Assembly (NCBI GenBank): GCA_973895155.1
Contig: OZ316892.1
Location: 22,917,168-22,981,167, forward strand
From: Marsupella aquatica
Lineage: Eukaryota > Plantae > Marchantiophyta
Direction of reading: 5' to 3'
Length of the DNA stretch: 64,000 nt
Position 1 is the first letter of the stretch, and each line of letters begins with the position of its first letter. The notes under the pieces were generated by a model. That model searched no databases and was not told the origin of the DNA. It saw only the letters and a list, made by a program, of their open reading frames with translations. Shown one piece after another: positions 1 through 64,000 of this stretch. A program made the translations under genes and the position numbers.

Positions 1-1548
1 CAAAGTCTGATGGTCAGACTAGATGGGTTGTTATGTAAAGAATTTGGTGGGATTGGTCGTTCTCGCACGGAGCCTTTCTTGACATTTTTTAGTGAGAATT
101 TGATGAAGACGACCGTGCCGGAAATGCTACAAGAGCCTTCGCCTTTGTGTCCTCTTGCCATTGTTGACTTCAGTAGGCTTCGACAACATGTTTGGACCGA
201 TGCTGAAATTATTGCATTACTGCAATACATTGTGGATCTTCCAAGAAATCCAACAATTGTTGTTGTCATGACTGTGCATCCGGGGCCACTTGCTGCAAAC
301 ATTTTGAGTGCCCTTAGGAAATTGCAACATGAAAAGGGAATGGACATCCACGTCGACTACGGGAGCTATCGACGGAGTGATACACCAGTTCCAGAGGGCT
401 TACTTTTCAGTTGTGGTATGGAGGAGATAATCTTTGCAGGAATCACCACTGAGGAGAAATTTGATTGGAAGCAAGTGTTCAGGCCTGGATTTAATTGCCA
501 ATTTTCTTACAATTCGGCGATCGACCCTGATTTCCAAGTGGAAGACAAGACGGAGAAGCAAGATAAGAATAAGAGTAAGACAAGTAAGGAGACAGAGACT
601 GAGTCAACTTCGGCATTTCACATTGGAGATTTCTTACGAAAGGCTCCCATGTTTGAGATGGTGGGAAGTAGAGGTGGCTTTGTGAATATTCACGCTAAGC
701 CAAAATGTATGCTGCAGAGTATTATTGAATTTTTTTCGGCTGAAGGGGAGACTATACTTGACTTTTTCTCGGGAGGACAGGTTATGAAGGTGTCATTGTT
801 GTGTTTCAGAGAATGCTTTGTGTATTCAGACACTAAGGATGAATATGATTTCACTCAGGCATATGGAAGGGTTCTCTGCGTGAAAGTTCCTTCCATAATG
901 AGTGACCGGATGGGCGGTTCCAAATTTGGTAGAGCCCGCGATGGGGTTTCCGTGCATGTTGGTGCCAAAGAAGGCGTAGACCAGGGCGAAGATGATATTG
1001 AGGAAGGAGAATTGGGTCACGACACAGACGACAGGGTCACCCAAAATTTGGATGAACGTGGAACACAAGTGGTAGGTATTCCCTACTTTGGTGTGGGGTT
1101 GGCTAATGTTGTGGGTCGACCTGAGGGCGACCCACCAAGAAATCCCTTTGCCGGTGTAGAGAATTGGATGCACCAATCGGACCCAGATCTTACATCGTCC
1201 ACATCGGATGCACATTGGAAGGCAACCGCAGATGGTCTAGGCAATATTGACGCAGTAGAATTGGGAGAAATGTTAGACATTGGGCTTGCAAAGGAGGATG
1301 ATCGTCAAGTACCTGAGACCGCTGCAAATGAAGAAGAGAAGGCAGGTGCTTCAAATCCTCCCCTGTCTCCTCTATATTGCTCATCAGAGACTAAATTGGT
1401 TTTTACAAGTGCTTCTACAGGAAGCCCCATAGTATTATCATTTTCACAAAATTCTGGATCTGAGATCGGCAAGACTGGATATATGAAAACAGTCCGTCCT
1501 GCAACTCATTTTATATGGAGAAATGGACCAAATGGAACAATTTGCTAA
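1..1548 (+). CDS. N4/N6 DNA methyltransferase-like (beta-class fold) protein, probably catalytically degenerate; open at the 5' window edge
   Basis: VNIHAKPKCMLQSIIEFFSAEGETILDFFSGG...R.CF matches the N6_N4_Mtase C-terminal signature (xxKPxxL...S.EGD.VLDPFxGSG, motifs X-I). The expected DPPY/SPPY position appears degenerate (AIVDFS). The frame is open from base 1, no introns are visible, and the C-terminal tail is acidic and low-complexity. Confidence 0.6.
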   Translation, partial: QSLMVRLDGLLCKEFGGIGRSRTEPFLTFFSENLMKTTVPEMLQEPSPLCPLAIVDFSRLRQHVWTDAEIIALLQYIVDLPRNPTIVVVMTVHPGPLAANILSALRKLQHEKGMDIHVDYGSYRRSDTPVPEGLLFSCGMEEIIFAGITTEEKFDWKQVFRPGFNCQFSYNSAIDPDFQVEDKTEKQDKNKSKTSKETETESTSAFHIGDFLRKAPMFEMVGSRGGFVNIHAKPKCMLQSIIEFFSAEGETILDFFSGGQVMKVSLLCFRECFVYSDTKDEYDFTQAYGRVLCVKVPSIMSDRMGGSKFGRARDGVSVHVGAKEGVDQGEDDIEEGELGHDTDDRVTQNLDERGTQVVGIPYFGVGLANVVGRPEGDPPRNPFAGVENWMHQSDPDLTSSTSDAHWKATADGLGNIDAVELGEMLDIGLAKEDDRQVPETAANEEEKAGASNPPLSPLYCSSETKLVFTSASTGSPIVLSFSQNSGSEIGKTGYMKTVRPATHFIWRNGPNGTIC

Positions 1549-1751
1549 CATAGTGGAGGAAGGGTTTGACCCAGGTATACTTTGGATCTAAAAAATGGCA
1601 ATTGAATGTAATTAATGTTTTTCTAGGAGGGTCGCCCCAGGGTCGTTCCTCTCTACTTCAAATGCTATAACAAAGTTTGTTTGATTTCAAATTTTGAGAG
1701 TTTTCCTCCGTAGTAATTGTTTAAACTTTGAGTTGCATTGACTAAGGGCTT

Positions 1752-2807
1752 ATGTTAATGTTTCCAGAATTCACTCCAATACTACACTCTCCAATTCGGC
1801 GAAAGCTCTTGGTTCTTGACCTTAACAAGATTTGTTGGGATTGCATTAAGACCAAAAGCTCAGGACCATGGCGAAATCAGACAAGTTTACGTGGTGTGCA
1901 CTGGGGGAGACGTGGAGGGTTTAATTTCATGTATGTGGAGCGCCCATACCTCCACGAATTTCTATATGCAGCTTTCATGGTTTTTGACGTCGCAATTTGG
2001 ACCTGTGCAAGGAGGCCAAAAACAATGGACTTAATGGAGTTGATTTTCACTAAGGAGGAGCGACAGAAGTTCAAGTTTGTCTTTACTCAAGAAGATACTT
2101 TTGATAGTTGCATCCAAAGGCTAGATATAACAGATGGGAAGGCCAATTTACTTCTGAAGAATTTGCAAACCATTTGGGACCGTTTTCCAGAAAAATATGA
2201 TGCTTCTAATACAGTTCTTATTGATGATTCTCCATTGAAGGCATTTTTGAATTATGACGTGAATGGATTGTTTCCAAATCCATTTACTCACACAGCTTCA
2301 AATGACACTTTTTTGCCCGAGATATTATGGCCGTATCTTTGCAAATTGAGAAAGGCTTACTGCGTTCAACATTATATCACTGTCAACAATCCAAAGTGGT
2401 CTGTTTTCAATTTATTAACAAGCAAGGAGGATCATGTTGCCATCTATGCTCTTTTGGAACAGAAGTGGGGAGATTGTCGTTGTATCCATAGGGAGTTTGG
2501 AACCATCTTGGATGTGACTCCTGAAGAGATTCCTTGGGATGGAAAGAACGAGGTGCAGCATTACCCACCACTGGAGACGTGGACCACGGATGAGATCGAA
2601 GAAACCGCAAACATAATACTTGGAGACAACTATTCTGGTCCTCATACACAAAATAGAAGGCATTTTATTTGGAAAGTTCTCAGAACTAGGGATCTCACCA
2701 ATAAGTTTAAGAACCACCATGCGAGAGATACTTGCAACCGTGACATCCGCTATGATAAATCAGGAAGCAGACTTTCTTGTTCAAATGAGTTTTGTCTTGA
2801 TCATTAG
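1752..2807 (+). CDS. FCP1/NIF (CTD-phosphatase-like) HAD domain protein, intronless
   Basis: KLLVLDLNK (DxDxT variant), ERPYLHEFL, FDVAIWT, LLKNL..IW and NTVLIDDSPLKA are NIF/FCP1 homology domain motifs in the expected order. Confidence 0.8.
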   Translation: MLMFPEFTPILHSPIRRKLLVLDLNKICWDCIKTKSSGPWRNQTSLRGVHWGRRGGFNFMYVERPYLHEFLYAAFMVFDVAIWTCARRPKTMDLMELIFTKEERQKFKFVFTQEDTFDSCIQRLDITDGKANLLLKNLQTIWDRFPEKYDASNTVLIDDSPLKAFLNYDVNGLFPNPFTHTASNDTFLPEILWPYLCKLRKAYCVQHYITVNNPKWSVFNLLTSKEDHVAIYALLEQKWGDCRCIHREFGTILDVTPEEIPWDGKNEVQHYPPLETWTTDEIEETANIILGDNYSGPHTQNRRHFIWKVLRTRDLTNKFKNHHARDTCNRDIRYDKSGSRLSCSNEFCLDH

Positions 2808-4685
2808 GAGATAGGGTTGCTCTAGTGCCTACCCTGAATTGTACATTCATATTATGTCTTGAAAGGATATGTTTTGAACATGTAGGATAAAGTAAATAAT
2901 TAGGATATATGCTTAGTGTGAGGCTCTCTCACTGGACTGGACAATTTAATAATTATATAGTGGGTCAATCTCATTTTGACCCTTGATTTATGACCATCTA
3001 TATTTTTTAATTTATAGATGGTCTGAGTGGTATTGGCCTCTGATTGTTGGACTAAATTAAATTACTCTAATTTTTAAATTAATTAGAATATATGATTTAA
3101 GTTATTATTAAACATTTGGGTGAAAAAAACAAAATTTTGGGCATTCAAAAGTGTATATTTGGGCTGGAAAAAATTAGCTTTTGGGAATGCTTTAATAGAA
3201 ATTTGGCCTGAACAAAAATAACTTTAGGGTTCATCTTATGGACTTTTAAAAGAACAGTTTTAATGAATATAGTGATTTCACCACTTGCTTAGGAAAAAAT
3301 GTCTCCATAATCCAACCACCACGGAGGCTTCACGCCATAATGACATTTTGTAAAGTGACACACTACGGGATAGCACATTCTAATCAAGCTGCATGTCATT
3401 TTACCCTCTTGGCCCAACAGAATAAGAAAAAACCTCTCACAAAATTATTGTGCCTACTTGACAAGGTTTTGGATGTCCACTACAGACTTGTCAAAGCTCA
3501 ACATGTGTCCATGTTGCCACTTGGCGAGGAGTCCCTTGCACTAGTACGTGTTGTAGGTACCCCTGGTAATGTGCGTTTTGTCCTCGTGATAGAGGACAAC
3601 AGAGTTTTGTTGCTCTTCTCACCCTCTCGATTCTGCCTCTCTGAAGCCAAGTAAGCATTCAGATCTATGCTGCCAGCTGAGGCCTGGCGGCCATGCAAAG
3701 ATTTTGTTAGTGTGTAATTTCATCGTTGGCAATTCGAGATTCTCCATGAGCTGTGGCATTTTGATTTGAAAGAAGCCTTTTTGGTCACCAAGAAGGAAAG
3801 CGGGGATTAATTGGGGAATCCGGGTTGGCTCTCCGGATTCAAAGCTTGCGTTAGAGAGGCAAAGATTTGGAGGAGTACCAAACTCTCACATTGATGTACT
3901 GACTTTAGTATACTGTACAGAGAACTCTGCTGGGTTTGTAGGAGGACTGCATCATTTATCCCACATTAACGAGTTGTACATTACAGTCTTGTAGTTCAAG
4001 CTCATGGACGAGCGCTCCTCTTCTTCTTCTTCTCTAGAGACCAAAATTATACCCGTGAGCTCAGTGCACCCCCTCTTTCATTTCATTGACTAAGACCCAA
4101 TTGGTATTGATTGCAATACCAAGTTAGATTGTCAGGTCGGTCTTAATGTGGTGATGTAGACAAGCTTTCTAAATTGTCAAGAAAAGTCGGTTGTGAAGAG
4201 CAGGAGCCACAGCCTTGTGTTCGATTACAGACTCGGCGATTGCCATGAGGGAAATACCTTGACCACATTATATGAGAAGATTCATTGAGTTCGGAGATTT
4301 TGGGGGAATCATTTGCACGTTGGTGTAGGGAATGATTTAAGAGAGGTATTCCACTGATATAGTTGAGGATTGGTTCTGAATCTGCCTTCAGTGATTATAG
4401 CTAAAGAGAGGAGAGGAGTAGGCGTTCTTTGAAACAGTTGAGGAGGCAATGGAGTCACAGAGATGTAAATCTTTACTATTCCAGGATATCACAGACTGAA
4501 TGTTAGCACTCAGCTCAGAGTACCAAGGTTGTGAATCTACAAGGAAGGTGAGAAAATTTCCTTGGGCCAAAGAAAGTTGGTCTGGCAGAACTTTAGGTGT
4601 AAAGCGTGAGAAGACAAAGTGACGGTTCCAGGAGTAGCATCACAGAGGGGCTCACAAAGCGTATATTGGAAGAAAACATTGAGCA

Positions 4686-5017
4686 ATGGCACCAGCAAGG
4701 CGACTAGCGAGTGGAGTTCTGGCCGCTCTCAAATCCAGGAATGTAGCTTATGGGCTGGTACCTGTTCTTCATGATTCAACCATATCCAATTTTGGAGACA
4801 ATAGAAGATGGATCAGTGGTCTAACCGAACCAGACGTCAATATCAAGGCATTCACGAGTGGGGCATTGAGAGGCAATTCAACGGATGTAGCTATCATAGG
4901 AGGAGGAATAGTTGGACTTGCTGTAGCTCGAGAGATTGTGAATCGCTTCCCAAAAGCCACTGTGTGCATTGTGGAGAAGGAGAAGCATCTCGTTGAGCAC
5001 CAAACTTCCCACAATAG
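4686..5017 (+). pseudogene. L2HGDH: Orphan first exon of mitochondrial L-2-hydroxyglutarate dehydrogenase (FAD-dependent oxidoreductase)
   Basis: Transit-peptide-like N-terminus, then DVAIIGGGIVGLAVARE...VEKE..LVEHQTSHN, then a GT donor at 5018. No downstream exon (SGVIHAGIYY) was found before TOP3B. Confidence 0.65.
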
Positions 5018-6769
5018 GTATTATTGAACCTACTTAGGTTTCGACTGCGTCTATTTGATCTTCTGGAATTTGCTCTCTTAACAAATAATTTCTCACCGAT
5101 TCCATTCTACTTTAATTAGAAGATACTTTTATTGGAGGTGCGGCAATCTTGAACTCAAATGAAAATATTGAGCTGTCCCTCTCTTTGTATATTATCTTGG
5201 ACGTCAATACAACATTCAGTATTTTAATAGACAAAAGAGAAAATGCTTCTTGTGGGATGAAATTTAAATTGAAGATCAAAGAGCCCTGGCACCTTCAGGT
5301 TTAGCTGGAGCGTTTTGACGCCATGCAACAACAAAAAATTGAGTTTTGTATTTGAGTTTTTTGGATATTGTTCAAATTTGTTTCATTAACTCCAAGACGT
5401 TGTTGAGATTGGTTTCTCTTAGAATATGATGTGTCTCTAGAACGGGTGTGATGGACTGAGTAGTACACAAAGATCAACTAAATTATGCGGGAAGCCGATT
5501 GTGCAACCAAATTTCCACATGGGGAGTCAAATTGTTGGTTTCTTTTTAAAAAGGATTGCCAAAATTGCAGCCCTTGCTATGGCTTCTAATTGTTGATCTA
5601 GTTTGTCCTTCAATTCTCGAGGGAATGAAGATTTCCAAGTTATATTATTGAGTTCTCACTCGTTAATTCCAGGACCCTGAGTGTTGTGCCATAAATTATT
5701 ATGAACATGATTTCTTTCAACTACACAAGCCCTCAAGTAGTCCATGTTCCGGCACATGATTGGCAACACCAAACACTACACCGACAAGAATACCTTTCTC
5801 GTGCCATTGACTTGGATAAATTGAGCTGTTAAGATTGATTTTGACAACAAAATTAGCAACTGAATGATGAACGGAATTGGAAATTGTCTTCAAGGAACAA
5901 ATTTGTTTTCGTTCAAGAAATCCTTCTAGCATGAGCATTCATCAAGCCCATCATCAGGTAGAATTGATACTGCAAAATGATTTTAATGCCTTATAAATCT
6001 ATTGCGAAAGTCCCTACTTCTCCCACTCCAATTTGATCTAAGAAGTTTGATCAAAGACACTGATCATTGACAAGTTTTTCCTCACCAATGTCACTTTTGA
6101 GCAAGGGAGTAATATATTAGACTAACTAGAGAATTTTTGAACCCAAACAATCTCCCTTTATTGCCACTTAAATTGTCAAAATTGAGCTTGCTGCAATCAT
6201 GGGCTCACCAGTCTATGTAGCAATTTGCGGTGGATTGTCAGGTTTCCCCCGCCCCCCTCCCTCCCTCCCTCCCTCCCCCCCCAACCCAAAGGATTACCAA
6301 GGTCTGCTGGACCTGCTCTCTTTGGTGCATGTAAGTGCCAGAACGTTGATTATCACAAGGTTTCAGTCTGTGAACGGAGTTGGGACGAGCAATTATACAC
6401 TACTTTGTGCTTCCAAGGTCTAGTGGTCAAGGCGTCCCCTGTAACCATTACTCAAGCGTGATGGTGGTGCCAGTCCGCATGTGGTGGATTTCAGGTCTAG
6501 GCATGCCCTGCCCAAAGTATGCCCAATTTAAATGGACTATAACATGAGATAATGGCATCCGTTGTGGACATGCCTTATAAGGTTACCATCGGGGCCTTCA
6601 CGGCTCAGCTTTAGGCTATGGGGTCTGCCTTTAGACCAAATTTCTCGAGATGATAACTTCCATGTCCTAGTTTCCTTGGTTAAAGAGTAGTCCCTAGATG
6701 AGTGGGACATTATCCATAAAGCATCATGTGTACTCTTTGCAATAACTGATAAATTCTGTATAACAAATA

Positions 6770-7015
6770 GACACTGAACTGAACTGATCCCAATCCATAA
6801 TTAACCAATAAACAAATCCTTAGTTCATCCTCAAACATGCGACTTTACTGAGCCTAATCCCGAATTAACCATAAACACGGGACTGTACTGAACGAATTAA
6901 GGATAAACACGGGACTGTACTGAACGAATTCAGGATAAACACGGACTGTACTGAGACTAATCCAGAATTAACCATAAACACGGGACTGTACTGAGCCTAA
7001 TCCAGGACTAACCCA
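6770..7015. repeat. Imperfect tandem repeat (~31-41 bp units, ATAAACACGGGACTGTACTGA core) upstream of TOP3B
   Basis: The core ataaacac(g)ggactgtactga recurs at about 6871, 6903, 6935 and 6974, with degenerate copies further upstream. Confidence 0.85.
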
Positions 7016-7321
7016 CAAACGCGTGACCAGAGTTTGGCCGCGAAAACCGAAACTCGTGTCCAAACTCCAAACGTGAGAACTCGAGAAGTGAGACGAAACT
7101 CGTTAGAGAATCGGATTCGACTCTGTGGAATTGAGGAAATCATTTCGACGATTGGCGAAGCTCGCGTGTAATCACTTCTCTCTCGATGGATCCGCTGCGA
7201 GTCCAGAATTCGAGCTTTTTCGATTCGCAAACGACGATCTAGCTCCGTGTGGTCGAGCTGCCCTTTTCGGATACGCGGTGCTCGAACGGAGCGAGAAATT
7301 AGGTCTACCGCTTTGGCAACG

Positions 7322-10300
7322 ATGGCGCCCGTTGTTCTCATGGTATGCGGCTCTCTTTCTCCATTGCTCATCGCTTTGACCTTTCGTGGGGCTCGTGTCT
7401 GTTTCTTAATTGTTTTTTTAATTTTTTTCGCATTTGAGATCGTCCTCTTAGGGTTCGGGGTTCAGGGTTTAGGGGTTTAGGTGCTATTGCGGAGAATTAA
7501 TTCTCGCCGAGGTATAAATTCAACAGATCATTCGCCGTGAACTTAGACAGCATGCTTCAAAAATCTGAACTACGTTGGAAATGCTAGTGGTGCTGCATTG
7601 AATTCTATCACGGTAATCTTGGCTCCAGAAGATATCTGGAAAACAAGCATAAGCTTATCAGAGGTGGAAGTCTACATGTTTGCTGGAAAGGCAAGATCTT
7701 GCCATGCCGAGGCTGCAAAATACCTACAGCCTTTTGAGATGTATATATTTGTTCCATTTCGCTGAGGGGTTATTAGTTTGACCCTGCTTAATTGTTTTAT
7801 CTCGCATGTGTCTGCAACAGGTGGCTGAGAAGCCGAGCATTGCGCTTTCAATTGCTCAAACACTTTCGTCTCACCGGGTATTGTCAGCTTCCCTGTAAAT
7901 TTTCCGGATACGTTTATATATGTGGCACTTAATGCTGACTTATGCAATGTACTCGGCGAGTCTTGTGTATACCTTACCGGTGTTTAGTTTTAGGGAGGTA
8001 GAAGGCACAATTGGTTAATTCTGCACACATACGAATAACCTGACTATTGATCTGATCTATAGGAAAGTAAAATCAAACAATCACAAAGTTAATTCCTTGT
8101 GAGATTTAGTCAGCATTGCTTTGGATGATAATCTTACATCACTCCTATCATCTCAAGTCACTCCCGACCGACTGCTTTGTAGTTTTAGCGGTTCCCTCAC
8201 TGAACCTGTACTTACTTAAAGGGATTTCTCATTGTTAAATTGTGGCCAGATGACAACAAGGAGATCGTTTCTAGAAGTCCATGAGTTTGATGGAACATTT
8301 AAGGGGACAACTGTGCGTTACAAAGTTACTTCGGTGATTGGTCATGTGTTAAGGTTACTCCTTACTTCGTATCTCTCGTGTAACTTTCTTCCTCTCATTG
8401 TAGTAGCGAGTGGTTTGGGGTCCCCTTGTAGTTCATCTTTATCAGACTAATGCCCAAACATTGTGGCCTCTCCGTCCAACTTCTCAGCTTGAGGGGCTCC
8501 CACTGATTTTCTGGGCTCAATGAAGACGACTCCATAAAAATTCTTTCAACTACAGACGGAGGAACAGAAAATTGGCATTTCATGCTTCTTCTTCTAAGAA
8601 TATGTATGATGTTTATCTAATATATTCAAGCTAGTGTCTATTTCAAAACCTAATGATTGCTTCTCACATTCATTCGCTTGGTTAATCCTTGTGCCAATGT
8701 GCAGCATTGACTTTCCTCCAAGGTATCAGAACTGGGATACCACAGACCCGTTGGATCTCTTTGAAGCTCCTACGATCAAGACAGAATCCAATCCCAAGGT
8801 ATTTCGCTACGTGTCTGTACTCTGTACCAAAGACTTTCTACTGCGTGGCTGGGGAGGGAATGATCGTACCAGGATCTTGGCGAATGGTTATCTTGCCGCT
8901 AGTGCATGATACAAAGTTTACAATGTTTTTACAAAGTACGATAACAGTTTTCTGCTTTGATGGCTGCTAGGCGCATGTTTGCAAGCATCTTCAGCAAGAA
9001 GGACGTGGCAGTGATTACCTTGTACTGTGGTTGGATTGTGATCGAGAAGGGGAGAATATATGCTTTGAAGGTGCTTGCTCTGAAATCGAAAACAGTCTGT
9101 CAGACTCTAATCCCATTTAGAAAATAGAACAAAATTTTCCCCTTATTTGACGCCTTTCGGTTTGTTCCCATCTCGATGAATTGAGCGTGCCTGCTAAAGC
9201 TTTGCTCTGGACTCCATTGCTCTCCGGTAGAATCTAATTATCTAGCATCATAGAGAACTCTAATGTCTTCAGTTGCAATTTCCTTCCTCTTACATTCTCC
9301 CTTGCCTCTGCAGTGATGGAGAGTGTCGTGCCAGCCATGAGAAGGGCTCATGGCCAACAAGTTTTCCGGGCACGGTTTTCTGCAATCAGTGAGAAAGATA
9401 TTCGGACTGCCATGAACGGCCTGGTAGAACCGAATCGAAATGAAGCATTAGCAGTTGATGCCCGTCAAGAAATTGATCTGAAAGTTGGAGTGGCATTTAC
9501 CCGTTTTCAAACCCGCTATTTCCAAGGCAAATATGGCAACCTTGACTCCAGTGTCATATCGTACGTCTAAATTTTGTTTCACCTTGTGCATCGTTGGGCA
9601 AGCAAAGTTTCAGAGGCACGAAAGTCTAAAGGATTTTTTCAATTCGTTGGCTTTTGCTGTTAAATTCGGTTACTACTTGTGTTAACGAGTAGGGTTGATT
9701 AATTGCTTATCTTAAAATTTATACTGTCATGTCGAGTGTAACAAATTCATTTTTTGATTGCTCTCACAGCTGCCTCCATTTTTCTCCTCAGAAAATTTCA
9801 TAAACAGAGGCAATCTCTACTGTATTTGCACAGTTTCACTCTCAGAACTGCATTGGTTTCCTTTTGTTCAGGTATGGACCATGCCAGACCCCCACACTTG
9901 GGTTTTGTGTAGAGCGCCACATCCATATCACCACTTTCTCTCCAGAGCCGTTTTGGGTCGTCCGACCACACGTAACTAAGGGAGGACATCAATTGCAACT
10001 TGAATGGGATCGTGCCAGAGTCTTTGATCGTGAGGTCAGTAACAGTCTAATGATTTGTACGGGGTATAATGTGTGTCAATGCCCAAGTCAGTCACTCTAT
10101 ATTGCTCTTTCGTGTCCTTTGTCTAAGAGAGTTGCAGGCAAAGTGCACTGTATATGATGATTACATTTCTGCCTATCGGACGTACAAAAACATTGTTGCA
10201 GTTTGTGTCAAACTTGAAGTTATGATGTCTGACAATAGTTTTCCCTGTAGAATTTTGACGAGTCATTGTTTTTGTATCAGGTGGGAATTATGTTCCAAAA

Positions 10301-13300
10301 GATGGTGATGGATGCTGGATCGTTGAAAGTGACAGACATTAGCAAGAAGGAAGAGCGAAAAGTTCGTCCAAGTGGTCTGAACACAGTTGAAATGCTGAAG
10401 GTCTGTACCGTGATAACCTTGTGAATATATCGTGAGGGTTTCTTTTGGATTTTTCAATCAGAATTTGTAATTGTGCACTATGTTGAGGGTTTTATTATTG
10501 GCATCAGTGCAGGGATTTTGAATGGAGTTGACCCAAGTTGGAAACTCTTATCTGTGATGCAGGTTGCTTCTAGTGCTTTGAACATTGGGCCTCATCATAC
10601 CATGCAAGTTGCTGAGCGGCTTTACACCCAAGGTTACATCAGGTGAAGCTTGCTCTATGCATATCGGACACAGACCCCAATGTATTATGTGTACACGTGC
10701 TTTATATGTTGCTTTGAACCTCCTCAAGGTAGTAAGCCTTGGTTTTTCATGATGTGTTGAAACAGTCTTGTCGCATTTAGAAAAGGATTTACGTGTTATG
10801 GTGACGAAAGGACCCCAGTTGACAAGGCCATGGTTGCTTTTCCAAACAGCTATCCACGCACAGAGAGCACAGCTTACCCATCAAGTTTTGATTTGCGAGG
10901 AACTCTAGGAATCCAACGGAATCATCCTATCTGGGGGGAGTATGCCGCCTCGCTACTGGCAAGTGGTCCTCACGCTCCCAAGTCAGGGGTTGACGCAGGT
11001 GACCACCCACCCATCACACCCATGCGGTGTGCCACAGAAGCAGAGTTGGGAGGTGATGCTTGGAGGGTTTATGAATATGTTACACGACATTTTCTGGGCA
11101 GTGTGAGTCCAGATTGCAGATACAGCAGGTATAAGAAACTAGGCAATGTTTATAGGGAAAGTTCAAAGGCTGAGTTTTGAACTCATTTTTCCAATATGAA
11201 AGGGAATTTATCTTATACTAATCAATGAAAATGCTGATGCAAAATGTCTCTCACGAATATGACAGGACAAAGGTGATCCTTATGGCTGGGGGAGAAAGAT
11301 TTTCAGTGAGTGGAAGAGCTGTTATTTCACCAGGGTTTACTGCTGCTATGCCATGGCTTGCTGTTACGGACGAGAGTTTACCTTCTTTCACAGCTGGGGA
11401 GTCGATGTCTCTCTCAGAAGTAGAGCTTTATCAGGTACTGTTGTGCTATGAAGTCCGTTGATTGCATGTGACGAGCATTGAAGTTGCTCTACGATAAGGG
11501 CTGACAGGCTATTACGTTTGCGGCTTTTTCAGGGACGGACATCACCTCCAAACTATCTTACAGAGAGTGAACTCATCTCACTAATGGAAAAGCACGGAAT
11601 TGGGACAGATGCATCCATTCCTGTACACATCAACAATATTTGCGAGCGAAACTATGCACAGGTTCGAACTTTCTATATAATTAGGTTGATGTTCGAACCA
11701 ATGCTATGTCCTATGTTGTTGATCAATTGATGTGTTTCTCGTTTGTATCGCAGATTGTCAGCTTCCCTCTATCTCATTGTCACGTATGAACTGTCTCGAT
11801 GGATTTATAATTCTACGTGCTTGGTGTCTAACAGGTGCAAGCAGGGAGACGCGTTGTACCCACAGCCCTCGGTATAACTCTAGTGAGAGGGTATCAGTAC
11901 ATTGATGTAGATCTATGTTTACCAGACATAAGGAGTTTCATTGAGCAACAGATCACACTGATTGCCAAGGGTCTAGCAGATCATGCAGCTGTTGTTCAGC
12001 ATTCTCTTCAAGAGTTTTCCGCTAAGTTCAAGTACTTTGTTTCTCAGGTAAGTACAGAATTGTTTTCCAAGTTGCAGCCCGCGTTGTCTACAAGAAAAGA
12101 GAATGCAACTCACAGGCTATCAATATGTGAATAAAAGCACAGACACATAGTGAGGGGAGTTTGGTCTATTGCTAATGACGCCTCATATGAAGGTCACATT
12201 ACAGTTCTGATAGAGTACCACTCGCTGCAACTGCCTCTGAATAAGTTCCTGGCAGTCAACGTGCAAACTCAGAATTCGTACGAGAAAGCCACATGCAACC
12301 TGCTAATCCTGGGTTACATGTTGGATTGGCAGATTGGCCGAATGGATTCCTTATTTGAAGCACAATTCTCCCCCCTTGCAGAGTCTGGTCGTCCACTTAG
12401 TAAGTGTGGCAAATGTGTTCGATACATGAAATATATCTCCATGCGACCTTCAAGGCTTTATTGCTCTGCTTGTGAAGAAGTTTACTCTCTTCCTCAAAAC
12501 GGATCAATCAAGGTATGTACACCAAGATTTTCCCACATTATTGCACTTTTAACGGGGAGCTGAATCGTTCTTTTCTATAAGTTGGGGATTTGAACATTCT
12601 GTTGATTGGAAATTGTTTTTGCAAACTTGAACGAGATTGTTTTTAGAGGGATACTTGGTGAGGGCAATATGGCATAAGCATTGCTGCTCCGATCATGGAA
12701 TATAAGCTATTGACATCAGGAAAACAATAGGCCTGAAATCTAGCCGCAATACTAGTAATTAAATTGCTCCGATGTCACTTCCCTGTTAATAAAGTAAATG
12801 TCGCTTTGTAAGTTTCCTGCCTCACCGATAACAATGTGACCGGTTGTTATGTGCAGCTTTACAAGGAGCTTACTTGTCCTTTAGATAACTTCGAGCTAGT
12901 TCTGTTCTCTTTGGCTGGGCCAGATGGGAAGTCCTATCCTCTTTGTCCGTATTGCTACAATCATCCTCCATTCGAAGGTGCTGGGAAGCTGTTTGGAGGA
13001 ATTGGTGCAGGAGGCAAGGAGCCTGGAAAGGGTGGCGGAGGCATGCCTTGTACTCTGTGTCCCCACCCCACATGTTCTCATTCAATGGCGAAGAAAGGGG
13101 TTTGTGCTTGTCCGGAGTGTGAAGGAACTCTGGTCCTCGATCCAGTGAGTGCCCCGAAGTGGAGGCTTGATTGTAACAAGTGTAGCTGTCTAGTGTATCT
13201 TCCTCAAAATGCACATCGAATATCAACCACTGATGAGAGATGTGAAGAGTGTGGATCAATTATTCTAGATGTGGACTTCAACAAGAACACGACACCTCTT

Positions 13301-13501
13301 CCAAATGGAGCCACGTTGCATAAAGCATGTATTATTTGTGATGATCTCCTTCACTCCCTGATTGAGATGAAGCATGGGAAATCCTTCTTCAAGAGGGCAG
13401 GACGAGGCAGGGGAAGAGGAAGAGGCAGAGGTAGGGGAAGAGGCCGCAGCCGAGGGAGAGGTCGGGGAGAAGACCCGCGAATGAGTTTCCGTGATTTTTA
13501 G
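7322..13501 (+). CDS. TOP3B: DNA topoisomerase III beta, ~15 exons
   Basis: Spliced exons encode MAPVVLM|[84 protein letters not shown] (catalytic Tyr), [19 protein letters not shown]-terminal Zn ribbons and an RG tail. Introns are GT-AG. Confidence 0.97.
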
Positions 13502-15135
13502 GATGTTGGCCGTAATCTGAATCATAAAGATCTTTCAGCCTTGGAGCGATGATCTGTACGCTGGGGGCTTGGAAAGCCCACCAACAAATTGAGCAGCAGC
13601 TGGTGCTTGAGTGGATAAAGAGGTGGGAGATCAGGTTTTGCCAATGTGTATCGGGGTCTCGAAGAGAAGAATGTCAAAAAACGATTCCACACGTGGAAGA
13701 CATCAACTTTGATCTCCAAGAAGTATATGGCCCTTGTTTCGGGCCCAAATTCCCATGCCAGCGTCCAGTTAATTTCCGATAGTGACACTGTTGTGAGATG
13801 TTCACCTCGATGGACTGTGCATTGAACTCATGGACATACTGGAGATATTTTCGGGGTTTTGTGTCCATGGTTATTTCCTTGCGCAGTCGCTGCAGAATAG
13901 GTGTTTTGATTTATGGTTCCACGAACTTATAATTTGTTGAGGTGAAGGCACCACGATTTGTTCAAGCAATAATGAGTGCCAATGATTGTTGCCTCGACTC
14001 ATTTTTTTCACCAGATGACGTCTCTTTTTGCACGATGATTTTGCGCTATAGTTACAACAGGCACTGATGCTGAGTCGATGTCATGTTGATCAGTAAGTGT
14101 CCTGAGGGTAAGGTCAAAATAGTAGTCGTTTAGAGAAGTAAAATGTTGAGATTTTGAGATACAGGGAAAACTTTTCTTCCTTCCGTAATGAAGAACGGAA
14201 CACATCCCCAGCTTAGACGGTCGGTATGACTTCATACAAATATTCCTCAAGACAAGTTCATAGACACGTCCCCAGCAGCGGTTTAGCTGAAGTATCTACT
14301 TCGTGATAGGTTTCTCGACAGATGCCAAATCCATTTTGTTGTCTGTTAATCAAGATTGGCAGTTGAGATTTGCACCGTCTACCCCAATTATGTGAAAAGG
14401 GTTACAGCCTAATTGACGGCTGCAAACTCTTTGGCAGCGGACCTGGGATTTCAATGCAGCAGACTTGGGGAGGTTAGTGCATGATCGTCTGAGCTTTTAC
14501 ATTACACCTGTCTTTCCTTTTCAGTACCCAATTGAAGTCATTGAAGTCCTCAATTCCTTCAGCATGATTCCTTGTGGATCACGGACTGCAGGTCCTTCAA
14601 CGGAGGGAGAAACCATCTTCCACACTAGCTGTGTTTGTTTTCAGTATCCAGATTTAAGTCATTGAAGTTCTGAAATCCCTTCAACAATATTCCTTGTGGA
14701 TCACGGGTCCAGCTCGTGTGAAGGAGAAATTTGAATGGTCTCAAACTTTTCTTCCTCGACTCTAAGAAATGGATTTTAGATTCCCGGCACGTCAACTTTC
14801 ATCCCCCAAAAAGCAGAGATCGGTAGAAAGCACCAACGGTTGAATATCATATACAAGGTGGTCGGTAAGTACTGTACATTTTCTCAGTTGTGACTGTCGA
14901 AATTATCTCCCTAATCTATTTCATAATGGATCGCATCTTCACCGACCTTCGACTCTGAAAATCGACTGCTTATCTCCAAAGGAATCAATCCAACGCTCCC
15001 GACCATTAAATCTGCTTACTGAGGACCATAAATTCCCAATCAATGGTAAATCCGGCCTCGGAATGATAGGGACTAGCAGTAACTAAATTGGACGCATATC
15101 CCATACACTAAGGCGTATTGATCCCCCTTTCTGTC

Positions 15136-18100
15136 TTAATATTGGAGTCCTGCCTCAGGGAGCCAAGAGTAGCCATCGACGAAGTTGATAGTTTGGAAGG
15201 GTGCCGCTTGAGACTTCGAGAGTTCGCGAGAGTAACTCACACGCCCCTGTGAGGTTGCACCCGGTCCATAGTTTTTGTACTCTCCGTAGAAGACAGTCCT
15301 GTAGCGGACAAATATGTTAGCCTCATTTTCACTTCTGATTGAAACAATGTTGAAACAATGTTACTTAGTACAATGTTGGACAGGGAGGTGTCTTGGAGAA
15401 TCGTAAAGCACTGAGAATTGTGCAGGGGTGCTAATTGAGATACGGCAGAAGGTGAGCAACGGAGAGTCATCATGATGATTGATAGACAAGAAGACAGTCC
15501 TGTACTGGAAAGAAATTTCAGCTTCATTTTCTCTTCTGATTGGAACAATGTTAAAAGACAATGATGAAACAACGTTACGGATTTCAGTGTTGAACTGGGA
15601 TGTGTCTCGAAAAATCGTGAAGCACAGAGAATGGTACAGGTGGGCTAACTGAGATACAGCAGACTGGAAGGTGAACAAACACGCAGTCATCATGATGATT
15701 GATAGACAAGACGACAGTCCTGTACCGGAAAGATATTCAGCTTCATTTTCTCTTCTGATTGGAACGGTGTCAAAAGCAATGTTGAAACAACGTTATTGAG
15801 TTGAACAGGATGTGTCTTGGAGAATCGTAAAGCACTGAGAATTACGCAGGTGGCTAATTGCGCGCAGTAAGAGATCAGCCACAGCTCAAAATACAGTCAT
15901 CATGATGATTGATCGACAAGGAGACGGTCCTGAACCGGAAAGAAATTTCAGCTTCATTTTCTCGTCTGATTGGAACAAGGTTAAAAGCCAATGTTGAGAG
16001 AATGTTACGGAGTATAATGTTGGACAGAGATGTGTCTTGGAGAATCGGAGAGCACTGAGAATTGTGCAGAGGGGCTAATTGAGATACACCAGACTAGAAG
16101 GTGAGCAAACACAGTCATTATGATAATTGATAGAAAAGCTTTGCAAATTAATGGAGAAGGGACAAATATTTGATTCGATGCAATGGAGAAAGAGCTTACT
16201 TATCACGCTTGGGATCGTTCCAATCCTGCCAGCCGGACGGAATGACAAGTTTTGCCAAATATGTGGAGGAGAACACCGTGCGCGAAGCACGACCCCAAGC
16301 ACGACCCAAGTAGACATATCCTGATCCCATCACCTTGCAATCCACGAAGGAAAAGCCGGTTGTCTCGCTCTTCGTCGCCCTCTTCTGGGCAGTCACAGAC
16401 CCAACTTTCACGGGTATCACTTCCAGTGTGGAGTTCTGCAGTATCAAAAACCGATGATTGCAATGCTAGTCAGTTCAGTTTTCAGTAGATTCATACGATC
16501 GCTCACTGATTCAAAGCAGCATCTGAAATAAGGTCCATCTTGTCTTCCAGTGCTTCTTCAGATGTGTCGTTGATCATGACTGTGAGGAGTATGTATCGCA
16601 TCACCCAACCAATGCCCGAAATCGGAGAAGATGGAATTATTCAAGGACAATTTTGTGACGATAGTTGGTCGCACTGCATGTCAGGGGAGTGCCTCATCGC
16701 ATTTCCATGCTTTTCACATGCATTAGAAAGTAGCAGTTCTATAAATACCCTGTCGTCGATCAAAGTCGGGAAACAGAGTCATGCTAGAAAGGCTTGATTC
16801 AGGGTGTTTCGACTTCATGTTCTGAGAGCTGTCCCGAATCGGAATTCATATCAGTGCTGTTCAATGTATCATTCTAATGTAACTTTGCTGTCGATCATTC
16901 TAATGTAACTTTGCTGAACGGTAGAGAGTGGAAGGGAAAAGTCGCTCATCGCGTGTCTACTTACGGTGTAGTAAGATTGGCCATTCCCATAGATGAAGTC
17001 GATGGAGCCCTGGATGTAACAGTCTTGGAAGTAGTGGCGTCCTGCTTTATCATACAGCGTATCTTGAAACCCGTAGAAACGCACTCTCAAAAAGGCGGCC
17101 ATGTCCCCAGTTACAGCCAACGCCGTCGCCTGCTTTCCAACTGATCCTGACTTGGGCGCAGGCGATGTGTTCTGCACGTTGATCGAGAGCAAGGGTGTTT
17201 CACTATTTTGACAATTAGAGCGATGACAATATTCAGGACTTGCTCATGGGCCAACTTCACCACGTCTAACACGATTGTAATTGATTACTTAGGCTGGAGC
17301 TCTTCATACAGTTGTGGGCTTGTCAATAAACTCTAAGAAAACAAGCGAAGTGCATTGGACTGGCTTACAAACCGGGAAATTAAAGCTGAGAAGCTTAGAA
17401 GTTGAGTGCTTTAGGTGGAGCTCATGATGTTTTCTAGATGATCTTGGGCTTGTCAATGAGTGCTAAGAAACCAAGACCAATACACCAACCTCGAGACCTC
17501 GTACACATATCGAGAACTATGATAAGTTTTGAAGGAAGCTGTTGCGAAGAGGCACATGATGGGAAGGAGATCAGAGGGTGAGTCAGCACTACAAACCACG
17601 AACGAAATGTCCACGGCAGTGAAGTGATCAGCATGGATTATAGCAGCAGCGTCAGCGACGTCGCTGCCGGATTGAGCCAGGTCCTCCTTCCACGAGATCT
17701 TCGTCTTCCCTTGCCCAGAGCCTTGCAGCGTCACGTATGGTTTGTCTTGCGGGATAACGATTTGCTCGCTGCATCGGTTCAACAAAAGCAATACTAGTAA
17801 GTATTCGATTAGGATCCTTATTGATCATTATTCCCTTGGGAAAAACTCAAGCCTGAAATCTACCAATCATCCACTGGGCTCGAAAAATTGTTAAAATATA
17901 AGTTATCGTCCTACGATCGTGACAAAGCTTGCGAAACGTCTCCAAGGACCATCCCTGCCAGTTAACAGGACATTCTTCCGTCGGAAAACGTTTGACTGAC
18001 TTGGTCGTCTTCGCTCAAAGTCGAGTTAGACGTATTTTGTACCCAATGTCAAAAGCTACATTTCACGTGCAAGACTGTGATACATAGGATGATCTTATGA

Positions 18101-19406
18101 TGTGGCCAAAGGTTGAAAGCTGTCTACGAGTGTGGAACGTTGCCAAGAATCCAGATCAAGGAATTGTGGAATGCACGGCTAAAATATTGGGAGGTGGGCA
18201 GCTAGCTTGCTACCATCGATCGCTAGCTCGCTGCAAGGTGACTACGAGTGAAATACTGAGTGTCTGGAACTTAAAATCAAGGAAATTTGGGATACAGCGA
18301 TTCCGGAAGGCAAGCAGCTAGCTAACATATATAGCTAAAGCGGCAAATTTGCAAAAGGTCAACCGAGTGTGAAATATCAGTTGTCTGAAACTTTACATCT
18401 AAGGGAATGTGGAATGCATAATTGATGGAATCTCTGGAGGCTAGTGTACGAGGTTTGCTCCAATCTGAACACGAGATGTTGGACTCAGCAACTTTTAGGA
18501 CCTAACGTACATTGTGCAGTATATATACTGTCCAAAACTCTAACAATAGTAAGGCATGTAAAACCTTTCGATTCGTGATCAAGAGCTAGCGAAAGTAGCC
18601 AGCTATATTGGTAAACTAAGTGGGATGGAGGGTTGAAACACTTGAGGCTCAACTTGTAACATCGTCTTTAGAACTTCGGCATTTTCAGCTGTCCCTATAG
18701 TAGCTAGATGCAGAGCCAACCACTGCAACCTTGCCTCGAACTCTAGATCAAGGAACTGTGGAATGCCTTGATCAAATGGAGCCCGGTGCAAACTGGTAAC
18801 AATATAGTCTCGAGCGCAGAAAAATAGAACACTTGAAGTATATTTCCTAGTCATTCAAGCAAGTGAAGTATGGGAATTCCAGGAAAGCAAGGTCGTAGAA
18901 AATTTTAAATCTAGAGGACGACCGTACCGTGGAGACCGTGAATGTGTGAAATGAGAAACTTTTGAAAACTTAGGATGAAGAAAACAAATAGAATGCACCG
19001 GTCATTAATATGGGGAATGGCAAACTTACTGGTAGATTCCGGGTTTAAGTATGATGAATACACGGCTAGTTCTCGACTTGTCCGAAGGAATGGCGTCCAG
19101 AGCATCCTGCACCTTCGTGAACTGAGCTTTCCCACCGATGTCTACAAGTAAGCTGATGTCACCGGATTTCATCTTGAGGCCGGCGTCTTTGGCAAAGAAG
19201 GGACCGGGCTTAGCGTCCTTAAATCCGTTTGTATTGACTCTACTTTCCACGCCTGTAAGCCATGCGTTGAAGGGAGCTTGCTCTTCCTCCGTTCGGAAGA
19301 CCTCATCGTCTTGGAGAGTACTCCTATCCGCTTGAGCTGGCCCAGCCAGCAATGCGAACAGAAGATTGAAGAGGACTGCTGCAGCTACCAAACCGTCCTT
19401 TCCCAT
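15136..19406 (-). CDS. Pectin methylesterase (type II, secreted), 5 exons
   Basis: Signal peptide MGKDGLVAAAVLFNLLFALLA, then FTKVQDALDA..PGIY, KQATALAVTGD, QDTLYD, GSIDFIYG, YLGRAW, TVFYGEYKNYGPGA and a TAA at 15136-15138. Exons are about 19406-19030, 17769-17599, 17177-16964, 16436-16202 and 15299-15136. Confidence 0.93.
15289..16130. repeat. ~200-220 bp tandem repeat (about 4 copies) filling the last PME intron
   Basis: gacagtcctgta...cttcattttc.cttctgattggaacaa...tgtcttggagaatcgtaaagcactgagaatt recurs at about 15293, 15494, 15713 and 15923. Confidence 0.9.
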
Positions 19407-21689
19407 TGCGTTCAGTATATGTGTCTCGATCTGATCTCTGGATGGTTCCTTAGTCTCTGTGAGCTGAAAAATGGAGTACACGCGTACACTGAGTGTGGTG
19501 ACGTCGACTGAAAGCGTCTAAGTGCTCTTCCATATCCACGAGGGGAGGAGCAACGTACAGATTGGCCGGTTGATATACCTCACGATGACAGGGATCGAGC
19601 TGGGAGCTGGGCTCGAGCTCGATCGGTGGATGCTTGCTGGAGTGATGAGCTAGTTGCTCTGAAGGAGGGCCCGGCTGATATATCGAGCCGATCCAGCACG
19701 AGAGAGCTACTGTAGCTAGTTAGCTGGTGGTTTAAGGAATCAACACGGATTGATTGCTGCATATTACCCCGACCCATGCCTCACTCTGGATAGCCAGCTA
19801 CGTTTTAGTTGTACTGGTTAGCTCGACCGGTTGTACACCGGGTCGAAGAGGACTCTTCAGCTGTATCCATCAGTCATATGTGACTGCATCATGAATGTCT
19901 CAAGCTCAAATACTGAGTCCATTTCACCCGATAGGATAAATAAAGTGACACCACTTCACTTCAGCAGTTTCTTTCTCTCACTTGATCGAGCTTCCGCATC
20001 AGCTCACTCCACTCATTGTCGCGCTCACTAGTTCACAGACTTCATTTTGAATTAAGCGGAGATTGGGGTTCTGCTGGGCCAGCTGGGAATTGGTAGGCTT
20101 TACGTACGCCACAAGCGGCAAGAACTATTTAATCTTTCCATTTAATCAGAGTTGTAAGTACCAACTCGTTGAGATCAATGGCCATTCGTGAATTCTAGAG
20201 CTTGCAATGCAGCAGCCATCCTATTAGGACCGTACGGCGTAGTAAGTGGCACTTGAAAGTTGAAACGCCCACAACCCTGGGGAGGTAGTAGGGTAGATTG
20301 AACGCTAGCTTCACATTAATGCTTGGCCTAAGATTTGGAGAAAGTCCTGATTTGAGCTTCCCGAAGTTCAGGTGGTGATGACCTTTTTGCTGTATAATTC
20401 ACAAGATGGCCGGTTCACACGAGCAGTACTTGAGTAAGTGGTCGCTGCGTAAGTTATTATTAGGGTCCAGGCATAGCGTTGTATCTTGTGGTAATGACCA
20501 ATCCGGTGATCGACCAATAAAGTAAGTTGTTTCGATTCCGTCCAAAACATTAAAAAGTATAATTCTCGTGATAGTAGAATCCCGAGTAGAATACATGCTC
20601 TGGCGCTCAGCGGCGCTTGGAGACTTTATTATTTTAAAGTTCTTGGGATTTCTCCCGAGACGGTGTCAGTCAGGTGGTCGGTTCGTCAGGCTCGATTCTC
20701 ACGGATCCGAGAAAGAGTCAATTAACTCATGCGCTAACGCGGAGAGAGTGAGCTACCAGTTAATTGGTAAATTAAAGCCATGTTCTAAGATTACTGAGCT
20801 TTCCTCCTCGTCTTCCCTACGATGGATTTCGATGTTCAGTTGGCGCTGTGTATCCCGTGCTTGTGAATCGGATGTTGTTATTTTAGTCGACCGAATTGAG
20901 TCTAAGGACAATTCCTTAGTACTTTGCACAATCATATATACCTGGACTCACACGAAGAGGTCGACATCGGAATTGGAGGGCTAGGTGGATCGACAATCCT
21001 CCGCTAGATAAATGCGAGATTGATTTCATTAGCATTGCAATTAAGCGTCCAATTTCCATTCTAAGATAATAATGCATTCCGGCTCAGTTTAGTTCAGTGC
21101 AGTGCATGAGGTGGGCCACCTACGCATATTGCCGAGCCTCTGATTACTGCTCCGAGTGTATAGGGAACCCTTTACAGTACTAAGTTGACACCATTCAGCC
21201 TAATTTAGATATGAACGGATCCTCGATCGGATATATTCTCTCTCTCTCGCATCCTCCTGGTTCTTTCTCTCCTGGTTTCCATTCATCCGTTCGCCTGGCG
21301 TCTCGGCCACCAAGCCTGCATGCATGGACAAGCTCTCAATATTCCAATCCATCTACCCGTCCCTCACGGGTTTGCTTTTATTTGCGGCGTTATCCAGCAA
21401 ACCTGGCCTGGCCGTTTCCTGACTTACTGACTCCCTAGTGCCTGGTAAAGCTATCTACACTGACCAGTACATGCAACTAAGCGTGCATCAGCAGTTCTCA
21501 TCCTAAGGTTTGCTATAGACATTACACAGGGCGGGACCTCCCTCAGAAAGTTCTCAGATGTCAGTTTGTCCATGTTCCCTTCAGGGTGTAGATTTGATGT
21601 CTCTGCTTGCATTATTGCAAACCTCGTGAATAAAGTGTACAACTGTCTACAGTCTACAGGATTGCCCAACGCAATCCATTGGTCTTCTT

Positions 21690-22050
21690 TAATATTTGTT
21701 TAGTATTTTTCTGCCTCGGAAAAGTCAAACAAATCCATTCCATGAAAGTGTTGTCTTCCAAGTTTTACTCGTCTCAGGCCATTGCTGTGGCCAAGACGGT
21801 AGAATGGATGTCTCCACCCTTGTCTATCTTTGTTTAGTGTTTTTCTGCCTGCTCGTAACAGTTCAAAGACGTAAACTCCATGAAAGTATTTCTAGCTTCC
21901 AAGTAGAACGTACTCGTCCCAGGCCATTGCTTTGGGCAACACTATAGAATGGAGTTCTTCACCTCTCTTCATTCTTTGTTTACTACAGTACTTTTCTGCC
22001 TCGGAAACCTCAAAAGAAATCCATTCCTTGAAAGTATTTTCTTCCAAGGG
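21690..22050. repeat. Degenerate ~135-145 bp tandem triplication
   Basis: tttgtttagt..ttttctgcct...ccat..gaaagt..tt..cttccaag recurs at about 21695, 21829 and 21975. Confidence 0.7.
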
Positions 22051-25000
22051 TCAACGTTCACTAGCGCACCGGGCCCAATCTTGAAGTGTCTCAGGTACAT
22101 ATCCTGCAAAATCCGAATGAGCAGAATGATCCTCGATCTATGCACTCAGTCCGACCTCTGGTTCGAGATAGAGGGCTTACTTTGCAGCATTTTGCGTATT
22201 GGACTGACAGAAAGACCACAGACTTTACTCACTGGATATGGTGTGGGGAATGATTACCATAAGTTCATAAAGTCACCGTACCGTGGATCTGTCTGGAGTC
22301 GCGTTGCAGCTGCACTTGACTTGACTTGACTGTGAAAAGGAGCAATCCTTTCTGGAATCAATCATCTCACGGACTCAGATCATAGGAGAATATCATACAG
22401 TTTCACGTGACTGACAAACTCGGTTCGGATCAATTCTTTCAATCTCGACCGCCACACTCATGCACGGATATGGCAGATCAATTTCTTTCCACACTCATGC
22501 AGCTTGCACTGCATGCACGGCTTTACTATGGTCTTCCCAAAACACAACACCATGGCCTAGTATCGAATAGTGTGTCTTCTAGTATTGATCTCAAGAGTTT
22601 GAGTTTCGACTTTTCTACGGTATAAAGTACTTTTCTGTGGTATAAAGGACTTTTTGTTCTAAAAACATTTGCGGTGAGTGTTAACATTTTCATATGATTC
22701 AAAATTTGTACCATTTGAAAGTCCTAAAAACATTTGCAGTGAATGTTAACATTCTCATATGATTCATGAATTTTGTACCATTTGTGCTCAATGTCGAAGA
22801 GTCTAGGGTCAAAACTCAAAGACATGTCTTACTTGAAAACAGCGATAATTTTGGAACACAATGTCAGGGAGTAGTTAAAAAAATTTGTGTTCAGGTTCAT
22901 ATATGTTTTTTTTTCACAGGACCTGAAAAATTCCATTTTTGAACGCGACGCCCGGGCACCGTGTTCAGGGGAAGAGGGTAGCTTCCTACCAATCCCTGAT
23001 ATGACAAGAGGAGGAGTCAATTCTGTCAAAGGTTGCGCTACGAATTCAGCTTCAATCTCAGATTTTGTTGTGAGTGACTAGCTGACTTACAATGGTGACA
23101 ATCAGGTTGGCGCAAATAGTAAATTAATTATTGAAAGTTTGAGTCCTAACATCAGACTTTAGGTGTATTTTAATGAAACATGGGAAAAAATATTCCAATG
23201 CATATGTTAGGATTACTCTTAGGATTTTGATATAAAGACTGAACGTATTTGCCTTAAGTAAAATTGCATCCAAAACTATGGAATATAATTAATAATATGC
23301 AAAACAAACAAAAACCAATTTTGTTGATCTTATTGGTGGAATTTTAACGCCTGATATGTCAAATTGAAAATGTTGCTATCTTGGACATCCATTTTTGTTT
23401 GCACCTAGCAATCTCATCCATCCATTTCAGCAGGCCATATACAGCTCAAAAGAAAGATCTTGACAAGATCTATGCCTGTGTTTTCTCCATTTACGAAAAA
23501 TGGGCATTTTTAAAAATAAAATAAAACCACATTCGTTTTCAGTTTGCCTGCTGCCCACCCTGCCTAATGGCACCCTCTAATAGTGAAAAAATCTGGCTTA
23601 CAGCAAGGCCCATTGTTCTTCCCTTTTTCTCTCTCATTATTTTGCAAGTTTTGTAAGTGTTTGGAGGTATCCATAATATGACAAAATAGTAAGTGTAAAA
23701 TCTCTACAAGAATGCGCTTTTCGTAAGATTGGAACATGGTCCAAAACACTATCGATAAGTGTCAATGCTTTTTTGCAGTGTATATTGTTGCACTTAGGCA
23801 ACCGGGTACAGAGTTTTAGGCTAGGGCAGGCATTGTATAGTCTAATGAGGCATGAGGATGCAACATTACAACTAGGGGTAGTTGTAGACATTCAATGTTG
23901 CACAAATCATATAGTGCAACCCATGAGGACCAGCAGGCACTTATGGATAAGAGCAAGATTGCCAATGTTCCACTTATCTTGTCGTGAAACTTTGTTTAAA
24001 CCCTCACTAGCCACATTACACTCATTCGTCTCCTCTTAGAAAAACCATTTTGATACACAATCTCATGAAAATTGTACTATTTATGGTGGAACCTGGTGTA
24101 TCTAGGTTTTGTCATGGCTAGTGGTAGTTTAAGTGTTTGCCACTGGCTTCTTCTCTTGAGTGTGCACTTAGAGAGTAGGGTGTAATGCAAAATCATTGGG
24201 CAACTTTCTTCTAGAGCACTGTACTGGAAGCCGAGATGAGAGACAAACCAAATCACATGTGACCATAGAACCCACACATTTTTCTGTCACCGGTCCTAAG
24301 TGATTTGGCATAGAACCACACACATTACCCACTTGTCACAGAACTCATTTACAAGCAGGAGCAGAATTTGGAGTAGAAGTGTGTGGGCTGGGATTGACCT
24401 TTAGAAAGGAAACATCCTGAATGACTTCATCACATTGATCAGTCTCACCTGCTTTGAAAGGACAGAATTGAAAGCACCTAATTCGACATCGATCGCTTTG
24501 ATTGAATTCTCGAATGCTAGGAAGACCATTCCGAGGACAATGCAAAGCACCCCACTTTGGAAGAGCTACAGGAGTCTAGCGTGAACACGTTGGCCGTGGC
24601 CATTTCATCAAGACTAGTACAGTAGACTGTCGCTGGGTTCGTTCATGCAGAAAAGGGACCAGTTGAATCAGGCTAAAGATTTCAGAGATTAAGGACATTC
24701 CATCTATCAAACTAATAATGCACTGGGTGTTGTCGTCCTATGAGTCTCGCTCCTTCTTCAAGCTGGGCCCCATGATCGTTCATAGTTTCTGCTGCCATCA
24801 CTTTTTAAACTATTGCCTAGTGCTGCAAGCCATTCTCTATCATAGTATCATCAGGTAGTACAGTCCTAGCTTAACATGATCAGCCGTCCAGCAAAATCAC
24901 AGACACTAATTTGTTGGCTGGTGCGTCTTGGGGTGTGCGGATGGATTGTTGGCTTGCTTGCTTGCGTGCATGCTTAGTAACTACACTACTACAGTCATGC

Positions 25001-26204
25001 GTCTTGGGATGGGCGCCAGCCTAGAAAGGCTCCATCGTATACCCACTTTCTGGTCAATTAGCTTAGTTCGTGGAGCTACTTTCCGATACCTCGAGCTGAC
25101 GAACTGACGAAGTGACAGACATTGAAAAACCCCTACATAGATCTGCTGGTGTGGTTCGTGTCCCAGGGCTCGAAAGCTGGGATGAGACAGCCGCCATGAT
25201 TATTTGGGGGCTGGGTGGTTTCTCTTCCTGGGCTTTATTCCCCTTCACTAAGACTATTCAATTTCGTATTTTAGGGGGTTCTAAAATTGTATTTTATTCT
25301 ATTTTAGTGTCACAGTTTTAACTACATTATCTTAAAAATACTTGAATTTATAATGATATCATATTTCACAATATGTCACAAATTTTGTATATAGTTCTTG
25401 TTGATGAACTTGCTTGTCATCCACTGTGGTACATCTATAAAAAGTTGAAATTTGTCACAATTTTTGTATATAGTTTCTATGATTATTTGGAACTTGTCAT
25501 CCATATACAAACTGTCATATAGTTATAAATGAAACAATAGAAATTACTTGTTTAGCTTTATTCTCTTTCCCTTAGATTATGTCAAGAATAATCTAAGGGA
25601 AAATTTTAGAATGTGACAGATAATGAGCTTTATTCCCTTTTTGTTGGATTAGTTCATTTTTTGTTGCATTTAAAATTGCATTTTCACTTTTGTGTGTTTA
25701 TCCAATGCATAACATGAGAGAACTAGCCCAATGCCTGTGCCTTGCATGATTAGCAAGGGTTAGGCACATATGGTGGCGAGGTGTAGAGGGCAAGGGACAG
25801 GCACGGATGGTGAGGCAAAGGGTGCATGTGGAAGTGTTTTTGGCCAGGATTTCTTCCCCCGCGATTGCGGTTCCTAAACAGGCAATGGGCGAGATTGGGT
25901 ATTGTAGTGTGTAAATGGAGACCGAAGTGTGGATGTAAAATTGATGAGTTTCCCGGCCCCAGACTTAAGGCTAGTTGGTAACTTCTGGCATATACTTTGG
26001 TGTAGTGTGAAAAATGCTTTCACAATGAAGAATGTGACTCCACATTTTCTGTGTTTTCTGATGTCCAATATATAGGGTTAGTTATGCCTCAATGAAAATA
26101 ATAACTTTTAAGTTAAAGTCCATCAAATTATGAGGTTTAAGAGCCCCTAATAAGCGTACACCCCTTCTAATCTTCTGTGCATTAGAGGTCTGGGAAAATA
26201 CTCT

Positions 26205-26535
26205 CTAACACCCAAACGAAGAGATGGTGTACAGGAGGAAAAGCTTCCTGAGGTTTAGGGTTTAAGGATTAAAAGACAAACCACATTCTCAAGACCCAAA
26301 CGAAGAGATTGGAGTACAGGAGGAAAAGCATCCTGAGGTTTAGGGTTTTAAGGATCGAGAGATATACCACATTCTCAAGACCCAAACGAAGAGATTGGAG
26401 TACAGAAGGAAAAGCATCCTGAGGTTTAGGGTTTAAGGATCGAAAGACACACCACATTCTCAAGACCCAAACGAAGAGATTGGAGTACAGGAGAAAAGCA
26501 TCCTGAGGTTTAGGGTTTAAGGATCGAAAGACATA
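26205..26535. repeat. ~85-bp tandem repeat (4 copies), each with a telobox-like GGTTTAGGGTTT, directly upstream of the DUF4602 gene
   Basis: cccaaacgaagagattggagtacagg..aaaagcatcctgaggtttagggtttaaggatc occurs at about 26211, 26295, 26381 and 26466. Confidence 0.9.
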
Positions 26536-26604
26536 CCATGGCACTGCTGCAATCGATTTGCTTTCAACATTAAGAGATCGAGATCGGTTGGGTAGGAGAG
26601 AAAG

Positions 26605-27771
26605 ATGGTCAGCTCCGGAGCTCCGATTTTCGATGGCACGAAAGGGGATCGACGGTACAAGCCAGATACACGGAAGAGGGCACGCATCGAAGGCGCAGGA
26701 GCTGGAGCAGGAGCAGGAGCAGCTAGTGATGGTGATGGAAGTAGGAAGCAAGAGTTTAGACAGATTCTGGAAGAGGTGCAGAAATTCGGTGAGGAAACCT
26801 ACTTTTCGACCTAAACCTCTGTTTTGAATGTCCATTCGTCGATTCGATTGGTCTCGTGTGTTATTTCTTTCTTATATCATTCCCTCCAACCTGAATTGTC
26901 TTGGACTAGTACAATATCGCTGAATTTTCCACTCTTGGCCGTTTTAGGAACATCGCAATTAAGTTGGAAAGAGCGCAAGGAATTGGAATCGAAGAAGCTT
27001 GTTGCTCTTGGTGGTAAGGTTAGTCGTCTTCTCCACAACTCGGAAAACCTCAATATGGATGGATGGGACCTCGAAGTTTCACTCTCCTGCCTGAATTACG
27101 AGGGTTCGTAGGATGGAAAGGCAGTGCAATCTCGTTCGCGTTCAAATAGCAAGGAAGGGCAGTGAAACAGAACACTAGACCGCCATACGTAACCTTTTTG
27201 GTTTGATATACTGGAAACCTTTAGAGTATGCTTTATGCATCCGACTTAACAGTACTGACGGTGTGGTAAACTTCAACAGCCTGCGAAAAGTTTCAAGATG
27301 CCCATTTCCATGGGGCTGGCAATAAAACGAAAGAGAGAGAAACTAGAAGCTGAAAAAACGGAGCAGGTGAATTCTCTTCTTGACCCTTGATGCAAGTTGA
27401 ACTGTGGTTTAACAGAGCTCAATTATGAAACTGGAGAAATTTCTATGATACTACCTAGTGTGGATTTTAATGGCTGGATTGTTTGCACTGAACAGGATAT
27501 ATTAGCTGGTTTTCTTCCAGCAAAGCGAAAGAAGAAAACTTCTCTTCGAGAAAGCAATGATGATAAGGGCCTGAGGCTTTCCGAGGGCAAGTTTAAAGGA
27601 GGTGTTTTGTATGTTCAAAAGCCTGAAGCCAAAGCGGCTGGAGGTGAGAAGCGTGGAAGAGACCGAGCACTAGACAGAGTTTTCAACGAGGGAGGATCAA
27701 AGAAAGCAGGAAAATCCAAGAAGGGGAAAGGCAAAAAAGGAGGAAAGAAAGGTGGCAAAAGAAAGCGATGA
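26605..27771 (+). CDS. C1orf131/DUF4602-like lysine-rich (SSU processome-associated) protein, 4 exons
   Basis: The spliced product reads EFRQILEEVQKFG|TSQLSWKERKELESKKLVALGGK|PAKSFKMPISMG...|...GLRLSEGKFKGGVLYV with a K/G-rich tail. Exons are about 26605-26788, 26949-27018, 27280-27366 and 27496-27771. Confidence 0.75.
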
Positions 27772-29879
27772 AGACGGAGCTGTTCATAATTTATTGATAC
27801 TTACGTTTTCATTAGCCCTATCACGTTGGTAAGATCAGGGATGCTCATTTTTTGAAGATATAGCTAGGTTGATATTGTCATTTGCTCACTTGAAGTGCCG
27901 ATTCGCTCACTAATATGTCAATTCTCAGAATGAGCCTTGCGAAATTTCATGGTTTGTCACAGTATTGGCTTCTCGCCAGGTTTAGGAAGCAATCGTGGTT
28001 CCTTATTATGTGTTTGGGAACCTGCAAGATGCAAGGACCCAGTTGTGACTCCAAGCTGCCAGTTTGTGTCAGTAGATTTCGATGAACGGATTACATAAAT
28101 GTCTAGCAGTCAAGGATTACCGGCCTTGTAATTAAACTCGAGAGAAATAAGAATGATACTGACTGATTCTTGGGACCATCAAGCAATTTCTGCGGCCTCT
28201 TCCAGTCCTTGGGTTTTATTCATGGTCCCGGCATCGTAGTATGTCCAATTTATGTTCCACCCAACTCTTGAGATTTCTCAAGCAGAAATTCTGAGTTCAT
28301 CCGAAAAGAATACACTTTTCATTGGCAATGGTTGGACTGACAAAATGTTTCACAATACGACTTCACGGACAGGTCTTACGCTCTTTGTTGGTGTGTACAC
28401 AAATTGTTGATCTAAGATTGATTTGGTCCTCTGATTTACTGTGCTTCACTTTGAATGCCGCTAGGGACCGGACAGACTCCGCACACATGGCAGGTTCAGG
28501 AAAGAAGGATGATGGGGGGAAACTAGTACGTAATTAGAATTGGAGATTTGCAATCTAACTTCGCTGGGTATCTATCATCAGCAATCAACGAAATAAATAA
28601 CGGAGTCTGAGTGGTAGACTCTTCTACCCACCCAGAAAGCTAGTCCGGCCATGAAGTGGTGGCAGGAATATTTCGGACCCAAACCAAGCAGCCAATGTTG
28701 AAGCGCCAAGAGGTGCAAGCGAAGGTCAATGTTGCGGTTCCAAACGAGTAATGTAAGGATAACATGTCATATTGAAAATGAAAACCCTCGTAGTTTTCTA
28801 TCATCAAAAAAGTTCCGCCACTGAATCTTAACGCATATACAATACCTCAAGGTGACTCTTCAAGAAATCGGCGCTCGGGGAACAAAACGTGAAGATCAAG
28901 GATCTTGCAGAAAAGATGAAGAAAACAACATGTTTTCTCAAATTTTCCAACGACAATACTGAACAGTTCTTAAACTGATATTTTTCGTACTGTAGTGCCT
29001 CTTCTCAAATTCAAAACAAAGCAAGCTCTATGAGTTCAGTAACAGTTTTTCCACCTGTTCGACCTTTGCTGATGATTTCCACGGCTCTCTGCGCGTTCCT
29101 CTAATCTTTGCGTTAGTCATCCATTTTTTTCTGTACAAATAGAAGCTTTCCTGAGACATGGATGGATAGAAAAGCGGACCGATTGCTCCAGTTTGATCTG
29201 CGGAAATTCGTAATGCAGCGTCATTAGAGGATAGGATGGGGAGTCAGTACTTTCAACAGATGGTGGCGAAGTCTGGGGAGCGGAACCAACAAATAGGCAG
29301 AACACATTCACAAATTGTGAAACATTGGGTTTGTGTTATTGCTAAACATAGTTTCAATCGAAACCCTGGAGTGCCCGTCCTTGAAATTCTCACGGATAAG
29401 TTCTAAAGTGTCCGCTCTACGACGACGAGAAAGGTTCCTCAAAGAAGGCATGATGCTTTCACATGTCCTACAAAATTGTTTCTCCTGCTGAAGTTTGTTT
29501 TATTCCGACGAGAACGACGCTGCAATTCCAGTGCCCATCTGGCACCGTCGTGGACATACTAGCAATTCTCAGATGTACCTTTCAAAACCCCCATCCCTTG
29601 AGGACCCTGCTGCGGGTCTGGAACCGATTTCGTACATATGCATCCTCAAAAGGAGAACCTGCTCGGAAGCTCAGCTGGTATTGCAGTCTCGTGTACTTGA
29701 AGAAACTCGCAGAGCCCACAAGGGTGATGGCTGCTTCCAAAATGAACCAAGAGACTATCGAGTTGATTCAACACAGAATCAGGACGACAAGTTTATATGT
29801 CGGTTCATTTTCGGAAGTGGAGAGACTAACAAGGTGAGAAGCCCTTCGACTCTGCTGCTCCAAAAAATTGGCACCTGTT

Positions 29880-30461
29880 TCAGCGGGCGTGCTTGGAATT
29901 CGTGGTATACTCCTCCCCTGCAGCCGCATAAATTTCCCTCTTCACGGTCTCCGCATGCTCCACCATTTCCCTTATCGAAATTTCCGCAAGGGACACACTG
30001 TCTCTAGCTAGGCGTTCCTTTTCCTGCTCTAACCACTCTTTCAGAGTCAAGCCCCGAGAAGGCAATTCTTGCTGATTTCTTGTTTTCTCTTCTCCGTCTC
30101 CGTCTACCACTACATCGTGTGTTTCTGCTTCTTCATCCTGGACACCGCTGATCTTCACATTGACGTCGTTCTCAGGCCCAATTCCAAGACGATCTCCATT
30201 CCGCAGTTCGGTTGGGACGCCAGGGTCAACGAGGACGCCATTGATGTACGTCCCGTTGGAGCTGTTAGAGTCTGTCACGAACCACTGCCCATTCTTAAAC
30301 ACGATGAAGGCATGTCGTTGCGACACTGTGTCGTGCTTGATCGGGAATGCATTGACTCGGGTGCGGCCAATGGTGACCTTCTTCTTCACCGGAAACTCTG
30401 CGACTGTTCCTTCCATTTCCCCCGACACCACATGGAGTTGAAGCTGCTGCTGCCCCGCCAT
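29880..30461 (-). CDS. FHA-domain protein, single exon
   Basis: VTIGRT...IKHDTVSQRHA...VTDSNSSNGTYING...LRNGDRLGIG are canonical FHA motifs. The C-terminal LTLKEWL helix resembles plant FHA proteins. Confidence 0.9.
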   Translation of the reverse strand: MAGQQQLQLHVVSGEMEGTVAEFPVKKKVTIGRTRVNAFPIKHDTVSQRHAFIVFKNGQWFVTDSNSSNGTYINGVLVDPGVPTELRNGDRLGIGPENDVNVKISGVQDEEAETHDVVVDGDGEEKTRNQQELPSRGLTLKEWLEQEKERLARDSVSLAEISIREMVEHAETVKREIYAAAGEEYTTNSKHAR

Positions 30462-31944
30462 CGCCGCCGCACTGGTTCCAGAAAACAAATTCAGCTTCAC
30501 CAAAGCAAGACGAAGCAGAGTGATGAAGCCCTAATTGTCATCGAGATGTTTCGACAAAGCTATCCAAATCCATCCAAAGACATAGCAACTGAGCCGCTCG
30601 GTAAAGAGCAAATTGGCCGACGAGCACGCTGTCTTCGAGTCGGTAGAATTCTACCAGCTACAGAAATGCATCGAGAGCTCATCCCAGGCTTCAGAGTAGG
30701 TGACATTCCACAAATCACATCTGCGCGACTTCAATGTGGCACCATTCTTGCACAGAAAAAGGGCGTCGACTGAGGAGCTGATAATTCGACGAATTTGATG
30801 TGGGCTCGATCATTTGCCACACAGCGTCTCGCTCTGCTGGTGAATCACGGAGACGATGGAGAGCAGCGAAATGTCTGGTGAGCTTTGAGTCGACCATGAG
30901 AAGGGTCGAGACTAGAAATTGGAGTGTCGATGCAGAAGAAGCTTGGCAATTTCAAAAACTGCTCCCCGCCAATTCGATGGTCCCTTCGTCACTAGGGCGA
31001 CGGTTCCATTGACTACGCTCCACCCACACCCTCACAGGGTCACTTATAAGGAGGGGACATGGTAATTGCATATCAAAATGTGTTAATGTAAAGTGTAATA
31101 TGTCATGACGAGCCTTATGCCAATGTGTTGCATGCACAAGGAGGGCCAGCCCATAAAGAGTCGGGCCGGGGAATTTATGGGGTAACGGGAAGCACATATA
31201 TGCCAAGAATGCACATTTATTCTATCAATGGTCAAGGAAAACAGCTAATCAAATTCAATGGGTGTGAATCTTTCATACTCATGAACTTTTTTGTATTGGG
31301 ACTAAGGACAAAACAAAGTGAGATCACTTATTATAGTTGTAGATAAACCCAATTATGCTCTTTAAATCACATAGTGCTAATACATATATATATCATTTTG
31401 TTGTTTAAATCACATAATATTAATCTACATGTGTGTCTGAGTGTTGGTTTTAACAAGGAGTCATGGTAATTGCATATCAAAATGTGGAAACATATGGTGT
31501 ACTATGTCATGATAAACCCAATTGTGCTGTTTAAATAGCATAGTGTCAGTCTCATAGTGGTAATCTACATGTGTGTTTGAATGTTGGTTTTTGATGTGCA
31601 ATTAGAGAGACGCATAAATAAAGAGGTATACGTATACATAATAAAGTCCTGTTTGAGCATAGTGTGCCACAATTTGACAGCTTCCACTCACGGTTTTAGA
31701 GGCTCTTATCCCTTAATGCACTTCAAGGCTATGTATTACCCTTAAAGTGACTGAGACCTTCAGTTAACCTTAAAGTTAAGGTCCATTAAATTTTGAGGTT
31801 TGATAACCCCTATTGGCCTTGTTCATGCTGGTTTGGTCACTCGTCACATATCATTTATGCCCCCATTATTACTGTCTTTGACTATGGTCTCAGTCTCTTT
31901 TCTTCCTCTAGTCTAACTACTAAGTCGAGGTACATCAAATTGTG

Positions 31945-32725
31945 AGGTTTTGAGAACCCTATTGGTATTGTTCACATTTTTTTAGGTTCCAGACCCCAAG
32001 TAGCATTGCTCACATTTTTTAGGTTTGAGACCCCTATTGGTATTGTTCACATTTGTTAGGTTTGAGACCCCTATTGGTATTGTTCATATTTTATAGTTTT
32101 CAGTCCCCTATTGGTCTTGTTCACGTTTTTGAGGTTTGAGACCCCTATTAGTATTGTTCACATTTTTTAGGTTCCATACGCTTATTGGTATTGTTCACAT
32201 TTTTTAGTTTCCAGACCTGTATTGGTATTGTTCACATCTTTTGTAGTTCCAGACCCCTATTGGTACTCTTCACATTTTTGAGGTTTGAGACCCCTATATA
32301 TATTATTCAACCTCACAAACGTGAACAATACCAATAGGGGACTATTGTTCACATTTTTGAGGTTCCAGGCCCCTACTGGTATCGTTCACATTTTTGAGGT
32401 TTGAGACCCTTACAGGTATGATTCAACCTCAAAAACGGGAACAATACCAATAGGGGACTATTGTTCACATTTTTGAGGTTCCAGGCCCCTACTGGTATCG
32501 TTCACATTTTTTAGGTTTGAGACCCCTATAGATATGGTTCCCGTTTGAGACCCCTATAGATATGATTCAACCTCAAAAACGGGAACAATATCAATAGGGG
32601 TCTCAAACCTAAAAAATGTGAACAATACCAATAGGGGACTATTGTTCACATTTTTGAGGTTCCAGGCCCCTACTCATATCGTTCACATTTTTGAGGTTCT
32701 AGGCCCCTACTGGTATTGTTCACGG
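31945..32725. repeat. ~37-bp minisatellite (CCCCTATTGGTATTGTTCACATTTTTGAGGTTTGAGA) with internally inverted units
   Basis: More than 15 imperfect direct copies, with reverse-complement units (aacctcaaaaa.g.gaacaataccaatagggg) at about 32309, 32425, 32569 and 32606. Confidence 0.92.
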
Positions 32726-33881
32726 TGGTTTGGTAACGCGCCTAGTATCATTTATGCCCCCAAATCAACGTCCCCAAGTATGGTCGTGATCACGTACACG
32801 ACACGGGAAACCTTTTTTCACCTTCCGCCGCTGTTTCTATTGCGCCGCACATCTCTCTCTCTCGCCTGAGGTTTCTCGAGAGTTTCCATCATTCGCTTCC
32901 TCTGTTCCCGACTGCCGCACATCGCATCTCGATCCCCTCTTTCGACTCTCGATTTCCTCCTCCAGCCCCGATTCCATTCGTGCGACCGTCGCAGGTGAGA
33001 AAACGATTCTCTCGATACCCTGTTCTCTGCCTCCAGTGCTGTGGTTTTCGACATCTTGTGAGGTTTCTGGAGCTTTTCTGAACTCATCCGCTTCCCTCGT
33101 TCCCGACTGGCACGCTTCTCTCGTCCAGCCCGATTCCATTCGTATGACAGTCGCAGGTGAAAAATGATTCTTACGATTAAGGTCTCTCTGGCTTTAGTTC
33201 TTTAGTTTCCTCGATCGATGTCACATTCTCGATTTGGCTTGAAAATGTCGATGTTAGGCTTCCCTCTCGGAGTACTTCTGACCATACTTGCTGTATAAGG
33301 GTTTCGGCTACTGTAGTTTTCGCCGTTGATTTTCTCTCTTTGGGTTTGGTTGGTCAAGGTTAGGTTTTCTTTCAGTCTGGTTAGTTCCTGCGGTCGATTT
33401 TCTCGATTCGGCATTGTTGAGTTGAGGCTAGGTTTTCTTCAGTGAGCCCTTGCTTGAAGGATTCTAGGTCGTGACGGAGCGTGGCGTGAGTAGTTCGGAG
33501 TCTTGGGTCCTTTTTTGTTGCGGTGCGTGTTTGCGCGATTTGGGAGGATCGTTGGCTTGATTGGAAAGGTTTGCATGTCGATCGTTTTGAAGCGGTTGAG
33601 GTGAGCGGTCGGAGTGAGGGTAATTGCGGTTGATGACCTATGGCGTGATGTGTGGTCGGTTGGGGCTTCCGCTTTTCGGAACCGGTCCTCCTCTTGCTGT
33701 GCATGCTGGTGCTGCTAACGTGGTGTGTCCCTTGTCATGTTCCTTGTGTTCTGTGACTGAATATATTTGTTGTGTTTTTCCGTGAACGCAGGTTTTAAAC
33801 TTAGTGGCGTGCTTGCTTTTACTTCCTCGCAGTCCAAGAGTTAGTAGTTGAACGAGGTTTGCTCGATCAGAAGACGCCGAG

Positions 33882-36745
33882 ATGGTATGTCTCTTTCTAT
33901 TTTCTGACGGTTGGCGCATGATACTTTTCGTTCCACTTCATGGGTCGTCGCCTCAGCAAACGAGTTACAGATTGCGTTGGCTCTGATCAAATGTCGTTTT
34001 TTCTGGGATGTAGAGAGTGTTTCGGTGATTGGCTCACTCAGTCTGATTTGTCTCGTTCATTTAGGTCAATCTTTAAATGTGGTGTGGAACCTTTGAAGTT
34101 CTGATTGTCTCCGGATATCAGCTCACAAGTGGGAAGGTCGTTTATTGAAAGGGGAAATTAGAAATATCTCGTTCACTTACTTTGCGCTAGAGGTGTTGGA
34201 ACAGCTAAGTCACTTTGTAGCAGCAAGAGAAGGGGTTGCACATTAGACGAAAGGGGTTGAACGGTATTATACGGGTTGAGGCTGACTGTTTTCTGTATCT
34301 TGTAATTTCAGGCAGACTCACCAAGGCGCAGGTACACATCTGAAACATTACTCTGGTTTTGGGGTTTTTTCGTGTCGATTAGTTGGGCCAGAGCATAAGC
34401 AAGAAGATAATGAGTAGAACATCCCGAGGCCAGCTTGACGTGCGACATGGGTGTGCATTACTCTTCCAAGTGACATGCAAGAGAATTCACAAGTGTCAAT
34501 TATTTGCAGATATCACTCCTCATCGCCACGGAATTACCGCTCGCGGTCACGTTCCCGAAGTCCAGGCAGGTTAGCTTTCGCATACCTCACTTTGCCCCAG
34601 TGTAGGTCTAAGTTGTGGTCTGATCGTATGCACTTTCTGACTTTCTAGTCGTCAGGAGTTTTGGTTTTGTGACAAGTCGCATGTGCCGGGGCGATACAGG
34701 AGTTATGGAGCCAGAGAGGCCGCAAACAACCCAGGCAACAACTTATACGTCACCGGGTTGTCAACTCGGGTCACGGAGAAGGACCTCGAGGATCATTTCT
34801 CAGCGGAGGGAAAGGTGGGTTTTGCAATGTTTTCTCTTAAATTTGTACTCATTAGTTGAATGAAGGTCCAGGAAATAGTGTGGTGTGATTGTTTTGGTGG
34901 TCTGCATCTTGATCACTATACTTCTGTTGTAGAGTTCAAAATGCCCTTAGCTTTTTTGGAAACTGTTTGTGCTTTCATTTTGTCCTAGTTTGAGGTGCAA
35001 AAACTGATTTAGCTTCTTAAGCCTCTGCCGCACTGATGCTGACATCATTCTGTACCCTTTGGTCGGCAGGTTCTTGAATGCCGGCTAGTAGTTGATCCGC
35101 GCACTCGGGAGTCGAGGGGTTTCGGGTTTGTTACAATGGACAGTTCAGAAGACGCGGAGCGCTCCATCAAGTATTTGAACCGCTCCATTCTTGAAGGTCG
35201 TGTGATTTCGGTTGAGAAGGTAATGTGATGATGGAGAAATGGGTTTGTTGAGGAAAATTTGTGTATTTCTGTGGCAGGTCTTGCGTTTTGTTGAGCTAAG
35301 TCTTTGATCTGTGAATGGGATCACTCGTAGAGCTAGATTGCTTAGTCATATGCTGATAGTACTGCTCTTTTGGATCCTTCGTTTATTCAGAAGTTTCGTC
35401 TCAACTATACTGGCAGCAAGGCAGCTGTTTTGTTTCAGCATCAGCACTTGAGAGCATTCCAACTTAATCAACATGAGCAATTCACCAACTTAATCAGGCT
35501 CTAAGTCTGTTTGCACACTCGACAAATTGGCCCCGTCGACTTGCGCAACATGTCGAACCCCTTTGTCAAAGATACAGCCATATCTCGCAAGTAAAACAGG
35601 TGTTTATCGATTAGAGTACAAATTTTTGTTGGGATTAATGAAGTTGCCAGCCACGACTCACTTCGAGTTTGAGCCTTTCCTGGTTTTCCATGAAAGGCAC
35701 CAATGAGTAGTACAAGTAGCATCAGCATGCTCAGTCCAGCTGTTGGAATCCTTCACAAAGACTCAACTGCTACCAACTGCAGCTGCACAACCTAGTTTTT
35801 ATGGGTCAGTACCAGCGACACGGCTATTCTCACCCGTACGTAAGATCAAGCTCAGTTTCAAGCTCAGTTTCAAGCTCCACAAGGGCAAGCAAACCTCTTT
35901 TCTCCAGCAGAATTTCACTCCACCTATCAGAGTAATGTGTCTTCCCTAGACTGCTCAGCAAGTTGGAACGATATGGTTTGCACCCGGCCAGCACCATACC
36001 ACACTTAAATCATAATTATTCGATGGTTCACTACAGAACGTAGGGAGGCAGTGAAATGGGCTTAGAGTTGACTCCGAAGATAGTTGCATTCTCCACCTTA
36101 CCTTGCGTATCTTAGCACACAGAAAACATTACTGTAGACGAATATAGTGTGAGGAGGGGAGGATCTGTGGACATTGTCGGACGTCTTACGCTCATTCTGT
36201 GTTGACAGCTTGACATGATTTTCTGTGGGCCCCATAAGGTTGGCAATCTATTTCATGCATTTCTGAGTTTGACATATATCTTAGTGAGTGGTACAGGCAA
36301 AGCGAAAGCGTGCGCGGACTCCGACACCTGGGAAGTATCTCGGTGTAAGAAGCGCAAGGGAAATTTGTGAGTATCTTTTTCGTTTCAGACCTTCTCCATA
36401 TTTTTGAATTGTGATTTGTCCCATCAGTTGAAATTTCTCTTCTGTTCTCTGTGCATGACTGTTGCAAACTGTGTTGTTTCCCCAGCAGCCTCTTTGCACG
36501 ACAATGATCGAAGGCGAGGAAGCTATGATGGGGGTCGAGGAGACAGTCATAGCTCGCGCCGATCTCCTAGATACTCGCCGTATCGTGGTGGACGTGACTA
36601 TTCACCGCAATCGTCACCTTATCGTGGAGGAGGCAGCAGTTACCGACGTGAACGTTCGCTCTCTCCGTACCGAAGCCCGCCAAGACGAGGTTATGCTTAC
36701 AAGTCAAGGTCGCGATCTCGCTCTTCGACTCCTTACTATCGGTGA
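33882..36745 (+). CDS. SR45a: Serine/arginine-rich splicing factor SR45a (Tra2-like RRM)
   Basis: An ATG-only first coding exon, then ADSPRR, RSRSRS, NPGNNLYVTGLSTRVTEKDLEDHFS, DPRTRESRGFGFVTM, AKRKRARTPTPGKYLG and an RS/SP-rich C-terminus. Confidence 0.92.
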
Positions 36746-37960
36746 ACACGGTGTCGATGATTGATCTACTTTTTTGAGGACCATGACTTGGCTGTCATCA
36801 ACCTCAGGGGTTCCTTTTCTTTCTCCTGCCTGTTGTCGAAGCAGCTCTGGAATGCTCTTTGGCAACTGTGCCAGTGTTCACAAATTATGGCCTTTTTAGA
36901 GACAATCAGGAACCCCTAGTTGTAATACTACCTTCTTGGTTTGATAGGGAGTATTGGGCTTGAGCAAGTCTTAAGTGGTTCTTCGTCATTGGGAGTTGTC
37001 TCCAGTGCAGGCAGGACCTGTACATGGGTATCCTGGACTAGGAGCCGTACCCAGTGCTGGACTTGGGGAAGACCCAAAGTCTGCTGGAGTTACGTCATCC
37101 TTCTCTATGGAGGTCAAGCGGTGTAATGCGATCAATTGTGTAGCAATTATCTATTTGTCTGTTGTGCATGTCGGTTCAAGACAATGATCCGTATGATTAG
37201 GTTCTGTAGTTCCGCCTGTGGAAGAGATTCATTGGATGATTATCCAGTCCAGGAAATCAGGAAAGGAGGGTACATTGTGTATATCGCAAATTAAAGAAAT
37301 TGCTGAAGTGATTTACATTTTACATTCGACGCTTCGTGAGGTGATTCGTGTATTGGCATAGTACAGATGTTCATTTCAATTCACTTTAGTATACACAAAT
37401 TAATTCGTCATGAGCTCTGACTAGTTTGACCTAGTACAGGATATTGGCCGGGAAGCATTACACAAGATTCTAGCTTCACGTTTGATTTGCTTGAATATTT
37501 GGATGCCTCGTTCGTATTCAAATCTGTCTTAGCTTCGTTATTATAGGATATTCTTCTGTTCGTTATTCCTGAATTCCTTTCTACCCTTTCCAGCTACTCT
37601 ATTTTCAACTACCCTATCCTACCCTCGACATCTCTCTGGAATTTTGGGTTCCTAATACTCGACCTTTTTCCAGTCTCGAAGGACCTCGGTCAGTGAATAA
37701 CTTCAAGAGCAGTGGCCCCCACTTTGAAACGATAATCGTTAACAAAGCAGAAATGACCACAAGGCTCGCAGGATTCGTAGTATGAATTCTTCATTTCGTC
37801 GCTGTTCATTTTTGTCATTCCCTTATTCGTCACCACCGTCGTCTTTCACAAGAGTAGTCTCTCATTTTCGAAGTAGAGCGTGAATATATATTGCACACGC
37901 TCCACTTTGAAGATATCAAATAAAAGTAGAGCCTGTGCAATATATCAAGTCAAAGTAGAG

Positions 37961-38672
37961 CCAGTGCAATATGTGTCTAGTCTCCGAGCTTCGAGGGTCT
38001 TGTCGACTGAGAGTAAGAAGTGAGGAGGATTCGAGTGTTCGGAAGAAAATCCAGTATCCATGTCAACTATGAACCAGAGCTGTCGGGACTCATCCTGTTG
38101 GTACAGTAAGCCCTGTTAGAATGTCTTACTTTGAAGCCCATGAAAGAACACAATTCTAGCTCTAGCTTCTCATGCGGCTCGGGGCAATACACCATGTCAT
38201 TGAGCTCCAGCGAGACCAATTTAGGGATTGACGTGTACAGTCGCATCTCTCTCTCAAGGTGGAAAGAAGTACCAGAGGTCCAGTCGCATCTCTCTCTCGA
38301 GGTGGAAAGAAGTACCAGAGGTCCAGTGGCTGCTGAAGCCATTTCATCAGAGATATTGACACGTTCTGCTGAAGCCATTTCATCAGAGATATTGACACGT
38401 TGGTGCTTTAGGTGAACATGGACATTCTCATTATTGTGCATTAAGAATTACCAGAGTACGCCTTGGTGAGCTCGAGTATAACAGGTGAGGATGCAGTAGA
38501 AGCCAACTTTTGCAGAAGCTGGTTCCATAACCGAAGAGGGACATAAATTGAACTGATCCATGTAAATGAGTAACTTGTGCATACCAATAAGTAGATCTAG
38601 GGGAAACGGAGTCCTAGATTAGTGCACTCCGTTCACAAAAGTCAGAAATCCCAGTCAAAGCGAGTGGGATCA
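37961..38672 (-). pseudogene. Inverted partial duplicate of the 5' region of the HNL gene (matches ~40838-41503)
   Basis: Reverse-complement matches include ccagtgcaatatgtgtctagtc vs gactagacatgtattgcactgg, aatccagtatccatgtcaac vs gttgacatggatactggatt, and aaagcgagtgggat vs atcccactcgcttt. The translation LNDMVYCPEPHEKLELE..FMGFKVRHSN parallels the HNL hydrolase start and carries frameshifts. Confidence 0.88.
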
Positions 38673-39409
38673 TAGCACGAAGACAAAATTAGACGATCGA
38701 AGGCACACTTTTTTTACAAGGATAAAACATGGATTCAAAGAAATCAAGCAATACAAATCCCAATTCTGTTGCCTCCCACTCAATCCCAAAACATAAACAA
38801 AAGCCCAAATGGACTGAGACATTGTCCCTGCCTGTCCCTATGGACTGCCTCGTGCAACTTCTACACCAAATTTTTAAAAGAAACTGGTTGTGGATAGCAG
38901 TTGAGTTCTTTGATTACCTTGGGGAGAAAGTAGTCAAGACGTCATGGTGATCATGAGTAATGACATGATATTTTAACATCTTTCAGGTTCAAGGTCGTCA
39001 ACTTACCGAGGAAACCCTTTCAGTAATGTAATTGAAACCAACGGCAAATGGTAACGAGACTGTTTACAGGTCACATTTCAGTCAAAAATGTAAACAATGT
39101 TATCCGAGTCAATTTAAATGTCACGAGCAAGTCCATCAATTTAACTGTCATGAGCAAGTCCATCTAAACTTGAAGGGGCTTGATAGACAAAGTGGAGGTC
39201 CATTTAGGCTTTAGTTTCCCCAAAACATGTTGAAAATAATTTTCAATTTGGTAATTTATTGAGAAGATTGGAATAGCACGACTGTAGTACTTAACAGACT
39301 TCCGTCACATGCAAACGCATATCAGAGTGTTGCTCCGAAACTACACTACTGAAATTGTCGCCAAAATGGATTCCCATGAACACCTTTTCTACGACACTAC
39401 TGAGATGAC

Positions 39410-40335
39410 GGATTTGGAGGTCGGACTGTCAATCAATTGGTGAAGCGTTGGAACTAAATTGAAGCACCAGACATAATTCGCAGTCTGTGAAGGACAGAAC
39501 CATTTTGGCCGAGTAACACATTCAGAACTTTCTTCTGTAGATTCTTTTTACAGTCAAGAGACTCAACAAGATTATGATCAATATTATACTCTACTAGAGT
39601 AGGACGGTGAGGGTTTGAAGTCCAAGCTCATTGATCTGTCCGAGTCAATCTAGTTCGTCGATCGCAGGACCGTTTTTCAGCACTCCGAAGGCTCCCTTCG
39701 CACCTGTGATGCAATTTGAGGTCGGACTGTCATTCAATAGGTGAAGCGTTGGAACTGAATTGAAGCACCAGACAGAATTGGCAGTCGGTGAAGGACGAAA
39801 CCAGTTTGGCCGAGTAACACCTTCAGAACTTTCTTCTCCAGATCCTTCTTACAACCAAGGGATTCAACAAGATTATGATCAATATTATACTCTACTAGAG
39901 TAGGACGGTGAGAGTTTGAAGTCCTAGCTCATTCATCTGTCCGAGTCAATCTAGTTCGTCGATCGCAGGACCGTTTTTCAGCACTTCGAAGGCTCCCTTC
40001 GCACCTGGGATGCAATTGGAGGTCGGACTGTCATTCAATAGGTGAAGCGTTACACCTGACTTGAAGCACCAGACAGAATTGGCAGTTGGTGAAGGCTTGT
40101 TTGGAACCTCTGAAGCAATTGGAGGTCGGACTGTTACTCAATTGGTGAAACCTTGGAACTGAATTGAAGCACCAGACAGGATTGGCAGTCGGTGAAGGTT
40201 TGTTTGGAACCTCTGATGCAATTGGAGGTCGGACTGTAACGCAATTGGTGAAACCTTGGAACTGAATTGAAGCACCAGACAGAATTGGCAGTAGGTGAAG
40301 GACGAAGCCATTTTGGCCGAGTAACACCTTTAGAA
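39410..40335. repeat. Compound tandem repeat (two ~301-bp units, then ~103-bp sub-units) upstream of the HNL gene
   Basis: The anchor gaggtcggactgt occurs at about 39417, 39718, 40019, 40122 and 40225. Confidence 0.9.
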
Positions 40336-41247
40336 CTTTGTTCTCTAGATCTTGCCCTCGTAGTCTCTGTAAGGAAACCCCGCGAGCTTCGATTTGAAAG
40401 ATTCAGAGGACTGTAGAACGCCAACGGATTGAAGTACAGAGGAGCGGGAGCGAAAGTCCAGGGACTTATTCAACTTTAATTTGTTGTCTGATATGCAATC
40501 AAAGTCCGGCTGCGAATGATTCATACTTAGCGTGGGACATCGACAATGGGAGCCGGAGTTTACTCGTTGGAGAGAAGAGAAGGTACCGCTACTACCGCTA
40601 CTACCTCGATAAGGGATTTACTGCGCGGACGATATGACGGTTCCTCCATTGTGTCAGCTAATTTTGCAGTCCCAAGAGCATCCGGAGCTTTGGGTTTAGA
40701 CAGCGTGAGGTAGAGGACAGAATGGGTCGTTAAAATTGATGATACAAAGATTCATAGAATCCGCTTCACTGAATTTAGATGCGATATAGGATTTCAGTGA
40801 GATCTCCGACCGACCGTCCTATCGTTCTCATCACTCGATCCCACTCGCTTTGACTTGGATTTCCAACTTTTTGTGCAGGAGCACTTATCTAGAACTGCAT
40901 TTCCCGTGGTTCTCTCATTAGAGTGCGCAAGTTACTCATTATCATGGATCAGTCCAATTTAACGTCCCTGTTCGGTTTATGGAACCAGCTTCAGCAAAAG
41001 TTAGCTTCTACTGCATCCTCCAGTTCCCCATTTGTTATACCCGAGCTCACCAAGGTATTCCCTCTGGTCATTCCTTATGCACAATAGAGAATGCCCATAT
41101 TTGTCTAAAGCACCAACGTGTCAATAACTTTTTTCAAATGGCTTCAGCAGCTAGTGGTCCTCTGATATTTCTTTCCACCTTGAGTGCGAGATGCTACTTT
41201 ACACGTAAATTGTCAAACTGGCTAATTCTCGCTTTGCATTCCTGTAG

Positions 41248-44200
41248 CTCAATGACATGGTATACGAAGTGTATTGCCCCGAGCCGCAGGAGAAGGTAGA
41301 GCTAGAAATTGTGTTCTTTCATGGGCTTCAAATAAGACATTCTAACGAGGCCTACTATACCACCTGGATGAGTCACGACAGCTCTGATTTATGGTTGACA
41401 TGGATACTGGATTTCTTTCCGAACGCTCGAATCCTCCTCATTTCTTATGACTCTTCGGTCAACAAGACTCACAAGCTTGGGCGACTAGACATGTATTGCA
41501 CTGGCGAGAATCTGGTGTCTTCCCTCACTGCTGATGAAGTTAGAGTTGGTAAAGCCAAATGCCCGGTGGTTCTCGTAGGTCACTGCCTTGGTGGCCTCGT
41601 ACTGAAGGAACTTTGTATCAGTGCTGGAGCAATGATTGGCCAGAAAAGTGCTGAAAAGCTTGGACTTAACCGTGTTAAAGATCTTTTCTCCAACCTCCGA
41701 GGCATGTTCTTTTATGGAACGCCTCATGGAGGGTCGTCGTTCTGCGATAGCCTTCATGGCTGTCTGAGCGGTGAACTTCTTAAAGAACTCAAAACTCAGG
41801 AGGCCTCAACTGCAAGGAGGAATCAAAACTTTGATGATTTAAAGTCAAAGCATGGATGGCTTACTTGTGGAGTGGGTGAATCATACAAAACCTATGTGGT
41901 ATGCTCACTGTCTCCCTGATCTCAGGTTATTGGTTTCTTTGCATCCTACTTCGTTCATTGGTTACAGTCATTGCTTGTTTATCTTGTGAGATGGCTCCTT
42001 CCCTGTGTTTGATGTGTTTTGACTACTTATACAGCATCCAGTCTCCACGAATTGGTGTTTGTCGAAAGGGATGTCCTGGTTTTGAGGAGTTTGGTTTTAG
42101 CTTGCGGAAATAGTATCCAAACGACTTGTGTCTTATTTCAGTTGTGTTCGAAATGGGCCGTTCCTCATTCGACCACAACTGGCTAAGTTTTTCTGCCATC
42201 CAAGCTTACAGAACCGTTGCATCCCAGGAATCCCTTGGAGAGTATGTCCATTTGGTTCCTGAAGCTTCGAGTAGACAAAATATGGATTCGTACTATTCTG
42301 CTCCTGCAGACCATTATGACGTTTGTAGACCTCAAGGGAAGAAGTCTACTTCCTTCCTCCAGCTTGCAGATTTTCTTGGCAAGGTATGCCCACCTTCATC
42401 GTTATTTTCCTGAAACAACAGTTGCAAATTGTAGCAACACGTCCCACATTACAATTAGCAGCTCTAATGAAATCCACCAGTACTACTCTGTCGACTGTAT
42501 ATCTCTTTTCACCAACCTGTCCTTCGCTCTGCTTCGATAGCATCTCCCTGCTCAATGCGTTCATGTGAAATTTTGAAGAAGAGCGAGTAAAGAGAAGTTC
42601 TAGGAATGATGATTTGTCCAGCAAAGTCCAGGCAGGTAAATTCCATCAAAGAAAAGGAGAGCGGTTTGAAGGAATGACTTTTCTAGAAAGACAGACCTGA
42701 AATTTGATGTAGTCTCATACTTTTGAAGCTTCGTGTGAAATTATCCTTACCTAATTTTTCACATACATCGTTTTTCGTATGTAAGGTTACGCTAGCAGAT
42801 TTTATTGTTTCAAACTTTGGGGTTACCTATTTTGTACGATTGCTCTAAATACTCAGAATTTGAATTTTCTCTACTAGATGCAACGAGATGCAGTTTCTCG
42901 AACAAGAGCGGCGGTTGATGCCAAGTGCAGCCGAGAGTACTTTGTCGACATAAAAAGTCGCAGTCAGGCCGTGCAAGAAATGTTGGCGCGACCAGATACA
43001 GAAATGGTCGTCATCGTTGGTATGAGCGGTATAGGAAAGACGACATTAGCACGGCGGGTCTTCAACGAAATCAGTCACAACTTTGATGCTACTTGCTTTG
43101 TATCGTTGGACCGCATCGAAGCCTCATCAAATGGCAATGAACAGGTGTTACGAAAGATTCAAGATGCAATAGAAGGGGTCAACGGGATATCAAATCACAA
43201 GCTCTGGAGCGTCATTGCTTCCTTAAAGAAGGAAAAGGTGTTACTGGTTCTCGACAATGTCGAGTCACAGGGCCAGCTAGATGCCTTGGACACAGATTCA
43301 TGGCTGCTCGGAAGTGCTAGCAGACTTATTGTTACTACTATGGATGCTCGGCTTGGTTCCCGACGCAACACTTTTCAGGTCCCATATTTCAGCTATCAAG
43401 AAGCAGACCAATTGTTTCGGCACTATGCGTTTGAGGATGGCAACGGACCGAACGAGGTTGAGGATTTGATCTCGCGCGTGATACGGGAATGTGAGAATTT
43501 TCCTTTATCGCTCAAGCTTATGGGTGCTTATGTTAGCAAGTGGGACGATATCCGAGACAAACACCTTTGGCTTGATCTTGTCGACAGGCTGGGAAAAGCT
43601 CAAGAAGTGGACGGTGGTTATGATTACAGACTTTGGGCCAAGCTGAGGCTCTGCTACGATGCCCTGGAGCCGACTGAGAAAGAAATCTACTTAGATGTTG
43701 CCACCTGTTTTCACGGATTTCAATTCTCATTCGTGAAACATGTTTGGAATGGGTCCCGAGAATCGCCACACATAGCATGGATGAATTTGAGGCAACGATT
43801 CCTTGCGAATGTAGATGACGCGGGGAACATCTGGATGCACAAACATCTAAGAAGTTTGGGCCAGCGTATTGCATGTCCGAGAAGTCGGCCTCTCGACAAA
43901 TGGGAACGAATCTGGGACTGTTCCTCTGCTAAAGAGTTGATCTCAAACCATCAGGTAAATTTCAGATGGTTGCATACATTCTCTTGACCTCTCTGAGATT
44001 TTGTGCTTTTATTTCTGGATGATGTAAAGACTCTTGCTGCGTTCATTGGACTTTAAAAAATCACGGGATCGACAAAGCTTGATCGGGGGAACTAACAATT
44101 TCCAATTGAGTATTTACTCGCAGGGTATTGTGGACACTCAAGCTATGAAACTACAAGTCAGGAAATTCGAAAGCTTAACTCTAAGGAATACCACATTTCG

Positions 44201-46082
44201 CAAGTGTGTTCAGCTTAAATACCTGATATTGGACGGCGTCAAGACTTCAGTGGGAAGAATTGAACTCCCACAATCCTTGGTGTATCTCAGATGGAAAGAT
44301 GGGCTGTTCATTTCCTGCCCTGTAGATTTCACCCGGTTGGAGAAGTTAAAAGTTTTGGAGCTCGTAGATTGTAAAGCTATGAAAGCCCTCCCCCGTGGTG
44401 TTGCAACAGCTAGCAAACTCACTTGGTTGGAGCTAGAAGGTTGCCTCTCATTGACAGAGCTGGCGTTGGGACTTTCCAATTGTCTTGAATACTTGGGCCT
44501 GAATAGGACTGGCTTGAGGGAACTCCCGGGCGACCTTGTGAAGTGTACGGGACTTCAGCAGCTGAACGCTAGCCAGACACAATTGGTACAAGTTCCTCGA
44601 GCACTGGGCAGGCTTCAAATGTTGTCTTCACTTAATCTGAGCGGCACGGCATTGACAATCCTACCAAAATCTATCTGCGATCTCAAAGGGTTATCGGACC
44701 TAAATCTTTCCAATACAATGTTGAGCTCATTGCCTGAGAATCTTGGTCAGCTCCAAAACTTATCCTGGTTGTACTTAAATAACACGTCCATGAAGAGGCT
44801 TCCGGAATCAGTGGGGGATCTTTCAAAGTTGGAAAGTTTGGAGGTTGGTCAGACACCATTGGAAACTTTGCCGGATTCCATCTGTAAACTACGATCTCTG
44901 TGCTTGTTAGACTTGCACGATACCCAAATATCTACACTTCCAGATCAGGCGGGACAGCTTGTGAACTTGCAACTCTTAAAAGTACGCTCCCCAAGATGGA
45001 GAAGATGGCCGGAGACAATCGGAATGTTGTCAGGTTTAGAGGTTTTGTCTGCAACTCTATGTCCTTTCCGCAATAATCATGAGCTATCCTTGGACTTGAA
45101 GGATGTTGAAGGCGAAAACGAACAGGATGCTCTACCTCCCAGAGATGACCTATTACAAATCGGGATGGCTCCTCTTCTATCTCTATTACCTCGGCTGAAT
45201 GAGCTCGAGAAGCTAACTCTACAGGGCCGAGATTTTGTGGAATCCTGGCTTCAGTCTTTGATTTCTTCATTGTGCCAGATGTCAGGGCTTCTTGACTTGA
45301 GTTTGGAGGACTTTAATCTTGTGGAGTCAATCCCTTCCGAGCTAGGAAAGTTGACCCAGATAACAACACTGCACATAGGTCAGTGGGAGAGGCTCCTCGA
45401 GTTGCCAGAGTCCCTGGTCGAGCTACGCTTGCAAATATTGCAATTAGTGGATATTCCGAAGTTACGGATATTGCCCCAGCTGCCACACATCGCCTACCTC
45501 GAAATAATAAAGTGTGGGAGTTTGCAAAACATGCAGTGCCCTCTTTCACACAGGTCCTCGCACAGCAATTCTTCGGAGCCGACTTGGACGCACATAGAAT
45601 TGGATTCATGGAGAATATTGGAATGCATTTTGGAATGTAACAAGACACACCCCTGCCGTCACGTTGATGTAGTATTCTTGGCTGAGTGCAAGCATATGAA
45701 TGAGTTAGATAGCAACGTGGCCATGGAGGTGTTTAGCATTGACGTACGCTTGCCTCTCACACGACGGGAGAATGACATCGATGAAGCTTCGAGGACTGCT
45801 TCATCTCATTTCTCTAGTCGGACCCATCCGAACTTGCGCGTCAGGGTCCGCTGTCATGACCCTTACTGTGACGCACACACTGTCCAATATGACGACAGTA
45901 CCGTCCGCTACCCGTGTTACATCAACGTGGTGGACTCTAACGACGAGGGTGGTGACACATTTGTGGATGTCAAGAATGAACAGCACCGAGGAAACGAGGC
46001 GCTGATGTTACGAATCCTGCGGGCCTTATGGTTGTTTCTGCTTGGTCGCAACTGTTTTGGCTGTTATGGCTGTTATCCATGA
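41248..46082 (+). CDS. Alpha/beta-hydrolase-NB-ARC-LRR (HNL) immune receptor; 5' start exon unresolved
   Basis: Hydrolase: VFFHGL, VLVGHCLGGLVLK, FFYGTPHGGS, ADHYDVCRP. NB-ARC: GMSGIGKTT, LLVLDNV, SRLIVTT, NFPLSL, MHKHL. Many LxxLxLxxT.L..LP LRRs follow. Exons are about 41248-41898, 42228-42383, 42878-43954 and 44124-46082. Confidence 0.92.
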
Positions 46083-46878
46083 GGCGCAGTAAATGTTCAC
46101 TCTCAGCTCGTTTTTCAATTTCAGTCCACTGAGTGAAAGAGGAATCTGTCGAGACCTAACTCCCATAGCCAGCAATGGTTGACATTCAGCCTTCTATTTC
46201 CTCTACAAAGTGCCATCTCTAGGAGAGGTTTCAATCAATTTCTCACTGGGATCTGCTGGAAGTACAATCTACCATAGGACTGTCTTGCATGTGCAAGAGT
46301 CCTGAAAACTGCTGCCCTTACCAAGCCACAAATGTAGGGGAAAAGTTCAATCCAAATGTTTTGTTTTATTACATTTTAAAGGTTCGGGACCTCAAGGGCC
46401 GGAAATTTTCCGGCCCTTGCCATTGTATCTCCACAAAAGAAGCCATCAGGACTGCCGCCCTCTTGCTGCCTCAACTCATGACACGAGTTCATTTTAGGGC
46501 CGATTTGCAAAGGACCAAAGACATGCAAGACGGCCCTTAGCGTCTCGACTTTAAATATGTGCGCAGAGGCATCATAAACTATTTTCAAAAGAACCTTACT
46601 ATGAAACCCTTTTCACTTGGGTAGACGTAACAAGGTTTTCATTCACTGTAGCTCTGGAAGTATACCATGGTCATCAAGAAAGACACACAGCCCCAGGTAC
46701 CAAGATGGTACCAAGATGAGATTGGAGGGTCAAAACATACAACAACACAATGACATGGAGCCTACTAATTGTCACTTATCAACCTATCCAGTTAGATACA
46801 TGCAAATTGTCACTTATCAACCAGTCTTTACCCTGTCCAGTTAGATACATGCAACTAAGGAATGGCTGTAGGCAATGG

Positions 46879-47158
46879 TGTAGAAATTAGTTACGTTCCT
46901 TAATCAAGATGATCAACAACCGTTAGATGTACATGAATGAAATCCGGATATTGTGGGAGCATATGTAAACTTTGTAGTATGTAAATGCAGCTGATCAGCC
47001 AACGTAGGATTTAGGGATCTCTTCTGATTCATTGATTCTTTTCAGGTCTCCCTTCCTCAAACCTTTGCAGGGAGCTCTCCTGTGACTATTTATTGTGGAG
47101 CCCACCATCCACTATTGTATTGTATTCTTATCGTTAGTAAAACAGAATACTTTCTTCA
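46879..47158 (+). repeat. 5' LTR of the Copia element
   Basis: TG..CA ends, roughly 90% similar by eye to 62736-63012, followed by a tRNA-iMet-type PBS. Confidence 0.93.
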
Positions 47159-47444
47159 TGGTATCACAGCCGTCCTAGTAGTGGACCTGTAGCAGGAGCG
47201 AAAGCCTTGTAGAATCTTGAGCACTAGCAGAGTAGCAGGAGCAAAAGCCCTGCAGAATTTTGAGCAGCAACAGGAGCAAAGGCTCTACAGCTGTGTAGTT
47301 GGGATCTTGAATAGAATCAAGAGATCCTTGATCTTGTGTGTCTTTATTAGAGTTGTGAGTCAGCGTGACAAAAGCAACAACATTGTTGAGACCTGTACAT
47401 GAAGATATTCCGTAATCTTAGTTTCTGTAATTTGTTAGCTCACC

Positions 47445-48382
47445 ATGGAGCATCATTACATGACATCCAAGGAAGAGAAGTGGGATCGGATCTGGGCATT
47501 ATGCATGCAACAGATCCTTGAAGAGGAAAAGGTCTGGCAAGTTAAGGGAGAAGATGACTAGAATGTTGATGATGTTGAGCCAGAGGAAGTTAGGTGATAT
47601 CGAGGATCAACCTGATCCTCCCGCTAGTGCTCAACTCAGGGTCAAGAAACGCAAGGCGCTGTTTCTTTTGACTTTGTCCATTTTGGACACTGTCATAAGC
47701 CGCTACACCCAGGTAACTGATCCAGCTATACTTTGGAGTGAATTGAAGCGTGCACATGGAGCTAATACGACAAAGCGATGTAGGCTTCTTTGGAGGCAAT
47801 TGCTAACACTGAAGTTTCCTGAAGGACATTCGATGACCGAGAACTTCTGGATTCTAGGGACCATGCTTGCTCAGTTGGCAGTAGTGGGCGTGTTCCCCAA
47901 GAACAATGAACTTGTTGACATCGTTTTGGCTGCTTTCCTTTTCAGCTGGGATGCCTTCAAGTCCATGATTGCTGGCCGAGAGACTACTCCCACTTACATG
48001 CAACTTGAGAATTTGGCTCTGGCTGAAGAGCACAAGAGGAAAGATTGTCCTGAATATAATGAAGAAGCCCTTGCTGCATTTTTTCCTAGTTCTGGGCGTG
48101 GGCGAGGAGGCTATCCTGCCTAAGGACGTGGTCATCTTGATGGCACGTGGTGGACGTAATGGTTTTAAGCCTAGAAACCAGCAGCCACAACGTGGAGTCT
48201 GCCACCTTTGTGGAGACCCATCTCATTATGCTTGTGAATGCCCCACCAAGACATTGGAGTATCAGATTGAAGAACTTACTAACAGTTTGAATCACATGTG
48301 CAGTAACAAACCAACTGTCAATCTGGCAGAAGGCGATGCAAGCCCTGAAGAATATGTTGATGCTGAAGACAATGATGTCACT
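47445..48382 (+). pseudogene. Copia gag (UBN2-like domain plus zinc knuckle), frameshifted
   Basis: KALFLLTLSILD...DPAILWSELK...LLTLKFPEG and the CX2CX4HX4C knuckle lie in different frames. Confidence 0.85.
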
Positions 48383-50794
48383 CCCTGGGCCCCCACTCCT
48401 TTCTAATACGGGGAGGACGTGAGAACCGTTCAAGGGTCATTTTTATCCCTTCGGCGGTAATTTTTATAAATTGCTTACAATTCCGCAACCACCGCATATA
48501 TACCGAAACCACTTTGTAATTTTGTAAGACCCCTTGAAATGTCATCCTGCTTACTTTTGCGGAAGGGTAAATCAATAGGTAGCGACACGCGACATCATAT
48601 TATTGGTACACGTGTCAAATTATAATTGGTACACGTGTATTATCCTTACAGTATCCATATCTCCTTCATAAATTAAAATGTTAATACTGGCTATGGTAAG
48701 CTAGAAAAGTTTTGAAGGGAGGATTGGGGGCGATCCCGGGGCAATGGGGATGGACCAGGTGTGTGGAGTGGTGGGGGTTTTGGCGGGGAATTTAAGAAAA
48801 CACATCGGGGATGACTAAAACCGTTGGATTAGAGGGAGAGCGAATCGAAGCCATTGAATCGGCAATCCATGGCCTCGCCTACGTTATGAACCCTAAGGTT
48901 TAGGGTTTAGTCGTGAGACCGTCACCGCCCGGGGTCAGCCCCCCCTTGTACCCCTGCTCCTCATTCTTCCTTTGCGCTCGGTCTCACCTCGCCTCGTGCT
49001 CGCTCTCGCCTCGCACTCCCGCTCGCGCTCGCGCTCCTTGATGCCTTCTGCTTGCTCCTGGCTCGTCCGCCATCGCTGCTCGGCCGCCATCGTTGCTCGA
49101 CCGCCATCGCTGCTCATCCACCATCATTGATCCTCTGCCATCGCTGCTCCTTGTCCGCCATTGCTGCTTTGGCCTTGTCCACCATTGTCGATCCGCATCC
49201 GACATTGTTGGCCCTCGTTTGCCTGTTCTTGCTCTTGCCCAGCATCGCTGAGTGCTGGCTTTGAAGGTCCTTAGTTTGGAAGGTCTTCCCCGACATTGCG
49301 ATTGTCAAGGTCGTCTCAATCTCACCCACTCAAATGCTCTGTGAACCTTCCACATTTTTGGCATGCATTGTTATCTCCCCGGTTATGTCTTCAATGTTCT
49401 ATGCGTTGCCTCAATGTTTCCTGGATTTGGCTGTAATTGTGCCAACTTGCGGATTTGCACGCCACTGCATTGTGATTTGTAGGATTTACGTGCCTTTGAC
49501 TGCCAATGCATTTGGCTGGATTTCAATGGATTGTTCTAAGTCATTGTGACTATCCTTAAGATCTTGATGCGATCGACATGAGTGACATTTCATTGGATTT
49601 GCAAACGCTGCCAGCTTGCTCAGTGCTTCATTGTGGAGATGTTTTGCTTGCAGATCATTTTTGAGAAACCCAGTGATCGAAGGAGATAGTGAAAGCTTCA
49701 GTGTTGCGTGTTGACTCTTCTGGGAGTGGACACATCAATTGAGCACGGTAAGCCATCTGGTTTTCAATGTTGAGAGAGTTTTTCAATGGAAGGATGGATG
49801 TAGAGTTTACGTGCTTTTAGCTGATGCCTGTGGGCCTTTTCAGATATCATCGAAGGATACCCCCTGGAAGGCTAAGGAGCGATCACCTTCCGGTTTGGTG
49901 CAACAAGGTAACCCTCTCCCTGCATTAGACTGAACAAAACCCACGCGATGTAGTCCTGAATGTAGTGACAGTCCCTCAAGTGAACTGCATTTCTTGGTTG
50001 ACGAAAGTGCATTCACTATATATCGCCAAATGGCATTGCCTCGGATGTTGCAATTGCTCTTGAGTTCCTTTAGCAACCGTCTCTAGGACTTCTTAAGCTC
50101 TTCATTTCTGCGCTTAGGTTGAAGCGCTTGCCATCGCTCTTCTGATTCCTCCCCGGCTTCCTATGTCTTATTTTATTCTGCTCTGACTTGCCTTCTTCTG
50201 TTGCCTTAGGTCTGCTCTCATACTTAATCTTCCACCACTTTTTGGACTCCATTTGCAGCTCCTTCACTGGCTAGGGTGTTGGTCTGTAAGTAACGCTTTT
50301 CCTGGTTTGGTCGCAGACATTTGTAAGCAGCTGCAGTGATCATCCATCGGGCTTAGTTGAGCATAGTGGAGGTTGGAAGATTCAGCTTTGAGGAAGATTC
50401 AGCTTTGAGGACCCGGGTCACTACCAGAGGATCAGTGGACAAAGGAGACTGAGGTACGCACCAATCAGGAATGAACTTCCTTGGTCACTTGTATTGCGTC
50501 AAGGGTTAAGGCTGCAAGGTATTCATTTGCAGTTTGTGCAGTTGAGTTTGATAAACAAATTTTAATCTGGGATGGCTACCATTGCCCAAAATTCTGCAGC
50601 AAACTTTAGGTGAATCATCAAGGTTGGGGAGAGGTGGATCTCAAGGAGCTTTGATGTAACAAATCCAAAGCTCCACACGAAGTTGTGGGAGCGGGAAGTT
50701 TTGTCGATTTCTAGAGGCCAAATTAGTTAGCCAAATCCCTGAAACATTCGCTCTGTTTGCAATTTGTGATGCTCAGTTTGTCCATTTTTATAGT

Positions 50795-52573
50795 ACAGTG
50801 AGTGACACACCGGACGATGTTGTTGCAGGAGGATTTGTCGTGTGGACCAGCTTTGGTAGGCTTGATTTTCAGACCCTCTGTCTTTGCCTTCTACGGAGGT
50901 AACGGTGCAAAAGACACAATGGTAACCACCCGAAGCCAATCTGTAGGCCTTCTCTATGAGAAAGCAGTGAGGTTGCGACGTAAGCTAAAGGCATTAGGCA
51001 TGTTGAGAGGGACTTGGCCTATTGGCATTATGTTTGGTTCTAATCGTCCATCCCGTATGACCCGCCAAACCATGTGGGAAAAGTATGTCGATCCACAGTC
51101 CATTATGTTCACTCAGACGATGAATGGTGTTCAGATCACTGTTGGTGCAAGGTGTGTACATGCTTTGGATGCTCGGTGTCCAGCATGTGATGTAGATCCA
51201 GACGCGGACGTTAAGTACAATGAGGTTTTTGCAAAAAAGAGGGCCTGGAAAGTGTGTCAGCTCTGGAACACGGACCCTTTTGTGTTAGGCCTTGTAGAGC
51301 TTCAAGATGGCGAGTAGGTACATGCATAGGGAGGTTAAATTGCGCAGATTGTTAGTCTACGCAGGAGATTAGTTTGTGCAGGGATGATAGCCAAGTTAGC
51401 AGTTCACATGACCTCTTGAATGGTCATTTTGTAAGAGTGTATGAGCGGATGCCAACACTAATTTTTGTATCACCTATCATCAGTATATTATGTATTTGTA
51501 TGTCAGCCTCGGCCCTGGCAGTCTGAGTTTCTTTTAAGGGATTCGATGATGACTATTCTGCCATATGACCCAAAGGCATGGCACGAACACATACATATGC
51601 TGGTGGCCTTTCAAAGACTGTCAACTAACGCTCTTTTTGGAAATGGATCTTGTGGTAGCGGTGATGTCCAGTGGACGAGAGTTTGGTATTGAAGGAGGGG
51701 TATTGACGGAGGTGTGGTACAAGGCAACTGCTATCCCCCAACTAGGAAGGTAGTCATTTCCTTTTTGCCATCGTGTTCAAAACAAAATGTTGCTGTGTGT
51801 TGTGACCCCTGCATCATTGGTTTTTTGAAACGTCTGAGCTAACGTTTGAACATTATCATGCAACATACCAGCTTGTGCCCAACGCAGCTGCTACCGGCCC
51901 GGCCCCCTCAAGCTGCATTACTTGGCGGACCATTCTATCAGAGGTCCAAAAACTCTAGTCCAAGGTATGTACATATTCTGGACTTTGTGGTTCTTTCAAT
52001 TGTGCTCCATTATTTACCGCTTCTTATATAGTTCATATGTTTTAAGCTGCTAATGCACAGGGCTTTGTATCTTGCTCAGGTAAGATGTCATTTCAGTTTT
52101 GTCATTTTTTTGTACATGTAGGGCTCGTTTAATTTGCAGGGCCCATCGAGTTCAAGGAGACCATGGGGAAGTCATGCCCCCATTGGCGACTGCTGGATTT
52201 AGCCGCTGGCAGTCCAGCGCTCCTTGTAATTTCGAAGCAGGTTGCTTGGGGGAGTGTGTGATTAGAGCCTGTCATTATTGTGTCCATGGTTGTCACTTGT
52301 CATTGCTGTCAGCCCCTTAAGTCATGTATAGTCTGTTGTGGCCCTCACAACTGTGGAGGAGAAGGATTGGAGTGTGGGCCTGGCCCCAACTGTACATGGA
52401 CCAAGCACATATGGGACAAGCTGAATTGGGACAAGCTAAACTTGGGCAAGCTGAAATGGCCATGTGCAGATCCCTGTCCCTCTTGTGCTTACGCTGAATC
52501 TGGAGTCCTTGCATGCAAAGGGTACGCCCTTCCCACCCGACACATGTCGGAGAAAGCAGCAATGGATCTGTAA
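50795..52573 (+). pseudogene. Second, spliced gene of the DNA transposon (unknown product, Cys-rich C-terminus), with in-frame stops
   Basis: Putative exons at about 50795-51315, 51507-51749, 51888-51965 and 52140-52573. The last three join in frame across GT-AG junctions, with TGA stops at about 51690 and 52259. Confidence 0.45.
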
Positions 52574-53369
52574 CCAGCCAATCCTAACGAGAAATGGTCG
52601 GGATGGGGCAAGGCTCTCGTGGGATTGGTCCAGTGGATGCGGTCTCCACGTGTGGGTTGCTTAATATTGCCTTATAACCAATCTTGGTAGCCTACTTTGC
52701 TTTGATATCATGAATTTCTGTCCTCCTTTCTATCTCTCTCACACAATTCCATTGCCTTCAACAAGCAACGGTAAAGATCCAGCCTGTCTTATACGTAGTC
52801 AGCAGAATGCAATTGGCATGGCTTTGGAGGCCTTTCGGCAGAGGTCAAAAGGCTGGATCACATTCTACAGTCTCATTGTTGCTCGGGCGAAAGCCATATT
52901 CATTTTTCCGTGTGGCTTGAATGAGTACCACTTCCTTCTTGATGACATCCAAGATGTTATCAATGAGCTCAGGGATCCACTTGCCACTGATCGAGTTGAA
53001 ATGAGAATTGGGGCGGTTTGTTTAAACTATCAGATTAATACCTGTCGCACGCAGGCCCTCCATAGACTTCCTTTGGATGTTGGCCCATTCTAATAGGCCA
53101 GGTTGCTTGTTTCCCGCATTGGCCAACAATCATCAATCTGCCTAACATCTTTGTAACCTGTCTCTGGTAGAAGAATTGGTGCACATGATGTCCACATTGT
53201 GTGGTGTTGCGCCATGCCACCCAAGAAAGTTGCATTTTGGGTGAATATGTGGTTAGAATGAAATGAACCTATCCTATTTTGAGCAATCCCTATGTTGATG
53301 CTTCCTTTGTCATGTGGACTGTGCGCAGGCCCATGAGAGGTGGATAGGTTGTCAGTAAAGGGTGAGAGA

Positions 53370-56300
53370 ATGCCGCCTGCCACTTTGTTTCAAGTAGACA
53401 AAGAAGGTGGGGAAAGGAAACCTATATCGTCATATAGTTACAAAGCAGGGGAATCGTATGTTGATGCCCGACTGAAGTTGGAGGCACTACTCGATTTTGA
53501 CTTCCACTTTATTGATGTCAATCTCGCCACTCGGATGCCGGAGAAATGGGAGATCTGCAATCTTTTGGAGGATTGTGGGGGAAAGATTGTTATCATTCCC
53601 AAAAATGCCTTGGAGCCTCCAACCCCATTGGTGCACGTAGACCCTGGAGGCGCAGGGCAAGCCCTCGGGAGTAGCAATGCTTCCAATGGCCTTTCATTGC
53701 CAGAGAGTGATGATGCCGATTTTCCCATGAATGAGGAGCCTCCAGTGGAAGCTGATCCACACTCTGGTTGCCCCTTGCCAGAGCCTGAACAACAAGTCAC
53801 ATTCATGTCCACTCTTATGAGCAATACTTCAAAGGCAGTATGGGAAGCATCTACGGATAAGTTGAAGACTCACATGGAATCCATTAAATGTGCTGACCAC
53901 AAGTGGAAAGTGAGAACTTGGGACAAAGACAACATGCCCTGGGGGCATATCGAGTGTTGTGAGTGTGACAAGCGGGTGGAAGGGCTAGCAAAAGGTACAT
54001 TGATGGATAAATCATCCATCAATAATGCATTTACCAACTTCAAAAATTCGCATTTGCGATCATCAAAGCATGCAGCTCGGGTGGCTAGGAACAGGGGTGA
54101 GAAAGTTGGGCATGTGGAGATTGCAAGGAGGGCGCAGTCAAATACTTTGACTGATAGAGCCATACTTGACGAGCATTTGAAGATTGTAGCAAAGGTCAAC
54201 GAGTTGCAGACAGTTGGTCGCAAGACGTTTATAGTCGAGGGGGATGTCCATAAGGAACCAGTGGAGTTCCAAACTTTGAAACTGTTCTGCAATTTTTGTC
54301 TTCACCATTTGACTTTGGTACCCAAACAACGAAACTTGGAGGCTAATCTGACAAGCCATTGTACTGGCTTGATCCATCTTGATTATGTGGCCAAAAGTCA
54401 GAGGCCTACAAGAAACGAGCCAGTTTTGTCAGGGCGCCCTGGCAGACCCCGTACTGTGGACGGGAGGGATAAGAAACAGAGAAAAATTCAGGGGTTCTTG
54501 ACTCGCACCTCGACTGCAGGTGCATCAAGCAGCTCGTCAAGGATGTCAGCACGAGATGATGATAGAGGTACTTTCGATAATTTGTCATTGTTGTGTTGGG
54601 GTCTGTGGCGGGATGAGATAGAAGTAGGGTCAGAACTTAGGCCTATCAAAAGTCACCTACACGACCAGGTGAAAGTGGGTGGTGCGTGGTATGCAGAGCC
54701 CCTAGTAATGGCAGAGGTGTTCTGTATGTATAGTGAAGAAGCTTGTGAGATCAAGGGCCTTTTCAGGCATAAAGAATGTAGTCGAATGTCACAGTTGGGG
54801 GGCGGGTTTGATGATTTGACGTGTTCCAAGTGTTATTCCATTAAGAACATGAAGGACTTTAGACTTCGGGTAGCAAGAGAGGTCAAGGCCTATGAGAAAA
54901 GAGGAGAGAGAGGGACTGGCAAGGGCAGGCGGCTAGGTTGCCTCACAATTCCTGAGGTCCAAAACCAAGCTAAAGTATACAGAAACCGAATTTTGAGAGA
55001 GAGGAAGTTGCAGAAATATCTAAGTCACAAACTGTTGATGCTGAAGTCTCGGATCCCTAGTATAAAGGAAGTTTGTCTTGACTATCAAGGCCCCAATAAG
55101 GAATCTATCCTTAAGTTTTGTCAGTCCATAGTCCTTGCGCACAGGAAGGGTGCATTTGGTGGGAGAGGTGCATTGTGGGATATGTTATCTGATATAGCTT
55201 CAAACTTGAATACGACAAAGGAGGGATATAGGTTCAAGGCTGGAACAAAGCTCCTCTGCCAAACACTCTTCTTGCATGGTGGTCGACGTGTTGTTGACTG
55301 CCTTGCAAGTAATGGGATAGGGCCAAGCATAAACACCCTTCAACGGGACAGAAGAGGGATGGCAGTATTCCGAGCAGGAATCCATGCTGAACAATTTATG
55401 TTTGTCTCTCAAGTGTACTCCAAACTGAAAGTGAGACTCAACATCAAAGGGCCAGTTCCCTGTTATTTGGCAGAAGATGAGACCACTGTCAAAAAAACAG
55501 TAAGGTACTTTCTTCAGGCCCTCATGCATGATGTTGTACTTCAGGCCCTCACGCATGATGTTAGTCATGTCATGGTGTTGGATCCTAGTTTCACCTTTAT
55601 CTCTGTTTCAACTATTATGTAGGCTCCATCTGGAAACCAAGAACTCAGTTTTGGTTTCTTGCAGGTGGCTGCCAAAACATGACACCATGATTGGGTTTTG
55701 CGGCACCCAAACAGAGCATGTATGCCTTGTTGGGTGGGAGATAGAAGTGGGCGAAGGAGAACTTGGCTTCCACATCATCGTTGATGCTTTTGACAACAAT
55801 GTGGTAGGGCAGATGGCTCGTTGTATAGTAGTCAATTCCCTTGCAGAGGGATTCCCACGGTTGCTTATACTAGCTACAGGTACATGTAATAGATTTAAAG
55901 CTCCTTGGGTTAGAGAGCAGTGGGATATCCTGGAGTCATTGTGGAACACTCATTGTCTGGAGAGTGTGGGGCCTTTACTCGGCCATGCAAGTGACGGTGA
56001 TGCACGCAGGAGGAAGTTAATGTTGGAGGACTATACTGGTTGTCGGAAGGCAGGGCCAAGATTTAGCCTTGGGTGGGAAGGCTGGAAATTGAGCCACTCT
56101 ATGACAGGTGATGGGCCATTGACCCACGCTGTTGGGCTACATGACCAAGACTATATCCACAATGGGAAGAAGTTAGTGAACCCATTGGATTCTTCAGCTC
56201 GGATATTGAAACTGGGGACTCAAGTGGCCAACCTGAGTCATCTGAGACTCCTGTTAGGTTTATATGACCATGACCTTCATGGGCTGAACCATGATGATGT

Positions 56301-58119
56301 AACACGAAATGATAGGCAAAATTGGGCTAGTGCACAAAGGATTTGTAGTCGTAAGGCGGGTTCTACGCTGAGGATGTTGCGTCTGCGGAAGGATGCAAGG
56401 GTGGAGCTCGCACTTGGAACTGAGGTGTTTGTTCGTATATGTGGAGATTATCTGGATATATTCATGAACCCTCGGCTCACTCTACGGGAGAGGGTTGTAC
56501 TTTGTGGGAAGGTGGGTTTCTTCTTCAGACTGTGGCGCCTATGGTGCTTCCATGGGAACCATACTGTAGGGGGGAATACACAACCAATTACTTTCATGCG
56601 GAACTGTATCCCTATGCAAACCTTTCTTGATGTTCAAATGTCAGTCCATTTTATAGTTCTGTTGATAATCCAATTCCGAGACCACTTCAAGCATCTTCCA
56701 GTGCCTCTAGAGTTGACTGGCTCAGATGCGTGTGAGCAATTCTTCTCAAAAGTAGGGGGCATGAACGGTCGTGAGCGAAGCTATGACTTGTCAGAATTAG
56801 TGGAGTGTGCCACTAATCTTAACAGATTGGCTGCAATGGATGTATCAGAGGGATTGATGGGTGCTGGAAAGAGCCACAAAAAGCATTCGAACATTTGGAT
56901 GGATCTTCAATTAGATTCAGAGGCAGTTCATGTCTGTCCAGATCAGACAGATTATACAGGGATAGAGACAAATGCAGCAATCGTGGTTGCATTGCAGGAG
57001 GGATTAAGTTTGGCACAATGTGCTGCAACTGAGCTGGAAATGAATCCTTCAACATCTTGCAAGGATAAGCTATGGTGGAACTCACCGTGGAAAGTTGAGT
57101 CAAAAGGGGTGAAGTCTGGTGGATGGTGTGACATCAATGTGGATACACTTGTAGATGTACGAGATACTTTGGACATTCGAGATGTGCGACCTGCTTTGAA
57201 TGGTGAAGCCCAACCTCAAACTGTCACTGAGATTGATACAATGATTTTGGAAGCTTCACCTATTGTTACCACCCTGGGGATTGTAGCTGGCGCTGAGACT
57301 AAGACTGAGAGTTCCTTCCCTGGGATGTCTGTCCGTTACGTAGACGCTCATGTAGAGGAAGCTGCCTCCGAATTGTCTGCAACAATGAATATCATGCATT
57401 CAGACTTGTTGTATGGTGCACCAATTAAGCAAGTGAAGCCAACTGTGTGTTTTCAAGAGCGACAGATCTACAAAAGTACATTGGTTAGCCAGCTGATTGG
57501 AAACCCCCACTTGAGTAAGGACCGATTGACTCGTGTGAAACAGAGTGTGTACTTCAATAATTTAGTGGACAAACCCAACTATAGAGAGGGTGTACCAACT
57601 ATGTTCATGACAGTGGGCACTGTCTGTGGTGTTTTCTTCCTTGATGAAACACAACATGAGGTCAGGGCAACTCGAAACTCAGAGGCCGTAGCAAAAGCAT
57701 CCAAAGGGAAAGCAGGTGGAAGGAAATCAAAATAAAATGTGACCAATCCAAAGAAGCCAAGAGGAGATCCGGTAGCAGTGTGTTCTGCATCTGGGCCAAA
57801 GTATGTTTGGTGGATTGGCAGGGTGCAAAGCATCCACCGAAAGTATGGTAACAGTGTTTGCAGATCTAGAGAACCTTTGGATCTACTTGATAGACCTGGT
57901 TCCGAAGCTGCATGTCAAGTAGTGTTCAATTGGTTTACACCGGTTGGTTCTAGTAGGAACAAATTTGCTTATAATATGTGTGATCCACAGACCATTGACT
58001 TGGACTGTGTCATATCAACTGTGAGTTTTACAGTGGATCCTCTCTATCCAACTATTTTTAAGTTGCCTCCAGATGATGTGACTGCCCTCGACAATTTTGT
58101 AAAGAACAACATAGAATGA
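53370..58119 (+). CDS. P-element/THAP9-like DDE transposase; 2 exons (53370-55504, 55665-57735) and an in-frame C-terminal extension to 58119 after one TAA
   Basis: GPSINTLQR (HTH), LAEDETTVKKTVR|WLPKHDTMIGFCG (first D), GHASDGDARRR (second D), QDYIHNGKKLVN (D-x2-H), DRQNWASAQRI and TGSDACEQFFSKVG (catalytic E). The phase-2 GT-AG intron at 55505-55664 joins the two long ORFs in frame. Confidence 0.8.
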
Positions 58120-59215
58120 TGACCTGTATTTGGGGCAGGTACACTCCATGCCTGATGTTTATCATTCATCAGTTACACACCGGGGTAACACATTCTCCAG
58201 AGGAGCGAAGGTAGCAAGTTAAGATTTGAAAACATCCTAAGCGTATTCTGATATGTTATCTGTAAACCTTGTAGATCTGGTTGTATTCAATATAATACTC
58301 ATTCATGGTGTTGGTCCATTTGTGGATCAGGTGTATTGGAGACTTCGAGATGACTAAGGTGGGGACAACAGTGATGAAGAAACGCTCTAGACTGAGCAGG
58401 AGGAGAAGCAGACCCGGTACTGGAGGTCTGACAACTGCAGCAGCTGTTGTGGTTTATTCCAGAGTTCCAAAGTCAAGGAAGGCACAGGGGAAAGGCAGCC
58501 CTGATTACAGCAAAGAAGAGTGGAGCAACAAGGAGATAGCTAAAGAGAGTTCTGGAGGTTGTGGTTTAGGAATCATAGATGTTGTGATTCCTGAAGTAGA
58601 GGCAAGTGTGGAGGGGCTATGGAGTGTGATCTCTGTTCGAAAATCATATGATTTGCCTGCAATTGTCCCTTCCCATTTTTACAATCATATTTTTTGGCAA
58701 GCAGAATGGCCTGTACACATAAGTGACTATTCACTTATGAAGCAGACCAGCATTGGAAGGCATGACAGTGGGCAGGAGTCTTAGGTTTGTATTGTCTTAG
58801 GTTAGCTGCGGGGTTAGCTGATTCAATAGCTGATTCAATATCAATCTTTAGATTTATAAAGACTTACCATTTTCATCTCCTTTATAGAGCGGTTATATAC
58901 ATACATGACCAGTGGTAACTTGGTCTTCAAAAAAACTCTCCAGTTACATACTCGATTACATATATAAAGATTGCAGCATACCCGACAGCGTTAAGCATTA
59001 TCGCTCAATACAAATTGTAATATATGAAGAATAATTATTATTGCTCAAAATTCACTTTTGTAATACACTGAAGATATTTTAATAAGAGTAAATGTTTGGT
59101 TTTTTATAAAAAACAAGGATAATCTCTATAGGAGAAAAATTAATAAGAAGGGGTACGTGTGTAGGGGAGGCTCACAGGTATGATTGTATAATATACAAGG
59201 AGTGAGGACCCAGGG

Positions 59216-62200
59216 ATGTCACTGATCCGTTTGCTCCTGATCAGACTATTGAAGCTAATCTTACCGAATTAGCTGGAGTAACCAATAGTGATTGGTTCCT
59301 TGATTCAGGTGCTAGTATTCATCTCATTGGAGAGAAAGCTACGCTCTCCAATTTTGTACCGGTTACCACTGTCTAGCTCTTGTGTTACCACTATTGGAGG
59401 ATCAACATTGGATATCAAGGGCAAGGGAACCATCTCTTTTGACAAGAATAAAGTTTTGAAACATGTTTTGTATGTGCCATGTTAGTAAGAAGAATTTACT
59501 ATCTTTACGTAGGCAAGATTGCAGATCTTGGTCATACTAGCTATCATTTTTGATTCCAAGAATGCTTTTGTTGTGGACAAGAACCAACATATCTTCTTGC
59601 ATGGTTCTCATGACCACAGGAATAATCTTTATAGACTAGGGCCTACTCTACCGACCCCCCCGTGATTCTGATTCTCTGACCAATTGTTTATTACCTTCTG
59701 GTTTACGTCCTAATTGTAATACAACAGTCCTGACAATAGTGCCTGGCCCACTCAAATATTTTGTCTACAGCTGATTTATGGCATTTAAACATATTGGCCA
59801 TGTGAATTTTCAAAAACTTCACTTCATGATTTCTCAACATCTGGTCAATGGGGTACCTTTCTACCTCACATCAAACATTTCTGCACCAATTGTACTCATG
59901 CCAAGTAGACTCGTGAGCGCATTTCCAAGCACTCACGTACAAAGACCAGTTGACCTTTCAAACTTATTCACTCAGATTTTTGCGGTCCTTTTTCAGTTCA
60001 ATCTCTTACTAGGGCCAGATATTTATTTATTAAAGGGAAATTTGTGAAACCCCATAGAAAGGGAAACATAATACACATTAGCCACACTAGTTGAACCCAA
60101 GACCTGTCAGTCTATACTCAAGTGGGGTACCACAAAGTCTACTATATTCCATGCAAATCTGAAGTTGTTTGTTGTTTTCAAGATTTCAAGACAATGGTTG
60201 AAAACCAATCCAGCTGAAAATTGGTTGTATTCGATCTGATCGTGGTGGTGAGTACATCTCAGACAAATTTTATCATTTTTGCACCTCACATGGGATTCTC
60301 CAACACTTCACTGCAGCATACACTCCACATCAAAATGGTGTGGTTGAACGCAAGAACCGGACTCTTCTTAAAGCCGCTCGATCAAAGTCTTTGTTTTGGT
60401 ACTCAGCTTCCACGGTTTCTTTGGCACGAACTCATCAGGACCAGCAACTACATTCTGAATCATTGTTCCACTGCAGCTCTTCACAAAATGACTCCTTATG
60501 AGAAGCTTTTCGGTAAGAAACCTGATTTGTCTAATCTTTGTATCATCGACTGTGTTGCTTACCTTCACATTCCCACCCAACTACGATCCAAGTTGGATAA
60601 CAAATCCTTGTAATCAATCTTAGAGGGTTATGATGAGCAAACAAAAGGGTACTCATGCTATTCTCCAGTGCAACACAAGATCCTAATTACTTGGGATGTT
60701 CATTTTGACGAAATGCATTTTCGTTCCCCCTCTATCTATGCTCCCACTACTAAATTTTTGGATATTTCTGACTACAGTCCTCTGACTACACCGGCCTTCT
60801 ACACCATGAATCCCTTCCTCAGTTCGTCCGTCCCTCTCTCCACCGACTTCTCCTAGCAGCTTGGCGCCTTCAACATTTGCTCCAGCAATGCCACCGGCTC
60901 CACCTCCTCGATGACACTCCACCCATGAATGCATACCCAACGTGCCTCTTCAAGACTATGTTCTTAAACTGTCTGCAAAAGATTTGAATGCATGTGCCAT
61001 TGAAACCAATGATCCCATCAGTGACAACATCACTCTGGCTCAAGCTCTTCTTCACCCAAGATGGAATGCTTCTATGCATGAAGAATTGACAGAAATCCAT
61101 AAGCGCAACACCTGGACTCTTGTTGGTCTTCCACCAGATAAATGCCATTCCTTGCAAATGGGTATACAAACGCAAACCAATCAATGCCACTCATGCCCGT
61201 TTAAAAGCTCGACTTGTAGCCCGTGGAGACTATCAGAAACATGTCATCGACTTCTTTGATACTTTTGCACCAGTTGTGAAGTGGTCTACTCTACGACTCT
61301 ATCACTACCCTTGCTACATCACAAGGATGGACTACTTTTCATATGGATGTTGATAGTGCATTCCTGAATAGCAAACTTACTGAACTGATTTTTATGAAGC
61401 AACCGGGCTTTGCTGTTCCTAGATCTGAGCATTTAGTCTGTAGAGACAATAATTCTTTATATAGATTGAAACAATCCTTCCGGACCCGGTATGCTTCGTT
61501 ACATGCCATGCTTTGTGCATTAGGCTGGCAACGTAGTTCCTTTGACAATAATCTCTATTTCTTTTGCGATGCTTCCTCCCTTATGCTATTATTTACTCAC
61601 GTTGATGATTTCTTTGTTACTGGAAACAACCCTTCCACCATCGAAGCACTCAAGGCTTCCCTTCATACCAAGATCAGTCTCAAAGATTTAGGTCGCATAC
61701 GAAAATATCTTGGTATTGATTTTGATACTACCACTCACAAGATTACTATGCATCAAAAAGGATACTGTTCAGAGATGCTACACGAATTTCAGATGACAGA
61801 TTGCCTATCTGCATACACACCGCTTCTTGCTGGCACGAATCTTTATGCTGAATCCAATGCTCCCCTAGCCAATCCTGAGCTTTATTGTCGCATGGTTGAC
61901 AAGTTGATCTATCTCGACAACACTCGCCCCGACATTTCTTTGGCAGTCAGCATGGTTAGTCGCTTCATGCAACCCCCTCGGGCTGACCACCTTCAAGCTA
62001 CACGACATATTTTTTGTTATATCAAACACACTCTTGATTACGGCATGCTTCATCCCCGTGGAATCAGTCTTAATTTAATTGGTTTTACTGATGCTGACTG
62101 GGCAGCTTGCCCATCTACTTGCCAATCTGTTGGTGGCTACATTTTTTAGATTCGAGGTAGTCCAGTTGCCTGGAACAACATGCGGGCTACCACTTCCCGA

Positions 62201-62640
62201 TCTTCCACTGAAGTCTGAATGTATGTCATTATCTAATGGTGCTCAGGAAGCTGTATATCTCAATGCATGAACTACAACTCATTCCGGATGGTCAAATCCC
62301 TCTTTACAAGGATTCTATCTTCCCAATTCCTCCCTTCAGATTTTCTGTGACAATCAAGGTGCTATTAAATTAGCCAAGAATCCTGTTTTTCGGGCCCGCA
62401 CTAAACACATTGAGATCCATCATCACTTCATTCACGAGTAAGTTTTGGAGGGGGAGATTCAACTACAGTATGTATCCACTGAAGAGCACTGAAGAGCAGC
62501 CATCCATCATCACTTCATTCACGAGTAAGTTTTGGAGGGGGAGATTCAACTACAGTATGTATCCACTGAAGAGCAGCCTGCCGACATACTGACCAAAGCT
62601 CTCTCATGACCCAAATTTGAGAGACATCAGGCAGACATTG
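59216..62640 (+). pseudogene. Copia pol (protease-integrase-RT-RNase H), degenerate
   Basis: [100 protein letters not shown]. Confidence 0.92.
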
Positions 62641-62735
62641 GCATAGTTGACTTATCCTGACTTATCCTGCAATCGGCAGAATCCTTCAGTTGGTTTACAA
62701 TTTTGATTAGGGAACTAGGGGGAACTAGGGGGGAG

Positions 62736-63012
62736 TGTCAAAATTAGTTATGTTCCTTAATCAAGATGATCAACCGCCATTAGATGTACATGAATGAAAT
62801 CCGGATATTGCACGAGCATATGTAAACTTTGTAGTATGTAAATGAGGCTGATCAGCCAACATGATATTTAGGGATCTCTTCTGATCCATTCATTCTTTCC
62901 AGGTCTCCCTTCCTCGGACCTTCCCAGGGAGCTCTCCTGTGACTATTTATTTTGGAGACCACCGTCCACTATTGTATTGGATTTTTATCGTTAGTAAAAT
63001 GGAATTTCTTCA
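62736..63012 (+). repeat. 3' LTR of the Copia element
   Basis: Preceded by the polypurine tract AGGGGGGAG and followed by the TSD AATGG. Confidence 0.93.
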
Positions 63013-63812
63013 AATGGCAGGGTGAGAACAGAGCCTTCAAAATCACATGTACTCAACGAAGCAGCAAACTTCAGCACAACACAAGAATATGGGATATTAC
63101 TTAAAAATATTAATGAGAAATCATAAGATCAACATCCTGCTGTAGAATTACTCACACTTACTTCACCTCTCATTCAGGACTTTGTATCATGAACTTCATG
63201 TTTTAGGTAGCAGAGAGTCTTTCAATCGTATGACAAAATGTGACAAAATGTGACAAAAAAACATATCTTCCAAGAGAACCTTGCTGAGAAATCCACCATG
63301 AACAGATCCATCCCGACACCAGAAACAGAACGGCGGAACGGTGGCAATATTCAATCCCACAAGACAGTCGAGCGTTGAAACGTTAAGAATGTTTTTGGAA
63401 ATTCCCTGATGTTCGTTGAACAGATATGCTACAGCAACCTCTACAAAATCTAGAGGCATCTCTCAGAACAGGAGAAATTACTAATCATTGAATGCTAGAG
63501 AGGGTGGTCAGTAGTTGGCGACAATACCACAACTAACCTGCCTAACAGCCTCCATCCAGATCAAAGCCAATTCGATCGATACAGCAGGCCAATTCGATCG
63601 ATACAGCCACGGATTGCCATCCAAGTATCACCATCCTCACTCACAAAAGTAACTCCTCATGCGCTAAATGTGAATTCGTCCATATAGAGTACATACACAG
63701 ACCTATAGAAAAGTCAGTCGAGCTCTCTCATTCTCTTCCTTTTGCTTGGGCTCTGCACAAAAATCTACACATTGCATTGCCGGATATTTCATTGCTCCTG
63801 TAGTGCATCTAT

Positions 63813-64000
63813 TCACCGTCTCTTGACGGGATCGAAAGTAGAAACTCCTGCGATGGCTACGCCGATAGCGGAGAGGACGACTCCTCCAGCCACTACGCTC
63901 AAGAGCAAGTTCTTCAGAGACGGAGAAACTCCGGGGGAAGCGGCTTCAGCGATTTCGGGGACAACGGCGGCGGCAAGCAAGGCGATGCTGGTGAGGCCGG
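63813..64000 (-). CDS. PsbX: Photosystem II subunit X precursor, 3' part (absent from the ORF track)
   Basis: The minus strand reads ...[55 protein letters not shown], which has the lumenal AxA cleavage site and the PsbX SPSLKN..S...GG...FDPVKR signature. Confidence 0.92.

Follow-up and report, generated by a model that had tools for sequence, protein, structure and literature searches.

Among the described DNA transposons, the closest system is the P element of Drosophila. The signature of its superfamily combines a DDE triad and a (C/D)xxH motif that follows the second D and in Drosophila P lies 192 aa upstream of the E (PMC8230255). P transposase has been described as the only transposase with a GTP cofactor, the nucleotide being contacted by K385, K400, V401, S409, F443, D444, N447 and D528, and the THAP domain is described in the same source as confined to animals (PMC7776569). 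In Table 1 of a review from 2022, the TIR superfamilies given for land plants number six and do not include P (PMC9033089).

Here, we analyzed an element located within a stretch of 64,000 nucleotides, hereafter the window. With high confidence, we interpret it as a full-length transposon with terminal inverted repeats (TIRs) and an 8-bp target site duplication (TSD), inserted into an older Copia of a likely liverwort and encoding one spliced transposase, which is predicted to be a divergent member of the P superfamily that moves by cut-and-paste.

Element ends and insertion site

The DNA transposon occupies positions 48383-59215 (10,833 bp), with both ends intact. The features of its ends and of the insertion site are as follows:

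46878..63012, + strand: decayed Copia LTR retrotransposon, host of the insertion (LTRs 46878-47158 and 62735-63012)
48375..48382, + strand: left TSD copy, ATGTCACT (flank comparison)
48383..48401, + strand: left TIR, 19 bp, beginning CCCTGGG (inverted match and terminal pattern common to relatives)
48419..48423, + strand: left subterminal GTGAG, nt 37-41 from the end, putative transposase binding site
59171..59175, - strand: right subterminal GTGAG, nt 41-45 from the end (motif position)
59197..59215, - strand: right TIR (inverted match)
59216..59223, + strand: right TSD copy (flank comparison)

The left TIR (CCCTGGGCCCCCACTCCTT) and the reverse complement of the right one (CCCTGGGTCCTCACTCCTT) were identical at 17 of 19 bases, and the flanks carried an exact duplication at a length of 8 bp only when lengths from 2 to 14 were checked, which bears out the TIRs and the perfect TSD proposed in an earlier, sequence-only reading of this DNA. 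Inverted pairs of 17/19 are not rare by themselves, as 123 were counted in the real window compared to 3-5 per shuffle (three shuffles). However, an exact 8-bp flanking duplication accompanied just one of the 123 real pairs and none of the shuffled pairs. This, along with the split Copia frame, ruled out a chance pairing of TIRs and TSD. Indeed, in-silico excision of the element together with one TSD copy yielded a continuous Copia zinc-knuckle-to-protease frame: the element is inserted in the gag-protease frame and splits it. The two Copia LTRs are 88.6% identical. A neighbouring hydrolase-NBS-LRR gene supports, together with Calypogeia as the nearest named relative, a likely bryophyte host, in agreement with the earlier reading.

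With regard to subterminal sequences, GTG(A/C)G starting 33-47 nt from the end was present at 12 of 20 ends versus 4 of 285 background windows, the motif having been picked after the first 10 of those 20 ends had been inspected.

Transposase gene and superfamily assignment

One supported gene was found within the element, encoding a transposase in two exons (1,529 codons):

53370..55504, + strand: exon 1 (52% identical to Calypogeia protein P0108 over 739 columns)
55505..55664, + strand: 160-bp GT-AG phase-2 intron (P0108 gap-free across it; same-position intron in relative L014)
55665..57735, + strand: exon 2, ending at a premature TAA (catalytic motifs and homologue fold)
57736..58119, + strand: in-frame tail beyond the premature stop, most of the C-terminal beta-barrel (homologues align through the stop)

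This model was backed by P0108, a protein of 1,529 aa that showed 52% and 58% identity and ran continuously over the intron position; in L014, the GT-AG intron falls at the same codon position. The TAA at 57733-57735 removes the last 128 codons relative to the homologue ends, and homologues P0001, P0002, P0005 and P0108 all align through it. Judged from these alignments, the C-terminal domain of the transposase was probably lost from this copy via a nonsense codon, and the copy is likely crippled by the early stop. Consequently, the very long transposase ORF described earlier is a long coding gene but is divided into two exons and cut short, and the description of the element as complete applies to its DNA ends but not to its protein.

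In the predicted model, the exon 1 protein starts with a ubiquitin-like domain (aa 1-80), followed by two Cys/His zinc-finger-like repeats (aa ~140-345); a Cys cluster, a coiled coil, an HTH unit (helix-turn-helix) and the first catalytic residue, D703 (nt 55476), are also encoded by this exon. Fold scores for the model were middling (Z 8.0 for the ubiquitin-like match and 7.6 for an HPF-like one), and a Foldseek search with it returned no match at E<=1e-3. No Pfam THAP match was obtained in exon 1, where the modelled N-terminus comprises the ubiquitin-like domain and zinc-finger-like units of another kind; as THAP domains are described from animals only, plant members that lack one are not thereby set apart from P.

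The exon 2 protein contains the RNase H core, with D822 (nt 55993), D874xxH (nt 56149), D1066 and E1069 (nt 56734), and a helical insertion domain. Among 72 aligned rows, the conserved columns held the two D residues in 65 and 70, DxxH-H in 72 and E in 71, and the spacing from DxxH to E is 195 aa here. The DDE and DxxH motif series reported at first sight is therefore present (D703, D822, D874xxH, E1069). About three of the eight GTP-contact residues appear to be kept (S409, D444 and D528), according to a weak profile alignment scoring 1.5 bits over that stretch. The C-terminal beta-barrel weakly resembles BAH/chromo domains (BAH domains reaching Z 6.9 at most), and sequence searches gave no support to the BAH reading.

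The fold of the catalytic core was determined from a predicted model of homologue P0005 (51% identical to the window protein; pLDDT 82.7). This model matched Drosophila P transposase (6p5a) with Z 24.4 and rmsd 3.5 over 376 aligned residues of 442, at 14% identity in the structural alignment, while the runners-up were ISCth4/Mutator-type (Z 8.6), RAG1 (8.0), Transib (7.7) and Hermes/hAT (7.3). In Foldseek, P0005 gave two matches at E<=1e-3, both to P transposase. Further, a 72-sequence family profile had P transposase as its top PDB match (E 2.7e-4), with the HTH and D230 aligned; phmmer of the core and a narrower 61-sequence profile matched no transposase in PDB. The top ESM Atlas clusters were of the P/THAP9 type (0.93-0.94). 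Pfam was less informative: across 12 window ORFs no P-transposase family was reached within the element, PF21787 was touched weakly by 4 of 61 homologues (best E 2.6e-4), and none of 24 further proteins matched PF21787 or the Pfam P families, which constitute detection profiles and not a biological criterion. A YjeF_N match inside the element (E 0.02) was taken as chance.

hAT, MULE/Mutator, RAG/Transib and piggyBac fitted less well. hAT shares the 8-bp TSD, but Hermes reached only Z 7.3 (rmsd 7.7; Foldseek E 0.06) against 24.4 for P. MULE/Mutator elements have TSDs of 9-11 bp versus 8 bp here, and ISCth4 gave Z 8.6 with rmsd 6.6; both superfamilies were rejected. RAG/Transib and piggyBac were ruled out by the fold scores. 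Kolobok elements duplicate TTAA, which is not the TSD here, and neither they nor KDZ-Zisupton gave a Pfam match or appeared in the fold lists. The following features of the P superfamily were found together: an 8-bp TSD, TIRs, D/D/DxxH/E, and an HTH plus split RNase H with a P-type helical insertion (the fold being that of P0005). Both the predicted P0005 model and the family profile support the P assignment of the sequence-only reading, the best structural match of the homologue being P transposase and not hAT or MULE.

A separate, unnamed superfamily sister to P, with the fold of P but distinct ends, a distinct DNA-binding module and distinct cofactor requirements, would accommodate the 14% identity to Drosophila P, the blindness of the Pfam P families to the lineage, the C-Y-C-N-G-G-G ends in place of CA, the lack of THAP, the five of eight GTP-contact positions that appear altered, and the size and coherence of the family (1,036 clusters at E<=1e-30). 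However, TSD length, the D/D/DxxH/E signature, insertion-domain length and HTH are all as in P, the missing THAP is uninformative for plants given its described restriction to animals (PMC7776569), and a distant member, P0398, carries an intermediate insertion-domain motif, so that we regard a sister superfamily as unlikely and retain the assignment to P.

Relatives, coding capacity and prior description

Named relatives were found in liverworts, one fern and marine animals, and the family amounts to 1,036 representative clusters at E<=1e-30; the proposal of a bryophyte lineage has consequently to be widened. The proteins from Calypogeia fissa (P0108), Riccia sorocarpa, Riccia fluitans and Adiantum nelumboides clustered with the window protein in one well-supported group (SH-aLRT 99; 0.998 in the other tree), Calypogeia being the nearest named relative, in trees that both lacked an outgroup and curated P sequences. 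Unnamed Atlas clusters near the query were mostly from Basidiomycota. None of 19 pattern matches in viral contigs was a relative. Among 86 matches in prokaryote genomes, one was a relative, L001, a 6.2-kb contig in a Planctomycetota bin that is nearly filled by the element and is probably a eukaryotic contaminant, not a bacterial member.

The ends of L001, L002 and L004, located without a pattern, share C-Y-C-N-G-G-G-N4-CA(C/G)T with the window element. TIRs start with CCC in the window element and L002 and with CTC in L001 and L004, and are 15-46 bp long in these three relatives. In the canonical animal P/THAP9 branch, TIRs usually start with CA; the atypical, non-CA termini pointed out in the sequence-only reading are a property of the whole lineage. 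Out of four relatives with both ends, an 8-bp TSD was detected in L004 and L034 but not in L001 and L002. L011, L012 and L013 have one common right end and three different flanks.

Relatives with both ends measure 6.0-8.8 kb, the window element being 2-5 kb longer. The regions outside the transposase gene contain the following:

48402..53369, no strand assigned: 5-kb 5' region without a supported gene (Pfam, relatives and records)
near 48890-48910: telomere-like repeat
49056-49157: 17-bp tandem array
50802/50817-51317 and 52710-53093: 5'-region ORFs (several splice-like sites in the region)
58305..58784, + strand: 159-codon 3'-region ORF, without support as a gene

The extra length, the splice-like sites and two 5' ORFs (166 and 127 codons) would suit a transposon that is multi-gene or captures genes, with accessory proteins encoded in its 5' 5 kb. 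In addition, the codon usage of ORF 50802-51317 was mildly transposase-like (0.055, third of 35 non-transposase ORFs), in a test that is weak because the known coding tail scored just 0.036. However, the candidate ORFs yielded no Pfam family, no credible match when 85 ORFs were compared with 81 loci and 148 proteins (best E 0.007), no tblastx match, no exact record and no PDB match. Similarly, the 6.1-kb L004 has a single long uninterrupted ORF, the transposase, and in L002 a single long ORF is accompanied by another of 174 aa that has no Pfam match. The notion of extra genes in a multi-gene lineage accordingly found no backing, and we consider it very doubtful; most likely, the additional 5 kb is non-coding or decayed filler around a single transposase gene.

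The titles and abstract starts returned by literature searches contained no earlier description of the lineage, and the suggestion that it is undescribed holds within that scope, although 'DNA/P' repeats may be listed in supplementary files on bryophyte or fern genomes. The lineage could already be curated in Repbase or Dfam, e.g., as P or 'P-Fungi', which would make this element merely a new member. That label is in use, having been assigned by automated annotation to repeats of a flowering plant (PMC12211168) and of a rust fungus (PMC6136362); moreover, the neighbouring Atlas clusters are mainly basidiomycete and relatives sit in well-studied animal genomes. Against this stand the absence of P from the review table cited above (PMC9033089), the silence of titles and abstract starts, and the named homologues, nearly all of which are hypothetical, unnamed or uncharacterized, one Riccia record being called 'Transposase' in UniRef. 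Prior curation is hence a serious possibility, albeit not the one we favor. Together with its relatives from liverworts and a fern, the element would bring the TIR superfamilies of land plants to seven, and the blindness of Pfam to the lineage shows why it was missed.

Proposed mechanism and comparison with known P systems

By analogy with Drosophila P, zinc fingers standing in for THAP would let the transposase bind the subterminal GTG(A/C)G motifs; it would pair both ends, cleave by means of the D703/D822/E1069 triad and join the ends to target DNA at cuts staggered by 8 bp. In the P superfamily, cleavage depends on GTP and leaves 17-nt 3' overhangs. In the window lineage, the helical insertion domain is predicted to be P-like in fold and length, with roughly 3/8 of the GTP contacts apparently kept, so that its enzymes may or may not use GTP; a natural relative with an apparently altered GTP pocket makes the GTP-cofactor rule testable. 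This copy would move solely through its truncated enzyme or through a sister copy. For excision assays and for a tagging tool in bryophytes, L004 and other relatives whose matching ends enclose an unbroken ORF offer ready candidates.

A broader scenario, to which we give rather little credence, would be a eukaryote-wide, unnamed and Pfam-invisible P-like branch present in land plants since before the liverwort-fern split, with its own C-Y-C-N-G-G-G ends and GTG(A/C)G sites, the GTP pocket, which is taken to define P chemistry, rebuilt or dropped, and a BAH-like histone-reader domain that may steer insertion into silenced chromatin, e.g., old retrotransposons.

Compared to the Drosophila melanogaster P element, the window element shares the 8-bp TSD and short TIRs with likely internal binding sites, and its lineage shares with the transposase (6p5a/6pe2) the HTH, the split RNase H with D/D/E, DxxH and an all-helical insertion of ~190 aa, as far as these are described in PMC7776569 and PMC8230255. 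It differs in size (10.8 versus 2.9 kb), in transposase length (1,529 versus 751 aa) and in TIR length (19 versus 31 bp), as well as in its CCC start, in having a ubiquitin-like and zinc-finger N-terminus and no THAP, in a C-terminal beta-barrel with a weak BAH likeness where Drosophila P has an acidic domain, and in the GTP contacts (about 3/8 kept, in a weak alignment) and overall identity (14%).

Zebrafish Pdre2/THAP9, Drosophila 1360 and Galileo, compared by their descriptions, have in common with it TSDs of 7-8 bp, short TIRs and subterminal repeats (PMC10983969, PMC3698922); Pdre2 TIRs are described as starting with CATAC, unlike those of the window lineage (PMC10983969), and zebrafish THAP9, by description, keeps the GTP residues and the THAP domain; the window lineage has no THAP domain and apparently does not keep all of the GTP residues. 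The fungal P elements or 'P-Fungi', likened by description, likewise represent the P superfamily outside animals (PMC5751038), and the Atlas clusters near the window protein are basidiomycete-rich. Closest of all are the Calypogeia, Riccia and Adiantum proteins, which belong to the same family as the window transposase.

The element and its insertion site

The 19-bp terminal inverted repeats (TIRs) and the perfect 8-bp target site duplication (TSD) proposed in the sequence-only reading were both found at 48383-59215, and the element is real. Between its two ends, 17 of 19 bases agree, and ATGTCACT occurs on either flank, 8 being the only length between 2 and 14 that duplicates. As a chance check, inverted pairs of equal quality were counted in the window (123) and in three shuffles (3-5 per shuffle); such a pair is common by itself, and among these pairs only that of the element carried an exact 8-bp flanking duplication. 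In-silico excision of the element together with one TSD restored a single frame, running from a zinc knuckle into the protease motif WFLDSGAS. Pfam detected a Copia gag on the upstream side and, on the other, a retroviral SH3 domain. Since the frame is restored, these domains lie on the flanks and two LTRs bracket the whole, the element was inserted in an older Copia copy.

48383-59215: the element, 10,833 bp, with TIRs and TSD
46878-63012: decayed Copia element, two LTRs 88.6% identical, many stops; the insertion target

Elsewhere in the window, alpha/beta-hydrolase-like, NB-ARC and LRR ORFs follow in succession at 41248-46082; the hydrolase matches are weak (E 0.003-0.005), and the region is likely an NLR gene of the hydrolase-NBS-LRR (HNL) class, which has been reported in a liverwort (PMC3352924). 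An imperfect inverted repeat of ~600 bp (37960-38591 and 40914-41505) surrounds ~2.3 kb, its right arm overlapping the start of the hydrolase ORF; it could be an inverted duplication of the hydrolase exon, or a foldback element. The window also holds a 37-bp repeat array (31941-32765) with one inverted block (32569-32640), type IA topoisomerase gene pieces (10761-13501), a NIF-phosphatase-like ORF (1746-2807) and an FHA-domain gene (29880-30530).

The transposase gene and its enzyme class

Two long overlapping frames are joined via a 160-bp GT-AG intron (55505-55664). The homologous protein P0108 of Calypogeia fissa (1,529 aa) aligned with the window between the first methionine (53370) and position 58104, across the intron junction, with identities of 52% and 58%, and the related locus L014 (72-79% identical to the window) has its intron at the identical codon position. 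The window frame ends after 1,401 residues at a TAA (57733-57735), past which P0108 and three further homologues (P0001, P0002 and P0005) all read on, to 1,529 codons in total; judged from the sequence, the catalytic core of the window copy is intact and its last 128 codons are missing. The very long transposase ORF that had been proposed stands as a long coding frame, albeit one made of two exons and cut short by the TAA.

The extra genes that had been claimed fared less well. When 85 frames of at least 40 aa outside the transposase were compared with 81 loci and 148 proteins, no credible match was obtained (best E 0.007); tblastx returned none, the three candidate ORFs had no existing record, and Pfam and PDB were blank for the candidates. 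Because the nearest loci do not extend far enough to cover the extra flank of the element, these genes are unsupported rather than disproved; the element has one supported gene, truncated in the window copy.

No Pfam family marked the transposase among the window ORFs; PF21787 was touched weakly by 4 of 61 homologues, and none of 24 further proteins matched the P families in Pfam. The catalytic domain is interrupted by the intron, and for this reason P0005, whose core is 51% identical, was modelled in place of the window protein (pLDDT 82.7). Among 48,161 solved chains, the one most similar to this model was that of the Drosophila P transposase (Z 24.4), with 14% identity and an rmsd of 3.5 across 376 residues, followed by ISCth4 (Z 8.6), RAG1 (8.0), Transib (7.7) and Hermes (7.3), so that neither hAT, MULE nor another superfamily gave the best structural match. 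In line with this, Foldseek returned just two matches at E ≤ 1e-3, both P transposase structures. The top PDB match of a 72-relative profile was also P transposase (E 2.7e-4), with the HTH aligned and AEDE set against AFDE at D230; a narrower profile did not find P transposase in the PDB. An Atlas search, a single source, agreed with the P assignment (0.93-0.94). The catalytic triad maps to D703, D822 and E1069 (window numbering), conserved in 65, 70 and 71 of 72 rows, respectively, plus D874xxH (D in 70, H in 72). The P-superfamily call is upheld as very likely by the model of the homologue and by the profile, and a P-type fold and triad are predicted for the window transposase.

Ends and range of the lineage

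A metagenome scan yielded 106 relatives, with 80 loci retained. A pattern-free TIR search on 40 of 81 loci found convincing pairs around the transposase in three (L001, L002 and L004), and a subsequent pattern search added L034 and single ends.

L001, 58-6071: 6.0 kb, complete, starts CTCAGGG, 46-bp TIRs; fills its contig in a Planctomycetota bin
L002: 8.8 kb, starts CCCGGGG
L004, 192-6287: 6.1 kb, starts CTCGGGG, 26-bp TIRs, 8-bp TSD GTTTTCAT
L034: 7.5 kb, TSD GTTACAGC, longer C/G run at left end

L001 is probably a eukaryotic contaminant of its bin, while L004, with a single uninterrupted 1,520-codon frame, is a candidate active element. The expectation of 8-bp TSDs in other members of the lineage was borne out at L004 and L034 but not at L001 and L002, where the search found none; collapsed assemblies could account for this. 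Three further loci (L011, L012 and L013) have a right end in common, with flanks diverging from the very next base. Taken with the ends of the four listed loci, this shared end makes the CCC-type terminus, noted as atypical in the sequence-only reading, a lineage trait. In 12 of 20 ends the motif GTG(A/C)G begins 33-47 nt from the terminus, compared to 4 of 285 background windows; it was chosen after the first 10 ends had been seen (8 matching), and of the other 10 four match, two of these four being near-identical. Its position resembles that of the internal binding sites of P, and by this analogy it may be such a site.

In a full HMMER scan, 5,678 clusters passed E ≤ 1e-3, and 1,036 of them also passed E ≤ 1e-30. 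Relatives were taken from one list of 96 matches and another of 120 out of 273, most of them without a name; those named among the matches listed were Riccia sorocarpa, Riccia fluitans, Calypogeia fissa, Adiantum nelumboides, Amphiura filiformis and Clytia hemisphaerica. No seed-plant name was among them, which is weak evidence as few matches are named. Unrooted core trees were built from 152 of 218 rows (near-copies removed) and from 52 of those 152. The window and Calypogeia, its nearest named relative, grouped together (support 99), and a branch with support 99 placed the window and all four named plant proteins of the tree (P0108, P0008, P0010 and P0141) on the same side; Amphiura fell in a separate group with three EukProt records, presumably animal. 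Calypogeia as nearest named relative and the putative HNL gene both point to a liverwort as the likely host. Differing small C-terminal domains were seen in other members, namely P0076 and P0132 (Tudor, PF21743) and in P0295 (C1_2), which suggests that accessory C-terminal modules were picked up repeatedly in the lineage.

Comparison with known P elements

A 2022 review lists six TIR superfamilies in land plants (Tc1-Mariner, hAT, Sola, MuDR, PIF-Harbinger and CACTA; PMC9033089). Reports of P concern animals and Trichomonas (PMC3698922) and, in rare cases, fungi (PMC5751038), and a 'P-Fungi' label is in use that has been assigned automatically in a flowering plant (PMC12211168, PMC6136362). 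A search of the open-access literature returned no account of the lineage, nor of P in any bryophyte or fern; given that scope, it is plausible that the lineage is already curated, for instance in Repbase or Dfam.

Beyond the ends, TSD, target, frame and stop that were observed, movement of the element may be pictured by analogy with Drosophila P (PMC7776569): the transposase would bind the element ends and pair them, and the element would be excised and then inserted with an 8-bp stagger.

The DxxH-to-E spacing is 195 residues in the window protein and 192 in Drosophila P (PMC8230255). Of the eight GTP-contact residues named in PMC7776569, about three seem kept (S409, D444 and D528), in an alignment of only 1.5 bits there. 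Unlike Drosophila P, the window transposase has no THAP domain, which is animal-specific (PMC7776569). A model of the window's own exon 1 instead shows a ubiquitin-like domain at aa 1-80 (Z 8.0) and, at aa 140-260, an alpha/beta unit of HPF-like form (Z 7.6), both middling scores; the latter bears Cys/His zinc-finger-like residues and is followed by a second such motif, and Foldseek with this model returned nothing at E ≤ 1e-3. The modelled barrel at the C-terminus is similar to BAH and chromo domains (Z up to 6.9), a likeness that is a lead only, since sequence support for it was not found. The element, very likely of the P superfamily, is a distinct variant in its ends, domain make-up and host range.
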